Shown here piece by piece: positions 1 through 64,000 of a stretch of DNA of 64,000 bases. How positions within the stretch are numbered: the first letter of the stretch is position 1; the number at the start of each line of letters is the position of its first letter. The notes below the pieces were generated by a model. That model was given only the letters and a program-made list of their open reading frames with translations. It ran no database searches and was not told the origin of the DNA. The stretch spans positions 8,804,001-8,868,000 of the forward strand of contig NC_092673.1 in the NCBI RefSeq assembly GCF_964355755.1, written 5' to 3'. Source of the stretch: Antedon mediterranea (Eukaryota; Animalia; Echinodermata). The position numbers were made by a program, and so were the translations under genes.

Positions 1-344
1 GGCCGAGATTGTCGGCGGCCGAGATTGTCGGCGGCCGAGATTGTCGGCGGCCGAGATTGTCGGCGGCCGAGATTGTCGGCGGCCGAGATTGTCGGCGGCC
101 GAGATTGTCGGCGGCCGAGATTGTCGGCGGCCGAGATTGTCGGCGGCCGAGATTGTCGGCGGCCGAGATTGTCGGCGGCCGAGATTGTCGGCGGCCGAGA
201 TTGTCGGCGGCCGAGATTGTCGGCGGCCGAGATTGTCGGCGGCCGAGATTGTCGGCGGCCGAGATTGTCGGCGGCCGAGATTGTCGGCGGCCGAGATTGT
301 CGGCGGCCGAGATTGTCGGCGGCCGAGATTGTCGGCGGCCGAGA
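1..344. repeat. 16-bp tandem repeat (GGCCGAGATTGTCGGC)n, ~21.5 copies, runs off the left edge
   Basis: Perfect head-to-tail copies read directly; explains the three repetitive ORFs at 9-375. Confidence 0.97.
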
Positions 345-509
345 TGGATCTAACCCGATAGCCTCTACTAGCTAGGCCTAGGGCCAGGCTAGGCCTAGGC
401 CCTATCTAACTAGGCCTAGGCCTCTAGGCCTAGGCCTAGGCTAGTTAGTAGGCTAGGCTAGGCCTAACTAAGATGTTGTTAATATAGTAAAATATGCTAG
501 GCTACTCAC

Positions 510-584
510 TCTTCCTAATAAAACAGGTACATTATGAATACTTAAATCAAAATGTAAATTTTGCAATTCTTCAAGATCCACCAT
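510..584 (-). CDS. Putative first coding exon of an unidentified gene divergent from ZGPAT (MVDLEELQNLHFDLSIHNVPVLLGR)
   Basis: Minus-strand ATG at 584, 25 open codons, then consensus donor AGA|GTGAGT at 509-504; no homology recognised. Confidence 0.3.
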
Positions 585-753
585 TGCAACACAACATTGA
601 AATAATAACAAAAATATGCTGAAAAATGCATTCGCCATATTCCCCAGTAGCTGCTATATTATGGTGTGCTGCTGCGCTCTGCTGGGGGATTTGGTAAGCC
701 GAAGATTAAATAGCCGAAGGCTAGATTGCAATGACCAATGTTATAGCAGTTCA

Positions 754-1127
754 AAAAGTGATTCTCCATGGAGAGGAAACCAACAAGATGGCGGCTGCAA
801 ATCGACCAGTCAGATATGCCCTACGCGGGTACGCACTACTACGCCTGTGTTGAGCCTCCTGCGTGTGAGAACGATACGCAACGCAGCGCGTTAAGCGTAT
901 AAACGCGATCAAACGCATTATATATGATCCTCGTATACAAAAAATGCTAGATTTATACCAAGAAATTATTCATTCTATTGCGATTAAGAATTAATTTTAT
1001 AAAAATTTTACTGTGCTTTTACAAGAATATGTGTTGTAATTTATATTAAATAATGTTTTTGAACACATTTTTACCATTTACGGCCGCCATCTTGTTGGTT
1101 CCCCTCCTGCATGTTGGAATCACTTTT
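754..1127. mobile_element. MITE-like element with ~50-bp imperfect inverted ends containing the YY1-type motif CAAGATGGCGGC
   Basis: AAAAGTGATTC..GAAACCAACAAGATGGCGGC (754-795) is the inverse of GCCGCCATCTTGTTGGTTCC..GAATCACTTTT (1083-1127). Confidence 0.6.
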
Positions 1128-1232
1128 CAGTCTGGAGTACGCCCTCTAGCTTTTGGCTTACAGCTCACTGGTAAGAACTCAATATGGGACGCGGGCATAT
1201 GGAACGCCTCTTCTGCCTTCAGTTCACATTTA

Positions 1233-1650
1233 TCATGCAGTACACACCAATCGTCATGCAGTACACACCAATGGTCATGCAGTACACAATAGTCATGCAG
1301 TACAAACCAATGGTCATGCAGTACACACCAATCGTCATGCAGTACACACCAATGGTCATGCAGTACACACCAATGGTCATGCAGTACACACCAAACATCA
1401 TGCAGTACACACCAAACATCATGCAGTACACACCAATCGTCATGCAGTACACACCAATGGTCATGCAGTACACATCAATCATCATGCAGTACACACCAAA
1501 CATCATGCAGTACACACCAAACATCATGCAGTACACACCAATCGTCATGCATGCAGTAGCCTACACACCAATGGTCAAGCAGTACACACCAATGGTCATG
1601 CAGTACACACACCAATCGTCATGCAGTAGGCCTACGCACCAATCGTCATG
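1233..1650. repeat. 21-bp minisatellite, consensus CATGCAGTACACACCAAT(G/C)GT, ~20 copies
   Basis: Read directly; gives the spurious HAVHTN/MQYTP repeat ORFs. Confidence 0.95.
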
Positions 1651-1771
1651 GAGTCAAATATTGCGTAATTTATACCGATACCTATAGACAAAATCGATTG
1701 TCACGTGACGTTTATTAGACAGCTGTAAAACTAAGGCTATTCAAACTTTATACTACAACAACTCCGCTGTC

Positions 1772-1871
1772 TACTACTACACCGCACGTGCTTTACGTCC
1801 TATAGATTCCAAGATTTCTTTAATAGTTTTGCCAGCCATTTCATTCATAAAGCACGTGCGGTGTAGTAGTA
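1772..1871. repeat. 24-bp perfect inverted repeat with ~52-bp spacer (mini-MITE/hairpin)
   Basis: TACTACTACACCGCACGTGCTTTA (1772-1795) and its reverse complement (1848-1871). Confidence 0.8.
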
Positions 1872-1889
1872 TACAATAGTATACCTATA

Positions 1890-2325
1890 GGCTACTTGAC
1901 TATGCTTCATCAGCTTGGTTTCATGGAATTAGTCAAGAGTTTAAAAACAAATTACTAACCACCCAAAACAAATTAGTTAGATTTATTTCAATCCTTGAAG
2001 CCAGAAGCCATGTTGGATACTCTGCTCACTAATCTTGGAATGTTGAAGGATGAAATCGTGTAAGGTATCTACGTCTTAGCCATGTTTACCATTTTTAAAC
2101 AAGTATGTCCAAAATACATGACTACTATTAATTTTAGACGCATTAGTGATACTCATGGGCATCATACCAGATTAGTTCCACAAACTTTAGAGTTCCACAT
2201 TGGCAGATTTAATAAAACTTTTTATTTTAATGGAATAAGGAATTGGAACTCGCTACCATCTCAAATTAAACAGTGCCATACTTTAAATAAATTCAAGTAA
2301 AAGCGTATTTATCTATTTATATTGT
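1890..2325 (+). mobile_element. Decayed 3' fragment of a CR1/L2-group LINE ORF2
   Basis: Translates to LDYASSAWF..TTQNKLVRFI and KTFYFNGIRNWNSLPSQIK..LNKFK, typical ORF2 C-terminus. Confidence 0.7.
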
Positions 2326-3420
2326 TGTGGCTTAAATGATGTCATTACATTGTTCAAAATATATTATATATATGCTTGTGTTGTTATACAATGTCATAAT
2401 TTTTAATTTGATACTAAAACTTGACATGTTTATTGTAACTGCGGCCTCACTGGCCACTTCTTTGAGTTGAGATAATATATAAGAGAGAAGACGGAAGGCT
2501 TTTAATCATGCCACAATCGAGATAATATATTGTATAACTTCTCAATATAGTAGTGTGTAACCTCTCAATACAGTAGAATAATATTACGCTGGCATCGTCT
2601 CAACGTCGCATGGCATTTAAGCAAATCAACCCAGGTGGTGAGCATACGTTCAACAATGATTACGTAATCATTAGCTCAGTTACGCATACTGCCGTTTCAT
2701 TTTTCACAAAGTTATGTAGGCCTAATATATTTATATAATGGGCATGGCTTAAGTAATGGCATCATTATATTGTTCAAATTATATTTTATATAGTTCCGTG
2801 GTTTTGTACATGTCATAAGCTTTAATTTAATACCAAACATGCCAAAATAATTTGATTTCTTTTTTCCCACGAAGTTATGCAATATAATGGGTGTCGCTTT
2901 GATGACGTCATTATATTGTGAAATTATATTTTTTTTGGTAATGGTATTGTACATGTCATAAGCTTTAATTTGATACCAAACTTGACATATGCCGGGGCTG
3001 GCCTACAACAAAAATCTGAAATCACAAAACTACCTCTGATTTTAAATACTGCGGCACGTCACTTGCACCAATTTGTCAATGACATTCGCAAAATGAACTT
3101 AATTTTAAATTTTATTTTTAGCAAGTGTGCTCTGTTTTCCCGCCACTTTCAAGTTAAGTAAAAATAAAAAAAACAACCTAACCCAACCTAACCCCATAGG
3201 ACACGATTTAAAAATGTTAACAACATGATCTGGTTATATTATACTAGAAATACTTTTGGGATAAATAAAACACATTAAAAAATATACCTCAGAGGAATGC
3301 ATGGGAACCCCCATTTCCTCCTCTACTAAAAGGGCTGAATAGGAAAAGAGCCGAAGAAGGCAGTAAGGGCGTTCCATAGGTGTGATGTCTAAATAACTCA
3401 TCATCAACAAAATAACTTGG

Positions 3421-3468
3421 ATGGACGAAAGGAGTTTAGACAGTTCAATAAAACTGTATAAAAGTCAA
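3421..3468 (+). CDS. ZGPAT: ZGPAT coding exon 1
   Basis: MDERSLDSSIKLYKSQ then GTAAGT donor. Confidence 0.88.
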
Positions 3469-6400
3469 GTAAGTAAGGCTAGCCTAGGTAACCTATTTAG
3501 GTCGAAAAAATGGCTATTATATAAGCCATGGCATTATATAAGCTAGCCTGGCCCTAGTAGTAGGCCTAGCCTAGTCTAATCGCTTAGTTCGTCCAAGCCT
3601 AGCCTAGCCTAGGCTAGGCCTAGACGGTTTACGATGAAATCGCAGCCCTCGAAATTGGGACGAAATGACCTCGGCAAAAAAATGCCGACGTAAACGAAAC
3701 CCACCTCGGCAACACGTCGGCATTTTTTTTGTTCAGCCCCCAAAGCTATTTTTAGTATTCAATCACACACACATTAACTGTACTGTACCTAAAAATAGCT
3801 GTGTTATAATCATGGAGTAAACTCCATGGTTATAATGTACAGCGCATTTGCGGCGCGGCTTAACCACGCAAACAAACCACGTGGTTTTCAATCCCCAATA
3901 CAAGTTGGACTTTTCCATTCTCTCAGATCAGCCAAGTACCAATAAGTCATGTGATTTGTCATGCCTCACTAAACTCACATCATACGACGATAGAGCTGCT
4001 GAGCGTGGTTCGTTGTTGTTGTAAACGCCGGAGCGGTCTAGGCCTAGGCCTAATAATAGCTCCAACGTACAGTACAAATATTTAAAGATATATTTAATTC
4101 ACTTGTAACGAAGGTAAATTTGAAAAAAACTGTAATACAGTAGGCATAAAACTATCTATTTGCTGTGTATGTGGTAGCCTTGATTTTACTCCAAGGCCTA
4201 AATCAATAAAAAGAGCCTCGGCAAATCAATGCCGTGGTAAGCTAGCAGGACCTCGGCATTTACCTCGGCATTGCCGAATGCCGAGGTAAATTTCGCGGGC
4301 TGAAATCGGTCGCGTCTAAAATCAATTTCCGGTATTTTGTATGGCGCGCCGCTAGAGCTATACGTTTGATGATATCGGTCGCGTTTGAAATTGGTCGCGC
4401 TATTTTGTATGCAGCGAGATTCATGCCAGCGGGATTCATGCCAGCGGGATATACATTTTCTTCGTTTAGGCCTAGGCTATATAGATTTAATTGATATTTT
4501 TTAGGAACTAGATTATTTATGTGCATATTTTTTATTTGGTTAATAAATATTTATTATCAATCATTATTTTTTATTTTACAGGTCTCGGAGAGGGACTGTG
4601 TCTTTTTAAAATGGCCATTTCTAAACACGTTTAAAATATTATAATTTATATTAGGCATATAATAATTTACCTTTTATTTTATTATGTACTGTACGAATTA
4701 ATATATTATAAAGAGAATATACGTCTGTGTCTTTTATTATGCAAACAATTACGTAAAAGTGAACAATTTATTTAAAAACAATAATTGTTACAATGTATAG
4801 TCCGTAAAAAGCCAGCGTATCTATTTTTATACTTATGCATACTGTGGCAGATAAATCATATCCATGTCGTTAACAACATACTATTCGATCACCTTATTTT
4901 TATTTCTATTTTATTTATGTCCGTACGTTATGTAGGATAATGATATTAATGATATATAATGAATTATTGTTGTTGAGGCAAATCACGTGTATATTTTTAT
5001 TTCTAATGTTTAAAATAATTTCTAGTAAAAATTATTATTATGTGGATTGTTAAAAGGCAAGTTACTGAAATAAACCCCCAAATCAGCCTATGATCGCGCA
5101 GCCGTTAAACTATACGTTATTTTGCTGACGAGAATTCCCATTTTTAAAAAAACATGCACTAGTGTGTAAAATAATGGACAAAACACGTACGATTGTTGTC
5201 CATGGCCAGGTAAAGATGACGTATAGGCCTATTACTAATAACCATACGTTTGAAACATCTATAGTATAGGCCTCCTGCACATGTTTTTGTGAAACCTAGT
5301 TCCATGTGAAACGATGTATATAATTTACGTATATACGTCGGCGATATTATAGTTTTTAATTTGAATATCTTTTATTTCTTCATTTATAATAATCATTTTA
5401 TGTAAATAATAAACCTACTGTATAGGCTCGGTAGATTGATTTTAACGGCATATAATTATCTATATATTTTATTATTATCCCAAAACCATGCTCACGTCAG
5501 AGTGGCGGATATCGAAAGAAAAAATCATCGTCATGCATCGTCTTCCTTTATTGAGCTGGTATCCACTTGCCGGTATAGAACGAGTTTCGTAATTAACTGT
5601 GATTAAAAAATACGCAATAGGCGCCTCTACTTGTTTAACTATTAAATTATTTCAACATTTTCAAAACTTTAGTCAGTAGCATGCCAATCTTTTCAAAAAC
5701 TGAAACAATATTCAATAAAACATTTTTAAAACGATTTTTTCTAAACGAACACATTACAATTATTCATTGACACTCACATTCAAAAAATGAAAACACAAAT
5801 TATTTATAAATATTGAGATAAATATTTATATTTACTGTACTTAAAAAATAAAGATCAAGGTAAAAAAAATGTCAATAAATTAGTATTAATTATTAGAAAT
5901 TTCAATATTCAAAATTAACTAAAGCGTTTTCATTAAAAATGTATCTAGTGCGCCCCATACAAATTAGCGCGACCAAAATAAAACACGACCGATATCAAAC
6001 GTAACTAATGTGATAAAAAGCGTATCTAGCGGCGCTCCATACAAAATACCGGATGTTGATTTTATTGCGACTGATTTCAAGCGCGACCGATTTCATCTGA
6101 CACCGCCTAAACGAATCGGGGCCAAGGACGGTGATCAGACGATCGGGGCCACGGACGATCGGTGTCATCATAGAGATCGGGCCTATTTTTGTATGTGCCC
6201 GATCGTTTTATACGTTTTTGCCCAATCGATCGTCTTAGGCGTTGGGCCAGAAATTCCACAAATTTGGACCCGATAGGATAGTATTAACATTGGGCCCGAT
6301 AGCCAAGTAGGCTAGCCTTCTCGGCAAAACAAATAAATGAGTATAGAAATGTACATAGTTTATTACATTTGTATCACAAACTCGTGGAAAGAACACCCTT

Positions 6401-9400
6401 ATTTTATGGTGAACAAATATAAATCCATATATTTTTATAATGGGCCGATCGTCTAATTATATTGGCCTCATCGTCTTAGGCATTGAGCCCGAACGTCCGC
6501 ACGCGTTTGTAAAAAAAGTCCGATCGTCTGGCCCCGATTGTCTGTCAATCCCAAGGACGATCTGGGTCAGACGATCAGGCTTTTTTTAAGACGATCAGGT
6601 GTACCAACGCGAGTGGATGTTTGGGCCCAACTTTGTGGACGTTCAGGCTCAACTGTGTGGACTTTCGGGTCAATATAATTAATTAACGGTTGCAGGCCCA
6701 TTATAAAAATAAAGGAAAGACGATCAGGTCCAAGAAAACGATTTGGATTTCATTGATGTTCACCATAAAATAAATTAAATGTGTTTTTTCCATGAGTTCG
6801 TGATCCCATGATACAAAATAATGTAATAAACTATGTACTTGTTTGAGGAAGAGTATCCATGGTGACAGTAGAATCTCTTTGTTGGGACACCTTCTATAAT
6901 ATATTCAGAGGACACTTTCCCACAAAACAAATGGATATTAAGGGGACAGGGACACATGCAATATAATTTACCTACAGTAGGCCTAGCTACAGTATGTCTA
7001 GTAATTAGGCGGGTGCTGGTCAACCTGTACCAAAACCATTCCATATCCAGTATTGCTTTCATTTTCATTGAGTTTACAGATATTTCAAAGTGAAGGAATA
7101 CTTAAATAGTTCCAAATATTTGTTATACAATCTGGTTTTTTTAAAATAATTTGTCAGAGTACTGTTATCAGCGAATTAGTATATAACAACTTATTAATGC
7201 AGAAAAACTAGACCACAATTTAATTACAAAAGTAGAAAATAAGATAATAACAAAGCTCCCACAATTGCAAAATATCAAAACCTTTGAAAGAAAGACAAAC
7301 AAACACAAACAAAATGGATCCAAATGGTTTGATATTTTGTTGAAAATCAAAACAACTTACCGCTTTGTTTGCCAAAATTACGGTAAAGAATTCATTAAAC
7401 AATAACAATGTGCGACAATATAAGGAATAGTTTGGTATTTAGACTTTTGTGTCCGCACGCATTATATAATTTTGACTACCACCAATATGTGCAATTTATC
7501 GTTGATTTTAAGTCTGTAAACAGCTGTAGTTTTATTATTACATCTTAATTCTATCAATTATCAATTCATATTTTATCATTGAAATATTTTAAACTGCCGA
7601 CTGATTGTGACAGAGTTCAACGTTGTCACTTTCTGATGCACACCCTAGATTAATATTCACACAGCACAATTTTTATAGCGCTTTTAATTTCGTAAAGTCC
7701 AATATCCAGTATTGCTTTAATTATATATCTTGGTATTTCAAAGGGCCTGTTTCTGCTGCAACTGCTCAAAATACGGTATAAAGTACGGTATTTTTTATAC
7801 CATATTTTTTAGTACCCCGTTTCTGCTAACAATACTTCTTGGGTGCTCGTGTTAAATTTCATAATTTTTACCCAAATTGCCATTCATTTATTTGGTCGAT
7901 AATTAAAAGTCGCAATAAAGGAAGTTTTACGTCTCACTTTCAACAGTCTAGCCCTATAGTGATAAAGATGTTGTGAGAGCCCAGAAAACATCGTAATGGG
8001 GACAAGTAATTCGTTCCCTCCCCGAGTTATTGTCTTTTGCATTGTTGTACTGCTTCGCAGGCTCTTCAGCTTTGAATTTACTTGCTTTGGAGACAAGTCT
8101 ATTCCGTACTCCTGCTGCTTTATTTTTTTAGAAATGTCTTTATAAATGCGGTTGTACCTTTTGTTACCTTTTAGTTGGCCGGACATTTTAGCTTCCCCAC
8201 CCTCTCCTTCCCCACACAGATGTATATAGTAAATACTGTGACGTCTTCGCTCCACATTTTCGCCGAATATATCTATACATGTGTGTAAAACAGCTGACAG
8301 CGACAGAAAATAAAAACACGATGTTGACCTCATGTCACAGGTAAAAAAAAAATTACGGTATTTTTTATTGGCAGCAGAAAAGGGTACAAAAAATACGGTA
8401 TAAATTTGTAAATACCGTATTTTATCCACAAATTTTGTGGGGAAAATACGGTATACAAAATACGGTATATTTTTTATGAGCGCAGTTTCTGCTGCCAAAA
8501 AAATACGGTATATATACGGTATTCAAAAAATACCGTATAAAATACGGTATTTTTTTGGCAGCAGAAACAGGGCCAAAGTGAAGGAACCGGTCGTGAATAA
8601 CAAAATAAATTGCTGTAGTGTAAATATAAAGAGTCAGAACACTCGTCAAGCAACAATGTTGTTACATAAATTCATTAGCTTTCATAGTAAGTTGAAAAAA
8701 TGGTGGGTCACCGTTTATCCTGAAGCGCTATAATAGATTTAAAATAGGCATATTTTTTATAAATTTGCATTGAATTAGCAATTTTTAAGGACATGGTTTT
8801 TAAAGTTATAAGACTTCATGTGTGTCGTTATTCTGCAATTAAAGTTCATAAATCTATCACAGAAGGTATGAAGAGTATAAAAGCGTACACGCGCAATGTA
8901 AAAGAAAATGTAATCAATTCGTGACTATAACTTTAAATTCAAAGGAGCTACAACTGATTGAAATTTACTGTAAAGATAAAATTAAGTGGCCCACGTTATT
9001 TTTTTTTTTTTTATTAAAAATGTGTAACTCTAGTCTTATAACAGATAATAATTGATTGAGTAAAAAATATTAAAATCTGAGAAACGGATAAAAGCGAGAT
9101 ACGCTCTATTAAATATAATGAGCTATGACAAATACGCATGAATTCATATCTTCAGTACAACTGATCTGCTTGCATATTAAATTTAAAATTGGGGTCACCA
9201 TTGATCCTGAGCTATAATTTAATTGATGAAAAATAGGCATGATTTTGACAATATTTTGTACATTTTTTCAACTAAAACGCATGAATAATGTCTAACTCAA
9301 TGTGTTCCTATGGCGTGATTTAAAATGGAAATGGTCTTAATTTCTCTAAATTACTAGGAAAGAGAAAAAAACATGTTTTTCATACTCTGTGTTTTTCATA

Positions 9401-12400
9401 TTGCACACGTAAATAAGTTTATTCGTGTGGGAATTTTTTACATTTACAGTAATCATGAATGTCAAACTTGCGCAAGTCACATTGTGCAACTCTGAAAAAA
9501 TTGAAAAAAAAGATGTGCATGTTAATATTGATACTGTATGTTGACAAAGTTACGAAATGTTCTGATTACACGTTTTAGAGATACGCGAGACACAAAAATC
9601 CTATAGGGTGGATAACTAAAAAAGGTTATTATTAGCCTATTCTACCTTTGGCGCTTAAACTAACACTGACACAATTATTGTTTGTTAATGTTAATATGCT
9701 TTTGTTTGTGTTTTTTTTTTCTAGTTAGAACAAGTTGAGGCTGCTCTAACCAGCGCATCAGATGTGGACAAGAATGACCTTTTACAACTACAAACTGATC
9801 TTCGAGACGCCCTTCAGTTAACTGAAGGTATCATTTTCATTTAAAACCACATTCCCTACGTTTTTTTCAATCTGAATTTGATCATTGTTATGCAGTCGTA
9901 AAGCCATACCCTGTCCGGTCTTCATCCGGTTAAAAAATCAGAATTCACCACACTACTGTTACATTTTATCGACTAAAATCTATTTAGATGTTTGTAATAC
10001 ATAATAAAGCACTTAGTTTAGAAATACATGCAAGATACCTTCCTATTCCTTCATTGCTTTAATATACTGTATATTATTATACAAATAATGAATGTTTATG
10101 AGTGTACAAATAATGGCATGAGGTGAATGTGAATAACAATCAATCCCAGGCCTAGCCAGGCTAAAGCGCCTAGGCCTACTGTAGCCTATTACTAACTTGC
10201 CTAGTTAGGCAGAAAGGGTAGAAAGACAGCGATATCATTACGAAATTTGCCAGGCAACTGGAACTTATCTAGGCTAATTCTGTTTTGTTTTCAATGATTC
10301 CATGTCTTGTAGAGATGTTCCCATTAATATTTTTCAAATGTGATAAGATTTTTTTTTTACATGAAAAAAGGTGCTATTGAATGACCGTTTTATAGTGCGT
10401 ACTATTGCACGCCATGTGACCCACAGTCGTCCAACCAAATGACAGGAATTTATTTAGGTGTTATATAAAATACTTTATTGCACAATTGATACTTTCAGAA
10501 AGTTTACTGTCACTGAAGAAAAGCAAGTTACTGGACTTTCTGGATGATGTATCTGGAACATCGTCTAGACAACAGTTGGGTAATACAGAAGATGAATTCA
10601 ACGCTGAACTGGAGGCTTTCAGGGTAACTTATTCCTGTTCATTTCACAATAAATTAATTTTTAATTGCATTTAATATAATAATTTGACAAATATAAAAGA
10701 AACAAGATCCAGGAAAACTCATAATTAAAACGTGTGCTCCAAACAATAACTTCCAATTATGTTTGAGATACAGTAGATCAGGCGTGCAGTTGATTGTTGT
10801 CTTTAAAAACAATTGAAAATCATATTTCATCATTGGTAATGAAATTGACATAACTAATTTACACTACTGTTATTGAAATCATAACATTTTTATCTAAGCA
10901 GTAAATGATTGTGAAAAGAAAGATCTTTATTGACATCGAACATAAATTCTGATGTTAAGTAAATTGTTGTGTTTTTCAATATATTTTACCATGTTCATTT
11001 TAACTTTAAGTTTAATTACCTCCGCCAAGGAGGTTATATTTTCACCCATGTTTGTGTATGTGTGTGTGTCTGTGAACAGCCTGGAGCCACAGTTTTTATC
11101 CGATTCTCACCAAATTTAGCCACAATGATATATGCTCCAAAAGCTCGGATGAGTTCGAATTTGAAGGGAAAAGGTCATAGGTCAAGGTCACAACTAACAA
11201 AAAACTATTTTACTGCCTATAGAGACCACAGTTTTTATCCGATTCTCACCATACTTAGCCACAAAGATCAATGAGTCATCATATAATTGTGGTTAAATTT
11301 TGAAGGGTCAGAGTCAAAGATCATGGTAAAAAAAAAATAATAATAAAAAAACTCAGCGGGACTTGAACCAGCGATCTCAACTGTGAGAGGCTGGATACAT
11401 AACAATTACATCAAACTCTCATCCACAACTTTGTAATGTGCAGTTAGCCTATTGGGTAGTAACAAAGTGCGAGGCACGCGAGGCAGGGAAGGCATGCGAG
11501 GCAAGTCAGAAATTTATGCGAGGCATTGTTTTACCATCATCAAAAAATGCGAGGCATCATTTTATCATTTCTCAAAATTGCAAGGCAGGAAATCACCGAA
11601 ATTGAAGTAGCCTAGGCCCAGGCCCGCTAGGCTAGTTTCCTTTTGCACCTGCCTTGTATTTTAACCAAGGCTTTATCCTGAATACCACAGCTTAGAATTA
11701 GTAGGCCTACTTTAATGAAGAAAAATCACATAAAAGTAACAATAAATCCATTAAATTGGTGATTTTACAGACGTTGTTTTTCTCGCATTTCGCACACTCA
11801 ATGTTCAATATTTTGGTTTCTATGGAACGCCAAAAGAGCAAAATTAATTAGAGGGCTAAAAAAACTGTGGAATCCATTTATATTTAACGCATTATTTGGT
11901 GAAAATCAAGTACAATTTCAATAGATTTTGTCACTGTCAGTAAGGAAAAATGTTACTGTTGATAATGTACACGGTTTCGTTAACCTTTTAAAGAATAAAA
12001 TAGAAAAATTCATCATAATATCCTTAGTAGGATGTCCTAGGTCTAGACTAGGTAGTGATGTTGATTTAGGATCGATTATTATTCTTTGAAAACAGAACAG
12101 TATCAGCAGTAACATATTACAACATTTTTATTGACAAATTAACAAATATATTGAAATAAAACGTGTTTTTCACCAATAAATGCATGAGAAATTGACGCAT
12201 TCCACTGAGTTTTAGTCCTCTATTATCGTTGCTCTTTTGGCGCTCCATAGAAACAAAAATATTGAACATTGAATAAGTGAAATTCGCGAACAGTGTGCGA
12301 GAAACACGCCTGTAAAATCATTAATTTAAGGATTTATTTGTTACTTTTTATGTAATTCTTTCATTAGAGTACTCATGAGGTATACTTCTAAGGTGTGGTA

Positions 12401-15400
12401 TTCACACGATAAAGTTAGTTATCAAATTTGGAGTAAAAATACAAGCGAAGGAAACTAGCGCCAGGTTTATTAGTACGTACATGGACAACAATAAATAAAA
12501 ATCGTTCGTAATATACCTAGCTTACTAAATCAGGAATAGTGTATCATTATTAAATATTACACCAATTATTATTTTATCAAAATTGATTAAATTATTTTCT
12601 ACATAGGCCTCTTATCTAGGTTAGGGCTAAGCATATTAGCTAAAGTTTAATTTTAGGCCTAGTATTACAATTGTCGGACGTAAGTCTTTTTTCACACGCG
12701 CTCCAGAATTCTGTCGCAATTTTTTTCTTTGCGGCATGTTATTGGATCGGCATATCAGTTACCTTTTATTCACCGCCAGTTATTGAACTTGTCCTAGCAA
12801 TCGCTGTTCACCTTATTTGCGAGAGAGGTACACGTGTTGTTCCTAGAGAATGGAATGTCAAAAATGTCTTTGGCACGCCGCTCAGAGAGAAGTCTGTGCG
12901 TTGCTGCATGCTGAAACCACGTGCTATAGGAGGGGAATGCACCACAATCCTCTGAGCTGAGGGCTGAATCATTCCGCTACCTGCTAAATAGTAAAGAGGG
13001 ATTGTCCATCTCTCGGGTCTACCGGATCTAGGCGCAGGGGTGTGGCAAAATATTATTTTCACTCTGCTATGTTCGAGAGACATGTGAGTGAACACGCTCG
13101 AAATGCCAACAAACATTGCAGTCATTTGATGAGTGTGTCGCTATAACATATATTATTGTTTATCGAAAGTTGAAGACTGTCGTTCAGATTTTTGAACCGT
13201 AGTTTGGGCACTTTTGTAAAAGTAAAATTTGACACGATATGACTTGAATGAAAAAACAATCGTTACATAAAAATAAACAACATGATGAGTGTATACACGA
13301 ATCTATTTAGATACGCTTGTACGTATCGATTGATTATTAGGCCTATAATATAGCATAATAGCCCGTTAAGATATGCCTCGCACCTTTTTGAAATTGTAAA
13401 CTATATGCCTCGCATGCCTCGCACTTTTAGAAATGATAAAATGATGCCTCGCACAAATATTTGGCATGCCTCGCGTGCCTCGCACTTTGTCAACACTCTA
13501 GCCTATTTACACTTACTTACAACTAATAAAAAATTTTTTTTTTTAAATATATATTTTCCGGGGACATTTTATGTAAGGAAATTTTACAATAGGCGGAGGT
13601 TTGTACTCTCGAAATACCGTCTAGTTTTGTTCATGTTATTGTTTTTTTTTTATTTTGTAACTTTTGTTACCATTATATCGGATAAGCGTATTATAAATAC
13701 TTTATTTACCTATGACTGTGTTACCTAGTACAGTAACTGTCATAACACAGGTTTGTACTCTCGAAATACCGTCTAGTTTTGTTCATGTTATTGTTTTTTT
13801 TTTATTTTGTAACTTTTGTTACCATTATATCGGATAAGCGTATTATAAATACTTTATTTACCTATGACTGTGTTACCTAGTACAGTAACTGTCATATCGC
13901 TAAATTCGCGGATGATACTACCATTGTAGGTCTAATCAATGATGACAGTGATGAGTCTAATTATCGCAACCAAGTTAAACGAGTTGTAGACTGGTGTAAT
14001 GAAAACAATCTGTTCTTGAATGTATCTAAGACTAAAGAAATGGTTGTTGACTTCCGTAAATCACTTAATGTCAAATATCCAATATTTATTAATGGTATAT
14101 CAGTTGAGTTTGTAGAAGAATTTAAATTCTTGGGTATTTATAATTCAAATGATCTGAAGTGGCATATTAACACACGTAACATTATTAGAAAGGCCCAAAG
14201 AAGAATCTACTTCCTACGTAGACTTAAATCGTTTGGTATAAAACTCTGAAATAATGTCGTCCTTCTGTAGGTCAGTTATAGAGAGTGTCATAACGTATTC
14301 TTTAACGGTATGGTTCGGTAGCACTACCGAAAATGAAAAGCGTGACCTAAATAGAATAGTAAAGACCGCACCGCATATAATTGGATCTGCACAATTGCCT
14401 TTAGAGAACATATTTTCGGATCGTCTTCTGAAAAAGGCAGTGGCTATCAAAGATGATCAATTTCATCCGGCCTCTAGTAGTGTTCCAGTTGATGCGCAGC
14501 GGTCGGCGATTTCGTTCTATTAAGGCCAATAAGGCACGATTTACAAATAGTTTCTTTCCAGGAGCTATCAGAGCCTTAAACATAATGTAGACACTTTTTT
14601 GTAATGTTTTTGTTTTTGAGTTCGTGTTGTGTCCGTTGGATATTGTGCTCCGCCGACAGAGCAAACAGAATTTCTATGTTTTTTCTTAAAACAAATGATA
14701 AATAAAAAAAGTTGACTTGACTTGTTCATTTTTAGCCTGGGTGCAGTACAAATTTTGCGGGAAAAAAGTATAGGAAAATTTTTTTCTTTTTTTTCTGATA
14801 GAGTATACAATATAGAATGTCAGAAAAAAAATCCCCATCCCAGGGTCTTGGGGAAAATTTTTTACGGCACTTTTAAATTTTGGCCTATATAACACACACA
14901 AATGCCTATATATAGTGGATAGGGAAAACCAATTCACGTTTTTTTTACTTGGAGTTGTGTTATGATGATTAAAATTTGCTGAGGCTTACTTTAATAACTA
15001 CTTCTCATAGTAGTTGATAAATCGAGTGGATAACAATGACATCATCATGCCAGAATCCAATATGGCGTCCAATTTGGCGGAAAAAACAGGGTATTGCTAA
15101 ACCCCCGCAAACCCTTGCAAACCTAAAAAAAACCATAGCAAACCCCACCGAACCAACATAAAAGAGATTGAATCATGTAGTGTACAACCCACTGGGTATA
15201 TCCATGTAAAAAAAAAATTAAATTTCTACTGTTAACTACTTATTTTTGGGGTAAAACATAATTTTTTGGTCAAAAATGATTGCTAAACCCTGCAAACCTC
15301 CAAAAAAACATAGCAAACCCCACCGAACCAACATAATAAAAGTGATTGAATCATGTAGTGTACGACCCACTGGGTATATCCATGTTAACAAAAATTGAAT

Positions 15401-18400
15401 TTCTACTGTTAACTACTTATTTTTGGGGTAAAACATCATTTTTTGGTAAAAAATGATAGCTAATTTTTAACCAAAAAATGATGTTTTACCCCAAAAATAA
15501 GTAGTTAACAATAGAAATTTAATTTTTTTTTTACATGGACATACCCAGTGGGTCGTACACTCCATGATTCAATCACTTTTATGTTGGTTCGGTGGGGTTT
15601 GCTATGTTTTTTTTTAGGTTTGCAGGGGTTTGCGGGGGTTTAGCAATACTCTGTTTTTTCCCGCCAAATTGGACGCTATATTGGATTCTGGCATGATGAT
15701 GTCATCGTATCGACTTGATTCATCAACTACTATGAGAAGTAGTTATTAAAGTAAGCCTCTACTAATTTTAATCATTAAAACACAACTGCAAGTAACAAAC
15801 ACCGTTAATTGATTTTTCCTATCCCCTATATATAGGTATTTGTGTGTGTTAATAGGAATTTGTGTGTGTTATATAGGCCAAAATTTAAAAGTGCCATAAA
15901 AAATTGTCTATACTTTTTTCCCGCAAATGTGTATATTAATTGTTCTGCACCCAGGCTATTTCTAATTAGGTGATCATTTAGAATAAAATGATCACCTATT
16001 GTTATTGTATGAAATCTTTATTCTTTCTGTACACTATTTTGTGTAACAATTATCTCAAAAAGTTAAATGTCAATGATTACCAAAATTTCACAATGTCTTT
16101 CAAATACTGTAACTTAGTCCTAATAAGCTTTTCAGCGTGATCACTCATCCTTGACGTCATTTATACGCCATTTTGTGAAATCACATTATCAATCATATCT
16201 CCATAACTCATTATCACATATTAATAAAATTCACAACACGTAAACTTCAGGTCAAGGGTAAAAATATTAGCAAATAAAAACGCACGCGCACGTAGGGTCA
16301 TGCGCGTGAAATCACGCGTAAAAAATTTAAAAAGCTCAAAATTATGTTTTGATCAATTTAGAGCATGAATTAGGCCATTTGCGTGTTTTAAAAAATTACT
16401 GCGCAAAAACACGTTTTTGCGCGTGCGTACACAGAAAGTTTTAAAAATACAATTTTTTTGTCCAAACTGCATTCTACTCATCTTCCTTGGTACATCCACC
16501 AAATTTGAGTCCATTTCGACTTAAAATAGTGCTATACGAGCACGTTAAAAATGACAAAATGCGCACATTAATTGTACAAAAGTGCTAAAAATGGTAAAAA
16601 AATAAGGCATTTCTGAAATGAAAATAATTCTTCAGAATGCATGGTGACCCCCAATTTTTTTAACTTATTATGGAAGCCAATGAGTTGTAGATATACATGT
16701 ATATACACATTATACATACAAAGTGGTATGACGTCATCATTTGGCCCCATGAATCTTTAAAATAGGGGTTTTTCCCCTTTTGTCATAGACCACCATATTC
16801 AACAGAGCGCAACTCGCTTATCTGTGATCGATTTTCTTTTAATTTTTAATACATTCTACCTCAACCAATTATGTTACTTATGAGTTGCCAATATTTTCTT
16901 TTGGATGACGTCATTACGTCTTAAAATTTAGATAACGGTGGTTACGTAATTTTACCTACAACATATATTTGAATACCTTACAGCTCTTCTGAATTAAAGT
17001 TGACCTCAATGTTTATAATTTAGTATGATAGCTGGTGAAATGTAGATATGAATTCATACAAAAATTAAGCCTATCAGATGTTGTGACGTTATCATATGGC
17101 CAGTTGAAGTTAAAAAGTAGTTTTTTCACCTCTTTTGTCAAAGTTATACAATTTTTAAAGAGCGTGCACGGCCCTTCTACGTGCCAAATTTTCTTCCAAT
17201 TGTTATATTTTATTGCTAAATTCATTATCTTTCGATATTGTTATCCACACAAGTTTTTTTTGATAATGTCATCAGTGCCAAAAACTTAGAACATGATGTG
17301 TGTCCATAATTTCACCTATGCTACACTGTATATAGATATACACAGTACAGAATATACTGTACATATTGTATTGGCATATAATAGGCACAACTCAGCACAA
17401 TAAGCGTATAATATTGTAACCGATTGTATGTTAACATACGTGTATGTTTAAAAAATATGAATGTCAATAAAATGATAAAAATGATCACCTATAATTCGTC
17501 AAAGTGACGAATTAAATTCTAGTTTGTTATTTGTTCTGTTTGTAAGTTTTTAATGTGTTCATTTTTGTATTTAATTCTTTTTGGATGCCCTGTTTACAAA
17601 AAAGTATCGTTTCCAAATAAACATTATTTTAATATAAAATTGTTAGCTTTGTTAAATGTAAACAAGCAAATAGACATTCCCAATATCTGTATCCTCACAA
17701 TTGCAGTTACCTTCTTAAATATTTGAAAATGTTTAATTCTATGTATGTATTTCTTTGTGGAGGCTATTATTTGTTCTGTCTACATGTTTGTTTTTGTTTT
17801 TTATATGGCGAAATAAATTATAAATGACTTATTGTACATTATGCACTTTATATTGAAATGTATATTTTTAGGAATCTTTATCAAAGGATGTAACACATGT
17901 GGAAGGTCAACCTAGTGATGTGACAGACACATTGAAGAAAGCTAATCAAGACTTTGATGAAGTGGAAGAAGATGAGTTGTGTGGAACTCAATGTTGTCTG
18001 CTTTATTCACAAGAATGGGGAGAATCTCAGTATCACAATGCAATAGTTCTAAATAGTGAAAACACTTGTGGTAAAGAGGAGGTAGATGGTTTTGTTTTTT
18101 TTTTTCTAAAGAAAAATTAGGCTGTTTAACAGCATTACCTCCTGATTTGTCTGTAAAGATGTGATGGTTTACTGTGCTTTTATGACAAATAACCATATAA
18201 GCTGTTACCTACTTTGTTGTCCAACCAATTTGGACCAATTTTGCAATCTCAATTGTCAAAACTAAACCAAATAAAGCTTGTGGTGTTTTTCCTTGTTTCA
18301 GGTTAAAGTGAGAGTGTTATTTTGTAACCCTACTCATGTTTCTATGGTTCCATGTCCGTATTTCCTGGAAGGAAAATGTAAATTTTTGGAAAGTGACTGC

Positions 18401-21400
18401 AAGTTCTCTCATGGGCATCTAGTAAATGTTGAAGAATTAGAGAATTATAAAGAGCCTGATTTTAGGCAAGTATGATCATTTAATTAAAGATGAATTGTCT
18501 CAACCCTAACACTTTCCTCTGAAATGAACAAGGAGAAATATATGTTTTAACACTATAGACACACCACAATTTTGTTGGTACATTATTTAAAACTACTTTT
18601 TTCATTTTACAGTAAATTAGAAACTGGTTGCAAATGTTTAGCAAAACATGATATGATATGGCACAAAGCAATAGTTGGCAATATAGACCTTGAAAAGCAT
18701 CAAATTACAGTACAATATGAAAACTATGATGAATCGGCCACATTAGACCTTGACAGCATTCTTCCTATTGGTACATTCATTTTAATTTTTTATTTATTAC
18801 ATGGATAATAATGTTAAATTAGGATATTAATGCTCGCACTTTTAAATGAACTATTAATATATAATTCTTTATTGACTCTCACTGTACGTTACAGTATTGT
18901 CATAGAAAACAAATAGCAAATAACAAATATAATTAATTGCTCTGTAGTTGTGAAAGTCCATACTGTGTGTAAATCTAACCTTACAATATTTCTGTGAAGA
19001 AAGAATTGGTGACGTATTTCATACTATGCTTGACAGTGACTTGCTTCTTTTTCTAAAAAAAATATTCTAGAAAATATTGAATACTCCTCATCATCTGAAA
19101 GTGAAGAGGAATTTACAGTCTCCCTTGCTGGTCCCTCTACATCTGACATTAACTTACTGTGGAAACCAGAAGGTGGTTGTGCAATTGGTGAATGGGAAAA
19201 GTACACTTCAGGAATTGGATCAAAGCTTATGTTGAAAATGGGTTATGAATATGGGTAAGCAGTAACTAAATATAAACTGTTAATGTTATATTTCACTCAT
19301 TCACTCAAACCCTTGACACTCTCTGAGTCGTTAGGTAGGGGGAGGCCTGAAGAAGCAGTCGTTTGCCTCCATGGTCATATCAGTCTAGTCTTTGATTTTG
19401 TCCACCCAGCTCATTCATCCTCTGCCATCCTCTTCTGCATCCTCCTTTAACAGTGCCCTGCAAGATGGTTTTGGACAGGCTGTTGTGCCACGTGGTGTTT
19501 GAACCACGCCAGCTTGCGCCGCTTGATGGTGGCGAATAAAGGTTCCTGGGGGCCCAGCAGGTTATTGACAGTGTTCAGAACATATTGGTTGGTTTTATGT
19601 TCTCTACATGAAATGCCAAGTAGTCTTCTCGTAAATTTGGTCTCGAAAGCCTGGATTTTTCTTTCTTTGTCTTTTTTTATGGTCCACGTTTCGCATCCAT
19701 ACAGCAGGATTGAAACAACCAGTACCTTGTAGAGTTGAAACTTAGTATGGAAGCGGATGTTGCTCTTCCATACCTTATCCAGTCTTGCCAATTCTGCAGT
19801 GATCCGATTGCGGATATCTGCTGTGCAGGTGCCATCCTTGGAGAGGATAGCTTCAAACTATTTGAAGCTGTCAACTTCTTTGAGTGGTTCCTTTTTAGAG
19901 TGATGTTTACATTGGTGGTATTTGTGCAGTTTAGCAGTGTCTTCGATTTCTCCGCACTTATCTCCATGCCGTAAGCGCTGACTCTTAAATCCAGACTGCT
20001 GGTGAGGTTCGTTGTTACTGCCTCCCAAAAAGTCTATGTCATCTTTCCTAGTGTATTGTTCAGGAGCACCGTGCTGCTGGACATAGAGGGCCTTGACGAT
20101 TGGGACGATTTCTTCCTCGACACCAAATATTCTAAGGACTTGCCAAAGACCTTCGTGCCACACTCTGTCAAAGGCCTTTTTGAAGTCGATGAAATTGTGG
20201 AACAGATCCTTTTAGTGTTGGAGATGTAGGACCTTGCAGTTCCACCGTGCTCGAAAACCTGCCTGCTCTTCTGACAGAATTTCCTCAGCCTTGGATTTAA
20301 AGCGGTTAAGGATGACACAGAGCAGCACTTTGCTAGGATGGCTGATCAATGTTATATTTAAATTTATATAAATAATAATAATAATAATCATCATCAAGTG
20401 GACGCATTCTGCGATGTAGTTCACAATGCCATGCCATAGTTCTTTGTTCATTTGATTTGGTACAGTACTATAGGTCATCAATGAATAGGTTGGTATCTTT
20501 TGCAACACAGTCAACATAATTCATTGATATGATAGCCATAAGATTATGTCGGAGATGATCTGCTCTTTTGTTCGATAGCAGTGACCTGCAATTCAAAATC
20601 TACATTGGGAGACTATGGATGGTATTGGAGGGATATTTCAGTCTTTGTTTTATGTTCTCGACATCAAATGTTCTGCATTCTCAGGAGACCAATCCATCTT
20701 TGGGAACAAGTATAATATAAATACAGAAACAGATGTTACTGCGCGGTTGGACGTTGACTGGGTTGTGAACAGCTGAATATTTTAGGAAACTTTACTACTG
20801 TCATGGAGAAAGACCCAATAAGAATGAATCCTAGTCCCCTCACCTGTAAATGAGTACCTGGTTGTAAAATACTGGGAAGATTCTAACAGCTTATTATATG
20901 AATACTATACAGAACTCACTTTCACCTTTACCGTACGTCATTTTACAAAGTTTTTTGCTTATAGGTAACATTGACTATTCACTGTCCATATTTTAACATG
21001 TACACATTTTGTAAGATCTTTTTTACCATCAATGAAAGTCAGTTCCAAATAAAAATGTATTACATACATGGGAAAATTGTAATGCACAACTAAAATACAA
21101 TGCAAGTAAGAGATTTGTAAATAATATGATCATGTCTTTGGTTTTTTTTTTTTTGGTTTTTTTTTCAATATAAAATTTATTGACATCATTTACACAAATT
21201 CTACATGTATTTATGAATTGTTAAACACTTATAATGCCAACACAAACATGTACATTACATAAGGTTTGGCATTAAATTAGTCTCTCAACATTTAAAATTC
21301 TTTCTCAGAAAGGGTCTTGGTAAAAATGGTGAAGGACGTGTTGAGCCTGTAGAAGCTGTCATTGTTCCGCAAGGTAACTGTTGATTTATACATGTGCTCA

Positions 21401-24292
21401 TTTTATTTTACGGAAATGTTTGCTATTTCATAAAAATAGTTGAGACTGTTCTATACAGTTCATAACGTATCAAACCTTCACTGGTGTCCAGCTTATGGGT
21501 GTCTATTTTTACTTAATATACTGTACTGTACTGTGAATTGTTGACTGGTAATGGATATATTCTCTCCACCAAGGTATACAAATGGATATCTGGTAAGGTA
21601 AAGGCATAACTTGCGGTGATTACTAGCCACATTATGGGAGTACGTTTCCATGCGTGTTTGATTAAAAAATGAATAGGAATAATATGTACAGCGTTTACAA
21701 CATTATACGCTTTTTAAATCCAGAATATTATTATTAATCTTAAAAACAAAATTTGTATTCAGTTCATTAAAACGCAAATTACAAAATTACTGTATACTCA
21801 AAATAAATGTCACAGTGATATACTGTAATTTGCTTCTAAATCTAAATAAACTACTTTAGTAGTGATTCTAGCATTGATTGCATAGACACATTTTGTATTA
21901 TCAATTAATAAAATTTAATTAAATTTTCTTCTTTTAAGGAAAATCTCTAGATCATTGTATGGAGTTAAAAGAAAAGAAAAAGCTTAAAATTGTTGGTAAG
22001 AAAAGAAACAAAGGACTTAAAAAATCAAGTAATCAAACAAGTAAAAAGAAGGAAAATGTTTTTGAATTTATCAACTCTAGACTTGGCAATCATAAATGTA
22101 AGTTGGTTTTGTCTATTTAAAATGTGATTAATTATGAATATAAGTACAAAACAATTCATGTTATTGCAGATCACTTATAGGTTGTTGTACTACTGTATAT
22201 TGTTTTAAACAAGGGGTAATAACAAATTCCCATGTTTTAAAGCAGTCATCAGACTAAGTCATAATTAATGTTCTTTATTTCTAACCAAACCAACAGTGAT
22301 GTTATTTACAGTCGATCAGGCCTAGGTTTAATATGGAAAAAATGAATATAAAATAGGCCTAGTTACAATAAACTTCTAATTGTGTATTCTTAAATATTAA
22401 AATAAAAATGCTAGGCCCTACTCAGCCTGTGCTGCCCTTGCTCAAAACAATGATGAAATTCCTCCTCACATCAATCGGCAAGCGTGGCGCTGTGGGAGGA
22501 TTGATCGCTAAAATAATGTTTGAATTGGAATTAAACAGCTTACGACATTTCTTAGGTAAATTTTTATAAAATGTATAGTGTACTTGCTTGACGATCCTTT
22601 GTCCATTAAAAATCATATAATAAGGCTTAATGTGGTGTATCAAACGGCAAAAATACCATTGCCATGCTCTCCAGAGATCCGTCCAGCCGGCGTCATGTCC
22701 GTCCGTTCGTTGTTGTGTAGAAACAGAGTAGAGTACATTAATTATGGCCTATTAAACATGTGCCTCACCCACTGTGTAGCCAAAACATTTATATATTTAC
22801 ATCCCTAAATTTACAATCTCGTATTCTGTAATTTTACTGCCGCTATTCAATTGTTGATTGATGTCCATCGTGGAGGCGAAATACATTCACCAATTTGGTT
22901 CAACAAATTAAACAAGAAAATCAAATCGCGAAAATAAAAGGTCGCAAAATAATTGAAAATGTAAATTTTGGGCCACAAAAATGTTGGGCTTTACAGTATC
23001 TTAATCTACAAAATCAAAGCAAAATACAAATCTAAAAAATACAAATACTTTTTTTTTAATTCTACAGCTAAAGCAAATGAAAGATCAAAGACCAAGAAAG
23101 ATGATGCAAGTAATTCAAGTTCAGCAAGGGGACTAAATATTAAGGTACATATAAATGTATTTATATCAAAGGAATTCATTTGATAAAGTTATTTTTTTCA
23201 AAAAAATCCTGTGTCTTAAAAATACTATATACTCCACTAATTATCAGCTTATAGTGTCCAAAATCAATCAAATTCATGTAGATTCTTCACAATACATACA
23301 TGTCAACATCTGAAATTAAACCAGGAGGTGGTGGTTTTTTCAGAGCCATTCTGTATATTATTTATATACTGTATTGCTCTGGGTCTTTTAGGTCAACAAA
23401 GGCCTATTTATTGTCGAGACCAGAGGAGCGGTATGGAGTTTGTTGTGACCATCGTGGTGGCTATTTGGGGGGAGGGGGAGAAAACTCAATATATTATGAC
23501 TGCAGATAGTCGTACAATGGCTTAGATATTGTAAATTCGACACATACATCAAAATTCAGTTACCTCTGTAATCAGGGAGAAAATGTGGAAAATCGGAGTT
23601 TTTCGTGTTAGGCCGAGAGACAAGCCTAAAATATGAGAGTCTCCCGGCCAAAACGAGAATGTTGGCATGTCAGTGCTAAAAGCAGTAATACAGTAGTAGT
23701 ATTTTATAACGGTATCATTTTTTGTTTAAAATGCCACATAGCTTGTCCAAACACAAGAAGAGATTAAAAAAGTAGAGAAACATCTTGTTCACAAGAAAAC
23801 TGCACTTCAGCGAAATTCAAGGTAATTTGTTTTCTGTTTGTCTGTGGAAAACGGAGCAAGTAAGATGGTACAAAAACTCTTGAGCTATCTTTAATCTAAC
23901 AGGAAAGTGACAAAAAGTAACTAAAATTTACCATATAAAGTTCATTTGTATATAACTGCAGGTAATGTAATTTGTATTGTATATATTTGGTAAAAACCTT
24001 GGAATGAACTCCTAATTCAAAATACCCTATTATTTATTCTACCAACTTTATGTTTGTTATGGAAATATTGCCTTACTGGTGTTGAAATGTTTCCTCAGTT
24101 AAAAATTCAAACAAAAAATTTTAATTTTTCCATATGGTTGTTTGTTCTTCTAGAGACAAAGGCACTGCTGTCCACATGCAAGAACAAATCAATGAAATGG
24201 AAGGCTATCTTATTAAACTGAAGTCTTCAGAAAATAACATTATACAAAATCAGAAGTCAAGGAAACAACACAAAAAACTCACTATATTTTAG
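3421..24292 (+). CDS. ZGPAT: Zinc finger CCCH-type with G-patch domain protein (ZGPAT), 12 coding exons, 503 aa
   Basis: Exons 3421-3468, 9725-9827, 10499-10623, 17872-18081, 18302-18465, 18613-18770, 19071-19254, 21309-21373, 21939-22097, 23068-23144, 23742-23821, 24154-24292 sum to 1512 nt with compatible phases; MDERSL..LEQVEAAL..LQLTE N-terminus, CCCH finger CPYFLEGKCKF..CKFSHG, Tudor-like segment, G-patch [35 protein letters not shown], C-terminal HKKLTIF. Confidence 0.95.
4290..6105. mobile_element. Non-autonomous TIR DNA element in ZGPAT intron 1
   Basis: GAAATCGGTCGCG/TTTTGTATGG motifs at 4300-4415 mirrored by CCATACAAA/CGCGACCGATTTC at 5950-6095. Confidence 0.6.
6110..6745. mobile_element. 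MITE-like element rich in GACGATCGGGC/GCCCGATCGTC repeats in both orientations
   Basis: Many dispersed copies of the motif read directly. Confidence 0.5.
7743..8574 (-). mobile_element. Internally deleted PIF/Harbinger-like element with a Myb/SANT-like remnant
   Basis: TIR GG(G/C)CCTGTTTCTGCTGC, 3-bp AAA flanks, subterminal AAAATACGGTA repeats; minus ORF contains RIYKDISKKIKQQEYGIDLSPKQVNSKLKSLRS (trihelix/Myb-SANT-like). Confidence 0.7.
9725..9827 (+). CDS. ZGPAT: ZGPAT coding exon 2
   Basis: Poly-T + CTAG acceptor; LEQVEAALTSASDVDKNDLLQLQTDLRDALQLTE; GT donor. Confidence 0.9.
10499..10623 (+). CDS. ZGPAT: ZGPAT coding exon 3
   Basis: TTTCAG acceptor; ESLLSLKKSKLLDFLD..EAFR; GTAACT donor. 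Confidence 0.88.
11015..13625 (+). mobile_element. Helentron/HINE-like non-autonomous element interrupted by a nested TIR element
   Basis: Starts ATTACCTCCGCCAAGGAGGTTAT + (TG)n; ends GGCGGAGGT..CTAGTT (sub-terminal inverted repeat and CTAG end). Confidence 0.6.
11452..13500. mobile_element. hAT-like non-autonomous element containing an ~830-bp foldback (11630-12460)
   Basis: ACAAAGTGCGAGGCACGCGAGGCA at left, TGCCTCGCGTGCCTCGCACTTTGT at right; AGCCTATT directly repeated at both boundaries. Confidence 0.65.
13669..14724 (+). mobile_element. 5'-truncated, disrupted Rex1/Babar LINE with (GACTT)n tail; ~150-bp tandem duplication at its 5' junction
   Basis: KFADDTTIVGLI..LNVSKTKEMVVDFRK; near-identical to the 27737-28969 copy; 13598-13743 repeated at 13750-13894. 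Confidence 0.9.
14733..15958. mobile_element. 1.2-kb foldback DNA element with ~500-bp inverted arms
   Basis: Ends TAGCCTGGGTGCAG / CTGCACCCAGGCTA; arms mirror up to a centre near 15460; left arm carries an internal ~170-bp duplication. Confidence 0.85.
15963..17523 (+). mobile_element. Helentron/HINE-like non-autonomous rolling-circle element
   Basis: 5' TAGGTGATCATTT..AAATGATCACCTA; 3' AAATGATCACCTA + hairpin AATTCGTC-AAAGT-GACGAATT + CTAGTT. Confidence 0.7.
17872..18081 (+). CDS. ZGPAT: ZGPAT coding exon 4
   Basis: TTTTAG acceptor; ..LCGTQC..WGESQYHNAIVL..; phase 0 at both ends. Confidence 0.85.
18302..18465 (+). CDS. ZGPAT: ZGPAT coding exon 5 (CCCH zinc finger)
   Basis: VKVRVLFCNPTHVSMVPCPYFLEGKCKFLESDCKFSHG; ends at a GC donor AG|GCAAGT. 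Confidence 0.92.
18613..18770 (+). CDS. ZGPAT: ZGPAT coding exon 6 (Tudor-like)
   Basis: KLETGCKCLAKHDMIWHKAIV..ILPI. Confidence 0.88.
19071..19254 (+). CDS. ZGPAT: ZGPAT coding exon 7 (start of G-patch)
   Basis: [30 protein letters not shown] donor. Confidence 0.9.
19310..20350 (-). mobile_element. Decayed RTE (BovB-like) LINE RT fragment in ZGPAT intron 7
   Basis: EILSEEQAGFR, ILLYGCETWT..KIQAFE..RRLLGIS..EHKTN; several frameshifts. Confidence 0.88.
21309..21373 (+). CDS. ZGPAT: ZGPAT coding exon 8 (G-patch)
   Basis: [22 protein letters not shown]. Confidence 0.92.
21540..21735 (+). mobile_element. Probable SINE remnant (CORE-like segment + LINE-like tail)
   Basis: CTCCACCAAGGTATACAAATGGATA.. 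followed by TGTACAGCG..TATTATTATT tail. Confidence 0.35.
21939..22097 (+). CDS. ZGPAT: ZGPAT coding exon 9
   Basis: KSLDHCMELKEKK..NVFEFINSRL; GTAAGT donor. Confidence 0.9.
23068..23144 (+). CDS. ZGPAT: ZGPAT coding exon 10
   Basis: TACAG acceptor; ..SSARGLNIK; phases fit neighbouring exons. Confidence 0.8.
23742..23821 (+). CDS. ZGPAT: ZGPAT coding exon 11
   Basis: LVQTQEEIKKVEKHL..ALQRNS coiled coil. Confidence 0.85.
24154..24292 (+). CDS. ZGPAT: ZGPAT last coding exon
   Basis: DKGTAVHMQEQI..RKQHKKLTIF-stop, matching the conserved HKKxTxF C-terminus. Confidence 0.9.
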
Positions 24293-25589
24293 GGTTAGGG
24301 TTTGATATTTTGAAATGTGATTGTATTAGCTCCTCATTTGAAATTTTCTTTTTCATATGTGAGGTTTTTCAACAACATTCTGTCAATCACTATGTAGAAA
24401 ACACCAGCTGTACAATATTATGTACAATCTACTAGTAATTGAACACACAGGTTGTGGGAGAGCCTAGGAGGAGGAAATTAGAAGTTCGCAGAAATTCCTG
24501 GTGAACTATGATCTAGAGAGAAAAATTAAATACAGAATGAATGTAAAATCTCAGAAGCGTCGTAACGGAATTGAATCGATCAATGTTGGACCACTCGGTA
24601 TCAACTATATTTTTAAACTTTATAAAATATATGAATATGGTTCCAGTTATACTGTATTGCCTTTTAAACTAGATTGTTAATGTAACAATTGATAAGATAA
24701 ATATTTACAGTACAGAACAGTACAGAAACTGCACATCTATTATCTTTCTGATTTGCTTTGCGAAAAAAACAAAACCAGTTATAGGTAGTACGAGTGATTT
24801 GAAAATGCAACTTTTTCGCACATAGGTCTAAAAGCAGGCCTTCGTCGATCAGAAACGGTAAAGGTAAACATTTCGCTGGATGTGTTAGTGTAGCTGGATG
24901 CAAGATTTGTTCTAGAGAGTGATTTAGAATTTCCAACTCAGCCCAATCATAGAAGCGGACGAGAGAAACTTTTAATATACGATAGACCTCCGGTGCCCTG
25001 TCTCTCACAAGCGAGTTTGGCTGATCTTAGTGACGACTTTCTTAGAATGAGACAGTAATAAATTAATATTTGCTTACAGTAACATTAAAACACTATACAA
25101 TCAATTGTCTAGTATAAATCGATGCCAATGTTCTTGGGTCCTTAGGTACGGTAAACGGCGCTCCAGCCTTTTAACTGCTCGGCCATTCAAAAATTAGAAG
25201 ATTTTGTCCAGAATAGCAAAATTGGTATAATTGTGTCCAAAATAGAGAGGCTTTCCAATAGGCCTATATTAAATTCAGATTTGTCCAAAATGTGTAAATA
25301 AATAAATAAACTTAAATAGTGACAGTAGTAGGCTTACTATTTTGTGTCCAAAATAGAGAAACTTTCCAATATAAAGAAATTCAGATTTGTCCAAAAGGAA
25401 GACATTTTGTCCAGAATACCGACAGGCAAAAATGTATCCTGTCCAAAATATAAAAACTGTCCAATATGGAGAAATCTTGAAGTTGCAGCCTCTTTTTACT
25501 AGAGAAATAAACAGGTTTCTCATTGGTGTTATTTGTGGTTGGTTGTGTAATAATTTCATAACCACATGTGAGATCAAACTCAGATCGCT

Positions 25590-27040
25590 ATTGCGTTGAA
25601 GTGGAAGATAACATATTCACTCTAAAAAGTATATTATGTTGCCGATCAAATGTAGACAAAACTGCACATCTAGCCTTCCTGGATTTCGTAGCTTTTGATA
25701 TAGTGTTTGGTGTGATGGTATTTTAACGGCTGGGACGCAGGTGTAAGAGGGAAAATTTGGAGGCTTATTAGCTCTCTCTATGATGATGTTAAAGGTAAAG
25801 TTAGAATAGGAGGAAGTATGACATTAAAATTATGAATTTAATACTTATAAAGGTGTAAAGCAAGGGTGTGACTGTGCTCTCACCAATTTTATTCTCAATT
25901 GTCATACTTGAATTTGTAATCCTCTTCGTGATAGTAACTTTGGTAGTGTTGATGATGTTTTATTTTATATAGCTAATGATGAAAAGGAAATAACAATAGA
26001 TTTGCTAACGAATTGAAATTCGGTTTCAATCACGACAAATTCAATGTTATGGTTGTAATAAATATTGGAGGCTTAAGGGAAAGACAAAGAGGTAAATATG
26101 ATTGAAAATGTTCATCTGGTTTGTAGGTATAAGTATATTGAAAATATTCTTTTTTCCAAACCAATAATTAGTTAGTTTTTACTAATTATTGGTTTGGAAA
26201 AAAGAATAGTTTTTACTAATTATTGGTTTGGAAAAAAGAATATTTTCAATATAAAGAGGTAAATAGTTACAAATATATGGGCGTTTATATCAAATTTAAG
26301 AGGTCACACACATAACGAACATGTCAAACAGAAAGGGTACCGATTAATAGCTTACATTAAGGTGGCCAAAGATTGTCTTAAATTGTATGATACAAACTGA
26401 TTGTAGCTTTAATAACTTAAATTAAAAATCTTAGGTGTTGATACACTTGACAAACGTACAAATGATGTGAACTCATAATGATAATGTATTCATCAAAATC
26501 ATATAGATCAGAGTCAACAATTTACTACAAAAAAACTTAAACGTTTATTCTAAATTAAAACCTGAACCAAAATTAGAAAATATCTTCTTGACAAACCAAT
26601 TTTTATGGTGCCAGTTTAAATTTTAAGGCAAGATTAAACACTTACTTTGAAGATATTAAACATTTTGTTTTGAACTGTAACTTTTGACAACATTAGAAAA
26701 GAAGAATTAAGACACCTAGAAAATGATTTGACCCTCTGTAATGATTACGACATATAGGGCTATTATTTGTAGATGGAAATGATGAAAACAAATTAAGTGT
26801 TATCTTAAAAGGAGAGCCCGTCCCTCTTTCTAATAAATCATAGGCCTACAAACTATTTGATAAAAGTTCTGCAGGGGAGAAACGGTCCTCTTTAAAGTAC
26901 TGTACTCTCAATGATCGATTTATTGTATAGTTGTTTGTAGGCCTAAATTGTTCTGTTATGGTTTGTTTCTTAGACCGCACAATATATTGTGAATGCCACC
27001 GATAAAACTGGTGGACGGTCAAGAAATAAATAAATAAATA
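25590..27040 (+). mobile_element. Heavily decayed LINE RT remnant with (AAAT)n tail
   Basis: Remnants of FLD..AFD and GVKQGC.LSP.LF motifs at 25676-25895; tail at 27023-27040. Confidence 0.6.
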
Positions 27041-27736
27041 GACACTTTTTTAAGCGGTCTTGTCGATCGACTGGATCGGAATCAGTATTGAGGTTTTCAA
27101 ACGGATTTTTTTCAGTAGTGGCATTTCTAATAAATGAGCTTTTTAACCATTTTTCTTGCCCAGAGAAATATGTTTTTATTTTCCATTCTAGAAATAAATA
27201 TTACATTATGCTTGTCGCCTATCCACTTGGTTAGACAGAAATATCTCATTTTTAAAACATGTAGACATTTTCGATAATTAATCCCACTTCTCTTTCTGTC
27301 TCACTCTCTTCCGAATAGGCCTACACTAATAATAATGATTACTTAATCGATTGAAGTTGTTAAACTTTAATACGGCTGTATAATGTTTACAGTTTATATT
27401 ATTACAACTATTTGGACCAACGGATGGATCGACATACACTTCCTGCTTTTAAGTACGCTTCACTGGATCGTACATTGGTGGTCTGATCAGGGAGAGGTAA
27501 CATCTCCCTGGTATGATCTATGATGCAAGTAGGCCTATAATACTGTACAATATTTAGTACTACAGGTAAGTCTACACGTATTTGTTTTTGGGGTTTTTTT
27601 GCCAACTTAAATCTTTCCCATTGAAAATTATAAACTAGGCTAACTAGAAAACAGAGATATCCTAGTTTTTTAAATCTTAAAAACTATGTTAGTTTTCTAA
27701 ATCCGATGGGTGCGTGTCTAGTCATAGAGATATTAT

Positions 27737-28969
27737 CAAGTCAAGTCAAGTCAAGTATCATTTATTATCATTTGTTTTAGGAAAAACATAGAAATTCTGT
27801 TTGCTCTGTTGGCGGAGCACAATATCCAACGGACACAACACGAACTCAAAAAACAAGAACATTACAAAAAAAAGTCTACATCATATTTAAGGCTCTAATA
27901 GATCCTGGAAAGAAACTATTTGTAAATCGTGCCTTATTGGCCTTAATAGAACGAAATCGCCGACCGCTGCGCATCAACTGGAACATACTAGAGGCCGGAT
28001 GAAAATGATCATCTTTGATAGCCACTGCCTTTTTCAGAAGACGATCCGAAAATATGTTCTCCAAAGGCAGTTGTGTAGATCCAATTATACGCGATGCGGT
28101 CTTGACTATTCTATTTAGGTCACGCTTTTCATTTTCGGTAGCGCTACCGAACCATACCGTTAAAGAATACGTTATTACACTCTCTATAACTGACCTATAG
28201 AAGGACGACATTATTACAGAGTTTATACCAAATGATTTAAGTCTACGTAGGAAGTAGATTCTTCTTTGGGCCTTTCTAATAATGTTACGTGTGTTAATAT
28301 GCCACTTCAGATCATTTGAAATATAAATACCCAAGAATTTAAATTCTTCTACAAACTCAACTGATATACCATTAATAAATATTGGATATTTGACATTAAG
28401 TGATTTACGGAAATCAACAACCATTTCTTTAGTCTTAGATACATTCAAGAACAGATTGTTTTCGTTACACCAGTCTACAACTCGTTTAACTTGGTTGCGA
28501 TAATTAGACTCATCACTGTCATCATTGATTAGACCTACAATGGTAGTATCATCCGCAAATTTAGCGATGTGACAGTTACTGTAGTAGGTAACACAGTCAT
28601 AAGTAAATAAAGTAAAAAGAAAGGGCGACAGTACACAGCCCTGTGGTACACCTGTATTTATAATACGCTTATCTGATATAGTGGTACCCACTTTAGTACG
28701 TTGGGGTCGATCAGTTAAAAAGTTTAACACCCAGTTACATATAGAAATATCGAAACCGATTTCAACCATCTTAGTGTGTAACTTATACGGTACAATCGTA
28801 TTAAATGCTGAACTAAAATCTATATATAAAATCCTAGCATATCTTTTATCACGTTCGAGATGCTCTAAGATCCTATGCAAAGTGATCAATACAGCATCTT
28901 CGGTAGACCGGTTTGGTCTATAGGCGAACTGATATTGGTCAAGATCTCGAGGACACTTGGCCTTTAGGT
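27737..28969 (-). mobile_element. 5'-truncated Rex1/Babar LINE with an open RT C-terminal half (ORF 27876-28889)
   Basis: YARILYIDFSSAFNTI, TGVPQGCVLSPFLFTLFTYDC, KFADDTTIVGL; tail (GACTT)n at 27737-27756. Confidence 0.93.
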
Positions 28970-29088
28970 AATTAATTAATTATATTCACTATAATATCTC
29001 TATGGTCTAGTCTAGTAGAAAAAATTCCAAAAATATCAGAAGTTTGCTTTCCGTACACTATATTAAAGTATCATAACATACATATAAC

Positions 29089-29590
29089 ATTGACGTAACA
29101 GTTTTAAAGATATATTGTCCCTCTGAAAAATATTTTTTATTTCAAATTTGTTTTTGAATGTGTCATAATAGTTATTTTACCTGAAAAAATGTAATTGAAA
29201 GCAAAAGATACTTAAATTGTCTGTCAGACAATGGTTTTTGAGTTAATTAAATAATTAAATGTTTCTTTTCTCTTTTTGTATGTGAATTTTGTTACAGAAG
29301 TGAATAACTAACGATGAAACACAGACTCAATTTAGTTTATTTTATTGCTAAGGTCAAGTCTGGGGGTCACTTCATCACGCCTTGATACTTCAATCATGGA
29401 CTGTTTTGATAATAATTCAATGATTATCTGACAACAAATTACAGTAGCCTACAGTATCATATAATATCATGAGACTCATAAATACCAGAAATGCTTTGGG
29501 ATTTGTCGTTCAACTGCTCAGTGCTTTCTTTCATCTAATAAATCAGTCATCTCTTGTGACGTAGCGGGCTAGAGCAGCAGCGTGAAAATC
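29089..29590 (+). repeat. ~500-bp dispersed direct repeat, copy 1 (copy 2 at 41738-42795)
   Basis: Collinear shared blocks ATTGACGTAACAGTTTTAAAGATAT..TAAGGTCAAGTCTGGGGTCACTTCATCACGCC..TCTCTTGTGACGTAGCGG.CTAGAGCAGCAGCGTGAAAA. Confidence 0.85.
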
Positions 29591-30056
29591 ATACCAAAAA
29601 TATAAGAATATAAATTATTTTGAGTCCAAAAATATTTTAAAATAGACCTAGGCCTATACGATACAAATCTTTTTACTTCAACAATTTTAAAATTATATAA
29701 GACTAAAGAGATAACCGGAATTAGAACATACTTTTTATTTATTTGTTATACAATTTATCATTTACTGTTGTAATCTATTTAAAAAGAAAAAGAAGAAACA
29801 TTTAAAAGAACTAAAATACGATAGTGTGTTTGTTATACCTGGTGTAATAGTTATAGATTTTGGGATGAAACGACTTGTTGCAACGGCTAGTAGGCTCGAG
29901 GCCTACGGGTGTATGCGACCTAAGACGAAGTAAAGAGGAAGGAAACTGTATTCATTAAATACTATAAGGATGAGTGGGTTGGGACATAATACGATTTACC
30001 ATGGTTAGAACATCATTTTCATATTTATACTTAATATCACCTACATTTAATGTTGT

Positions 30057-30874
30057 TGCTATGCGCGATTTGAACGATTTGCGCAATTTGAAATTGCGCA
30101 AGTATTTTTTTGCGCAATTTTAAATTGCGCAAAAAATTCCTTGCGCAATTTGAATTGAAACATGTGTTTCAAATTGCGCAAGCAACGTATTAAATTGCGC
30201 AAGTAATCTGCAAATTGCGCAAGGTTTTACGACAGATTATGAAATCATGCACGCCCATATTTTTATAGTAATTTCTAAGAATGATTCAAAATTAAAGATA
30301 ATATCGCATTTCCTTATCCTCCCGGGAGCCTCCCTCTCGAATTTTCATTCAATTTTCCGAATAAAAAAAATCTCGAATTCCCAATGGTTCTATAAAATAC
30401 CATATTCACACATAATATGAGGAGAAGGCATAATAAATACCAATAGTAATATAATAATTTCAATTGAAATATCAGTACTAATGACGATTAATAATACTAA
30501 TAACGATTGGATTTTTTTAGAAACAATAATTATTCCGAATTATTAGACGTTTACTATTTAACTTAAAAATTAAATTTAATAACAAAGAAGATCGACCTTT
30601 CGGAACCATTCTCAACAACAAATGAGTACAATAATAAAAATAAACAAACAGTTCGTTTTCAAATTGCGCAAAGGTGTCATATTGCGCAAGAACTATCTTG
30701 CGCAATTTACAAATTGTGCAGCGCAATTTAAAATTGCGCTGCACAATTTGTAAATTGCGCAAGGATTTTTGTGCGCAATTTGAAATTGCGCAAGTTGATT
30801 GCGCAATTTAATATTGCGCAAGAAAATTCTTGCGCAATTTCAAATTGCGCAAATCGTTCAAATCGCGCATAACA
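30057..30874. mobile_element. Ginger-like MITE with AAATTGCGCA subterminal repeats
   Basis: TIR TG(C/T)TATGCGCGATTTGAACGATTTGCGCAATTTGAAATTGCGCAAG; TG..CA ends; 4-bp TSD TTGT (30053-56 / 30875-78). Confidence 0.8.
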
Positions 30875-31144
30875 TTGTCATCTTACTCGCTCTACGTGTG
30901 ATTCTACCAAGTAAACCTAATTATCCTTAGCACTTAGCTTTCGCCCCAAACAATCGAGCAAAATATAGGGCCTTTAATAATTTATGTGTGTATGTGTATG
31001 TATATAATACGGAACTTTCGAGCTTTGCTCGACGCGATTATGAGACCTTGTTCCGACTATCAGCACTGTTTTTATAATTGACAGTATGATGATTTATATA
31101 TATATGTATATATGTATGTATATATAATGTATGTATGTATATGT

Positions 31145-32090
31145 ATATTATACAGATATTGACTGCTTAGAGGTTAAATATAAGATTTGACATCCCCGAG
31201 GGAATGATATTAAGTTCGAGGGAATATATATTTCCCGAAGCGCCAGCTGAGGGAAATATATATTCCCCGAGAACTTAATATCATTCCCGAGGGGATGTCA
31301 AATCTTATATTTAACCGATATAAAAGGCAATATCTGTTATATTATATAGCCAAGAACAAGTCTGCTGGGTTGGGTGAAGCTAGGCTAGGCCTCCTATAGT
31401 ATTTGTATTGTATTTAAAACAAGCCTGCCTAGACACCTTACCTTGCGAAGAATAATATACAGATAATTACTAATTAATGATTCCTTGGCAATAAAATATT
31501 CACTTAGGCCTAGGTCGTTTAAATTAACAGAAGAATTTCCATCAATAAGCCTATTAATAATAATATTATAATCAGATAGGCCGAATAAACAAGTCGTCTT
31601 CTTCTCGATCTTCGAGGAGCCGAATCACCGGATGTTCAGCGCGTACTAGTTACTAGGTTACTACCGTGAGTATTGACCAATCACAAACGGTGTTTCATCA
31701 CATTTAGGGTGGACTTATAACAAATGAGGGCGCTATGTATGCATAGCTTAAATAGTTTAGAAGATTAATTTCTTCAAGCAAATTCTGTGGCCCAGCGGAT
31801 GAAACGTTGTCTTGCGATGGAGTGACAATTCCACCCGAGTTCAAGATCGAGTAGATGACTTTTGTTTATTTATCGGCAAACTCGAGTGTTGCACACGAAA
31901 ATTACACAGTCAATATCATCGTACTCGAGAATTTATATGATTAATGACAGGGGACACGATTATTACGCGAAAATTACACAGTCAATATCATCGTTCTCGA
32001 GGATATATACGATTTACGATCCTCGCAGCGGTAGTCATGTGATGCAGTTTCAACCAATCACGTTCGCGTATTTACATAGGCTATGTAATA
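31145..32090. mobile_element. Crypton-like non-autonomous element with a terminal ~200-bp hairpin, flanked by (TA)n/(TATG)n
   Basis: Stem GGTTAAATATAAGATTTGACATCCCC..GGGGATGTCAAATCTTATATTTAACC with CGAAGCGCCAGCTGAGG loop; ATATTATATAGCC mirrored by GGCTATGTAATAT at ~32080; class is an inference. Confidence 0.55.
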
Positions 32091-32267
32091 TATATATATA
32101 TATATATATGTATATGTGTGTGTTTATATGTATGTATGTTACAACTGACTAACTTTATCAATTGATTCATAGTTATACATAAAGAGACTCTGTTTTGAGC
32201 AGTTTAAAATTACATTTTACGCTTAAGCACGTTACTTACTATACCTCAATTTTTCTAAACTCTTAAT

Positions 32268-35200
32268 TTGTATTTGTTCTGTGTTTTGTCTGTGTTTTTT
32301 GTGTTTTTGTCTTATATGGAAGCACCAACTTTCAGTAACAATGATAATTTAAATCGATTATCAAACCATCTATTTAAACCCTCATCAACTGCTAGTCAAT
32401 TTGACGACATCGACCCGGACAATAATTTTTTTAATGATCAAAATATTTCTAATTACTATTTACCAAATGAATTCACAAAGAAATTCAATAACAATGAATT
32501 TGAAAATCGTTTCTCTTGTATACATTTTAATGCTAGAAGCTTACAAAAAAACTTTGAATCTATTTCAAGTTGCATTCAATCTCTTAATTTTGACTTTGAT
32601 GTCATTTCGGTAACTGAAACTTGGATGGACTGTGTTAGTCCACTTATTCATTTACCATTTTATTCACTAGTTTTCAAACCCCGTTCATATAAATGCGGAG
32701 GTATCAATATTTTTATCAATAATAAGTGTCATTATAAAATTAGAGATGACTTAACTCCTTTAACCTATTTTTGTGAATCTCAGTTTATTGAAGTTAAAAC
32801 CGGAAAAGAAGATATAATAATCGGAACTATATATAGACCCCATGATATTTCTATTCCTTTCTTTACGCAGAACTTTGAACTCCTTATTAAAAACTTAACG
32901 AAAGAAAATAAAAAAATATTTATCCTCGGTGATTTTAACATTGACTTACTCAAATTTGAATCTGATAACAATATTAATGATTTTGTTCATTGTCTTTTCA
33001 ACAATTCTCTCATTTCGCTTATTCATAGACCGACACGCATCACCGAACATTCCGCTACCCTAATTGACAACATTTTCACTAATGATCTTGAATCGTCTGT
33101 TAGTGGTATCATTATTAATGATGCTACAGATCATCTTCCTGTTTTTAACATCAGTTCAAATAAACCGAGTAAGCGAGTAATCAATACCAATCTTAAATTT
33201 AGAAATACTAGTGAACACAATATCCTTAATTTTCGTAATGATTTATCAATTTTTCCATGGAATGATGTCGTGAGTACGCAAGACACAAATCTGGCATATG
33301 ACACATTTATTAATAATTTTACCACCTTATATAATAAACACTTTCCTTTAATTGAACCATCCAAAGCTAAAGTTAAACTTAAACCATGGATGACCGATGG
33401 ACTTTTGACCTCGATTTTGTACAAACAGAAACTTTATTCTAAAAGTCTACGCCATCCAACACTTTCTAATATATCCAAATATAAGCGTTATCGAAATAAA
33501 TTAAACAACGTTTTAAAAACTGCTAAATTGGATTACTTTTGTGAAACTTTTACTAAGCTTAAGTTCAATATCAAGGCCACCTGGCGTGTCATCAATTCTC
33601 TTCTTAAGTCAAATAAAAATGCACCTGCCGATATTGAACTTTTAGCTGATGGAAAATTAATAAAAGAACCTTTAATAGTAGCAAATCTATTCAATGACCA
33701 CTTTACAAATATTGGACCCAACCTTGCTGGAAAAATAAACAATAACTCTGATAAAACTTTTCATCACTTCTTACATCCCCCTATTCCTAACTCAATTTTT
33801 CTTTCACCTGTAACCGAACAAGAAGTGCACAAAATCACAAATTCATTTAAAAGCAACAAGGCCTCTGGCATCGATGACATTTGTGCTAAAGTTATTAAAA
33901 AATCCATTGACACTATTCTCTCTCCTCTCACTTACATTTTTAATTTATCTCTTACATCTGGTGTTTTTCCCAACTCCCTAAAAATTGGTAAAGTTATTCC
34001 AATTTTCAAGAAAGGTAGCAAGTCCGATCCAAATAACTATCGTCCAATCTCCATCCTTCCCTTTTTTTCAAAGATTCTTGAAAAGATTATTTATAACCGC
34101 GTCTATGATTTTATAAGCAAGCACAATATTCTTTATAATAAACAATTCGGATTTAGGAAAAACTATTCTACGTCTTTTGCGCTAATTGATTTAACCAACA
34201 ACATTATTGATGCAATTCAAAACAATTCTTTTCCCTCTGGCTTGTTTATTGACCTGTCGAAAGCTTTTGATACTATTGACCATCATATTCTGATTACTAA
34301 ACTTTCAAATTATGGTATCCGTGGTGTTGCTCTTAAACTTTTAAACAATTACTTATCAAATAGATTTCAATGTACTTCTGTTAACAATCATACCTCTGAT
34401 CTTAAGCCCATTACCTGTGGTGTTCCCCAAGGGTCCTTGCTTGGCCCTCTTTTATTTCTAATTTACATCAATGATTTACCAAACGCCTCAGATATCCTTA
34501 CCTTTTATCTTTATGCAGATGACACGACTTTATTTTTTAAAAGTGTTAACTTTCAATCAATTTTTCATACTTTTAACCAAGAATTAATTAATATTAACGA
34601 TTATTTTAATGTGAATAAACTTTCAATAAACCTAAGTAAATGCAACTTTATGTTGTTTGGAATACGTCATCAAAAACTGACCGACGAGTCTCATAAAATT
34701 CTGATTGGTGATCAAGTAATTCCCCATGTTAAGCAAACCAAATTTCTAGGTGTTTTAATTGACCAAGAGCTAAATTTTAAAAATCATATAAAAGAAATTG
34801 AATTAAAAATTTCTAAAAACATTGGCATACTTTATCGTCTGTCTTCCTTTTTACCGTCTCAAATTTTACGCAATATTTACTGTTCCTTTATTCTGCCTTT
34901 TATTAGTTACTGTAACATTGTATGGGCCAATAATTACCCTTCAAATCTTAATAAAATACACGTCATTCAAAAGAAAGCTGTTCGTCTTATCTCGGGTAAC
35001 TCACGTCTTGCTCATCCTTTTTTATAACCTTAAACTCTTAACTGTGCACGATATTAATAAACTCCAACAATGCATTTTCGTTTATGAACATATTAATTCC
35101 AAACTGCCTTCTAACTTTTCCTGTAATTTTTTAACTAACTCTGAAATCCATTCGTATAACACAAGAGCATCACGGGACCTTCATCTTCCTCAACCTAAAC

Positions 35201-35337
35201 TAACTAAAATGAAACATAACATTCGCTATAGTGGTTCTAAACTATTCAATAATCTACTTCCCGAAATTTCATCATCGTCTTCTAGCAAAATGTTCTCTTT
35301 TAAACTTAAAGAATATCTTATTTCAAATTATAACTAA
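32268..35337 (+). pseudogene. LINE ORF2 (APE endonuclease + reverse transcriptase), frameshift near 35020
   Basis: HFNARSL, VTETW, IYRP, ILGDFNIDLL, TLIDNIF, TDHLPVF; NYRPISIL, FIDLSKAFDT, GVPQGSLLGPLLFLIYINDL, YADDT; C-terminus continues in frame 34822-35337. Confidence 0.93.
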
Positions 35338-35730
35338 TTGTTTTCTCTATTTTGTAATATTTTTTTAACTTTAGAAACTTTTTCGAAATTGCTTCCTTTA
35401 CTGTTGGTGTGTGTGTGTGTGTCTGTTGATCTATATGTGTTTGTGTATTTATATGTTTACATTTATATATATAAGTATATAATCTTCTTACATGGCTTCC
35501 CAACATACAAGTTTCAATTGGATTTTTTTTTTTTCCAATTGATCGATACTTTCTTGGGTTTTTTTGCCTCTTTCATTTTGTATATAACTGAATCATCTTT
35601 TTATACATTATGATTTACTGTATTATATCTCTAAAAAAAAAATATTTATTTATAAAATATCAGAAATTATAATGTTTTTTTTACTCAAATATGAATGAAA
35701 GAAATAAATGTTTATTTGAATTGAATTGAA
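32268..35730 (+). mobile_element. CR1/L2-group (Crack-like) LINE lacking ORF1, with near-intact ORF2
   Basis: APE endonuclease and RT motifs, frameshifted C-terminus, 3' UTR with (TG)n, (TTGAA)n tail at 35715-35730. Confidence 0.93.
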
Positions 35731-36619
35731 TACTATATATAGATATCATATAGAGGAGTAATACATTTCAGGAATGTTTGTGTTAAGCTTAACTTCCATT
35801 TCAGCCAGGCCTTAAACTAGAACAAACCCTGGTTAGTGACGAGGGCGTATCCCCATACTTCGGTTTGGATTTAGCTTCGCAATGTACATTAAATTGTTAT
35901 TCTATCACATATTTCATGTAAATCTTGAAAGCAATATTATGTTAAGAATGCCTTTATTTATCAATGTAAAACTATACAATTTTATCAAAGTATATTAAAC
36001 CACAATCTTATAATACAATAGGCCTATATCATTTTATCAATATTATACCGAATCTCAATTTGTATTAATGACTGTAAATGTGTGTACCATTTTAGCTCTG
36101 TAATAAACATTTTCTCTGTAGACTTATTATATCAAAACATTTTCTATCATCTTTTAACCTCAGACTGTGTAAAACCATTTAAATATCCATCCATTGTTTA
36201 TCATGTATGCAATAAAAGTGGGCTGCCCTCACAAAAAAAAAGAAAAAAAGGAATTCTATCGTAGTTCCTAAGTACATTCTGAAACAATTTTAATTTAATA
36301 GTTATCAATTAAAAAAATTAAAAAGCTACCATGCCTTTTATTCTTCCTAAAGTCTATAATCATTTCACATGTTGTTTTTTTTTTTTTGGTATTTTATACC
36401 AAGAAATGGTCCTTGGTAAAACGCGATACTTCATTTCGATACTCATTAAGTGAGTTATCATCACTAATCAATCAATCAATCAAACAAACAAGCGCAGTAT
36501 CATCTACATAGACTACGCCAAGCAGGATTCATACACAGGCCAAAACTCGTATCAAAATTGTATTTTTGTTTTCAAAAGTCAATACGAATTTTTCGGGAGG
36601 TAATTTATCATACAAAAAT

Positions 36620-37162
36620 CTAATTTTTAGTAAAATAAAAGTGGCCGCGGCCGTTTACCAAATGCACTAATTAGATAGGATGAACAAACGGGCATACTTC
36701 GCGCTCTTCGATAAAAACTTTTCCCCTCGTGACCTGCCGTCATAATTTAAACGCCTGTGATTGGTCAATACCCAACAAACGAGTCGTCCCGTCGGGTGAA
36801 AATTAACGACCTAAAACTACCCCCGACGCTATCTCACGACGACCCGTCTCGTCTGGATTCAACTCAGACAGCACGGACGAGTCAAGTCCAGACAAGACGT
36901 CTCGTCGGGCCTCGTCGTACGACGCTGTCTGAGTCTGAGTTGGCCTTCAAGCTTGGTTCTCACTAGAACGTAACGCAATGACGTAAACGCAACGCAAGCG
37001 TTTTAACCAATGACAAGCGAAGTTATAGACAGTTAGCAATCACAAGCGAATAATTTATCGCTTGTGATTGGTCAATTCATTTGCGTTGCGTTACGTCCTT
37101 GCGTTGCGTCGCTAGTAGGAACCAAGCTTTAGGGAGGTGGCCGCTTAGGGAGGTGGCTGCTC
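36620..37162. mobile_element. Nested MITE cluster: Tc1/pogo-like MITE right half interrupted by Harbinger-like palindromic MITEs (one at 36949-37129)
   Basis: 36620-36705 and 37131-37162 match the 52540-53090 element; AAGCTTGGTTC..GAACCAAGCTT palindrome between them. Confidence 0.65.
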
Positions 37163-37793
37163 ACGGAGGTTCATCAACTGTATGTACATTCTGAACAAAT
37201 CTTTGAAAAAATCAACTCTAGCATTAGCGGTTTTTGAGATATGGCAACTCTGTCATTTCATTCAATAAATCGCAAGTCACAAGTTATTTAACAGATGTTC
37301 AATTTATTCATTTATCATTTATTCAGAAATATAAATATTTACATTGTAAACATGGATTTTACAGAGACAATTAAAATTGTCTGCAGGGTTTGATTTTTAT
37401 ATTTATTTTGTGTGTGTGTTACCGCTGCGTCGGTCCTGTTTTTGGTACCATGAAATATGAAATTAATAAAAAAAAATTAAAAAAATTGTCTGTAGTCGTA
37501 AAACCCTTTAGAAAAGACAAATATTATCACAAACAAAAAAAAACTTGAAGAAAATGGTTTTATAGGTAGGCCTACAAGTTGGAAAAAAAATTTGCATATT
37601 TAACTAATTATTTGCATGTCTTCGGGATGAATGCCAGAGGTGTGATCTCCTCATCATATTATATGACTATTTAAAAAAGAAAAATATCTGTTTTGATTTT
37701 GTTTCACTCAAAATGCTAGATTGCCTAGCCTAAATTGACGGTAACTAGTTTTAATATTATTATTTACTTTTTTTATTCAAAAAGGTCAATAAG

Positions 37794-40697
37794 ATGGATA
37801 GCAGAATGCTAAATTTCGTTAAAGGATATGCTGAATCGTTTAAGCGAAGTTATAATACGCGCGTTTTAGCAGATGATACTGAAGTTAAAGAAGCTTACAA
37901 AACAGCACAAGAAACAGGAAAACTGCCTTTTAAGAGAAGCAAGATTCTCATCCTGGGTGATCATGGTGCCGGGAAAACTTCGACATGCAGGCGTTTACAG
38001 GGTAAAAATTTTCGACCAGAGGAGCCTAGTACAATAGGAATAGAAACAAATACTGTTAAGGCAAACGTTAGTGATGTTAATAGTAAATGGTCTGAAGTTA
38101 CCAACACACCAGTAGAAGATTATGAAAGTTCAGCAGCCTGGTGGACAGTATTACATGTGCTCAAACATAATAAAAATAAAGATTTCAAGAAAAGTATTAC
38201 GTCTGAAAAAAATGCAGAAGTGTCGATTCGAAAAGTAATCGAGGATACATTTTACCTTATTTTGTGTATTTTTCCTATGATGATTATGCTCTGTTTCGGT
38301 GGGTTTATATTCGGGTTCGGTCCATTCGTATGGTTATACATCCTTTGTCTTATGACAATATGTGATGTTCACAGTGCTTATCGCTTTGGTTGTGGATATG
38401 CTATTTGTATGGTACTCGTAGATAGTGCTACACAATTGAATGAACAGAGCATTGAGATAAACTTATGGATGTTTGTGTCTGCCTTTATGATTGTTGGTAT
38501 GTATGGGTTAGGTTCGTTCTTTGTTGGTGCGCTTATTGCCGCAGGTTGCAGAACTGGTATCTGTGTAGGTTTTTGCCTCATGGTACATCCAAAGCATACC
38601 TCTATTTCTTTTGAAATTATTTTAGAAAATGTTTCTAAGCTTTTTTCCAGTAGTAGAGAATATTTTGAAATCTTTATCTACGCGGTTATAATATTGGTCA
38701 TGTTTAGAAGCATTTACACTAAACTATTTCTAATAAAACGTAGATTTATTATTGTGTTCATACTTATCATAATATTTATATCCGCAGCTAAATATTTCGA
38801 AAGACATAGTTTTGGTGACATATGTACTCTATTTTGCTTAATTTCCATTGTTTTTTCAATATTGATTGGGACTATATTAGGACGACAATTTGTGGCTTTT
38901 GGATATTTACCTGAAAATTACTTTTTAAAGAAATCTGTTGGATTTATAACTGGAATATGTTTAACAAAAATATGTGGTTGGAAAATGTTAAATGTCAACA
39001 ATCTTGTGTTATTAGACAACACACGTTCTCTTACAAGGTATTTATTTCAATTATTTTCATTTTTTGCACCAATCACTGCGTTTGTTATCTACGAATGTTG
39101 TTCATATATAAAAGTAATAAAAACTACGTCATCGATACCAATAATGCATATCAGAAAAGCAATGAAAGCAGATATACGAAAAAAATGCTACATCGATGCC
39201 AGATTCAGTTTATGGGATTTTGCCGGCCAAGAAATGTATTATAATACACATCATCTATTTATGCCAAAGCAAGGTGTATACTTGGTTGTTTTCAACGCTG
39301 CCAAAGCAATTTCTGATCCTTATAGACATATTAAGCGGCTACAGTTCTGGTTACAATCTATTGCTATGCATGCAGATATTGAAAATGTCGTAGTATTTCT
39401 TGTAGGTACAAGGCGAGAAAGTATATGTGATACAAACGTGTTTTCAGCTTTTGAGAAATTGTTAAATGCACATATTTACAAAAGGTTTTCAAGATTGCTT
39501 GCCTTTCATCCAAAAGGTGGACTTTGTTTTTTTATTGAAAACGCTCTTAGTGATGATAAAGAGTGTAACCTATTACGAGAAATTATATACAAGGAGGTGC
39601 AACTTCTAAAGTACTTCTGTGAAACATTTTCTGTTAAATATCTTTTATTTAAAGAAATACTAAACGGACTACGCTGTAGAAATTGTGTTATTGCAAGTAT
39701 AAACGATATCGAAAATGAAATAATTTCAAAAATCAATGTATTTAAAAAATATGATTTGCGTAAAATTCTGAATTGCTTTGACAAATCTGGAGATATCATA
39801 TACAACGAACACGATGAATGGCTTCGGAACTATATTGTGTGTGATCCACAAGTACTAATAGACATTCTGAAATTACTAGTAAATGTGCCAGAACCACATC
39901 AAAGAAATCGAACTGTATCGGATCTTTGGCAGAGATTGCTGGAAACCGGAATTATTGACAGTAGATTAGTGGAACATATTTGTCGAATGAAAGGAATTTG
40001 GAGAGTTTATCCTTATGTGATTCGTTTTTTGGTTGAAACACATCTACTTTTTCCACTTACAATTACTAACGAAATTGATCAAGTTGGGACATTTTACCTT
40101 TGCAGCCGATTGCCGGAAACTGAGTTACAAACTAGTAAATGTATCTGTGTTATAGACTTGTACGAAATATTTTATTTTGACTTTGGTGAAATTTTACTTG
40201 AATATATCTTTCTTCGTCTTATTGCCAAGTGTTGCAAGATGTTTAATTGGATTAATATCTACTATAATGCTGCAAAATTTAGAGCAAGTGAATCATGTCT
40301 CTTTCAGATAAACACGGAAACAATTTCTGCTGGCAGCATTTTCTTTTATGATAGAAATCTCATCAAACTTTCAGTTACTAAAGTAGACCCGAATCAATCT
40401 GTAAATATTCTACACAAAATTACTACTTTCATAGAAGAAATTGTTCAACAGACTTTCAGTCCTGATTACGTTCATGAGCAGTTTGTTTGTGGTCCAGTGT
40501 GTGAAAGATGTAGTTCTTTAGATGGCACATTGTGTTTGGTGAACATCGTTACTATTATTAAGGACGTCTCCGCAATTGACGAATATAGAACAGATGATTA
40601 CCACACGATTTCGTTGAAATCAAAGGTAACCACATTACTCACCCGGTTCCAAGTACTGTATCTAGATTTCTCCAGTATGTATCATAGAAATATTTGA
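37794..40697 (+). CDS. ROCO-family Roc-COR GTPase with a multi-pass transmembrane insertion inside the Roc domain
   Basis: G1 GDHGAGKT (aa55-62), G2 STIGI (aa79-83), G3 WDFAGQEMYYNTHHLF (aa474 on), G4 LVGTRRE, G5 FFIEN, COR-like YIVCDPQVLIDILKLL; aa153-438 strongly hydrophobic; uninterrupted 967-codon ORF; in-frame acceptor at 37784 and donor at 40626 suggest extra exons. Confidence 0.9.
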   Translation: MDSRMLNFVKGYAESFKRSYNTRVLADDTEVKEAYKTAQETGKLPFKRSKILILGDHGAGKTSTCRRLQGKNFRPEEPSTIGIETNTVKANVSDVNSKWSEVTNTPVEDYESSAAWWTVLHVLKHNKNKDFKKSITSEKNAEVSIRKVIEDTFYLILCIFPMMIMLCFGGFIFGFGPFVWLYILCLMTICDVHSAYRFGCGYAICMVLVDSATQLNEQSIEINLWMFVSAFMIVGMYGLGSFFVGALIAAGCRTGICVGFCLMVHPKHTSISFEIILENVSKLFSSSREYFEIFIYAVIILVMFRSIYTKLFLIKRRFIIVFILIIIFISAAKYFERHSFGDICTLFCLISIVFSILIGTILGRQFVAFGYLPENYFLKKSVGFITGICLTKICGWKMLNVNNLVLLDNTRSLTRYLFQLFSFFAPITAFVIYECCSYIKVIKTTSSIPIMHIRKAMKADIRKKCYIDARFSLWDFAGQEMYYNTHHLFMPKQGVYLVVFNAAKAISDPYRHIKRLQFWLQSIAMHADIENVVVFLVGTRRESICDTNVFSAFEKLLNAHIYKRFSRLLAFHPKGGLCFFIENALSDDKECNLLREIIYKEVQLLKYFCETFSVKYLLFKEILNGLRCRNCVIASINDIENEIISKINVFKKYDLRKILNCFDKSGDIIYNEHDEWLRNYIVCDPQVLIDILKLLVNVPEPHQRNRTVSDLWQRLLETGIIDSRLVEHICRMKGIWRVYPYVIRFLVETHLLFPLTITNEIDQVGTFYLCSRLPETELQTSKCICVIDLYEIFYFDFGEILLEYIFLRLIAKCCKMFNWINIYYNAAKFRASESCLFQINTETISAGSIFFYDRNLIKLSVTKVDPNQSVNILHKITTFIEEIVQQTFSPDYVHEQFVCGPVCERCSSLDGTLCLVNIVTIIKDVSAIDEYRTDDYHTISLKSKVTTLLTRFQVLYLDFSSMYHRNI

Positions 40698-40979
40698 TAA
40701 TACGCATCTGTGTTTCACATGTATCTCCTAGTATAAAACACCATAACCTAACCTTTAACCTAACCTCACATTATACAGCCACCACATGTGATACAAATGA
40801 GACACTGTATTACCAAATACTGGGCACATGTAATAGTATGTGGAGATATAGCACTGGAGATCGAGTATATTACTGATATTGTACGCAAGGAGTGAAATCC
40901 GATAAAATAACTAGGAGGGAAGTTTTGAAGTTTATAATTGATATGCGTTAAAAATGTATTTATTTTACTCTTCTTACAG

Positions 40980-41069
40980 TTTAATCTTGTATGCAATAGA
41001 CCAATGAACAATGATGATGATAATCAAATTGGAGTGGAATTTGGCGATAAAGAAGTATTGATTGATTGA
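40980..41069 (+). CDS. Possible short terminal exon of the ROCO gene (FNLVCNRPMNNDDDNQIGVEFGDKEVLID*)
   Basis: Phase-0 donor AAG|GTAACC at 40625/6 and strong acceptor TTTTACTCTTCTTACAG at 40979; open for 29 codons. Confidence 0.4.
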   Translation, partial: FNLVCNRPMNNDDDNQIGVEFGDKEVLID

Positions 41070-41737
41070 TTGACTTTATTTTGTATTATGGATTACCAAT
41101 TAGTTCTATATCACAATTAAGTGGACGACTTATTTAAATAGGGATCAGAAAAAGATATTAGTACAGTTTTTTAACAGAAAAAGGTGAGACTTTAAATAGT
41201 AAAAAAATACACTTAGGCCTATGTTTATTTTTTGTATAAACACATAATACAATTATACTAATTTGTTTAATTGTTCAATATTCAAAAATGTCTTTCAATT
41301 TTACTTTGAAATTATAATTATTTTTAATTGATTTAAGTGAATTTTTTTTAATCACAAATAAAAGTAAAGGTCGAGGTAGGCCTATTAACTCCTGTTATGA
41401 GTAACATAATTCAAATATGTATTCCTGATGAAGATCAGATATTCTTAGACATTTTTTATTCAGAATAGATTTATTGAATTATTTTGTACATAATTTTATA
41501 TTATAAAAGTATTTTCGAGACTGACATTAAGTAATCCAATATAGCTCTTTGGTACCGATGAGAAAGCATACATTTAAAATAAAGTGTGCCATTTTATTTT
41601 AGTAATTCGTAATTTATGTTTAAGACTCTGTTTACACCGACATGATGAATGCTCCTGGAAAAACAGAATACTGTATAATGTAAACACTAAAAACAAATTA
41701 AACAAGAAATATTTCTTACAAAAAACGATGCTCGCTT

Positions 41738-42795
41738 ATTGACGTAACAGTTTTAAAGATATAGTGTCACGTAAAATTGCACAACGTATTATTAAAGCTG
41801 ATCTAACGCCTTGTTCATTTATCTATGAAAAGAGTATTTAAAAAAAAGTAAACAATATTATGAAAGCCCCCACTCATCCGTTACATTACTGTTATAACTT
41901 AAATAGATCAGGCATTAGGCTACGACCTCCAAGAGCAAATCTTTGTAGAACTAGAAAATCCTTCGTTGTAAATAGCATTCATAGTTTTAATTCTAATGTA
42001 AGACGTTAATGCAATTTTTAATAGTTTTACATTTTTAACAGTATTTTTAACTTTTTATCTTGTATTTTTAATCTGTTATAATACTGCACGCATTGTTGCA
42101 ATATTGTTGTTTTAATCTACCAAGCAAAGTGAATTTCCATTTTTATGGACAAATAAAATTTCTTGAATCTTGAATCTTGAATCCCTCTGGAAAATATTTT
42201 CTACAGTATTTCCAATTTGTTTTTGAATGTGTCATTTTATTGTCACATAATAGTTATTTTACCTGGAAAAAATGTAATTTAAAACAAAAAATACTTAAAT
42301 TGTCTGTCAGACAATGGTTTTTGGGTTATAATTAAACGTTTCTTTTCTCTTTTTATACGTGAATAAATAAATATTATTTTAATAATAATGTTGATATAAA
42401 ACACAGACTCAATTTCTGTCACTTCAATTTATTTTATTGCTAAGGTCAAGTCTGGGGTCACTTCATCACGCCTAGATACTTCAAGTGTGAAGTATCCTAT
42501 TACAAACAAAAACTGGACTGTTTTGATAATAATTCAATGATTATCTGACAGCGAATTACAGTATTTTAGTCCAATACCAGAAATGCTTTGGGATTTGTAA
42601 TTTTAGCATGACATTTCCTAATAGACTCTTTTCCCAGACGTTTTTTGGGTCCAGCAGCTGGGACCTATATATTATAGTCGAGTATGCATTTTAGCAAAAA
42701 CGTCAATTTCTAGTACTATAGCTGCTGCTTGATTTCATCTAAAAAATGAGTTATCTCTTGTGACGTAGCGGCCTAGAGCAGCAGCGTGAAAAATC
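41738..42795 (+). repeat. Copy 2 of the ~500-bp direct repeat, interrupted by a LINE 3' fragment
   Basis: Collinear with 29089-29590 once 41770-42181 is removed. Confidence 0.85.
41770..42181 (+). mobile_element. Short 3' fragment of a Rex1/L2-type LINE with (CTTGAAT)n tail
   Basis: KIAQRII..IYEKSI..PTHPL..RSGIRLRPPRA..RTRKSF; AATAAA followed by tandem tail. Confidence 0.75.
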
Positions 42796-42818
42796 TCAGA
42801 ATAACTAGGTTTTCTGCT

Positions 42819-42828
42819 GGGAATTTCC
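42819..42828 (+). promoter_or_regulatory. Perfect NF-kB consensus site GGGAATTTCC, ~2.7 kb upstream of deaminase-like paralog 1
   Basis: Exact match to GGGRNWYYCC; function untested. Confidence 0.25.
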
Positions 42829-43349
42829 AGTTTTTTTATATAAAATTTTTATAAACCGGATATTATCATTTAAATAACTTCTGCTTGGTTGATTGTGAAC
42901 TTGATAATTTTATACCTACTGTGCGAAATAAAAACAAACTTCATCGAAACAGGATTTTATCATCTTAGTTCACTCACAGATTTAGTGTGTAGGCACAATT
43001 ATATTCTAAGTAGGCCTGTAACACTACATTCAATTACTATTTTTAATTGTACTCTTATAAATACTACAGAATATGGCTTTTTTAAACTATGGTAGGCTTA
43101 ATACTACAAGCTCCAATACGATGACGACACGCGTCTACGTGGCTACTTCCTAAACATGTTCATAAAGTAATAAATAGAAGCAACTCTTTAATTTTAAATA
43201 CGTCTTCTTCCAATTAAGAACCACTTTTGGACCCAGGATTTAGAGTGGACTCAGGTTGGTTTGTCTGTCCTGTCCATTTGTGTGTATTTCAAAAACTGTA
43301 GGCCTAGTATTTATTTGTCTGTAATTTTAATTGGTTGCTCTAAACTTAA

Positions 43350-43894
43350 AGATGTATTGTCCCTTGAAACACAAAAAAATGAAGGTCAAAATATTCTAAA
43401 TTTAAATTGGCCATATCAAAGTAATATTAAAGTTATTCACTTTAAGTCGAAAATTCGAGCCAAAAACAACAAGTTTACGTAATTAACAGGTAAATTGATT
43501 TGATTACATTTCGTCTGGAAAATCGTCGCGAGCGAAAGTAAACAAAGATTTCAAACCACGAGTAGGCCTACGCATTATGCGTATGCTAATTAGGATTGTT
43601 TACAACTCGTCACGGTTGAGAAGGTATTTTTACACAGATCGTGAGGAAGTTTTATGATTATGCATACAGAGTAGCGAAACAAGCGCGTTTCATTATGAGA
43701 TATGTTTTGATTGAAAACTTTGACTGGAAGTCAATGTTATTTTTTTAACAAAAAAACGTCTGTATTTCAGTTAAATGATTTTTTTTTAAACACATTTTTG
43801 GTGATAGTTAATAACTATTATGATATTTCAAAATTTTTTTCGAAATCTGTTATTTTTTATTTTTTTTGGAATTAGTCAAAGGGACAATACATCT
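43350..43894. mobile_element. Kolobok-like MITE
   Basis: TIR AGATGTATTGTCCCTT with TTAA on both sides (43346-49, 43895-98) and AG..CT termini. Confidence 0.85.
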
Positions 43895-45506
43895 TTAAAA
43901 TACATCGAAAAGTAAAGTGATCTTTAATTAAATGTATAATTCGATAGAGAATGTTCATATAGGCGATCACCCGGGGTCACGGTACAGTAGTCTTTAATAT
44001 AATTTGCTTAATTTCTTTATATCTGTCATTTACATGATAAAACTTTCATAACAGTATTGATTTTAAAAGATATGTTGTTTTTTTTATTTTTGTGCTATAG
44101 ATATGCATATTGCAATGTAATGCTATAGAGTTTTAATCTAAGAATCAACTTTATATCACATTTAGGTCACCAATCACCAAAACGTCCAGTAAGAAATTAA
44201 TCAGATTTTCATGACTATTAGGATCAATTAGATCTATTCCTGTATATTCGTGTGTATATTCGTGTGTATACCCCTGTATATTATCTGGTGATAGTATTAT
44301 TAAGCACGAATATGAATAAAGAACTCTGATATTGCGACCAAGTGAGTCTAAAACCTTCGCACATTATATTACAACATTTTGTTTATGTTTTGCATGTTTT
44401 TATCAAATCCAAAAAAACGAGTTTGCTATGTTGGATTACAAATACCGAATATGCTACAGTTATGTATATTCGCACTGTAATGGATCGGAAAGCTTCCGAA
44501 GTTTCTTATATCTACATTATTGGTGGCGCAATATATTGCATTGCATTGCTATTGTTCACTACTGGTATTCGCGGGCGTATTTGCATATCAGGTGAATGAC
44601 TATATTGAATAGGCTGCGTGAGCGTTGCTTCTGCAGAAGTTGTTTTAGTTGTTGTAAGACATGTTATATACTGTATTTTTTTTAATTGTGGATTCTCGCC
44701 AATACTGTGAGTAGATATTTTCTATACAACCATAATGTTTTACAGTATTACTATATGTGCGTAACGACAATGAATTCACTGTTTAATAATTTCTGTTTGA
44801 TATACAGCTTTGTCTTATTAGATAGCATACATGTTGAAGTTAGTTGTATAACATACCATGTTGAAGTTAATTGGATAACTTACCAGGTTGACGTGATTAG
44901 TAGTATGAAATTGGTGTATTGGATCCAGGTACAAGTTCGTTCAATGTGAGCAATACTAATTGATAATTAGTGAAGTGACCATATTGTAGTAAGCTTGCTT
45001 GTGATTGTTTTTATTGTTGAATTATATTACACTGCTGATACATAATAATTATGACGTTGTTTTATACAGGGTTTGTTCCTGTTTAGAAAAATAAACGATA
45101 CAGAGTAAATACAGCCTCATCTTGCGTATTGTTTTGTTGCATGGGATACATGGCTTCACAAACCAAACCTTAATGGTCTAAACCTAGCAAATCAATATTA
45201 AGGATTCCCGAACCACGACAGCACCTTATAATACGACACTCTTTGAATTGATACAAAGCGTCTATATTCTGTTTTTATTACAAGGGGTTTTTAATTGGGG
45301 GAAACGGAAAGAAGATACAATCAATAACCCAACGTATGTGAATCTATACCGGAACAGTAGACCTAACCTTATATTGAAGTATAAGAAGAACATACGATCA
45401 TTTAGGGCTGTAGACCCATTTGTACCGCTGATAGTGTAGTACGCCGCTTCTGTTGACGAAACACAAAAGATATACTGTGCACAAATAGTTTTAAGTATTG
45501 AATGAC

Positions 45507-47053
45507 ATGGAATTTGTTTGGCGTAGAGCTTTCATAGCTTCCTTGCTCCTATTTATCAAGTTTGTTACTGGTCAAGTTTTAGACGAGGATATTCGATGTA
45601 TAACAAGCAAGATCACAAAAATTGCAGAAACATATAATCGTTACTTCAACGACGGCCCTGAACAAATCTCAGTTCTTGCTGTCTTGCCTGAGGAAGACAC
45701 ACCTTTCTGGTGCAACAATACCTACTTGGAAAGAACATTTAAGTCTTCTGTGAACACATTAGGGTTTGTAGTTCCCGAAAACTTAAATTATGCGGTGCCA
45801 AGTTTAGCTTCTGATGTTTTTAATTACATATCAGCTATTCCTTATGTCGACAATGACATTGTTCAATCAGACCTAAAACTGTTACTGAAGTTTCCAGAGA
45901 GGATCAAGGCAATGGTAGATTGGTATCATTTAGATGAAACCGCAAAAGCACCTGTGTTTTTCTTATACACCTGGAAATACCCATGTATTAGTTGCACTGA
46001 TATGATTTTGGACGTTCTTAATACTGAAATATACCAAACAATTCCTCTCATAATAACATTCACCGACTGGGGCCATACAGACCCGGATGTAAATATCATA
46101 GAAAGTGAGAATAGGTTGGAGGTAGCTGCCATCCAAAGACCTCTATCTGCAACAATTACACGTATGAGGTACGAATACACAACAGATGCAAGTTATTATT
46201 TTGATTTGTTTCAGCACGTTATATTTGATAAATTTTACCGTACGGGTGTGCCTCGACAACAAGGTGATCAGATACAGTTTGCCGTTTTAACCATTTTGCC
46301 ATTGCATGATAAAGAGAAGTGGTCAACTCCTGACTACGCCGAAGAAGTACTGCGGCCACTGACGGCACGAGGTCGCGTGTTAACGCTACAAGTAAACGAT
46401 CGTCTAGCTCCATCAGAAATCAGCGAAAGTGACAATTTTGTAGTCGCACGCGGAGTAACTGAAAACACTGATACTGCTCAGACATATGCACTCCGTGGTG
46501 AAAGTACAGACGGAAATAACATAGCGTTACTTCTTAATAACCATGAACGCATACATGGATTGGAGACACCAACTGTTATTGCTCTTTATTCGTGGACTTG
46601 TTTCCATGATGATGTCACTTTACAAGAATCAGCAACAATACTTGAACTGTATGTACGACAACCAGACATATACAGGGTCATTTATGGTTGTTCTTCAGAA
46701 ATATCTGGCGATGATTTTGAAACAACACGATCAACGTTTGACAATATTGATGTAAAAGCGTTTTTTGTACGAGAAACGTTTCCTGAAGACGTTATTCAAC
46801 CTGTAAACGAACCCCCGTTTGAAGATCATGAATCCGCCGCTGATATGCGCCCGTTACCGCCAGGAGGCGATCAAAGAATATGTCGGGTTAAAAGAGCACT
46901 TGATGAAAATCTTCAGTACAACTCTTTCCAGAATTGTGCGTTCCAATGTTTGGTGAATGAATATGAGTGCGGCAGATTTTGCTGCTGTTGTGGAAACAAC
47001 CTGATTACAGAAACTACAGCGTACTTGGTTAACAGCATAACATCTGATTGCAG
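45507..47053 (+). CDS. Secreted tandem AID/APOBEC(SNAD)-like deaminase-fold protein, paralog 1 (large first coding exon)
   Basis: Signal peptide MEFVWRRAFIASLLLFIKFVTG; QISVLAVLP..NYISAIP..QSDLKLL..FFLYTWKYPCISC; second repeat QFAVLTILP..NFVVARG..IALYSWTC; RVKR; Cys-rich tail; ORF stop lies inside donor AG|GTAAGT. The coding call is firm (paralog conservation), the fold call moderate. Confidence 0.8.
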
Positions 47054-48269
47054 GTAAGTAACAGTTCAGACTATACTTATTAACTTATTATACCACCGCA
47101 AAGTTCTAGAAATCCCTAGAATTTAACGGTTGCCCATTGTCCGAGTGGACGGTGACGGAAACACCATGTCGTGCGAAAATGTCTATTAATGCAATTTATA
47201 AATACTGTAGGCCATCATTGTTCTCTCTAAACGATCAATGACATAGAAATGAACCATATAGAGCTTACAATGTTTCGGATTGTTTACTCTTAGTCTTCAT
47301 TTGATTGTCCTGCATGCCCTTTAATACAGTGTCGACTTTAGTTATTGGTTTGGAGGCACCAGGTTTTTATTATTAACATTGTACGAGGTATCACAGTCTA
47401 TCTAAAATGTTATATTTATATTTTCACTTGTACTCTTAACCTCCTTATAATTACTCTTAACAACGTTATTTATTGTATGTTCAGTGACCATTATTAGTTA
47501 GACATTCCTCATATTCGGAACTGTGGACACATCTTCGTCCGTTTCTTTAGCTTTTTTACACTATTTTTTAATTTCCTTCTACTGTAGGTTTACGACTTGT
47601 AGGCAGAGTATCTCTTTTATCAGTAATACGGCACTTCACAGTAGTTTAAAATGGACATCTGGGCCACATTTCGGCTCATAGCATGAAGACGGGCAATGTT
47701 TACGACCACATTTATTCGTTTTACCAGTCGATAGACCTACCCATATACCCATTATTGCATAGCATTAATGTTTAATTTTACAACAGTACTAGGTTTGGTC
47801 TAAGGTTCATATGTCTTCACAAGGTTTATACAGGAATTTATTGTTAGTTTTGGCTCCTGCAACTATTCCTTCAGGATATCCTCATCTCGTAGTCCACAAA
47901 CTATTTTATCCAGCATACTCTCATCTTTGAGACTTCCGAACTTACCATTTTTGCTTTCGTAGACGAATTAGGGAACATGCAAAGTCTTCACCTTCCTGTT
48001 CAGATTCTCTATATGGAATTGAGAATTGGTACCTTTTATATTGGTTTTTCAACATCAGTAGGATTTTCGAGCTTGTATAAACTTGCATCGTTAGCGATGG
48101 AAAACACCTTTGTAATTCGATAAAGGATTCTGGTGGTGAGAGGATGCTGCATTACCCATACGGGGAATGCAACCTCTGACCTACTGATTTTGATTTTGGA
48201 AGTGAATTTTGGCATAGTGTATGTACTCACATATTTTGGTCATGTATGTGGCATCGTTGTTTAGACTAA

Positions 48270-48887
48270 AGGCCAATTTACACAGACGAGCGGTAACGGT
48301 AAGCGGTAAAGTTGAGCGGAAAACGCAAAAATAGAATCTATGTTATTTCTTATGACCATTTACACAGAACGCGGAGCGGACGAGCGGTTGAGCGGAAATC
48401 CGCTCAGGATCGAAACAGATTCGATTTTGTGAAAATACCGCGCGGTAATTATGGATTCTTGCCAACCAACGACATGATTGAAATGACGTCATCTATCAAC
48501 AAATTTTTTTTGCGTCCGTCGAGTGAAAGACGACAATAAATACGAGTGCCGTAGTAGGCCTAGCCTATAGTTTCTTTTTCTTTTTATTCAGCACCTACGA
48601 CGTGACTAATGTTCGTATAGGCCTAAGGATAGTGAAAAGAAAATATACATTTTAGTACGTTATTAGGCAACAATTCCCTCTAAAACTTAAGGCTTGTGTG
48701 TGCTAGGCCTACTGACAGTCAGTCACATCCAGGCCAGCAGTAACATGCATTAGCCTCGAGGCCTACACGCACCTACTTTCCACCACTCTGTTTGCGAACT
48801 CCGCGCGCTGTGTAAATGGGAAAAGCTACGCGGTTTTTCGCTTACAAATACCGCTTACCGTTACCGCTCGTCTGTGTAAATTGGCCT
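48270..48887. mobile_element. PIF/Harbinger-like MITE
   Basis: ~39-bp perfect TIR AGGCCAATTTACACAGACGAGCGGTAACGGTAAGCGGTA; TAA/TTA flanks. Confidence 0.85.
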
Positions 48888-51042
48888 TTATGCATCTCTG
48901 TCTGACCGTTTAGTTTTATCAATTATGAACTTGTCTTGATAAAAACATAAATAATAAAACTCGTCCTAAATATGAAAACCTAACCCTCTAAATAATCTCT
49001 CTCAAACTAAAAAAAAATATTTTAAAAAAATGTTCAAGTAGAGAATTGATCCTACAACCCCCTTGGCCATAGCCTCAATAAATACAAGCCCACTGAGCCA
49101 TCCAGCTCGTGGATCCAATCGGGTTTTACTTTGTATATGCATGAATAAAACATATATTATACGTAAGCATTTTAACCGACAAATCAGCATGATCATTTTG
49201 AACTTTGAACTTTGTTTGGTTGACTCTCCGTACATCCCAATACTTCCGAAGACGTTCCTTCCGAAGACATGTCGAAGATGTCGTTCTTTGTGACGTCACA
49301 AGTACTTTAAAAAAAAACATAAAATTCACATTTTGGCTCAGATATATACTGTTTCGTATGTTTTTCTTGAAACCATTCTAAGGCGTTCCATGCGATACAA
49401 TGTCAAAATGGCTACAGCATACATATCTGGCGCATTTTAGGTCATTTTTAGGTCACCTGATTTTCACTACGAAAGTATTAAGTGTGTGCCGTTAAAGCTA
49501 TAAAGGTGTTCTTCCACAAGTTCGTGATAAATATAATAATTTATATATATATACATATATATAAATCCAAAGGCAAATTACTAAAAAAAATGACAATGCT
49601 GTGGGTATCAGTGGCTGGATCTCAATGGAGATACAAAAATAAAAAGCAAAAAGCTAAATCAAAACGATAAAGTAAACAGCCAGAAAAGTTAGCAGAGCTT
49701 TCGGGCAACACTAGCCATCAGTGCAAGTGAGGGAATTTGCACTTATCTACATTTATAGAAAAACATTAAAAGAAAGAATTTATAAAATAATACAGCATTA
49801 GGCTTCCTGAATAAATATGTTTGCAATTTCTTTTTTAAATACGTTCAGAGATTGTGGCATCTTGTTGATATCAATATTATGTTTATTCCAGGTTATAACC
49901 CCCCTATAAGAAATACTACGTTTTTTATACTCAGTGCGAGGTTTTAGGAACATAGAGGTTTGTATCATTATGTCTGAAGTTATATTTGAAATTATTTTGT
50001 TTGATAGAATTGATAGATATGTGGGTGCACGCCCCATCATAACTTTAAAAATTACCATGCAACATTTATACTCATCTTTAGTTGAGAGGGTAAGCCAATT
50101 TACTCGCTGAAAGTGCATCTTTACATGGTGTGTCCCAAGATATGCCAAATATGATTCGGGCTGTTCTATTTTGTACAGGTTGTACTCTTTTTAGAAAGCT
50201 CGAACCACAATTACCCCAGATTACACTAGGCCTACAGTAAGTTAAATGTGGAATAATAATAATAGAATTTGAAATATTTCTTAATATATTATTTAGAAAA
50301 ATGTGTCTACATCGTTTAAGCATACCTAAACCTTTTAGAGCCTTCGCACGAGTAGGCTATATTCAATATGGTATTTCCAGCTTTCATCAGTGTTTACACC
50401 AAGATGTATGTGGACAGAACGTTCTCTGTTTTTCAATTTTGGAGAGTTTTTGACTTGATCCTATTAGCATAAATTCTGATTTTAAGATGTTAAGACTTAG
50501 TTTGTTATTCTTCAGCCAATCAAATGTGTTCAAGCTCATAGTGTATTGTTTGATAAATTTCATTTTCATTTTCTGATGCATAATATACAATAGTGTCGTC
50601 TGCATACCTACTAATTTTACACTTGTGGCATTTATAATATACATAGGGAAAGCCAAGGGGCCGCCGATTGAGCCCTGGGCCACCCCGCATTTGATGACCG
50701 TACGTACGTTCAGATAACATGTCATTGGCATTTGTGAATTGGGATCTTTCAGAAAGGTAACTTTAAATCACTGTATTGTATAATCTTAATTTACTCAATA
50801 ATATGTGATGGTTTACCGTATCAAATGCTTTTTTGAAATCAAGCATGCACATACCGACAATTCTGCCCTCATCAATTTCACTGTACCAATTTTCAGTAAT
50901 GTTGGCAAGTGCTGTGGATGTAGAGTACGATGGACGAAAACCAGATTGATTTACATATATTAGGTTATAATATTTAAGAGCCATTGTCTGTAAAAAAATG
51001 GATTTCTCTAAAATTTTTACCATGAATAGACATTTCAATAAA

Positions 51043-53470
51043 AAGCATATCTACAACATTCATTTTAATGTTTAGCCTCCGTTACCATGACAACGGTCAA
51101 TTATTCAAATTTTGATGTTTTTGCCATTTTTCACAGATTTCTATAGTGAAAAAGTACAAACTTGTATACTTATTCTAACCAAAAATACTCACAAGGGGTG
51201 TTTTTAAAAAATATTTTTTTTATAAAAGTATACCTCATAAACGTACCTATAACTTCCAAAGTGGTGTTTTTAAATCAATGAGGTTTTTTAATGTGATAGT
51301 CAATAGGTTTGTCAACAATAATCACGAAGGAAAATACGAAAAATACAAAAAAATACAACCAAAATATCAACAAACAAAACACATGAAACACAATTTAAAT
51401 ATGGCTAATCCAATAATAAAATGTATATGTGGCTTGTCATAATGCTACTAGAGTCATACGAATAGTTTAGATAAAATAGGAGAATGTCTTGCCAGGTTTA
51501 TTTCAATTAATTGCCAGAAAACAGTATTTTGCATTGAAATATTTAGTTGATGGAAAATAATGTTAAACTTTGAAATAATTGCGTCAATGGTTTTTATAAA
51601 TGTTTAAATCTATTTTGTGTACAGAGATGCAGAAAGACCTCCCTAAAAATCTGACCCTGTAAATAGGTCATTTGAGGTCAAAAGGGGTCAGAATGCAAAA
51701 CAGGACAGGTCCCCACTTTACTACAACTATTAATGTTTGATCGAAATTTACAAGATAGTTCATAAAAATTCTCAACAATTTTCATTTTTTACCTATAGTG
51801 TTACCTTAGCAACCATTTATATGTGTAACTAAAGAAAGTAATTTAAAAAAAACGTAAAAATGGCGTTTTTATGAATACAAAGAATTGAATGCATTTGTAA
51901 TTTTTCTCAATTTTACTTCTACTGCATTCTATTAATCTTAAAGTGAGGACAAACTTGACCTTGTAAATTCATTCATTTTGAGGTCAAATGAGGTCAACAT
52001 TTTACCATAGTAACTGTTTCTATGCGAAAATATTTTTAAAATAAGGGGTTTTTCATAAATACAAAACATTTTTTCTACATAGTTTACATTTCTTCTTTTT
52101 GCCAAATTTACTTTAAATACTGAATCCTAATCTCAGAAAAAAAGTCTTGACAAATCTGAATAAAGGTAAAAAATTTACCTTTAGTGTTATCTTAAACCTG
52201 TTTACGTAACTAAGGAAATTTTTTTTTAAATAAAATATGGAATTATATTTTACATATTGAGGTCAAATGACATCAACATTTTACCTATAGTGTATTGTAG
52301 CAACTGTTTCTATACGTAACTAAGTACAATATTTTTAATATGGGGTTTCATGACTACAAACAATTGATTACATAGCTTTACTACTTTTTCCCAAATTTAC
52401 TTATCTACTGAATCTCAGAAAATGTCTGTCGGACCTTGTGAAAGGGTCATTTGTTGGGTCAAATTATGTCAAAATGTATTATTTATGTTATCTTAGAACC
52501 TGATTCTTTGCGTAACTAAGGATAATTGTTTTTTAAATACAGTTGAACCTCCCGTAAGTGGCCACCCTCGAGACCTGGAAAAGTGGCCGCTTAACGGGTG
52601 GTGACCCCTTACGGGAGGTTCTGCCGATAAAGGGCCAAAATCACGTATTATGGCTATATACGATATTCTTAACGAAACGACCCTCTCAATTTTCCAGCTA
52701 ATTGTAGGCCTATTATTATTTATAATCAGGTGGTTTAGTATTTTTTAGCATTTTCAGACAAATTTTAAAAGCTTTTATCATATGAAAAATGGTCGGTCAA
52801 AATCTGTGTAGTTTTCTCATCTCTTCACAGTAATGTTTTTAAAACCTCTTCAAAATAAAGCTAATATATAAAGAAATACACTAAACATGGACCTCTAATT
52901 CATAGGTCCATGCAATAAGTATCACATTTTTCGATTGGCCGCTTACAAAAAATCTCATTTTTAGTATAAAAAGGTGCCCGCAGCTGCTTACGGTAAGCAC
53001 CAAATGCACTAACTAGATAGGAAGAACAAACGGGCTTTTCAAAGTGCGTCCGTTAAGGGAGGTGGCCGCTTACAGGAGGTGCCCGCTGTAAATAAAATAT
53101 AGGGTTGTCATGAATAAAAATAATCACAGAAGAAAGTGACCTTGTGAAACGGTAATTTGAAAATGCAAATAAGGCATGCCTGCTAATAATCTACAAATTT
53201 AAATTTGTATAATATAAATATGCAAAATCTAAAGAATATCTCAATTTTAGTTACCATAGTAACTGTTTCTATGCATAACTAAGAGAAATTAAATAATTAT
53301 CAGATAATTAATAATTAATACTGAATCCAACCATCACAGTAAAAAAAATATAGAATTTAAAACCAATATTTATTAATAAAGTGTGATATTTTACATGCTG
53401 ACCTTAAATGAAATGAAATTTCACATCAGGGCTTCAATATTTGCTGGGTAGCATTAACATACCTGAGTAT
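51043..53470. repeat. Unclassified AT-rich element with ~6 degenerate internal repeat units (..CATAGTAACTGTTTCTATGCGTAACTAAG..)
   Basis: Unit recurs near 51790, 52005, 52180, 52285, 52485, 53255; interrupts the LINE between APE and RT. Confidence 0.5.
52540..53090. mobile_element. Tc1/mariner-pogo-like MITE
   Basis: TA-CAGTTGAACCTCCCGTAAGTGGCCACC start; GGTGGCCGCTTAC.GGAGGT repeats at the right end; second copy at 36.6-37.2 kb. Confidence 0.7.
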
Positions 53471-53837
53471 ATCATTGACTTTTGGGGGAAGGTGGTGGAT
53501 CCAGGAGTTTGAAATAGTTAGGGGATTGGAGGCGAGCGTCTAAAAACTTAACTTTATGTCCTATCTTTAGCATCTTTAACTTGGGGTGGGTGGGGGCTTG
53601 GAGAAAGGGGGAGGGGTGGGATGGAGGAGTTTGAATCCGTCTATTTGTTGGGGCGATGCTAGCGGCAGTGTGGGTAGTGCTTGAATACATGAATTTGACA
53701 CTGTATAGTGGATGATCGACCAAAGTGTTACTGTTTATCTTTTTGTGGTTATTGTCGGAGTAGGAGGAGGGGGATTGTAGTCGAAAGTGGTGGTGGATGG
53801 GCATGTGGGATCTGCTTAGATTAGCAAATAAAAGAAG

Positions 53838-54105
53838 TTTTCGTTTGAACGAATTACTAATTTGTTCAAACAGATTAGTAGTTTGAACGAATTAGTAATC
53901 CGTTTAAACAAATTAGTAATTCGTTTGAACGGATTAGTAATCCGTTTGAACAAATTATTAATCCGTTTAAACAAATTAGTAATTTGTTTGAACGGATTAG
54001 TAATCCGTTCAAACGAATTACAACATATACTTTAAATGGCACTTGTTGTATATGTTGTAATTCGTTTGAACGAATTAGTAATTCGTTTGAACGGATTACG
54101 TTCGA
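53838..54105. repeat. ~22-bp minisatellite (TTAGTAAT(T/C)CGTTTGAAC(G/A)AA)n
   Basis: About 10 degenerate copies read directly. Confidence 0.85.
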
Positions 54106-54974
54106 AAAACATATACTTAAAATGGCATTAATGGGCTTTCGTACTTTTCTTATTTGATGGTATGATATGTCTTATTACATTCCATGTTTTTTTAACATCG
54201 TTTTTATTTTCGTTTATTTTGTCTTTAATCAAATCTGACTTACTTTTTAAAATCATTTGTTGCATGCATTTCGACATTTACGGTATTTTTGTGTTTGATC
54301 ATTAGATATATTACATTTTTTTTTAAATTTATCTCGTTCTGGCATCTTGTTAATAATATCTTTACCAAGCCATGGAGCCGTTTTCTTCCATATTCTATGT
54401 TTTTTCATAGGAGCATGTTTATCAATTACATTTATAAGGTGATTTTCAAGTAGTGAGCACTTTCGTTCACATTTTCACTATGTATAGTTTCATTCTAATT
54501 TATATTTTGGAGATCAGAGATAAAGTCATTTTAATTAAATCTTTTAAAATTTCGAACAAATTTGTACTTGTGTTCCTGTTTATTTACCGTGTCATGATTT
54601 ATTCGTTTTCCCAATATAGCGTATGTCATGGAGTGGTCACCGAGACCAGCATGTATAACGCCAGATTGAAACGTTGGTAAAGAACATTACATCAATAAGC
54701 GTTAAACTATCTTTAGTTATACGAGTAGGTTCATGTATGACGGGCTCAAGTTGAAAGTTCGTAGTAATTCATTTAATCTTTTGGTGTAACAATGTGGTTC
54801 GGTAGATAGGAGGTCGCAGTTTAGATCCCCCATCAACATGAACTCTTTCTTTTCTAATTCAGTTGAACGTAAAATATTTTGTAGGTGGTCAAAAAGACAA
54901 GTAGTTGAATTTGGTGGTCGATACCATAATTTTATTAAAAGGGGTTTACATTTATTGCGCGTAATTTCAACAGA

Positions 54975-55062
54975 TATAAGTTCAAGTTCAGCACACATAG
55001 GTCATAAGTTCAAGTTCAGCACACATTAGGTCATAAGTTCAAGTTCAGCACACATAGGTCAT
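54975..55062. repeat. 27-28-bp tandem triplication ATAAGTTCAAGTTCAGCACACATAGGTC inside the LINE endonuclease
   Basis: Three copies read directly. Confidence 0.85.
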
Positions 55063-55934
55063 TCCTTATTCTATGTGCGGTATTTTGATTTACGTAAATC
55101 GCAACGCCACCCCGTGTTTTGTTTTGACGATCACGCCTGTATATTACATAATCATCAACTAGGAATTCCTGATCATTGAAGGTGTTATTTAAAAACGTTT
55201 CACTTAAACCAAAAACATCGACATTAATTTAATTTAAAATATGTTGCATCTCATCAAAATGCATTGGTAGACCACAGGTATTTGCATGGGCTATAATGAA
55301 ACCCTTTCGCTTCAATGCTTTAAAAACATCATTATCAATATTATTTACGTTTATGTTTCCTATATCATTTTCGTTTTCTATAAAATGTATTTCAAAGTTA
55401 TTTCAAAATGTATTCGTGATCTCACCATCAAATTGATGATTTGCATCGTTATGAGTAAATCAATTTGGATTAAAATAATATTTATCATCATAAAAATCTG
55501 AATCTAAAAAATGTACATTATTTACACAGTATCTGGCCTTATGTCCCATTTCTCCAAATGATCTACATACCAGGCCTTCATTGTAGTAACATTCATTAGT
55601 GCGGTGATTTGACAGTCCACACAGCAAGTTTTATTTGTCAAGTTTTTGTTTTGATGTCGTCCATTGTTTCGTAGTTGATGTGCATTCCTTACTGGCATGT
55701 GCGTGTTGTTTCTGTTTTGTCGTTGTCTTTGTTGATTTCTATGTGCATTGCTGTGTTTGTTTTTCATCTGTCGCCATGCCAGCTTCTTTTCCAAGTCAAG
55801 ATCTATGGAAGGGATGGCATTTTTTTTAACAATTTACTAGTTTCGCCGATCCAGCCGATGATAGGCGAAGAGCACCAGTCGAGATTGAGCTATCTATCGA
55901 TCCGCATTTATAGGTACAAGTTGGCGATATATCA

Positions 55935-57942
55935 TTCATTCATTTTCATTCATAATGGTATATTTATTAAAATCATCTTTACAGAAAAACTGAATTGTGA
56001 CCATTTTTTACATTATTAAAAGGTACTTAAAATATTAAAAATGTTTTAAAAAGATAGCATAAAATAACATCAACCACAAAATACATCATATAAAAATATT
56101 AAAATAAAGGAGCACAACATCAAAACAAGTAAAAATCTAAATGACTGGCCAAGTGATTTGAAAAAAAATTACCTAACATATTATATTTGATTCTTATTAC
56201 TTCAACATTATATTATACAGAGGGATAACATTATTTTCAATAAAGAAGTAAAATCAGTTGCGGTTCCACTGCCTAATCATGTATTGAATGGAGCTGTTAC
56301 AATATCTGACAGTCCGGCAAACAGGGACAGTAAGTTTGTTTGCGCTTCGTAGATCTCTGAGACTCAAACCTAACTGAGTGGAATACACTCATCTTGGCTA
56401 GAAATTAACGAGGCAAAAAATTTGCTACAAATTTCATTACGACGTACATTTAACTGTATAAAGCTCGCTTTTGGATTCGCTCTAACATATTCGATTCAAG
56501 TCGGGTAAGACCAGAATGCCACACAGGAGCAGCGTATTCAGTTAAGGGTCTGACATACCCAGTGTAAATAGTTAATAAGTCAACAATTGGCATTTTTAAT
56601 CGCTTAAGTACTTTCAACATATATAATCTACCATTAGCTTTGCTAAGCACTTTAGTGATATGAGAGCTCCTTTTAAGATCAGAACTAATGTTAACGCCTA
56701 AGATTGTAGTATTATTCACAATGTGCAACGGCTGTCCATCAATGTTGACAACAATGATTAACATTTTCTCTAGAGAAATTTACACTCATAACTAAACATA
56801 ATGTTTCATATTATTAACTGTCGTCCATTGCGATAGTTCGTTTAAGTGGTTTTGCATAAATCTAGGTTGCTTAATTGCAAAGACGGGGTTCAACAATGGT
56901 AATATCATCAACATACTTAAATACGTCAATCGTCTTATCGTAAAAACATCATTAACCATGGCAAGGAAGCAGAGGGATCCTAGGCTGGTACCTTGAGGGA
57001 CACCTCCATTTACTAATGGTGTATAGATATTTAACACATTGTGTTCTATCACTTAGAAAACTCATAATCCATGTAATTACAGATGGACGGACTTGAAATT
57101 TAATCAACTTACAGATTAATACATTGTGGTCAAAAGCTTTTTTAAAATCAGTAACCACTACAGTACTTTCACTTTGTTTCTTATCAGCATTTCTATAGAG
57201 AACATCCATAAGCTTAACATGAAACTTTTTGCAATTTTTGCAAAGTGGTCAGTGAGGGAAATTGGTCTAAGTTTATCCCAAGTTCGTAGGATTAGTTTTA
57301 GGAATAGGGATAACCATGGCTCTTTTCCATTGGGATGGGACAACACCATTACCAAAGGACTGATTTATGATTGCAGCCAAAGGTTTGATAATTTCATATG
57401 CAAATTCCTTAATTAATTTGGCAGGCAAACCATCAGGACCAGATGCTTTCTTGGTCTTAATATTTTTAAGTGCACTATAAACTTCATAATTTTAGACAAC
57501 TGGGTCTGGGTTAGGATACGGACAAAAGGCCGGAAGTTCCTCCCTTACAAGGGGTTGGACTTCATTGGTAATATTAACAAAATTATTATTGATAAAGTTA
57601 GCAAAATCTTTAGAATTACTAATATTTAAGTCATCTGGAATGTTAATAGTAGAGTTAGCTTTCCCTTGATTGGTCATGATTCGAATCTGCTTGTACACCT
57701 GTGCCGGGTTAGCCTTTTTATGTCTCTGAACTCGGTTCGCATAATAATCAGCCTTGGCTTTTCAATTTCTGATTTTACTTTGTTCTTTAATATTTTCCAA
57801 TTCACCGAGTGGAGGTCGTCATGAAATGCCTTCTGGCGATCACAAATCAACGTTTTCACGTAAGGTGTCATCCAAGGTTTGTCTTCACTGTGCAGTTTAA
57901 TAGTCTTGGTTGGAAAGAAGTAAGTATTTATCGCGTTCGCTA
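55935..57942 (-). mobile_element. 5'-truncated LINE (RT) inserted into the host LINE esterase, with 8-bp TSD
   Basis: DKPWMTP, LRPISLT, DFKKAFD, GVPQGTSLG, EYAAPVWH..LERIQKRAL; (ATGA)n tail at 55935-55952; ATATATCA at 55927-34 and 57943-50. Confidence 0.88.
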
Positions 57943-58735
57943 ATATATCAATAAAAGCACAGTCCAGTCTCTTTGATAATTCCTCTAAGCGTTTGTTTAA
58001 CATCTCTACCTCCTCCATATTTGTGTTCCTTGGACATACCGCTGATATGTAAATTGATATCTTTGGTTCTCTAATCATAATGAATGTGATGGCGTGTTCC
58101 ACTTCCAATACGATTAATTCAATATCTTTTCCATTTGATATGTCATTCGTTCCTCTGTGTATGATGATATTTGAGTGTTTTTTTAAATCAGTATTTTCTT
58201 TTAGTTCATCCGTTATACCATTTATAGTAGCGCCTCGTTTCACAATTACATCGGTGTGTGATGACAATTTTCAAAATCACGAAGAATGGAGTCACCAATA
58301 ATCAGAGATTTACATCCATCATTTGATTCGGTTTCTACTGTATTTGGTTTTGACATTTCAATGTGAGGTCGCTTACCTTAATACTCATTTCGCTCAGTTT
58401 TGTCTTTAGTTTCTTGTTCTCCTCTTCTAGTATGTTTTTTTTATTTTTCCTTGTTCCTTATTCATTTCGTTTATTGTTGATTGCAGTGTACCAATACTCT
58501 CACTAAGGTTCTTTATGATGTAGGAGAGTTCCTGTTTACAGCTATCACACGTCCATTTTGATTTTTTAGCTGGTTCCTTTTTTAATTTCAGGCAAGCAAT
58601 ATGATAATCTCTGGAACAGAAAGCACATCCAACAACAGTACCAGTATCCCTTATGCAGCTTTCAAGGCACAAACTATCATCCGGTGGTGGTTGATTAGTT
58701 GGTGGTTGATTAGTTGGTGGTTTATCCATTTGCTT

Positions 58736-61592
58736 TGGATCTAGAGGATATCCTTTCCTAAACCCGGCTTGCTCCTGATTCAAAATATTACATTCATCTG
58801 TCCAGTCTATGAGTTTATTATTGATGATATAAAGAAAAGCCTTAGCTATTGTTGGTATCAGAGATATCCCTCTGTAGTTTTGAGATTCAGAACTTTTTCC
58901 TTTTTTGTGTATTGGTATAATTACATTGGTGGCCCAACGTTGAGGGAAATTCCCACTGACAAATATTCAATTGAAGAGAAGCTTAACTTTCTCATATACA
59001 AAATTCGGGACATTTAATAATATTTCGCTCGTGATACCATCAATACCAGTGGCTTTACCTTTTTTTTGTGCTTTAAATGCACTTATGACTAACTAATTTA
59101 ATTTCTGTGTTTAATATTTGATTGACATAGGGCAAGTTGTCCACTATGTTTACAATTTTTGGAAGTGTTTGCGACCGATTGCTATCTTTGATATGACAAT
59201 ATTACTAGTGTCGATGCCATTCCATTAATGAGATTTCATTTGATGGATTGCTTTTTTCTTCTGGGAAGTTTAGCCAGAATCTTTTATTATCGTTATCTTT
59301 GAGGAGTCTTATTATGTTTCTCCTTTTAGTTTCGTCGTAATATTTTTTTTTCTGTTTATTGCTTTTAGTATTTATTTTATAAATGTTTTTAAAAATTGTT
59401 CGAAAATGTCTAAACTGTGATTTATTTTAACTTGTTTTTTCATGGTTATAAATTCTTTATCATCTTGATTTTTTAATTATTGGTTTAAAAATGTATTTAC
59501 ATGCATAGGTGAATTTTCAAATGAAGTAATAGCTCTGTCAATTTATTTTCGCTGATTGCCAACATGAAATTGTTATCGATTCTGTCCATGTACTCATGGC
59601 ACCAGCTATTTCTTAAATGTTTGAGCAAGTCATCTACCCATTTGTATTTGTATTTAATATCCATATTTTCCTCAATTTGGGTTGCGTTGCTTGGCAATAT
59701 ATGCGCATGTAAATCATTCTTACTCGTTGATAGTAAGTAATCGCAAACACTGTTTATTCTACCATTACATATTCATAGGTTGGTTTCTAGTGGTTTCTTT
59801 ACAAAATTGTAGCACATCCTTGCCATTTTTATTAATCATAATATCCTTATTCAGACGATTTACAATGTCGATATCAGCATCGACACTAAGGTAGGCCTAC
59901 TCGTCATAGACTAAAGGGAAATCATCATTTGATATGTATAGTCTTTGGCATTACCGTTACCGTTAAAATCACCTATAGTATATATTTGCTTGTTAATGTT
60001 GACTATTGAAGAAATTCGTCAGCCAATATGTTAAAGAAGTAATCGGATGCGTATTTAGAGTTATGTGGAGGTCTATATATAAACCCAATAATTACTTTCT
60101 TATTTATGCTAACATTTATTTTCATCCACAAAATACATTTGCTTGCATAATAAAGTTCTTCTACATCTAACTGCGATTTGTAATAGACCATGATTCCACC
60201 ATAGCGTTTATCGGGTAGTATATCCACTAATTTTGTATACGTCACTATATTTTTTCCATTTTTCAAGCAAACCAATAATATTATATTGCGAAATGTATTC
60301 AATAAAATCGGCGTTTGGGTACACCTGTTATGCCATTCATGTTCCATGAGATAAATTTAAGCACATTACTTTTAATATTGGTGCCAACTTTAAGGCTATT
60401 ACATTTTTTGTTTTTGTCTCTTTTGGATTTTGTATATTGGCATTATTTATACAAATAAAATGGCAGCAGCACAGCACAACATGGAAAGAAATAATGCTCG
60501 GAATCAAATGAATGGGTGAGACAACAAACACAAGTTTAAGGCATTATGAGAACTATCAAATTAAGTAAGTGGGAGTGAGCTGGACATATCAGTAGGAGAA
60601 CAGACAATAGATGGACTTCGCTAATGACATCATGGAGACCCATGGATGGGAGTAGAAATAAAGGACGAAAAAGAGTGAGATGGCGAGATTAAATAGGCAA
60701 GTATTGGGGTACAGTGCAATGGCAGGGAGCAGCTAGAGATCGTTCACTATGGCAGAAACGTGCTGAGGCTTTCGTCCAGTAGTGAACTGACAATGATGAT
60801 GTTTTTTATCATGGTTGGATGGGCCATGGCCTATTCCCTATTTATTTCTATTTAATGAAACTAATGTTAACCAAAGGTAAACGATTCATTATTAATAATA
60901 AGCTTATCATATCTTAATTTAATGTAATAGCTTCGGCCATCATTGGTTTCTGTTTCTTCCTAATTTCTCTAACTCTTGCTGTGAAGTCTTCACTGACGCT
61001 TGCTTCTGCTCGAAAACCATTTTCATTTTCTCACACGGTTGCATGTCGACGCATCTTTCTGCTTTCTTTTAAAATATCTACTTTTTCTTCATAATTTCTA
61101 AATGTCGATATTATAGGTCTTGGTCTAATTTTAGCATTAGGTTTGTGTGCTCTGTCGAAGTAGATACTATTTCCGTCCATTTTTAAAGTTTCCGTGATGT
61201 AGTCTTTGACTTTTTCTTCGGCTTGAGCCAAACTTTCCCCGTCACTTTCATTTATTCCATAAAATATTATTGTTCATTCGGCTTTTTTTTTCAATTTGGT
61301 CTATTTTAATTTTTAATTTTTCGTTTTCTTTTTTCAGATATTTATTTTCTTCTTCAATTTTGTTCAATCTGTCCTTTAAATTGTTCATGCTACTAGTTAT
61401 TGTATCCATTTTACCTTTCATAAGCCTTATATCTTCAGCAATTTCGTTCATTTTTGTGTTCATATTTCGATTCATAATTTGTATCTGTAATGAAATGTGG
61501 GAAAATGAAGAACCGGTTATCTTTTCTTTGTCGGAATCAGTTTGTTGTGTTGCCTGTCGTGTTGGACGAGGCCCTGGATTTTTCAAAACATT
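58736..61592 (-). mobile_element. Decayed LINE 5' part: ORF1 (coiled coil + L1-type RRM) and ORF2 APE to start of RT
   Basis: KNPGP..coiled coil; FDRAHK..RPRPIISTFRNYEEKVDIL; GGIMVYYK..IIGFIYRPP; ends at NQEQAGFRKGY. Confidence 0.8.
60560..60800 (+). mobile_element. RTE-type LINE 3' end fragment with (ATG)n tail
   Basis: WAGHISR..RWT..GRKR.RWRD..WQGAARDRSLWQKRAEAFVQ-like remnant followed by ATGATGATG. Confidence 0.65.
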
Positions 61593-62053
61593 GATTTTAT
61601 GTATGACTCATGTGAACAAAGTGATTGGTCAAACTTGATGATATCACATTGCAGACTTATTTATTTTGTTTACTGGGGCTAGTGATCTAGGAGTGGATCT
61701 GCTGTATACGACTGGAAATCAATATTTGTTACATACAGATAAATTTTATATTATTTGAACGCTTTCAACGACCTTCATACATAAGAAAATTATGACAACA
61801 ATAACAATGTTCAAACCTCGTGGTGTATCAACTTTGTCATTCGTTTCTGGTTTTCTGATAACTATTCCAATTGAGGAAAGGTGGGTATTAGATAATGAAT
61901 TGCCAGCGGTTGTTATGAAGCCAGACCGGAACAATAATTAACGATACATAGTAAAGGTCATTTTCTAGGTTAGTTTCGGTCAGTTGTTACTAGATCACAG
62001 TTGATATAATTTACCTGGGTAATAACTGCTGTGTACCTTTGTTATATCAAAAT

Positions 62054-63627
62054 ATGTTCAAGATGAACATTGTGATTTTATTGATTGACATTTTATTTAT
62101 TTTTGTAATAATACCTGTACATTTTGTATCTGGAGAAGTGACTGATGATGAAATACGATGCTTAACTAAGCTACTTACTGATTTTACCCCTTTTATAAAC
62201 GATCATCTTCAAGACTATCTATATGACTACGCTGACACCGATTCGGAACGAATATCAGTTCTTGCGGTATTGCCATTGGAAGACACTCCTTTCTGGTGTA
62301 ATAATACTTACCTGGAAAGAACATTTAGATCTTCTACAAATGAATTAGGGTTTGTAGTTCCTGATGAGTTGAATTATGCGGTACCAAGTTTAGCTTCAGA
62401 CGTTTTTAATTACATATCAGCTATTCCTTATGTCGAGAATGACATCGTTCAATCGGATCTAAAACTGCTTTTGAAGTTTCCAGAGAGGATCCAGGCAATG
62501 GTAGATTGGCATCATTTAGATGAAATAAACGTAACAGCACATGTATTTTTCTTATACACCTGGAAATATCCATGTAGTAGTTGCACCGATATGATTTTGG
62601 ACGTTCTTAATATTGAAAGGTACCAAACAGCTCCTCTCATAATATCATTCACCGACTGGGGACATGAAGACCCGGATATAAATACCATGGAAAGTGAGAA
62701 TACGTTTAATGTAGCTGCCATCCAAAGACCCTCATTTGCACCAATTATCCGTTTTAGATACGAGTACAAAACAGATGCAAGTTATTATTTTGATTTATTT
62801 CACAATGTGATATTCGATAAATTCTACCGTACGGGTGTGCCTCGTCAGCAAGGTGAGCAAATTCGATTTGCCGTCCTCATGATCTTGCCATTACATGATA
62901 AAGACATGTGGTTAACTCCAGACTACGCTGAAAATGTGCTGCGGCCCCTTACGGCAAGAGGTCGCGTGTTGACACCTGTGTTAAACGAACTCATTGCTCC
63001 TTCACAAATTAGTGAAAGCGATAACTTTATTGTTGCCCGTGGTGAAGCTGCTCAGTCATATGCACTTCGTGGTGAAAATACAGACGGAAATAACATAGCG
63101 TTACTTCTTAATAACCATGAACGCATACATGGATTGGAGACACCAACTGTTATTGCTCTTTATTCGTGGACTTGTTTCCATGATAATGTCATTTTACAAG
63201 AATCAGCAACAATACTTGAACTGTATGTACGACAACCAGACATATACAGGGTAATTTATGGTTGCTCATCAGAAATTTCTGACGATGATTTTGAAACAAC
63301 GCAATCAACGCTTGGTGATATTGATGTAAAAGCGTTTCTTGTACGGGAAAAGTTTCCTCAAGACGTTATTCAACCTGTAAACGAACCGCCGTTTGAAGAT
63401 CATGAATCCGCCGCTGATATGCGCCCGTTACCACCAGGGGGAGATCAAAGAATATGTCGGGTTAGAAGAGCACTTGATGAAAATCTTCAGTACAGCTCTT
63501 TTCAGAATTGTGCGTTCCAGTGTTTGGTGAATGAATACGAGTGCGGCAGATTCTGTTGCTGCTGTAAAAGTAACTTTATTACGGAAACCACGTCGTATTT
63601 AGTTAACAATATCGTATCTGATTGCAG
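62054..63627 (+). CDS. Secreted tandem AID/APOBEC(SNAD)-like deaminase-fold protein, paralog 2 (first coding exon; gene probably continues beyond the window)
   Basis: Signal peptide MFKMNIVILLIDILFIFVIIPVHFVSG; collinear with paralog 1; QSDLKLL (62450), LYTWKYPCSSC, RVRR, CCCC; ends at the same AG|GTAAGT donor. Confidence 0.8.
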
Positions 63628-64000
63628 GTAAGTTATCTACACAACAGTCACCATTGAATGGCAATCACACAATTTGCACCCTGTTTTCTACATTCAACAT
63701 CTTCAAACAAAAACCGTGAAATGTGCAAAAAGTCACATTTGTGCAAACATGATACCCATAAATGTGGAAATCTGTAAGAAAACAATCCATAAAATTCAAT
63801 GACACAAATAGTATGTGTAACATATTTATATGAGCTTTAGTTTTATCAAATACTAAAAATACATTGCGATGTTCGACATTTTCTGCATCTCCGGATATCA
63901 TTGTGGTTTTTTGTTGTAACAAAACGGATAATTTCAGCCTGTATTACTATTTAAATACGTAATTGGCTATATTGAAAACATTATGTTAGAAAAAACCGTG

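What the first reader, a model, noticed from the sequence alone, without database searches (positions are those of the whole stretch)
37794..40697. ROCO GTPase with a multi-pass membrane domain inserted inside the Roc G-domain
Seen: P-loop GDHGAGKT (nt ~37956) and switch I STIGI are separated from switch II WDFAGQ (nt 39213) by ~390 aa. Of these, aa153-438 (nt ~38250-39107) hold roughly 8-10 hydrophobic, Gly-rich helix-length segments; G4, G5 and a COR-like region follow. Established: ROCO proteins (LRRK1/2, DAPK1, MFHAS1) are soluble, with extra domains outside Roc-COR and switch I-II normally a few tens of residues apart. Inference: an integral-membrane ROCO in which the GTP cycle or COR dimerisation could be coupled to a membrane sensor or pore, like TM-effector NTPases in innate immunity. 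I know of no characterised protein with this layout. An even number of passes is needed to reunite both Roc halves on one side of the membrane.
Basis: partly seen in the sequence, partly recalled or inferred. Interest (0 to 1): 0.9.

Follow-up and report, generated by a model that had tools for sequence, protein, structure and literature searches.

The report
Membrane-embedded ROCO GTPase receptor family
This feather-star gene encodes a relative of the Parkinson's protein LRRK2 whose GTPase switch is interrupted by a predicted ten-helix membrane domain with no match among solved structures; the same layout occurs in sponges, corals, lancelets, acorn worms and starfish, often with a cell-death signalling domain at the tail, so it is likely an overlooked class of membrane immune receptor.

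Summary
Confirmed and wider than reported. The ORF is a Roc-COR (ROCO) GTPase of the crinoid Antedon mediterranea. Its true end is spliced (intron 40626-40979, 973 aa), not at 40697. In the AlphaFold model the two Roc halves rejoin into one G domain (whole Rab33 aligns, 171 of 173 residues, 2.7 A). About 375 residues replace the beta2-beta3 turn. They contain a confidently modelled ten-helix bundle (pLDDT 90) with an alternating positive-inside pattern and no match in Pfam, PDB or BFVD. Spliced contigs bridge both ends of the insert. It is a family: 90 of 94 retrieved ROCOs with a G1-G3 gap of 350+ residues carry 4+ hydrophobic segments. Named holders are echinoderms, hemichordates, amphioxus, homoscleromorph sponges and stony corals (coral insert not detectably homologous). 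Members lack the usual N-terminal sensor, and 26 of 93 end in Death, TIR or caspase domains. The bundle is therefore more likely the sensor than a pore, although this crinoid copy has no such tail. No function was tested. Eight literature searches found no description; this scan had not noted it before. The closest layout precedent is the two-helix bacterial ATPase Tmn.

The parts
37794..40625 (+). Main coding exon (aa 1-944) of the TM-in-Roc ROCO gene
   Evidence: Open frame; aa 398-944 identical to RefSeq XP_071949114.1; contigs of runs X2 and X3 match 37955-39266 or further without a difference
37794..37928 (+). Short N-terminus (aa 1-45) with the alpha0-like helix; no LRR or ankyrin sensor
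   Evidence: Model helices 3-15 and 29-41; N-terminus of 150 aa or less in 92 of 93 family members
37929..38069 (+). Roc N-half (aa 46-92): beta1, P-loop GDHGAGKTS, alpha1, switch I Thr80, beta2
   Evidence: profile 43-85 aligns to the start of LRRK2 Roc; G55, G60, K61, T62, S63, T80 invariant in 34 rows
38121..38204 (+). Soluble stalk helix leaving the G domain (aa 110-137)
   Evidence: Model helix 110-137
38226..39131 (+). Predicted ten-pass membrane bundle (aa 145-446) with GxxxG motifs, conserved R197, R253, R364, K379 on the predicted cytosolic face, and D210, P266, W396, E434
   Evidence: Insert-only model pLDDT 89.7, pTM 0.88; inner loops more positive than outer in 76 of 77 rows; conservation; no fold match
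39141..39176 (+). Return helix into the G domain (aa 450-461)
   Evidence: Model helix 450-461
39198..39608 (+). Roc C-half (aa 469-605): beta3, G3 WDFAGQ, switch II, G4 GTRRE, G5 ENA, alpha5
   Evidence: Pfam Roc 463-540; superposes with the N-half on whole Rab and Roc domains
39609..40118 (+). COR-A (about aa 606-775)
   Evidence: M. barkeri Roco2 RocCOR-deltaC aligns 316 of 323 residues, 3.4 A, model 31-773
40119..40625 (+). COR-B (about aa 776-944) ending in a Cys-containing tail (G900 and C903 invariant); no Death, TIR or caspase domain
   Evidence: LRRK1/LRRK2/CtRoco alignments extend to model residue about 940
40626..40979 (+).
   Evidence: Joint skipping 354 bases in run X1, absent in X4; splice check
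40980..41069 (+). Last coding exon (29 aa and stop); full protein 973 aa
   Evidence: Translation equals the last 29 residues of XP_071949114.1

Best explanation
The gene encodes a ROCO GTPase with a predicted ten-pass membrane domain inserted in the beta2-beta3 hairpin of Roc, and it likely works as a single-chain membrane receptor for immune or damage signals. Shown or modelled: intact gene, rejoined G domain, COR, ten-helix bundle with both ends cytosolic, and a family from sponges to lancelets. Inferred: (1) the bundle binds a ligand or feels a membrane change from the outer or luminal side; (2) it pulls, through the two stalk helices, on the hairpin between switch I and switch II and so changes the nucleotide state; (3) switch II relays this to COR and changes the dimer state, as reported for CtRoco; (4) in most lineages this clusters or frees a C-terminal Death, TIR or caspase domain. 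The crinoid copies, this one included, have no such tail and would have to signal through a partner bound to Roc-COR, like tail-less sensor paralogs.
For: Rejoined G domain: Rab33 171 of 173 residues at 2.7 A and LRRK2 Roc 185 of 194 at 2.6 A over model 45-615. Insertion point: about 375 profile positions stand where LRRK2 has 4 residues. G1 GK[TS] and DxxG in 93 of 93 members, switch I Thr pattern in 84 of 93. Empty sensor slot: N-terminus over 150 aa in 1 of 93 TM members against 54 of 95 soluble relatives. Interchangeable tails: Death 22, TIR 3, caspase 1 of 93, three more weak TIR hits. This matches the sensor-GTPase-effector plan in Kaur et al. 2021 (passage). Expansions: 11 Antedon, 17 Anneissia and 6 Patiria clusters; 294 coral-type hits. 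Outer loops are 35% identical among 25 crinoid rows, inner loops 58%, Roc halves 70-80%. Switch II to COR relay and nucleotide-dependent dimer state (Wauters 2019 passages).
Against: No ligand, localisation, GTP binding or signalling was tested. This protein and all crinoid (0 of 25, 3 truncated) and coral-clade (0 of 16, 5 truncated) members lack an effector tail, so the output is unexplained exactly where the family is most expanded. Outer loops of most membrane proteins vary fast, so that contrast is weak. The G4 Asp is kept in only 39 of 93 TM members and is Glu here, so guanine specificity may be relaxed. RefSeq models this locus from M398 only, without the P-loop and most of the insert, for a reason I could not find. 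RNA support is one run whose type is a guess, and 38546-38875 is not covered by its contigs.
Confidence: 0.5

Rival explanations
1. The bundle is the effector: a GTPase-gated channel, transporter or pore (Tmn-like or FeoB-like) that opens when Roc-COR changes oligomeric state; Death and TIR tails are inputs or side outputs.
For: Tail-less crinoid and coral members need some output. The conserved core (TM2, 3, 5, 9, 10) is Gly-rich, has a short TM5 and keeps polar D210 and E434. Tmn shows that helices inserted in a P-loop domain can form an NTP-driven Mg2+-exporting decamer (abstract and passages).
Against: If the bundle is the effector, the tail-less proteins have no evident sensor. TM1, 4, 6, 7, 8 are only 27-39% identical among crinoid paralogs, and corals carry an unrelated-looking bundle in the same slot, which is unusual for a fixed conduction path.
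Confidence: 0.25
2. The bundle is mainly a membrane anchor and scaffold that fixes a Roc-COR switch on an organelle (trafficking, tethering or lipid sensing), with no receptor or immune role.
For: LRRK2 cycles at membranes (Wauters 2019 passages). Conserved basic residues on the predicted cytosolic face could bind anionic lipids. The insertion site tolerates unrelated soluble inserts in 81 of 194 relatives.
Against: One or two helices would anchor; ten with a conserved core from sponge to echinoderm imply more. Death, TIR and caspase tails and repeated expansions point to defence.
Confidence: 0.17
3. This particular copy is expressed only as the truncated RefSeq form (from M398) or is a decaying duplicate, so the full architecture is not made from this locus.
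For: RefSeq XP_071949114.1 begins at M398. The locus lies on another chromosome-size contig than the ten clustered paralogs, near LINE remnants.
Against: The frame is open with all G motifs; X1 contigs that share a run with the spliced joint cover 38008-38545 and 38876-39266; a second allele has 9 substitutions in the ORF, no gap and no stop; paralogs are annotated full length with the insert. The family conclusion does not depend on this copy.
Confidence: 0.08

Closest known systems
ROCO proteins (LRRK1, LRRK2, DAPK1, MFHAS1, Chlorobium tepidum Roco, Methanosarcina barkeri Roco2)
   Same: Roc G domain with alpha0, G1-G3 motifs and tandem COR-A/COR-B; best fold matches LRRK2 (Z 28.4, 456 residues, 4.7 A), LRRK1 (Z 26.9), Roco2 (Z 26.1). 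C-terminal Death domain in many relatives, as in DAPK1 (Wauters 2019 figure legend).
   Different: About 300-residue predicted ten-pass membrane domain inside Roc; no LRR, ankyrin or kinase. The word 'transmembrane' does not occur in the Wauters 2019 review.
AP-GTPase (Roc-COR) conflict proteins of Kaur et al. 2021 (PMC8195603), and brown-algal and Aplysia ROCO immune candidates (PMC11378527, PMC9334734)
   Same: GTPase plus COR with a variable C-terminal effector slot (TIR, caspase, Death-type) and lineage-specific expansion (passages); inserts inside Roc are noted in brown algae as non-conserved sequence.
   Different: Those have N-terminal LRR sensors and, in the passages read, no membrane domain inside Roc; here the insert is conserved, folded and hydrophobic.
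YobI-family Tmn and KAP-family P-loop ATPases
   Same: Membrane helices embedded within the P-loop domain, between the Walker A and B regions by analogy; defence function (Tmn preprint PMC13001434, abstract and passages).
   Different: Different NTPase class (ATPase, no COR), two inserted helices against ten, bacterial, decameric pore. The 2004 KAP paper (recalled) was not held.
FeoB and GPCR-G protein pairs (recalled, no call)
   Same: A small-GTPase-type switch coupled to a multi-pass membrane domain.
   Different: FeoB has its G domain whole and N-terminal; GPCR and G-alpha are separate chains. No fold match of the bundle to either was found.

Membership tests
ROCO (Roc-COR) GTPases | Ras-like Roc fold formed as one domain | tested here: met
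   Whole Rab and Roc domains superpose on model residues 45-615 at 2.4-3.0 A; a predicted model, not a solved structure
ROCO (Roc-COR) GTPases | G1, G2 and G3 motifs | tested here: met
   GDHGAGKTS, Thr80, DFAG
ROCO (Roc-COR) GTPases | G4/G5 guanine-specificity motifs | tested here: inconclusive
   G4 reads TRRE (Glu for Asp); Asp in 39 of 93 TM members; G4-G5 are known to vary in Roc
ROCO (Roc-COR) GTPases | COR directly after Roc | tested here: met
   Fold alignments to LRRK1/2, CtRoco and Roco2 run through COR; Pfam COR-A under cut-off here, above it in several relatives
ROCO (Roc-COR) GTPases | GTP binding and hydrolysis | not testable with these tools
   Needs biochemistry
ROCO (Roc-COR) GTPases | COR-mediated dimerisation | not tested
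AP-GTPase conflict proteins (Kaur 2021) | N-terminal LRR sensor | tested here: not met
   54 residues before the P-loop, no LRR in Pfam
AP-GTPase conflict proteins (Kaur 2021) | Variable C-terminal effector domain | tested here: not met
   Absent in this protein; present in 26 of 93 family members
YobI/Tmn and KAP ATPases | Membrane helices inserted within the P-loop domain | tested here: met
   Layout shared; ten predicted helices against two in Tmn
YobI/Tmn and KAP ATPases | KAP/YobI-type ATPase domain | tested here: not met
   The domain is a Ras-like Roc GTPase followed by COR
Known channel, transporter or GPCR folds | Shared fold of the membrane domain | tested here: inconclusive
   Best VIA Z 6.3 at 7.1 A, within background; best Foldseek E 0.5

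The most novel reading that the evidence does not exclude
An ancient animal class of single-chain receptor-GTPases: a ten-pass membrane sensor of new fold wired into the interswitch hairpin of its own Roc domain and coupled through COR to swappable Death, TIR or caspase outputs, with the membrane module itself exchanged for an unrelated one in stony corals. It would be a membrane counterpart of NLRs, present since sponges and expanded in corals and echinoderms.
Probability: 0.4. Interest if true: 0.92.

Novelty: new variant of a known kind. Interest (0 to 1): 0.82.

Why it matters
How the Roc nucleotide cycle is triggered and tied to COR dimerisation is an open question in the LRRK2 field. These proteins place the likely input inside Roc and strip away LRRs and kinase, which makes the coupling directly testable. 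They also supply a confidently modelled membrane domain with no solved relative, and a large unannotated candidate receptor family in corals, sponges and echinoderms, whose immune recognition is poorly known.

Tried and rejected
Splicing-out of the insert: no joint inside 38.1-39.1 kb in the runs laid; no listed holder is on record as RNA and X1 contigs leave 38546-38875 uncovered, which shows nothing either way. Chance hydrophobicity of AT-rich DNA: rejected by conservation across phyla. Known family for the insert: 0 Pfam families at E 5; no usable ESM Atlas hit for this protein or a starfish relative, and no Atlas models; PDB sequence profile best E 3.9; no fold match in PDB or BFVD. None of this proves a new fold. 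Stand-alone copies of the insert: a 10-sequence insert profile found 1 protein among 7993 scored candidates of 120-527 aa, a truncated Antedon paralog that also has Roc; word-limited search. Internal repeat in the insert: not detected (probability 0.3). Homology of the coral insert to the deuterostome insert: not detected (probability 0.05-1.7, reversed controls 0.08-2.7); the Oscarella insert also did not score (-16 bits). Strict single origin: TM rows group with a few soluble ones; the one-clade test did not finish. Oligomer prediction of the bundle: tool not available. No genome was held for the window, so paralog maps and prokaryote scans could not be run. Literature searches gave no description of a TM-in-Roc protein; subscription papers and supplements (e.g. 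Figure 6 source data of Kaur 2021, not opened) could list such architectures.

Full report
1. The observation. Window 37794-40697 translates without a stop into 967 residues. The P-loop GDHGAGKT is at aa 55, STIGI at aa 79 and WDFAGQ at aa 474. Pfam Roc hits in two stretches (E 2.4e-20); COR-A is weak. Seven hydrophobic segments lie between aa 155 and 435 by Kyte-Doolittle at threshold 1.4.

2. The gene. The closest database protein, XP_071949114.1 of the crinoid Antedon mediterranea, is identical over aa 398-944 and then ends in 29 other residues. These are encoded at 40980-41069 behind a 354-nt GT..AG intron. Run X1 holds a contig joined across this intron and X4 does not, so X1 is probably RNA (the tool lists it as a guess). 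The full protein is 973 aa. X1 contigs run unbroken over 38008-38545 (switch I into the third helix) and 38876-39266 (late helices into G3); no joint lies within the insert; 38546-38875 is uncovered. Contigs of X2 and X3 match 37955-39266 or further with no difference. X4 shows a second allele with 9 substitutions in the ORF (6 change a residue, 3 do not, none makes a stop) and no gap. Why RefSeq starts at M398 is unexplained; its paralogs are annotated full length.

3. The structure. The full-length model (34 sequences; pLDDT 74.5, pTM 0.68) matches LRRK1, LRRK2 and prokaryotic Roco best. Structural alignment places complete small GTPases on model residues 45-605: Rab33 171 of 173 at 2.7 A, LRRK2 Roc 185 of 194 at 2.6 A, M. 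barkeri Roco2 316 of 323 at 3.4 A. The two halves thus rejoin in the model. Profile positions 43-85 and 461-699 align to LRRK2 construct residues 4-48 and 53-287, so about 375 positions replace a 4-residue stretch at the beta2-beta3 turn, between switch I and switch II. The insert folded alone (77 rows) gives pLDDT 89.7, pTM 0.88, with ten long or membrane-length helices. With ten passes and both ends inside, the four inner loops are more positive than the five outer loops in 76 of 77 rows (mean +6.4 against -1.9; boundaries set by me from model and hydropathy). TM2, 3, 5, 9, 10 form the conserved part (51-72% identity among 25 crinoid rows against 27-39% for the others), with GxxxG motifs, D210, E434 and basic residues on the inner face. 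The bundle has no match in Pfam, PDB sequences, Foldseek PDB (best E 0.5), VIA on 48,161 chains (best Z 6.3 at 7.1 A, background level) or BFVD.

4. The family. The first search returned 81 proteins, among them 11 Antedon, 17 Anneissia, 9 starfish and 2 Amphiura clusters. A profile search of 1.84 billion representatives listed the best 150 of 15,213 hits. Of 227 proteins in hand, 194 could be mapped at both G1 and G3. Of 94 with a gap of 350+ residues, 90 have four or more hydrophobic segments in it; of 81 with gaps of 130-239, 80 have none; 15 with shorter gaps have none; 4 are intermediate. The site is therefore an insertion hotspot in this ROCO group, and the membrane bundle a distinct state. 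Look-ups named 5 of 10 and 4 of 10 clusters: Ptychodera, Glandiceps, Amphiura, Anneissia, Branchiostoma, and the sponges Corticium and Oscarella. A search with one unnamed member gave 294 hits; the 5 named among the 120 listed are stony corals (Oculina, Orbicella, Pocillopora). Inserts of crinoids, starfish and the mixed deuterostome group are homologous (hhalign 99.6-99.8%), as are amphioxus (108 bits against -18 reversed) and, weakly, Corticium (20 against -18). The Oscarella insert did not score, and the coral insert (125 of 132 candidates had a 330-460 gap) shows no homology, although it is similar in length and hydrophobic pattern. In a Roc-COR tree without the insert, all 21 TM rows and 2 soluble rows form one clade (97/99), with sponge, coral and deuterostome subgroups; one origin is not excluded and not shown, and the one-clade test did not finish (45 of 168 rows; 90 rows; 21 redundant crinoid and starfish rows had been dropped). 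No named vertebrate, mollusc or arthropod protein with the insert appeared, but only the top hits were seen.

5. Mechanism. G1 and DxxG are kept in all 93 TM members and the switch I Thr pattern in 84; the G4 Asp in only 39. Only 1 of 93 has more than 150 residues before the P-loop, against 54 of 95 soluble relatives. The tail is a Death domain in 22, TIR in 3, caspase in 1 (local profiles built from Pfam-called members), with three more weak TIR hits. Kaur et al. 2021 describe Roc-COR proteins as LRR sensor, GTPase-COR, variable effector (passage). Here the LRR slot is empty and the effector slot is filled, which leaves the bundle as the likely sensor. Its place suits this: it is attached to the hairpin that links the two switches, and switch II contacts COR and relays nucleotide state to the dimer in CtRoco (Wauters 2019, passages). 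That the same hairpin couples membranes or receptors to nucleotide exchange in Arf and G-alpha proteins is recalled, not from a call. Against this reading: crinoid (0 of 25) and coral-clade (0 of 16) members, this gene included, have no tail, so a pore or transporter role of the bundle remains a serious rival, with Tmn as the model (abstract and passages). I put receptor at 0.5, effector pore at 0.25, anchor at 0.17, truncated copy at 0.08. All functional steps are inferred.

6. What is known. The protein is a ROCO by fold and motifs, not a KAP or YobI ATPase. Papers seen: PMC11378527, PMC8195603, PMC9334734, PMC6337361 (passages by term search); PMC13001434 (abstract, outline, passages); others as search listings only. 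None of the passages describes membrane helices within Roc. Eight searches found no such description; the library lacks most subscription papers, and supplements were not opened. Earlier notes of this scan had nothing by sequence or place, and no note held all the search words.

7. Verdict. A real, apparently undescribed ROCO subfamily with a membrane domain of unmatched fold inside the GTPase, spread from sponges to lancelets. New variant of a known kind; interest 0.82.

Noticed in passing
window 45495-47057 (+) and 61994-63631 (+): Two paralogous single-frame ORFs (520 and 545 aa stop to stop, 86% identical in DNA over 1407 nt) with a hydrophobic N-terminal stretch like a signal peptide, an internal two-fold repeat by eye and a Cys-rich end; no Pfam family. 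An unknown, possibly secreted, duplicated protein.
   Followed up: partly
window 32259-35337 (+), 27876-28979 (-), 13850-14724: LINE-type elements: endonuclease plus reverse transcriptase ORF of 922 aa with a frame change near its end; a second RT fragment with a 96% identical inverted copy at 13850-14724.
   Followed up: partly
window 36935-37130: Very high-copy short element with a 35-nt inverted repeat (36986-37020 / 37058-37092), MITE-like, about 700 nt upstream of the start codon.
   Followed up: no
window 37760-37785: Pyrimidine-rich tract ending in AG nine bases before the ATG; likely a 3' splice site of a 5' UTR intron. No joint was seen there.
   Followed up: no
P0163, P0231-P0346 (coral clade): Very many near-paralogous or allelic clusters in stony corals with a membrane insert that looks unrelated to the deuterostome one; a candidate polymorphic recognition family worth its own study.
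   Followed up: partly
P0101, P0105, P0180, P0209, P0103: Family members with caspase (P0101) or TIR (P0105, P0180, P0209) tails; P0103 seems to hold two ROCO units.
   Followed up: partly
window 1-400 and 1175-1687: 16-nt tandem repeat at the window start and a tandem array that reads as a QYTP-repeat frame.
   Followed up: no

Follow-up and report, generated by a model that had tools for sequence, protein, structure and literature searches.

A predicted twin pseudo-deaminase of the secretory pathway, maintained in two copies and probably continued in a further exon

What would an exported protein with the fold of a mutator enzyme be for once its active sites appear to be gone? This question is raised by an open reading frame on the + strand of the window (the whole 64-kb stretch of DNA that was analyzed), which runs from an ATG at 45507 to 47053 and was read in an earlier note as a secreted protein of two deaminase-like repeats. 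Secreted proteins of the AID/APOBEC-like (AAD) kind have been proposed to mutate pathogen nucleic acids, and their function is given as still unknown in the available parts of PMC5889660 and PMC13402138. In deaminase chemistry, as set out in the available text of PMC11004436, a His and two Cys bind zinc and a Glu shuttles the proton.

The window is AT-rich (~33% GC); its LINE remnants, spliceosomal introns and a gene of the Roc-COR kind make an animal genome the most likely source. Copy 1 is carried by a large first exon (45418..47053, +) that codes from ATG 45507 and ends in phase 2; it was delimited by the match to a contig of run X9, and 45418 marks the start of that contig rather than a mapped transcription start. 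Copy 2 (62054..63633, +; open frame 62054-63627) has the same architecture, with QSD at 62450-62458 and a donor at 63628-63633, and its protein is 80% identical to that of copy 1 and retains both QSD and PCxxC. It may be a paralog in tandem or may serve copy 1's gene as an alternative first exon. The two copies were the only AAD-like frames in the window to score (next best, E 0.44), and pieces of both were found in contigs of three organism labels. A contig from the same organism covers the QSD region with 0 differing letters, and copies 1 and 2 differ at two silent positions within the three QSD codons; QSD is thus not an assembly error.

Domain 1 (aa 23-226; 45573..46184, +) was assigned an AID/APOBEC-like, SNAD-related fold by profile homology, modeling and fold searches. 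Pfam and PDB sequence searches with the protein itself gave no matches. Word-index searches found no homolog of the whole protein among proteins of 283-903 aa and none of aa 40-230 among proteins of 30-282 aa, with proteins above 903 aa covered by the representative search alone; 127 pattern matches in JGI metagenome contigs yielded 0 confirmed relatives. The representative search, in which a two-copy profile was run against 1.84 billion representative proteins, returned five matches (E 9.5e-5 to 2.5e-4), all on repeat 1. All five are deaminases with HxE and PCxxC and with weak matches to deaminase families, SNAD1 being matched by four of them (one above the cut-off). Using an alignment of six relatives and the two first domains as query, 78 proteins were recovered, and 83 relatives were collected, one same-cluster duplicate (P0008) having been removed. 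Domain 1 scored 52.7 bits in the profile searches, and the sequence homology to AADs extends over strands 1-4. The motifs named in the earlier note for repeat 1 were confirmed: QISVLAVLP (45663-45689), NYISAIP (45822-45842), QSDLKLL (45864-45884), FFLYTWKYPCISC (45957-45995) and LIITFTDW (46047-46070).

A model of domain 1 was built from a 75-row alignment that included 73 of the 83 relatives (pLDDT 70, pTM 0.69); a single-sequence AlphaFold model was unusable (pLDDT 31). The elements of the model are E32-37, E84-87, H98-104 and E127-132 in the first half and H138-148, E158-164, H172-187 and E194-200 in the second, which corresponds to a five-stranded alpha/beta deaminase fold with helix 4 before strand 5. 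Being built on a deaminase alignment, the model is biased to that fold and is not independent of the sequence result. The structure comparison proposed in the earlier note agreed with a deaminase fold for this model: all 38 of the 38 Foldseek matches listed were AID/APOBEC chains, none of them at E 0.001 (best 3.2e-3, TM about 0.4), and deaminase-superfamily chains led in VIA-align, with Z 8.3 to 7.0 in the first ten, a top match at Z 8.3 with rmsd 3.1 across 117 residues, and only one chain at Z ≥ 8. The A5 alignment, run as a profile against PDB sequences, gave two weak unrelated rows. As a lead only, the ESM Atlas placed an unnamed cluster at the top for both halves (0.89 and 0.85), with SNAD1/2 clusters in the next two places for domain 1 (0.85) and APOBEC-type clusters next for the second half.

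Domain 2 (aa 227-428; 46185..46790, +) is a degenerate AID/APOBEC-like repeat, as indicated by profile searches and the ESM Atlas lead. Plain BLASTP between the halves gave weak local matches only, and the repeat is visible via profiles alone. A profile of the relatives derived from repeat 1, in the finding of which repeat 2 took no part, found repeat 2 too (aa 237-364) at 16.1 bits. When the repeat 2 segment was shuffled 2000 times, 1437 shuffles scored at all, the best reached 9.3 bits and none reached 16.1. The 81-domain profile scored repeat 2 at 20.7 bits in copy 1 and 13.5 bits in copy 2, and HHalign aligned repeat 1 with repeat 2 at P 9e-6; the internal repeat that the earlier note had proposed is therefore upheld, with its motifs in place (QFAVLTILP 46275-46301, NFVVARG 46434-46454, GNNIALLL 46512-46535, VIALYSWTCF 46575-46604 and RVIYG 46674-46688). 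The match of domain 2 to deaminases is firm through strand 3 and, beyond that, was made by multiple alignment; its fold is suggested by sequence and by the language model. At the level of profile comparison, both halves are homologous to SNAD-related deaminases. Trees neither showed nor rejected a single origin of domains 1 and 2 (p-AU 0.53), and, built with the unnamed relatives only, they did not place the two domains. The stem branches leading to the domains measured 6.6 and 8.8 changes for each column, where the median end branch was 0.56; such very long stems fit a change of function.

The pseudo-active site of domain 1 is QSD (Q120-S121-D122; 45864..45872, +), in place of H-x-E and at the start of helix 2 of the model. 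Among the relatives aligned in A5, the residue opposite Q120 is His in 73/73 and the one opposite D122 is Glu in 73/73. Against relative P0085 the register is free of gaps from QSD through the next helix. HHalign and HMM alignments set QSD of copy 1 in this same register with HxE, and one HMM alignment of copy 2 slipped elsewhere. The profile comparison of A5 with A6, which is circular in that both include the same 73 relatives, was used only for viewing registers. With helix 2 beginning at S121 and helix 3 coming after C160, the model matches the active-site layout of AADs in the available part of PMC5889660. The cysteine pair is kept (C160 and C163 in PCISC, 45981..45995, +; PCSSC in copy 2), and a PCx2-4C before helix 3 is present in domain 1 only. 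Depending on the register, the site of domain 2 reads TAQ or GNN, with no H or E either way and a single Cys remaining in the domain (C365). No H-x-E or C-x-E occurs anywhere in the protein, and its three DxE (268, 403 and 440) fall away from the site. His141 (in HLDE) was weighed as a possible displaced zinc ligand and rejected, as it appears to lie where strand 3 begins and not near the site.

The claims of the earlier note on the site therefore held, namely that HxE became QSD in both paralogs with PCxxC kept and that repeat 2 lost its ligands; the homolog alignment that it had asked for places the change in the present protein, with H[AS]E and the Cys pair intact in 83/83 single-domain relatives. 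Domain 1 otherwise keeps 22 of 47 family-conserved columns (among them N106, Y107, P112, Y154, W156, P159, C160 and C163), and its loop 7 carries W188, one column off the family Trp (68/73); domain 2 is without a loop-7 aromatic. Since deaminase chemistry needs a His with two Cys for zinc and a Glu for the proton, neither domain should deaminate, and both are predicted to be catalytically dead.

The N-terminus carries a predicted cleavable signal peptide (aa 1-22; 45507..45572, +), recognized by pattern, with a cut after FVTG (FVSG in copy 2). The best 11 residues of the leader have a hydropathy of 2.5 and 3.4 in the two copies, and no later hydrophobic segment in this exon exceeds 1.2 over 19 residues. 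One N-glycosylation sequon (N70) is common to both copies. The pI is 4.5 for one domain and 4.6 for the other, compared with a median of 7.8 (range 5.2-9.6) in the 81 related domains, and the mature part contains 40 K+R and 74 D+E. This strong acidity argues against the binding of a nucleic acid strand, and the nucleic acid binder suggested in the earlier note is weakened accordingly. A Pro- and acid-rich linker follows (46791..46883, +), within a stretch of 33 residues (aa 429-461) that is identical at 33/33 positions between the copies, with four silent changes. The furin-type consensus is R-x-K/R-R, and each protein has a sole such site, RVKR (46884..46895, +; RVRR in copy 2), which the earlier note had overlooked along with the splice donor described below; about 10% of shuffled sequences contain one somewhere. 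Behind it lies a Cys-rich segment (46896..47053, +) that is probably incomplete, with eight Cys in the pattern C-x3-C-x6-C-x3-CCCC-x19-C in both copies. This tail is acidic (pI 4.1) and had no Pfam match and no credible PDB match.

The end of the frame was traced to a perfect splice donor, AG/GTAAGT (47052..47059, +), inside which the TAA of the open frame falls (apparent stop 47055-47057). The last codons of both copies read ...TGC AG/GTAAGT, and the DNA likeness of the copies stops at 47059, the final base of the donor. The 8-mer has three occurrences on the + strand of the window against 1.2 expected, two of them being these donors. A 3658-letter X9 contig from organism B matches 45418-47053 except for 52 letters and departs at 47053 into 2024 unlike letters, which found no place within 37500-49500; DNA of organism B (run X6) continues past the donor to 47346. 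The kind of run X9 is not on record, and it behaves as RNA in that another of its contigs skips a GT-AG intron (40626-40979) of the neighboring Roc gene in frame. Run X5, guessed to be RNA, was rejected as evidence of expression, as it covers intergenic DNA and crosses the donor. These observations strongly indicate transcription of the gene in a related organism, with splicing at 47053; the splicing evidence is one contig of one run, and contigs show neither strand nor level. A further exon beyond 47053 is likely. The earlier note was thus right about the two-domain coding content of 45507-47053, and the stop of that frame, lying inside a donor, is likely not the true end. Its word "secreted" stands as far as leader pattern and hydropathy indicate entry into the secretory pathway; since the gene is likely spliced at 47053 and continues in a further exon, the protein may instead be membrane-bound.

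In the search for the next exon, X9 had no depth at 47124-47925, and 47060-61990 contained no long + strand frame, the longest being 142 aa and the long ones lying opposite LINE-like frames. The stretch up to copy 2 consists largely of minus-strand LINE remnants. An exon 2 at 47589 (strong acceptor, 31 residues added) was rejected because X9 is without depth there and its contig would match two letters further, and a + strand frame at 55675-56019 with a hydrophobic stretch was not accepted, as it lies opposite a LINE-like frame. The next exon may supply a few residues and a 3' UTR or may lie beyond the window, in which case copy 2 would sit within an intron of copy 1. The next exon of the Roc gene adds just 29 residues.

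Selection was estimated from the two copies. Pairwise dN/dS was 0.23 over aa 53-516; by region, the linker stood at 0, the tail at 0.13 (dS 0.64), the surroundings of the pseudo-site at 0.18 and domain 2 at 0.19, all of these ratios being blurred by apparent gene conversion, which is suggested by tracts of near-zero silent change at aa 173-202 and 323-382. Fisher p values of the selection tests ranged from 2e-3 to 2e-12 (3e-4, 2e-12 and 4e-6 among them). Residues 166-225 were without purifying selection (dN/dS 1.06, p 0.63). All 15 mature cysteines are common to both copies. Judged from these codon comparisons, both copies are under purifying selection and neither looks decayed; that two copies of 80% identity share QSD speaks only weakly for selection on these residues themselves. 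On the sequence evidence, then, the predicted twin pseudo-deaminase is real and maintained, enters the secretory pathway as judged by pattern and likely continues into a further exon.

The nearest sequence relatives of both domains are a family of single-domain AADs (P0003-P0086, nearly all from ENA assemblies). They share strand 1 (Q-F-A-V), strand 2 (P...N-Y-I-V-A-R-P) and L-Y-S/T-W-x-x-P-C-x-x-C with the present protein but differ in being single-domain with intact H[AS]E in 83/83 cases, at 19-26% identity. An N-terminal membrane-type helix is found in 50 of the 83, with a Cys run following in 31 of these. In APOBEC3G one of the two domains is non-catalytic, and the APOBEC3s work inside the cell with one domain still active, whereas the present protein has a signal peptide and has lost both sites. 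APOBEC3B/D/F/G and the brachiopod LaAIDL1 resemble it in having two deaminase domains per chain, as given in the available part of Liu et al. 2018 (PMC5956068).

SNAD1 and SNAD2 (PF18744 and PF18745), as far as the available texts of Krishnan et al. 2018 (PMC5889660) and PMC11004436 describe them, are alike in their signal peptide, in an AAD core interrupted after strand 1 by an insert, in being lineage-specific duplicates and in a Cys-rich C-terminal part. The present protein differs in having two domains instead of one, no HxE, a furin-type site and a spliced continuation. Of the 75 sequences in alignment A5, 45 match PF18744 at E 0.01 or better; searches of the whole proteins and of single domains with PF18744 and PF18745 gave no match at E 10. 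The C---CxxC---C signature of SNAD1/2, which starts from the end of strand 5 in the available part of PMC5889660, is absent, with no Cys there in either domain, and the tail pattern C-x3-C-x6-C-x3-CCCC begins about 40 residues beyond that position. As for the SNAD1 cysteines described in the same source, the one in the loop after strand 1 is present as C69, the start of strand 3 has no Cys and the motif is Cx2C and not Cx3C. The signal peptide typical of the SNAD clade was recognized in both copies by pattern and hydropathy. Since two of the SNAD1 sequences in the available part of Majewska et al. 2024 (PMC11004436) are without the zinc motif, dead SNADs by themselves are no novelty.

Two further groups can be compared through the available text of PMC5889660. 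The inactive AADs of Ciona and Evechinus are likewise dead, invertebrate and proposed as decoys or binders, but they belong to classical clades and not to the secreted clade. The secreted AADs of dictyosteliids share the signal peptide, a C-terminal Cys domain and the loop-7 Trp; they differ in coming from slime moulds and in the four Cys of that C-terminal domain, a comparison made by description only. That text was found to contain no description of them as inactive or tandem.

The reading that we favor, with slightly better than even confidence, is that of a non-catalytic, furin-type-processed recognition protein of the secretory pathway, probably acting in defense; it is the family alone that suggests an immune or defense role. 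The signal peptide would be cut after G22, N70 would be glycosylated and a disulfide-bonded precursor would be exported. A furin-type protease would cut RV[KR]R to give a two-domain chain and a Cys-rich chain, possibly linked through C459. Domain 1 would present a near-intact pocket, with Gln and Asp as conservative stand-ins, the CxxC and the loop-7 Trp; it could hold zinc or form a CxxC disulfide and would bind its ligand without turnover. Domain 2 would serve as a structural scaffold or as a second binding surface. The acidic surface would favor a small molecule or a basic protein as ligand over a DNA or RNA strand.

Two rivals turn on what lies around and behind the furin-type site. The dead domains could be a pro-region (a folding aid or latency cap) for an active Cys-rich chain released at RV[KR]R, which we consider unlikely, if well short of negligible. 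Pro-regions usually drift, and here both domains are constrained as much as the tail; the tail is moreover acidic, lacks a Pfam or PDB family and is probably incomplete, and a site of this type arises in about 10% of shuffles. What speaks for a precursor is that the one R-x-K/R-R per protein is in the same place in both copies with a K/R swap that preserves the consensus, that eight Cys follow it in a tail with low dN/dS (0.13) at a dS of 0.64, and that the preceding linker is unchanged. Equally modest in likelihood, and compatible with the recognition protein, is a cell-surface receptor of which this exon encodes the ectodomain only, downstream exons adding a membrane anchor and the copies being perhaps alternative first exons. 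Both copies end at an identical phase-2 donor, the X9 contig has 2024 more letters without covering 47124-47925, the long frames of 47060-61990 lie opposite LINE-like ones with no + strand frame above 142 aa, and the family uses membranes, as the helix in 50/83 relatives indicates. Those 2024 letters may, however, be a few codons and a 3' UTR, as the 29-residue next exon of the Roc gene illustrates; the acceptor candidates between 49.5 kb and copy 2 are 40 weak ones, and the own diverged leader and flank of each copy suit separate genes as well as shared exons. Alternative first exons on shared downstream exons are the layout of protocadherin and UGT1. The boldest form of the receptor, in which the copies are interchangeable first exons spliced in phase 2 to shared exons and the dead AID/APOBEC ectodomain is a variable immune ligand sensor in a furin-processed receptor family, is a long shot.

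The remaining rivals concern the domains themselves. Residual or altered chemistry, with Gln120, Cys160 and Cys163 holding zinc and Asp122 as a weaker acid/base (so that deamination is slow or a different substrate is hydrolyzed) or with CxxC as a redox pair, seems doubtful. H to Q and E to D are both conservative single-base steps, 22/47 conserved columns are kept, a His-to-Gln mutant of E. coli cytidine deaminase reportedly retains zinc, and a Glu-to-Asp mutant of the human enzyme reportedly keeps a little activity. Against this, either single change reportedly lowers cytidine deaminase activity by orders of magnitude, and here both are combined. H and E are also kept in 83/83 relatives, and in domain 2 the same course has ended in complete loss of the site. 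That the protein is secreted to bind extracellular DNA or RNA, or to act as a decoy for it, is judged no more probable than residual chemistry: 40 K+R stand against 74 D+E and domain 2 has no loop-7 aromatic. Acidity, seen in some of the relatives as well (pI down to 5.2), is by itself not decisive, and the ancestry of the family and W188, one column off the family Trp, lend the decoy some credit. Such a role is suggested for other inactive AADs in the available part of PMC5889660. An ADAT2/3 structure was among the top fold matches of domain 1, which speaks to the fold only. ADAT3 is the inactive partner of ADAT2, and a comparable role here, as activator or brake of an active secreted deaminase from another locus, is very unlikely; the window contains no other AAD-like frame. 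Least probable by far, and already largely refuted, is a decaying duplicate or assembly artefact: the surroundings are transposon remnants and the protein libraries hold no close relatives, yet both frames stay open for more than 500 codons at a dN/dS of 0.23, both copies occur under three organism labels and one contig reads as spliced.

Each ingredient of the favored recognition protein has a precedent in print, as given in the available texts: AADs that are secreted and AADs that are inactive (PMC5889660), SNAD1 copies lacking the zinc motif (PMC11004436) and tandem invertebrate AADs (PMC5956068). The combination of secreted, tandem and dead was not found in the literature searched, which lay mostly outside subscription journals and outside the supplement alignments S15-S19 of PMC5889660. 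An exported protein of the AAD fold in which catalysis was probably lost in both domains, and which was duplicated and constrained, would indicate that the fold is useful outside the cell without editing, and the twin pseudo-deaminase could serve as a natural experiment on the ligands of secreted AADs. Should its further exons encode a membrane anchor, the protein would represent a receptor made from a mutator-enzyme fold, which was likewise not found in the literature searched. The homolog search also exposed an unnamed family of AADs that are predicted from their sequences to be membrane-anchored with intact active sites.

Profile searches started from the two copies recovered a large family of single-domain AID/APOBEC-like deaminases (AADs; P0003-P0086), in which the H[AS]E and CxxC motifs are intact and nearly all members are without a name. 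A membrane-type helix was found at the N-terminus of 50 of the 83 relatives in this set, and in 31 of those 50 the helix is followed by a palmitoylation-like run of cysteines. The N-terminus of one relative (P0006) reads MGQC and is lipid-anchor-like. From their sequences, these relatives look like membrane-anchored deaminases, possibly facing the cytosol. Many of the proteins were derived from a few long contigs, and a description of an AAD family of this type was not found in a literature search. In the ESM Atlas, domain 1 and domain 2 shared their top match, an unnamed cluster (216 aa) with 67 members, eukaryotic throughout, in which molluscs are the most frequent phylum among the 11 members with a known phylum. 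The closest relatives may lie within this cluster.

Silent differences between copy 1 and copy 2 are distributed as a mosaic, with tracts near saturation adjoining tracts near zero; such differences are almost absent at 46023-46112 and 46473-46652. This mosaic suggests gene conversion between the copies, a process reported for other AAD arrays by Krishnan et al. (PMC5889660). Five bases upstream of the copy 1 start codon, an out-of-frame ATG in weak context is present on the forward strand (45502-45504), and it is absent from the matching contigs of organisms B and C, which carry a different letter at position 45503.

A Roc-COR gene is encoded on the forward strand by two coding segments (37794-40625 and 40980-41069) around a GT-AG intron (40626-40979), which is spliced out in a contig from X9, an RNA-like sequencing run of organism B, to give a 29-residue ending. 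Its GTPase domain is split into the P-loop (aa 46-91) and the remainder of Roc (aa 463-540) by a hydrophobic insert of some 300 residues that is probably multi-pass.

Repeats in the window include a broken LINE-like element on the reverse strand (57674-58966), the first frame of which matches PHD-finger and GDSL/SGNH esterase-like sequences, and further LINE remnants at 27876-28979, 32259-35337, 49.8-55.8 kb, 56.4-57.8 kb, and 58.7-61.6 kb. A MITE-like high-copy element with terminal inverted repeats of 58 bases is located at 48267-48890, and another repeat, of very high copy number, lies at about 43.1-43.9 kb and is partly missing from an organism B contig. Finally, a short forward-strand tandem repeat (1150-1687), open in two frames as His-rich HAVHT units or MQYTP units, is probably a minisatellite.
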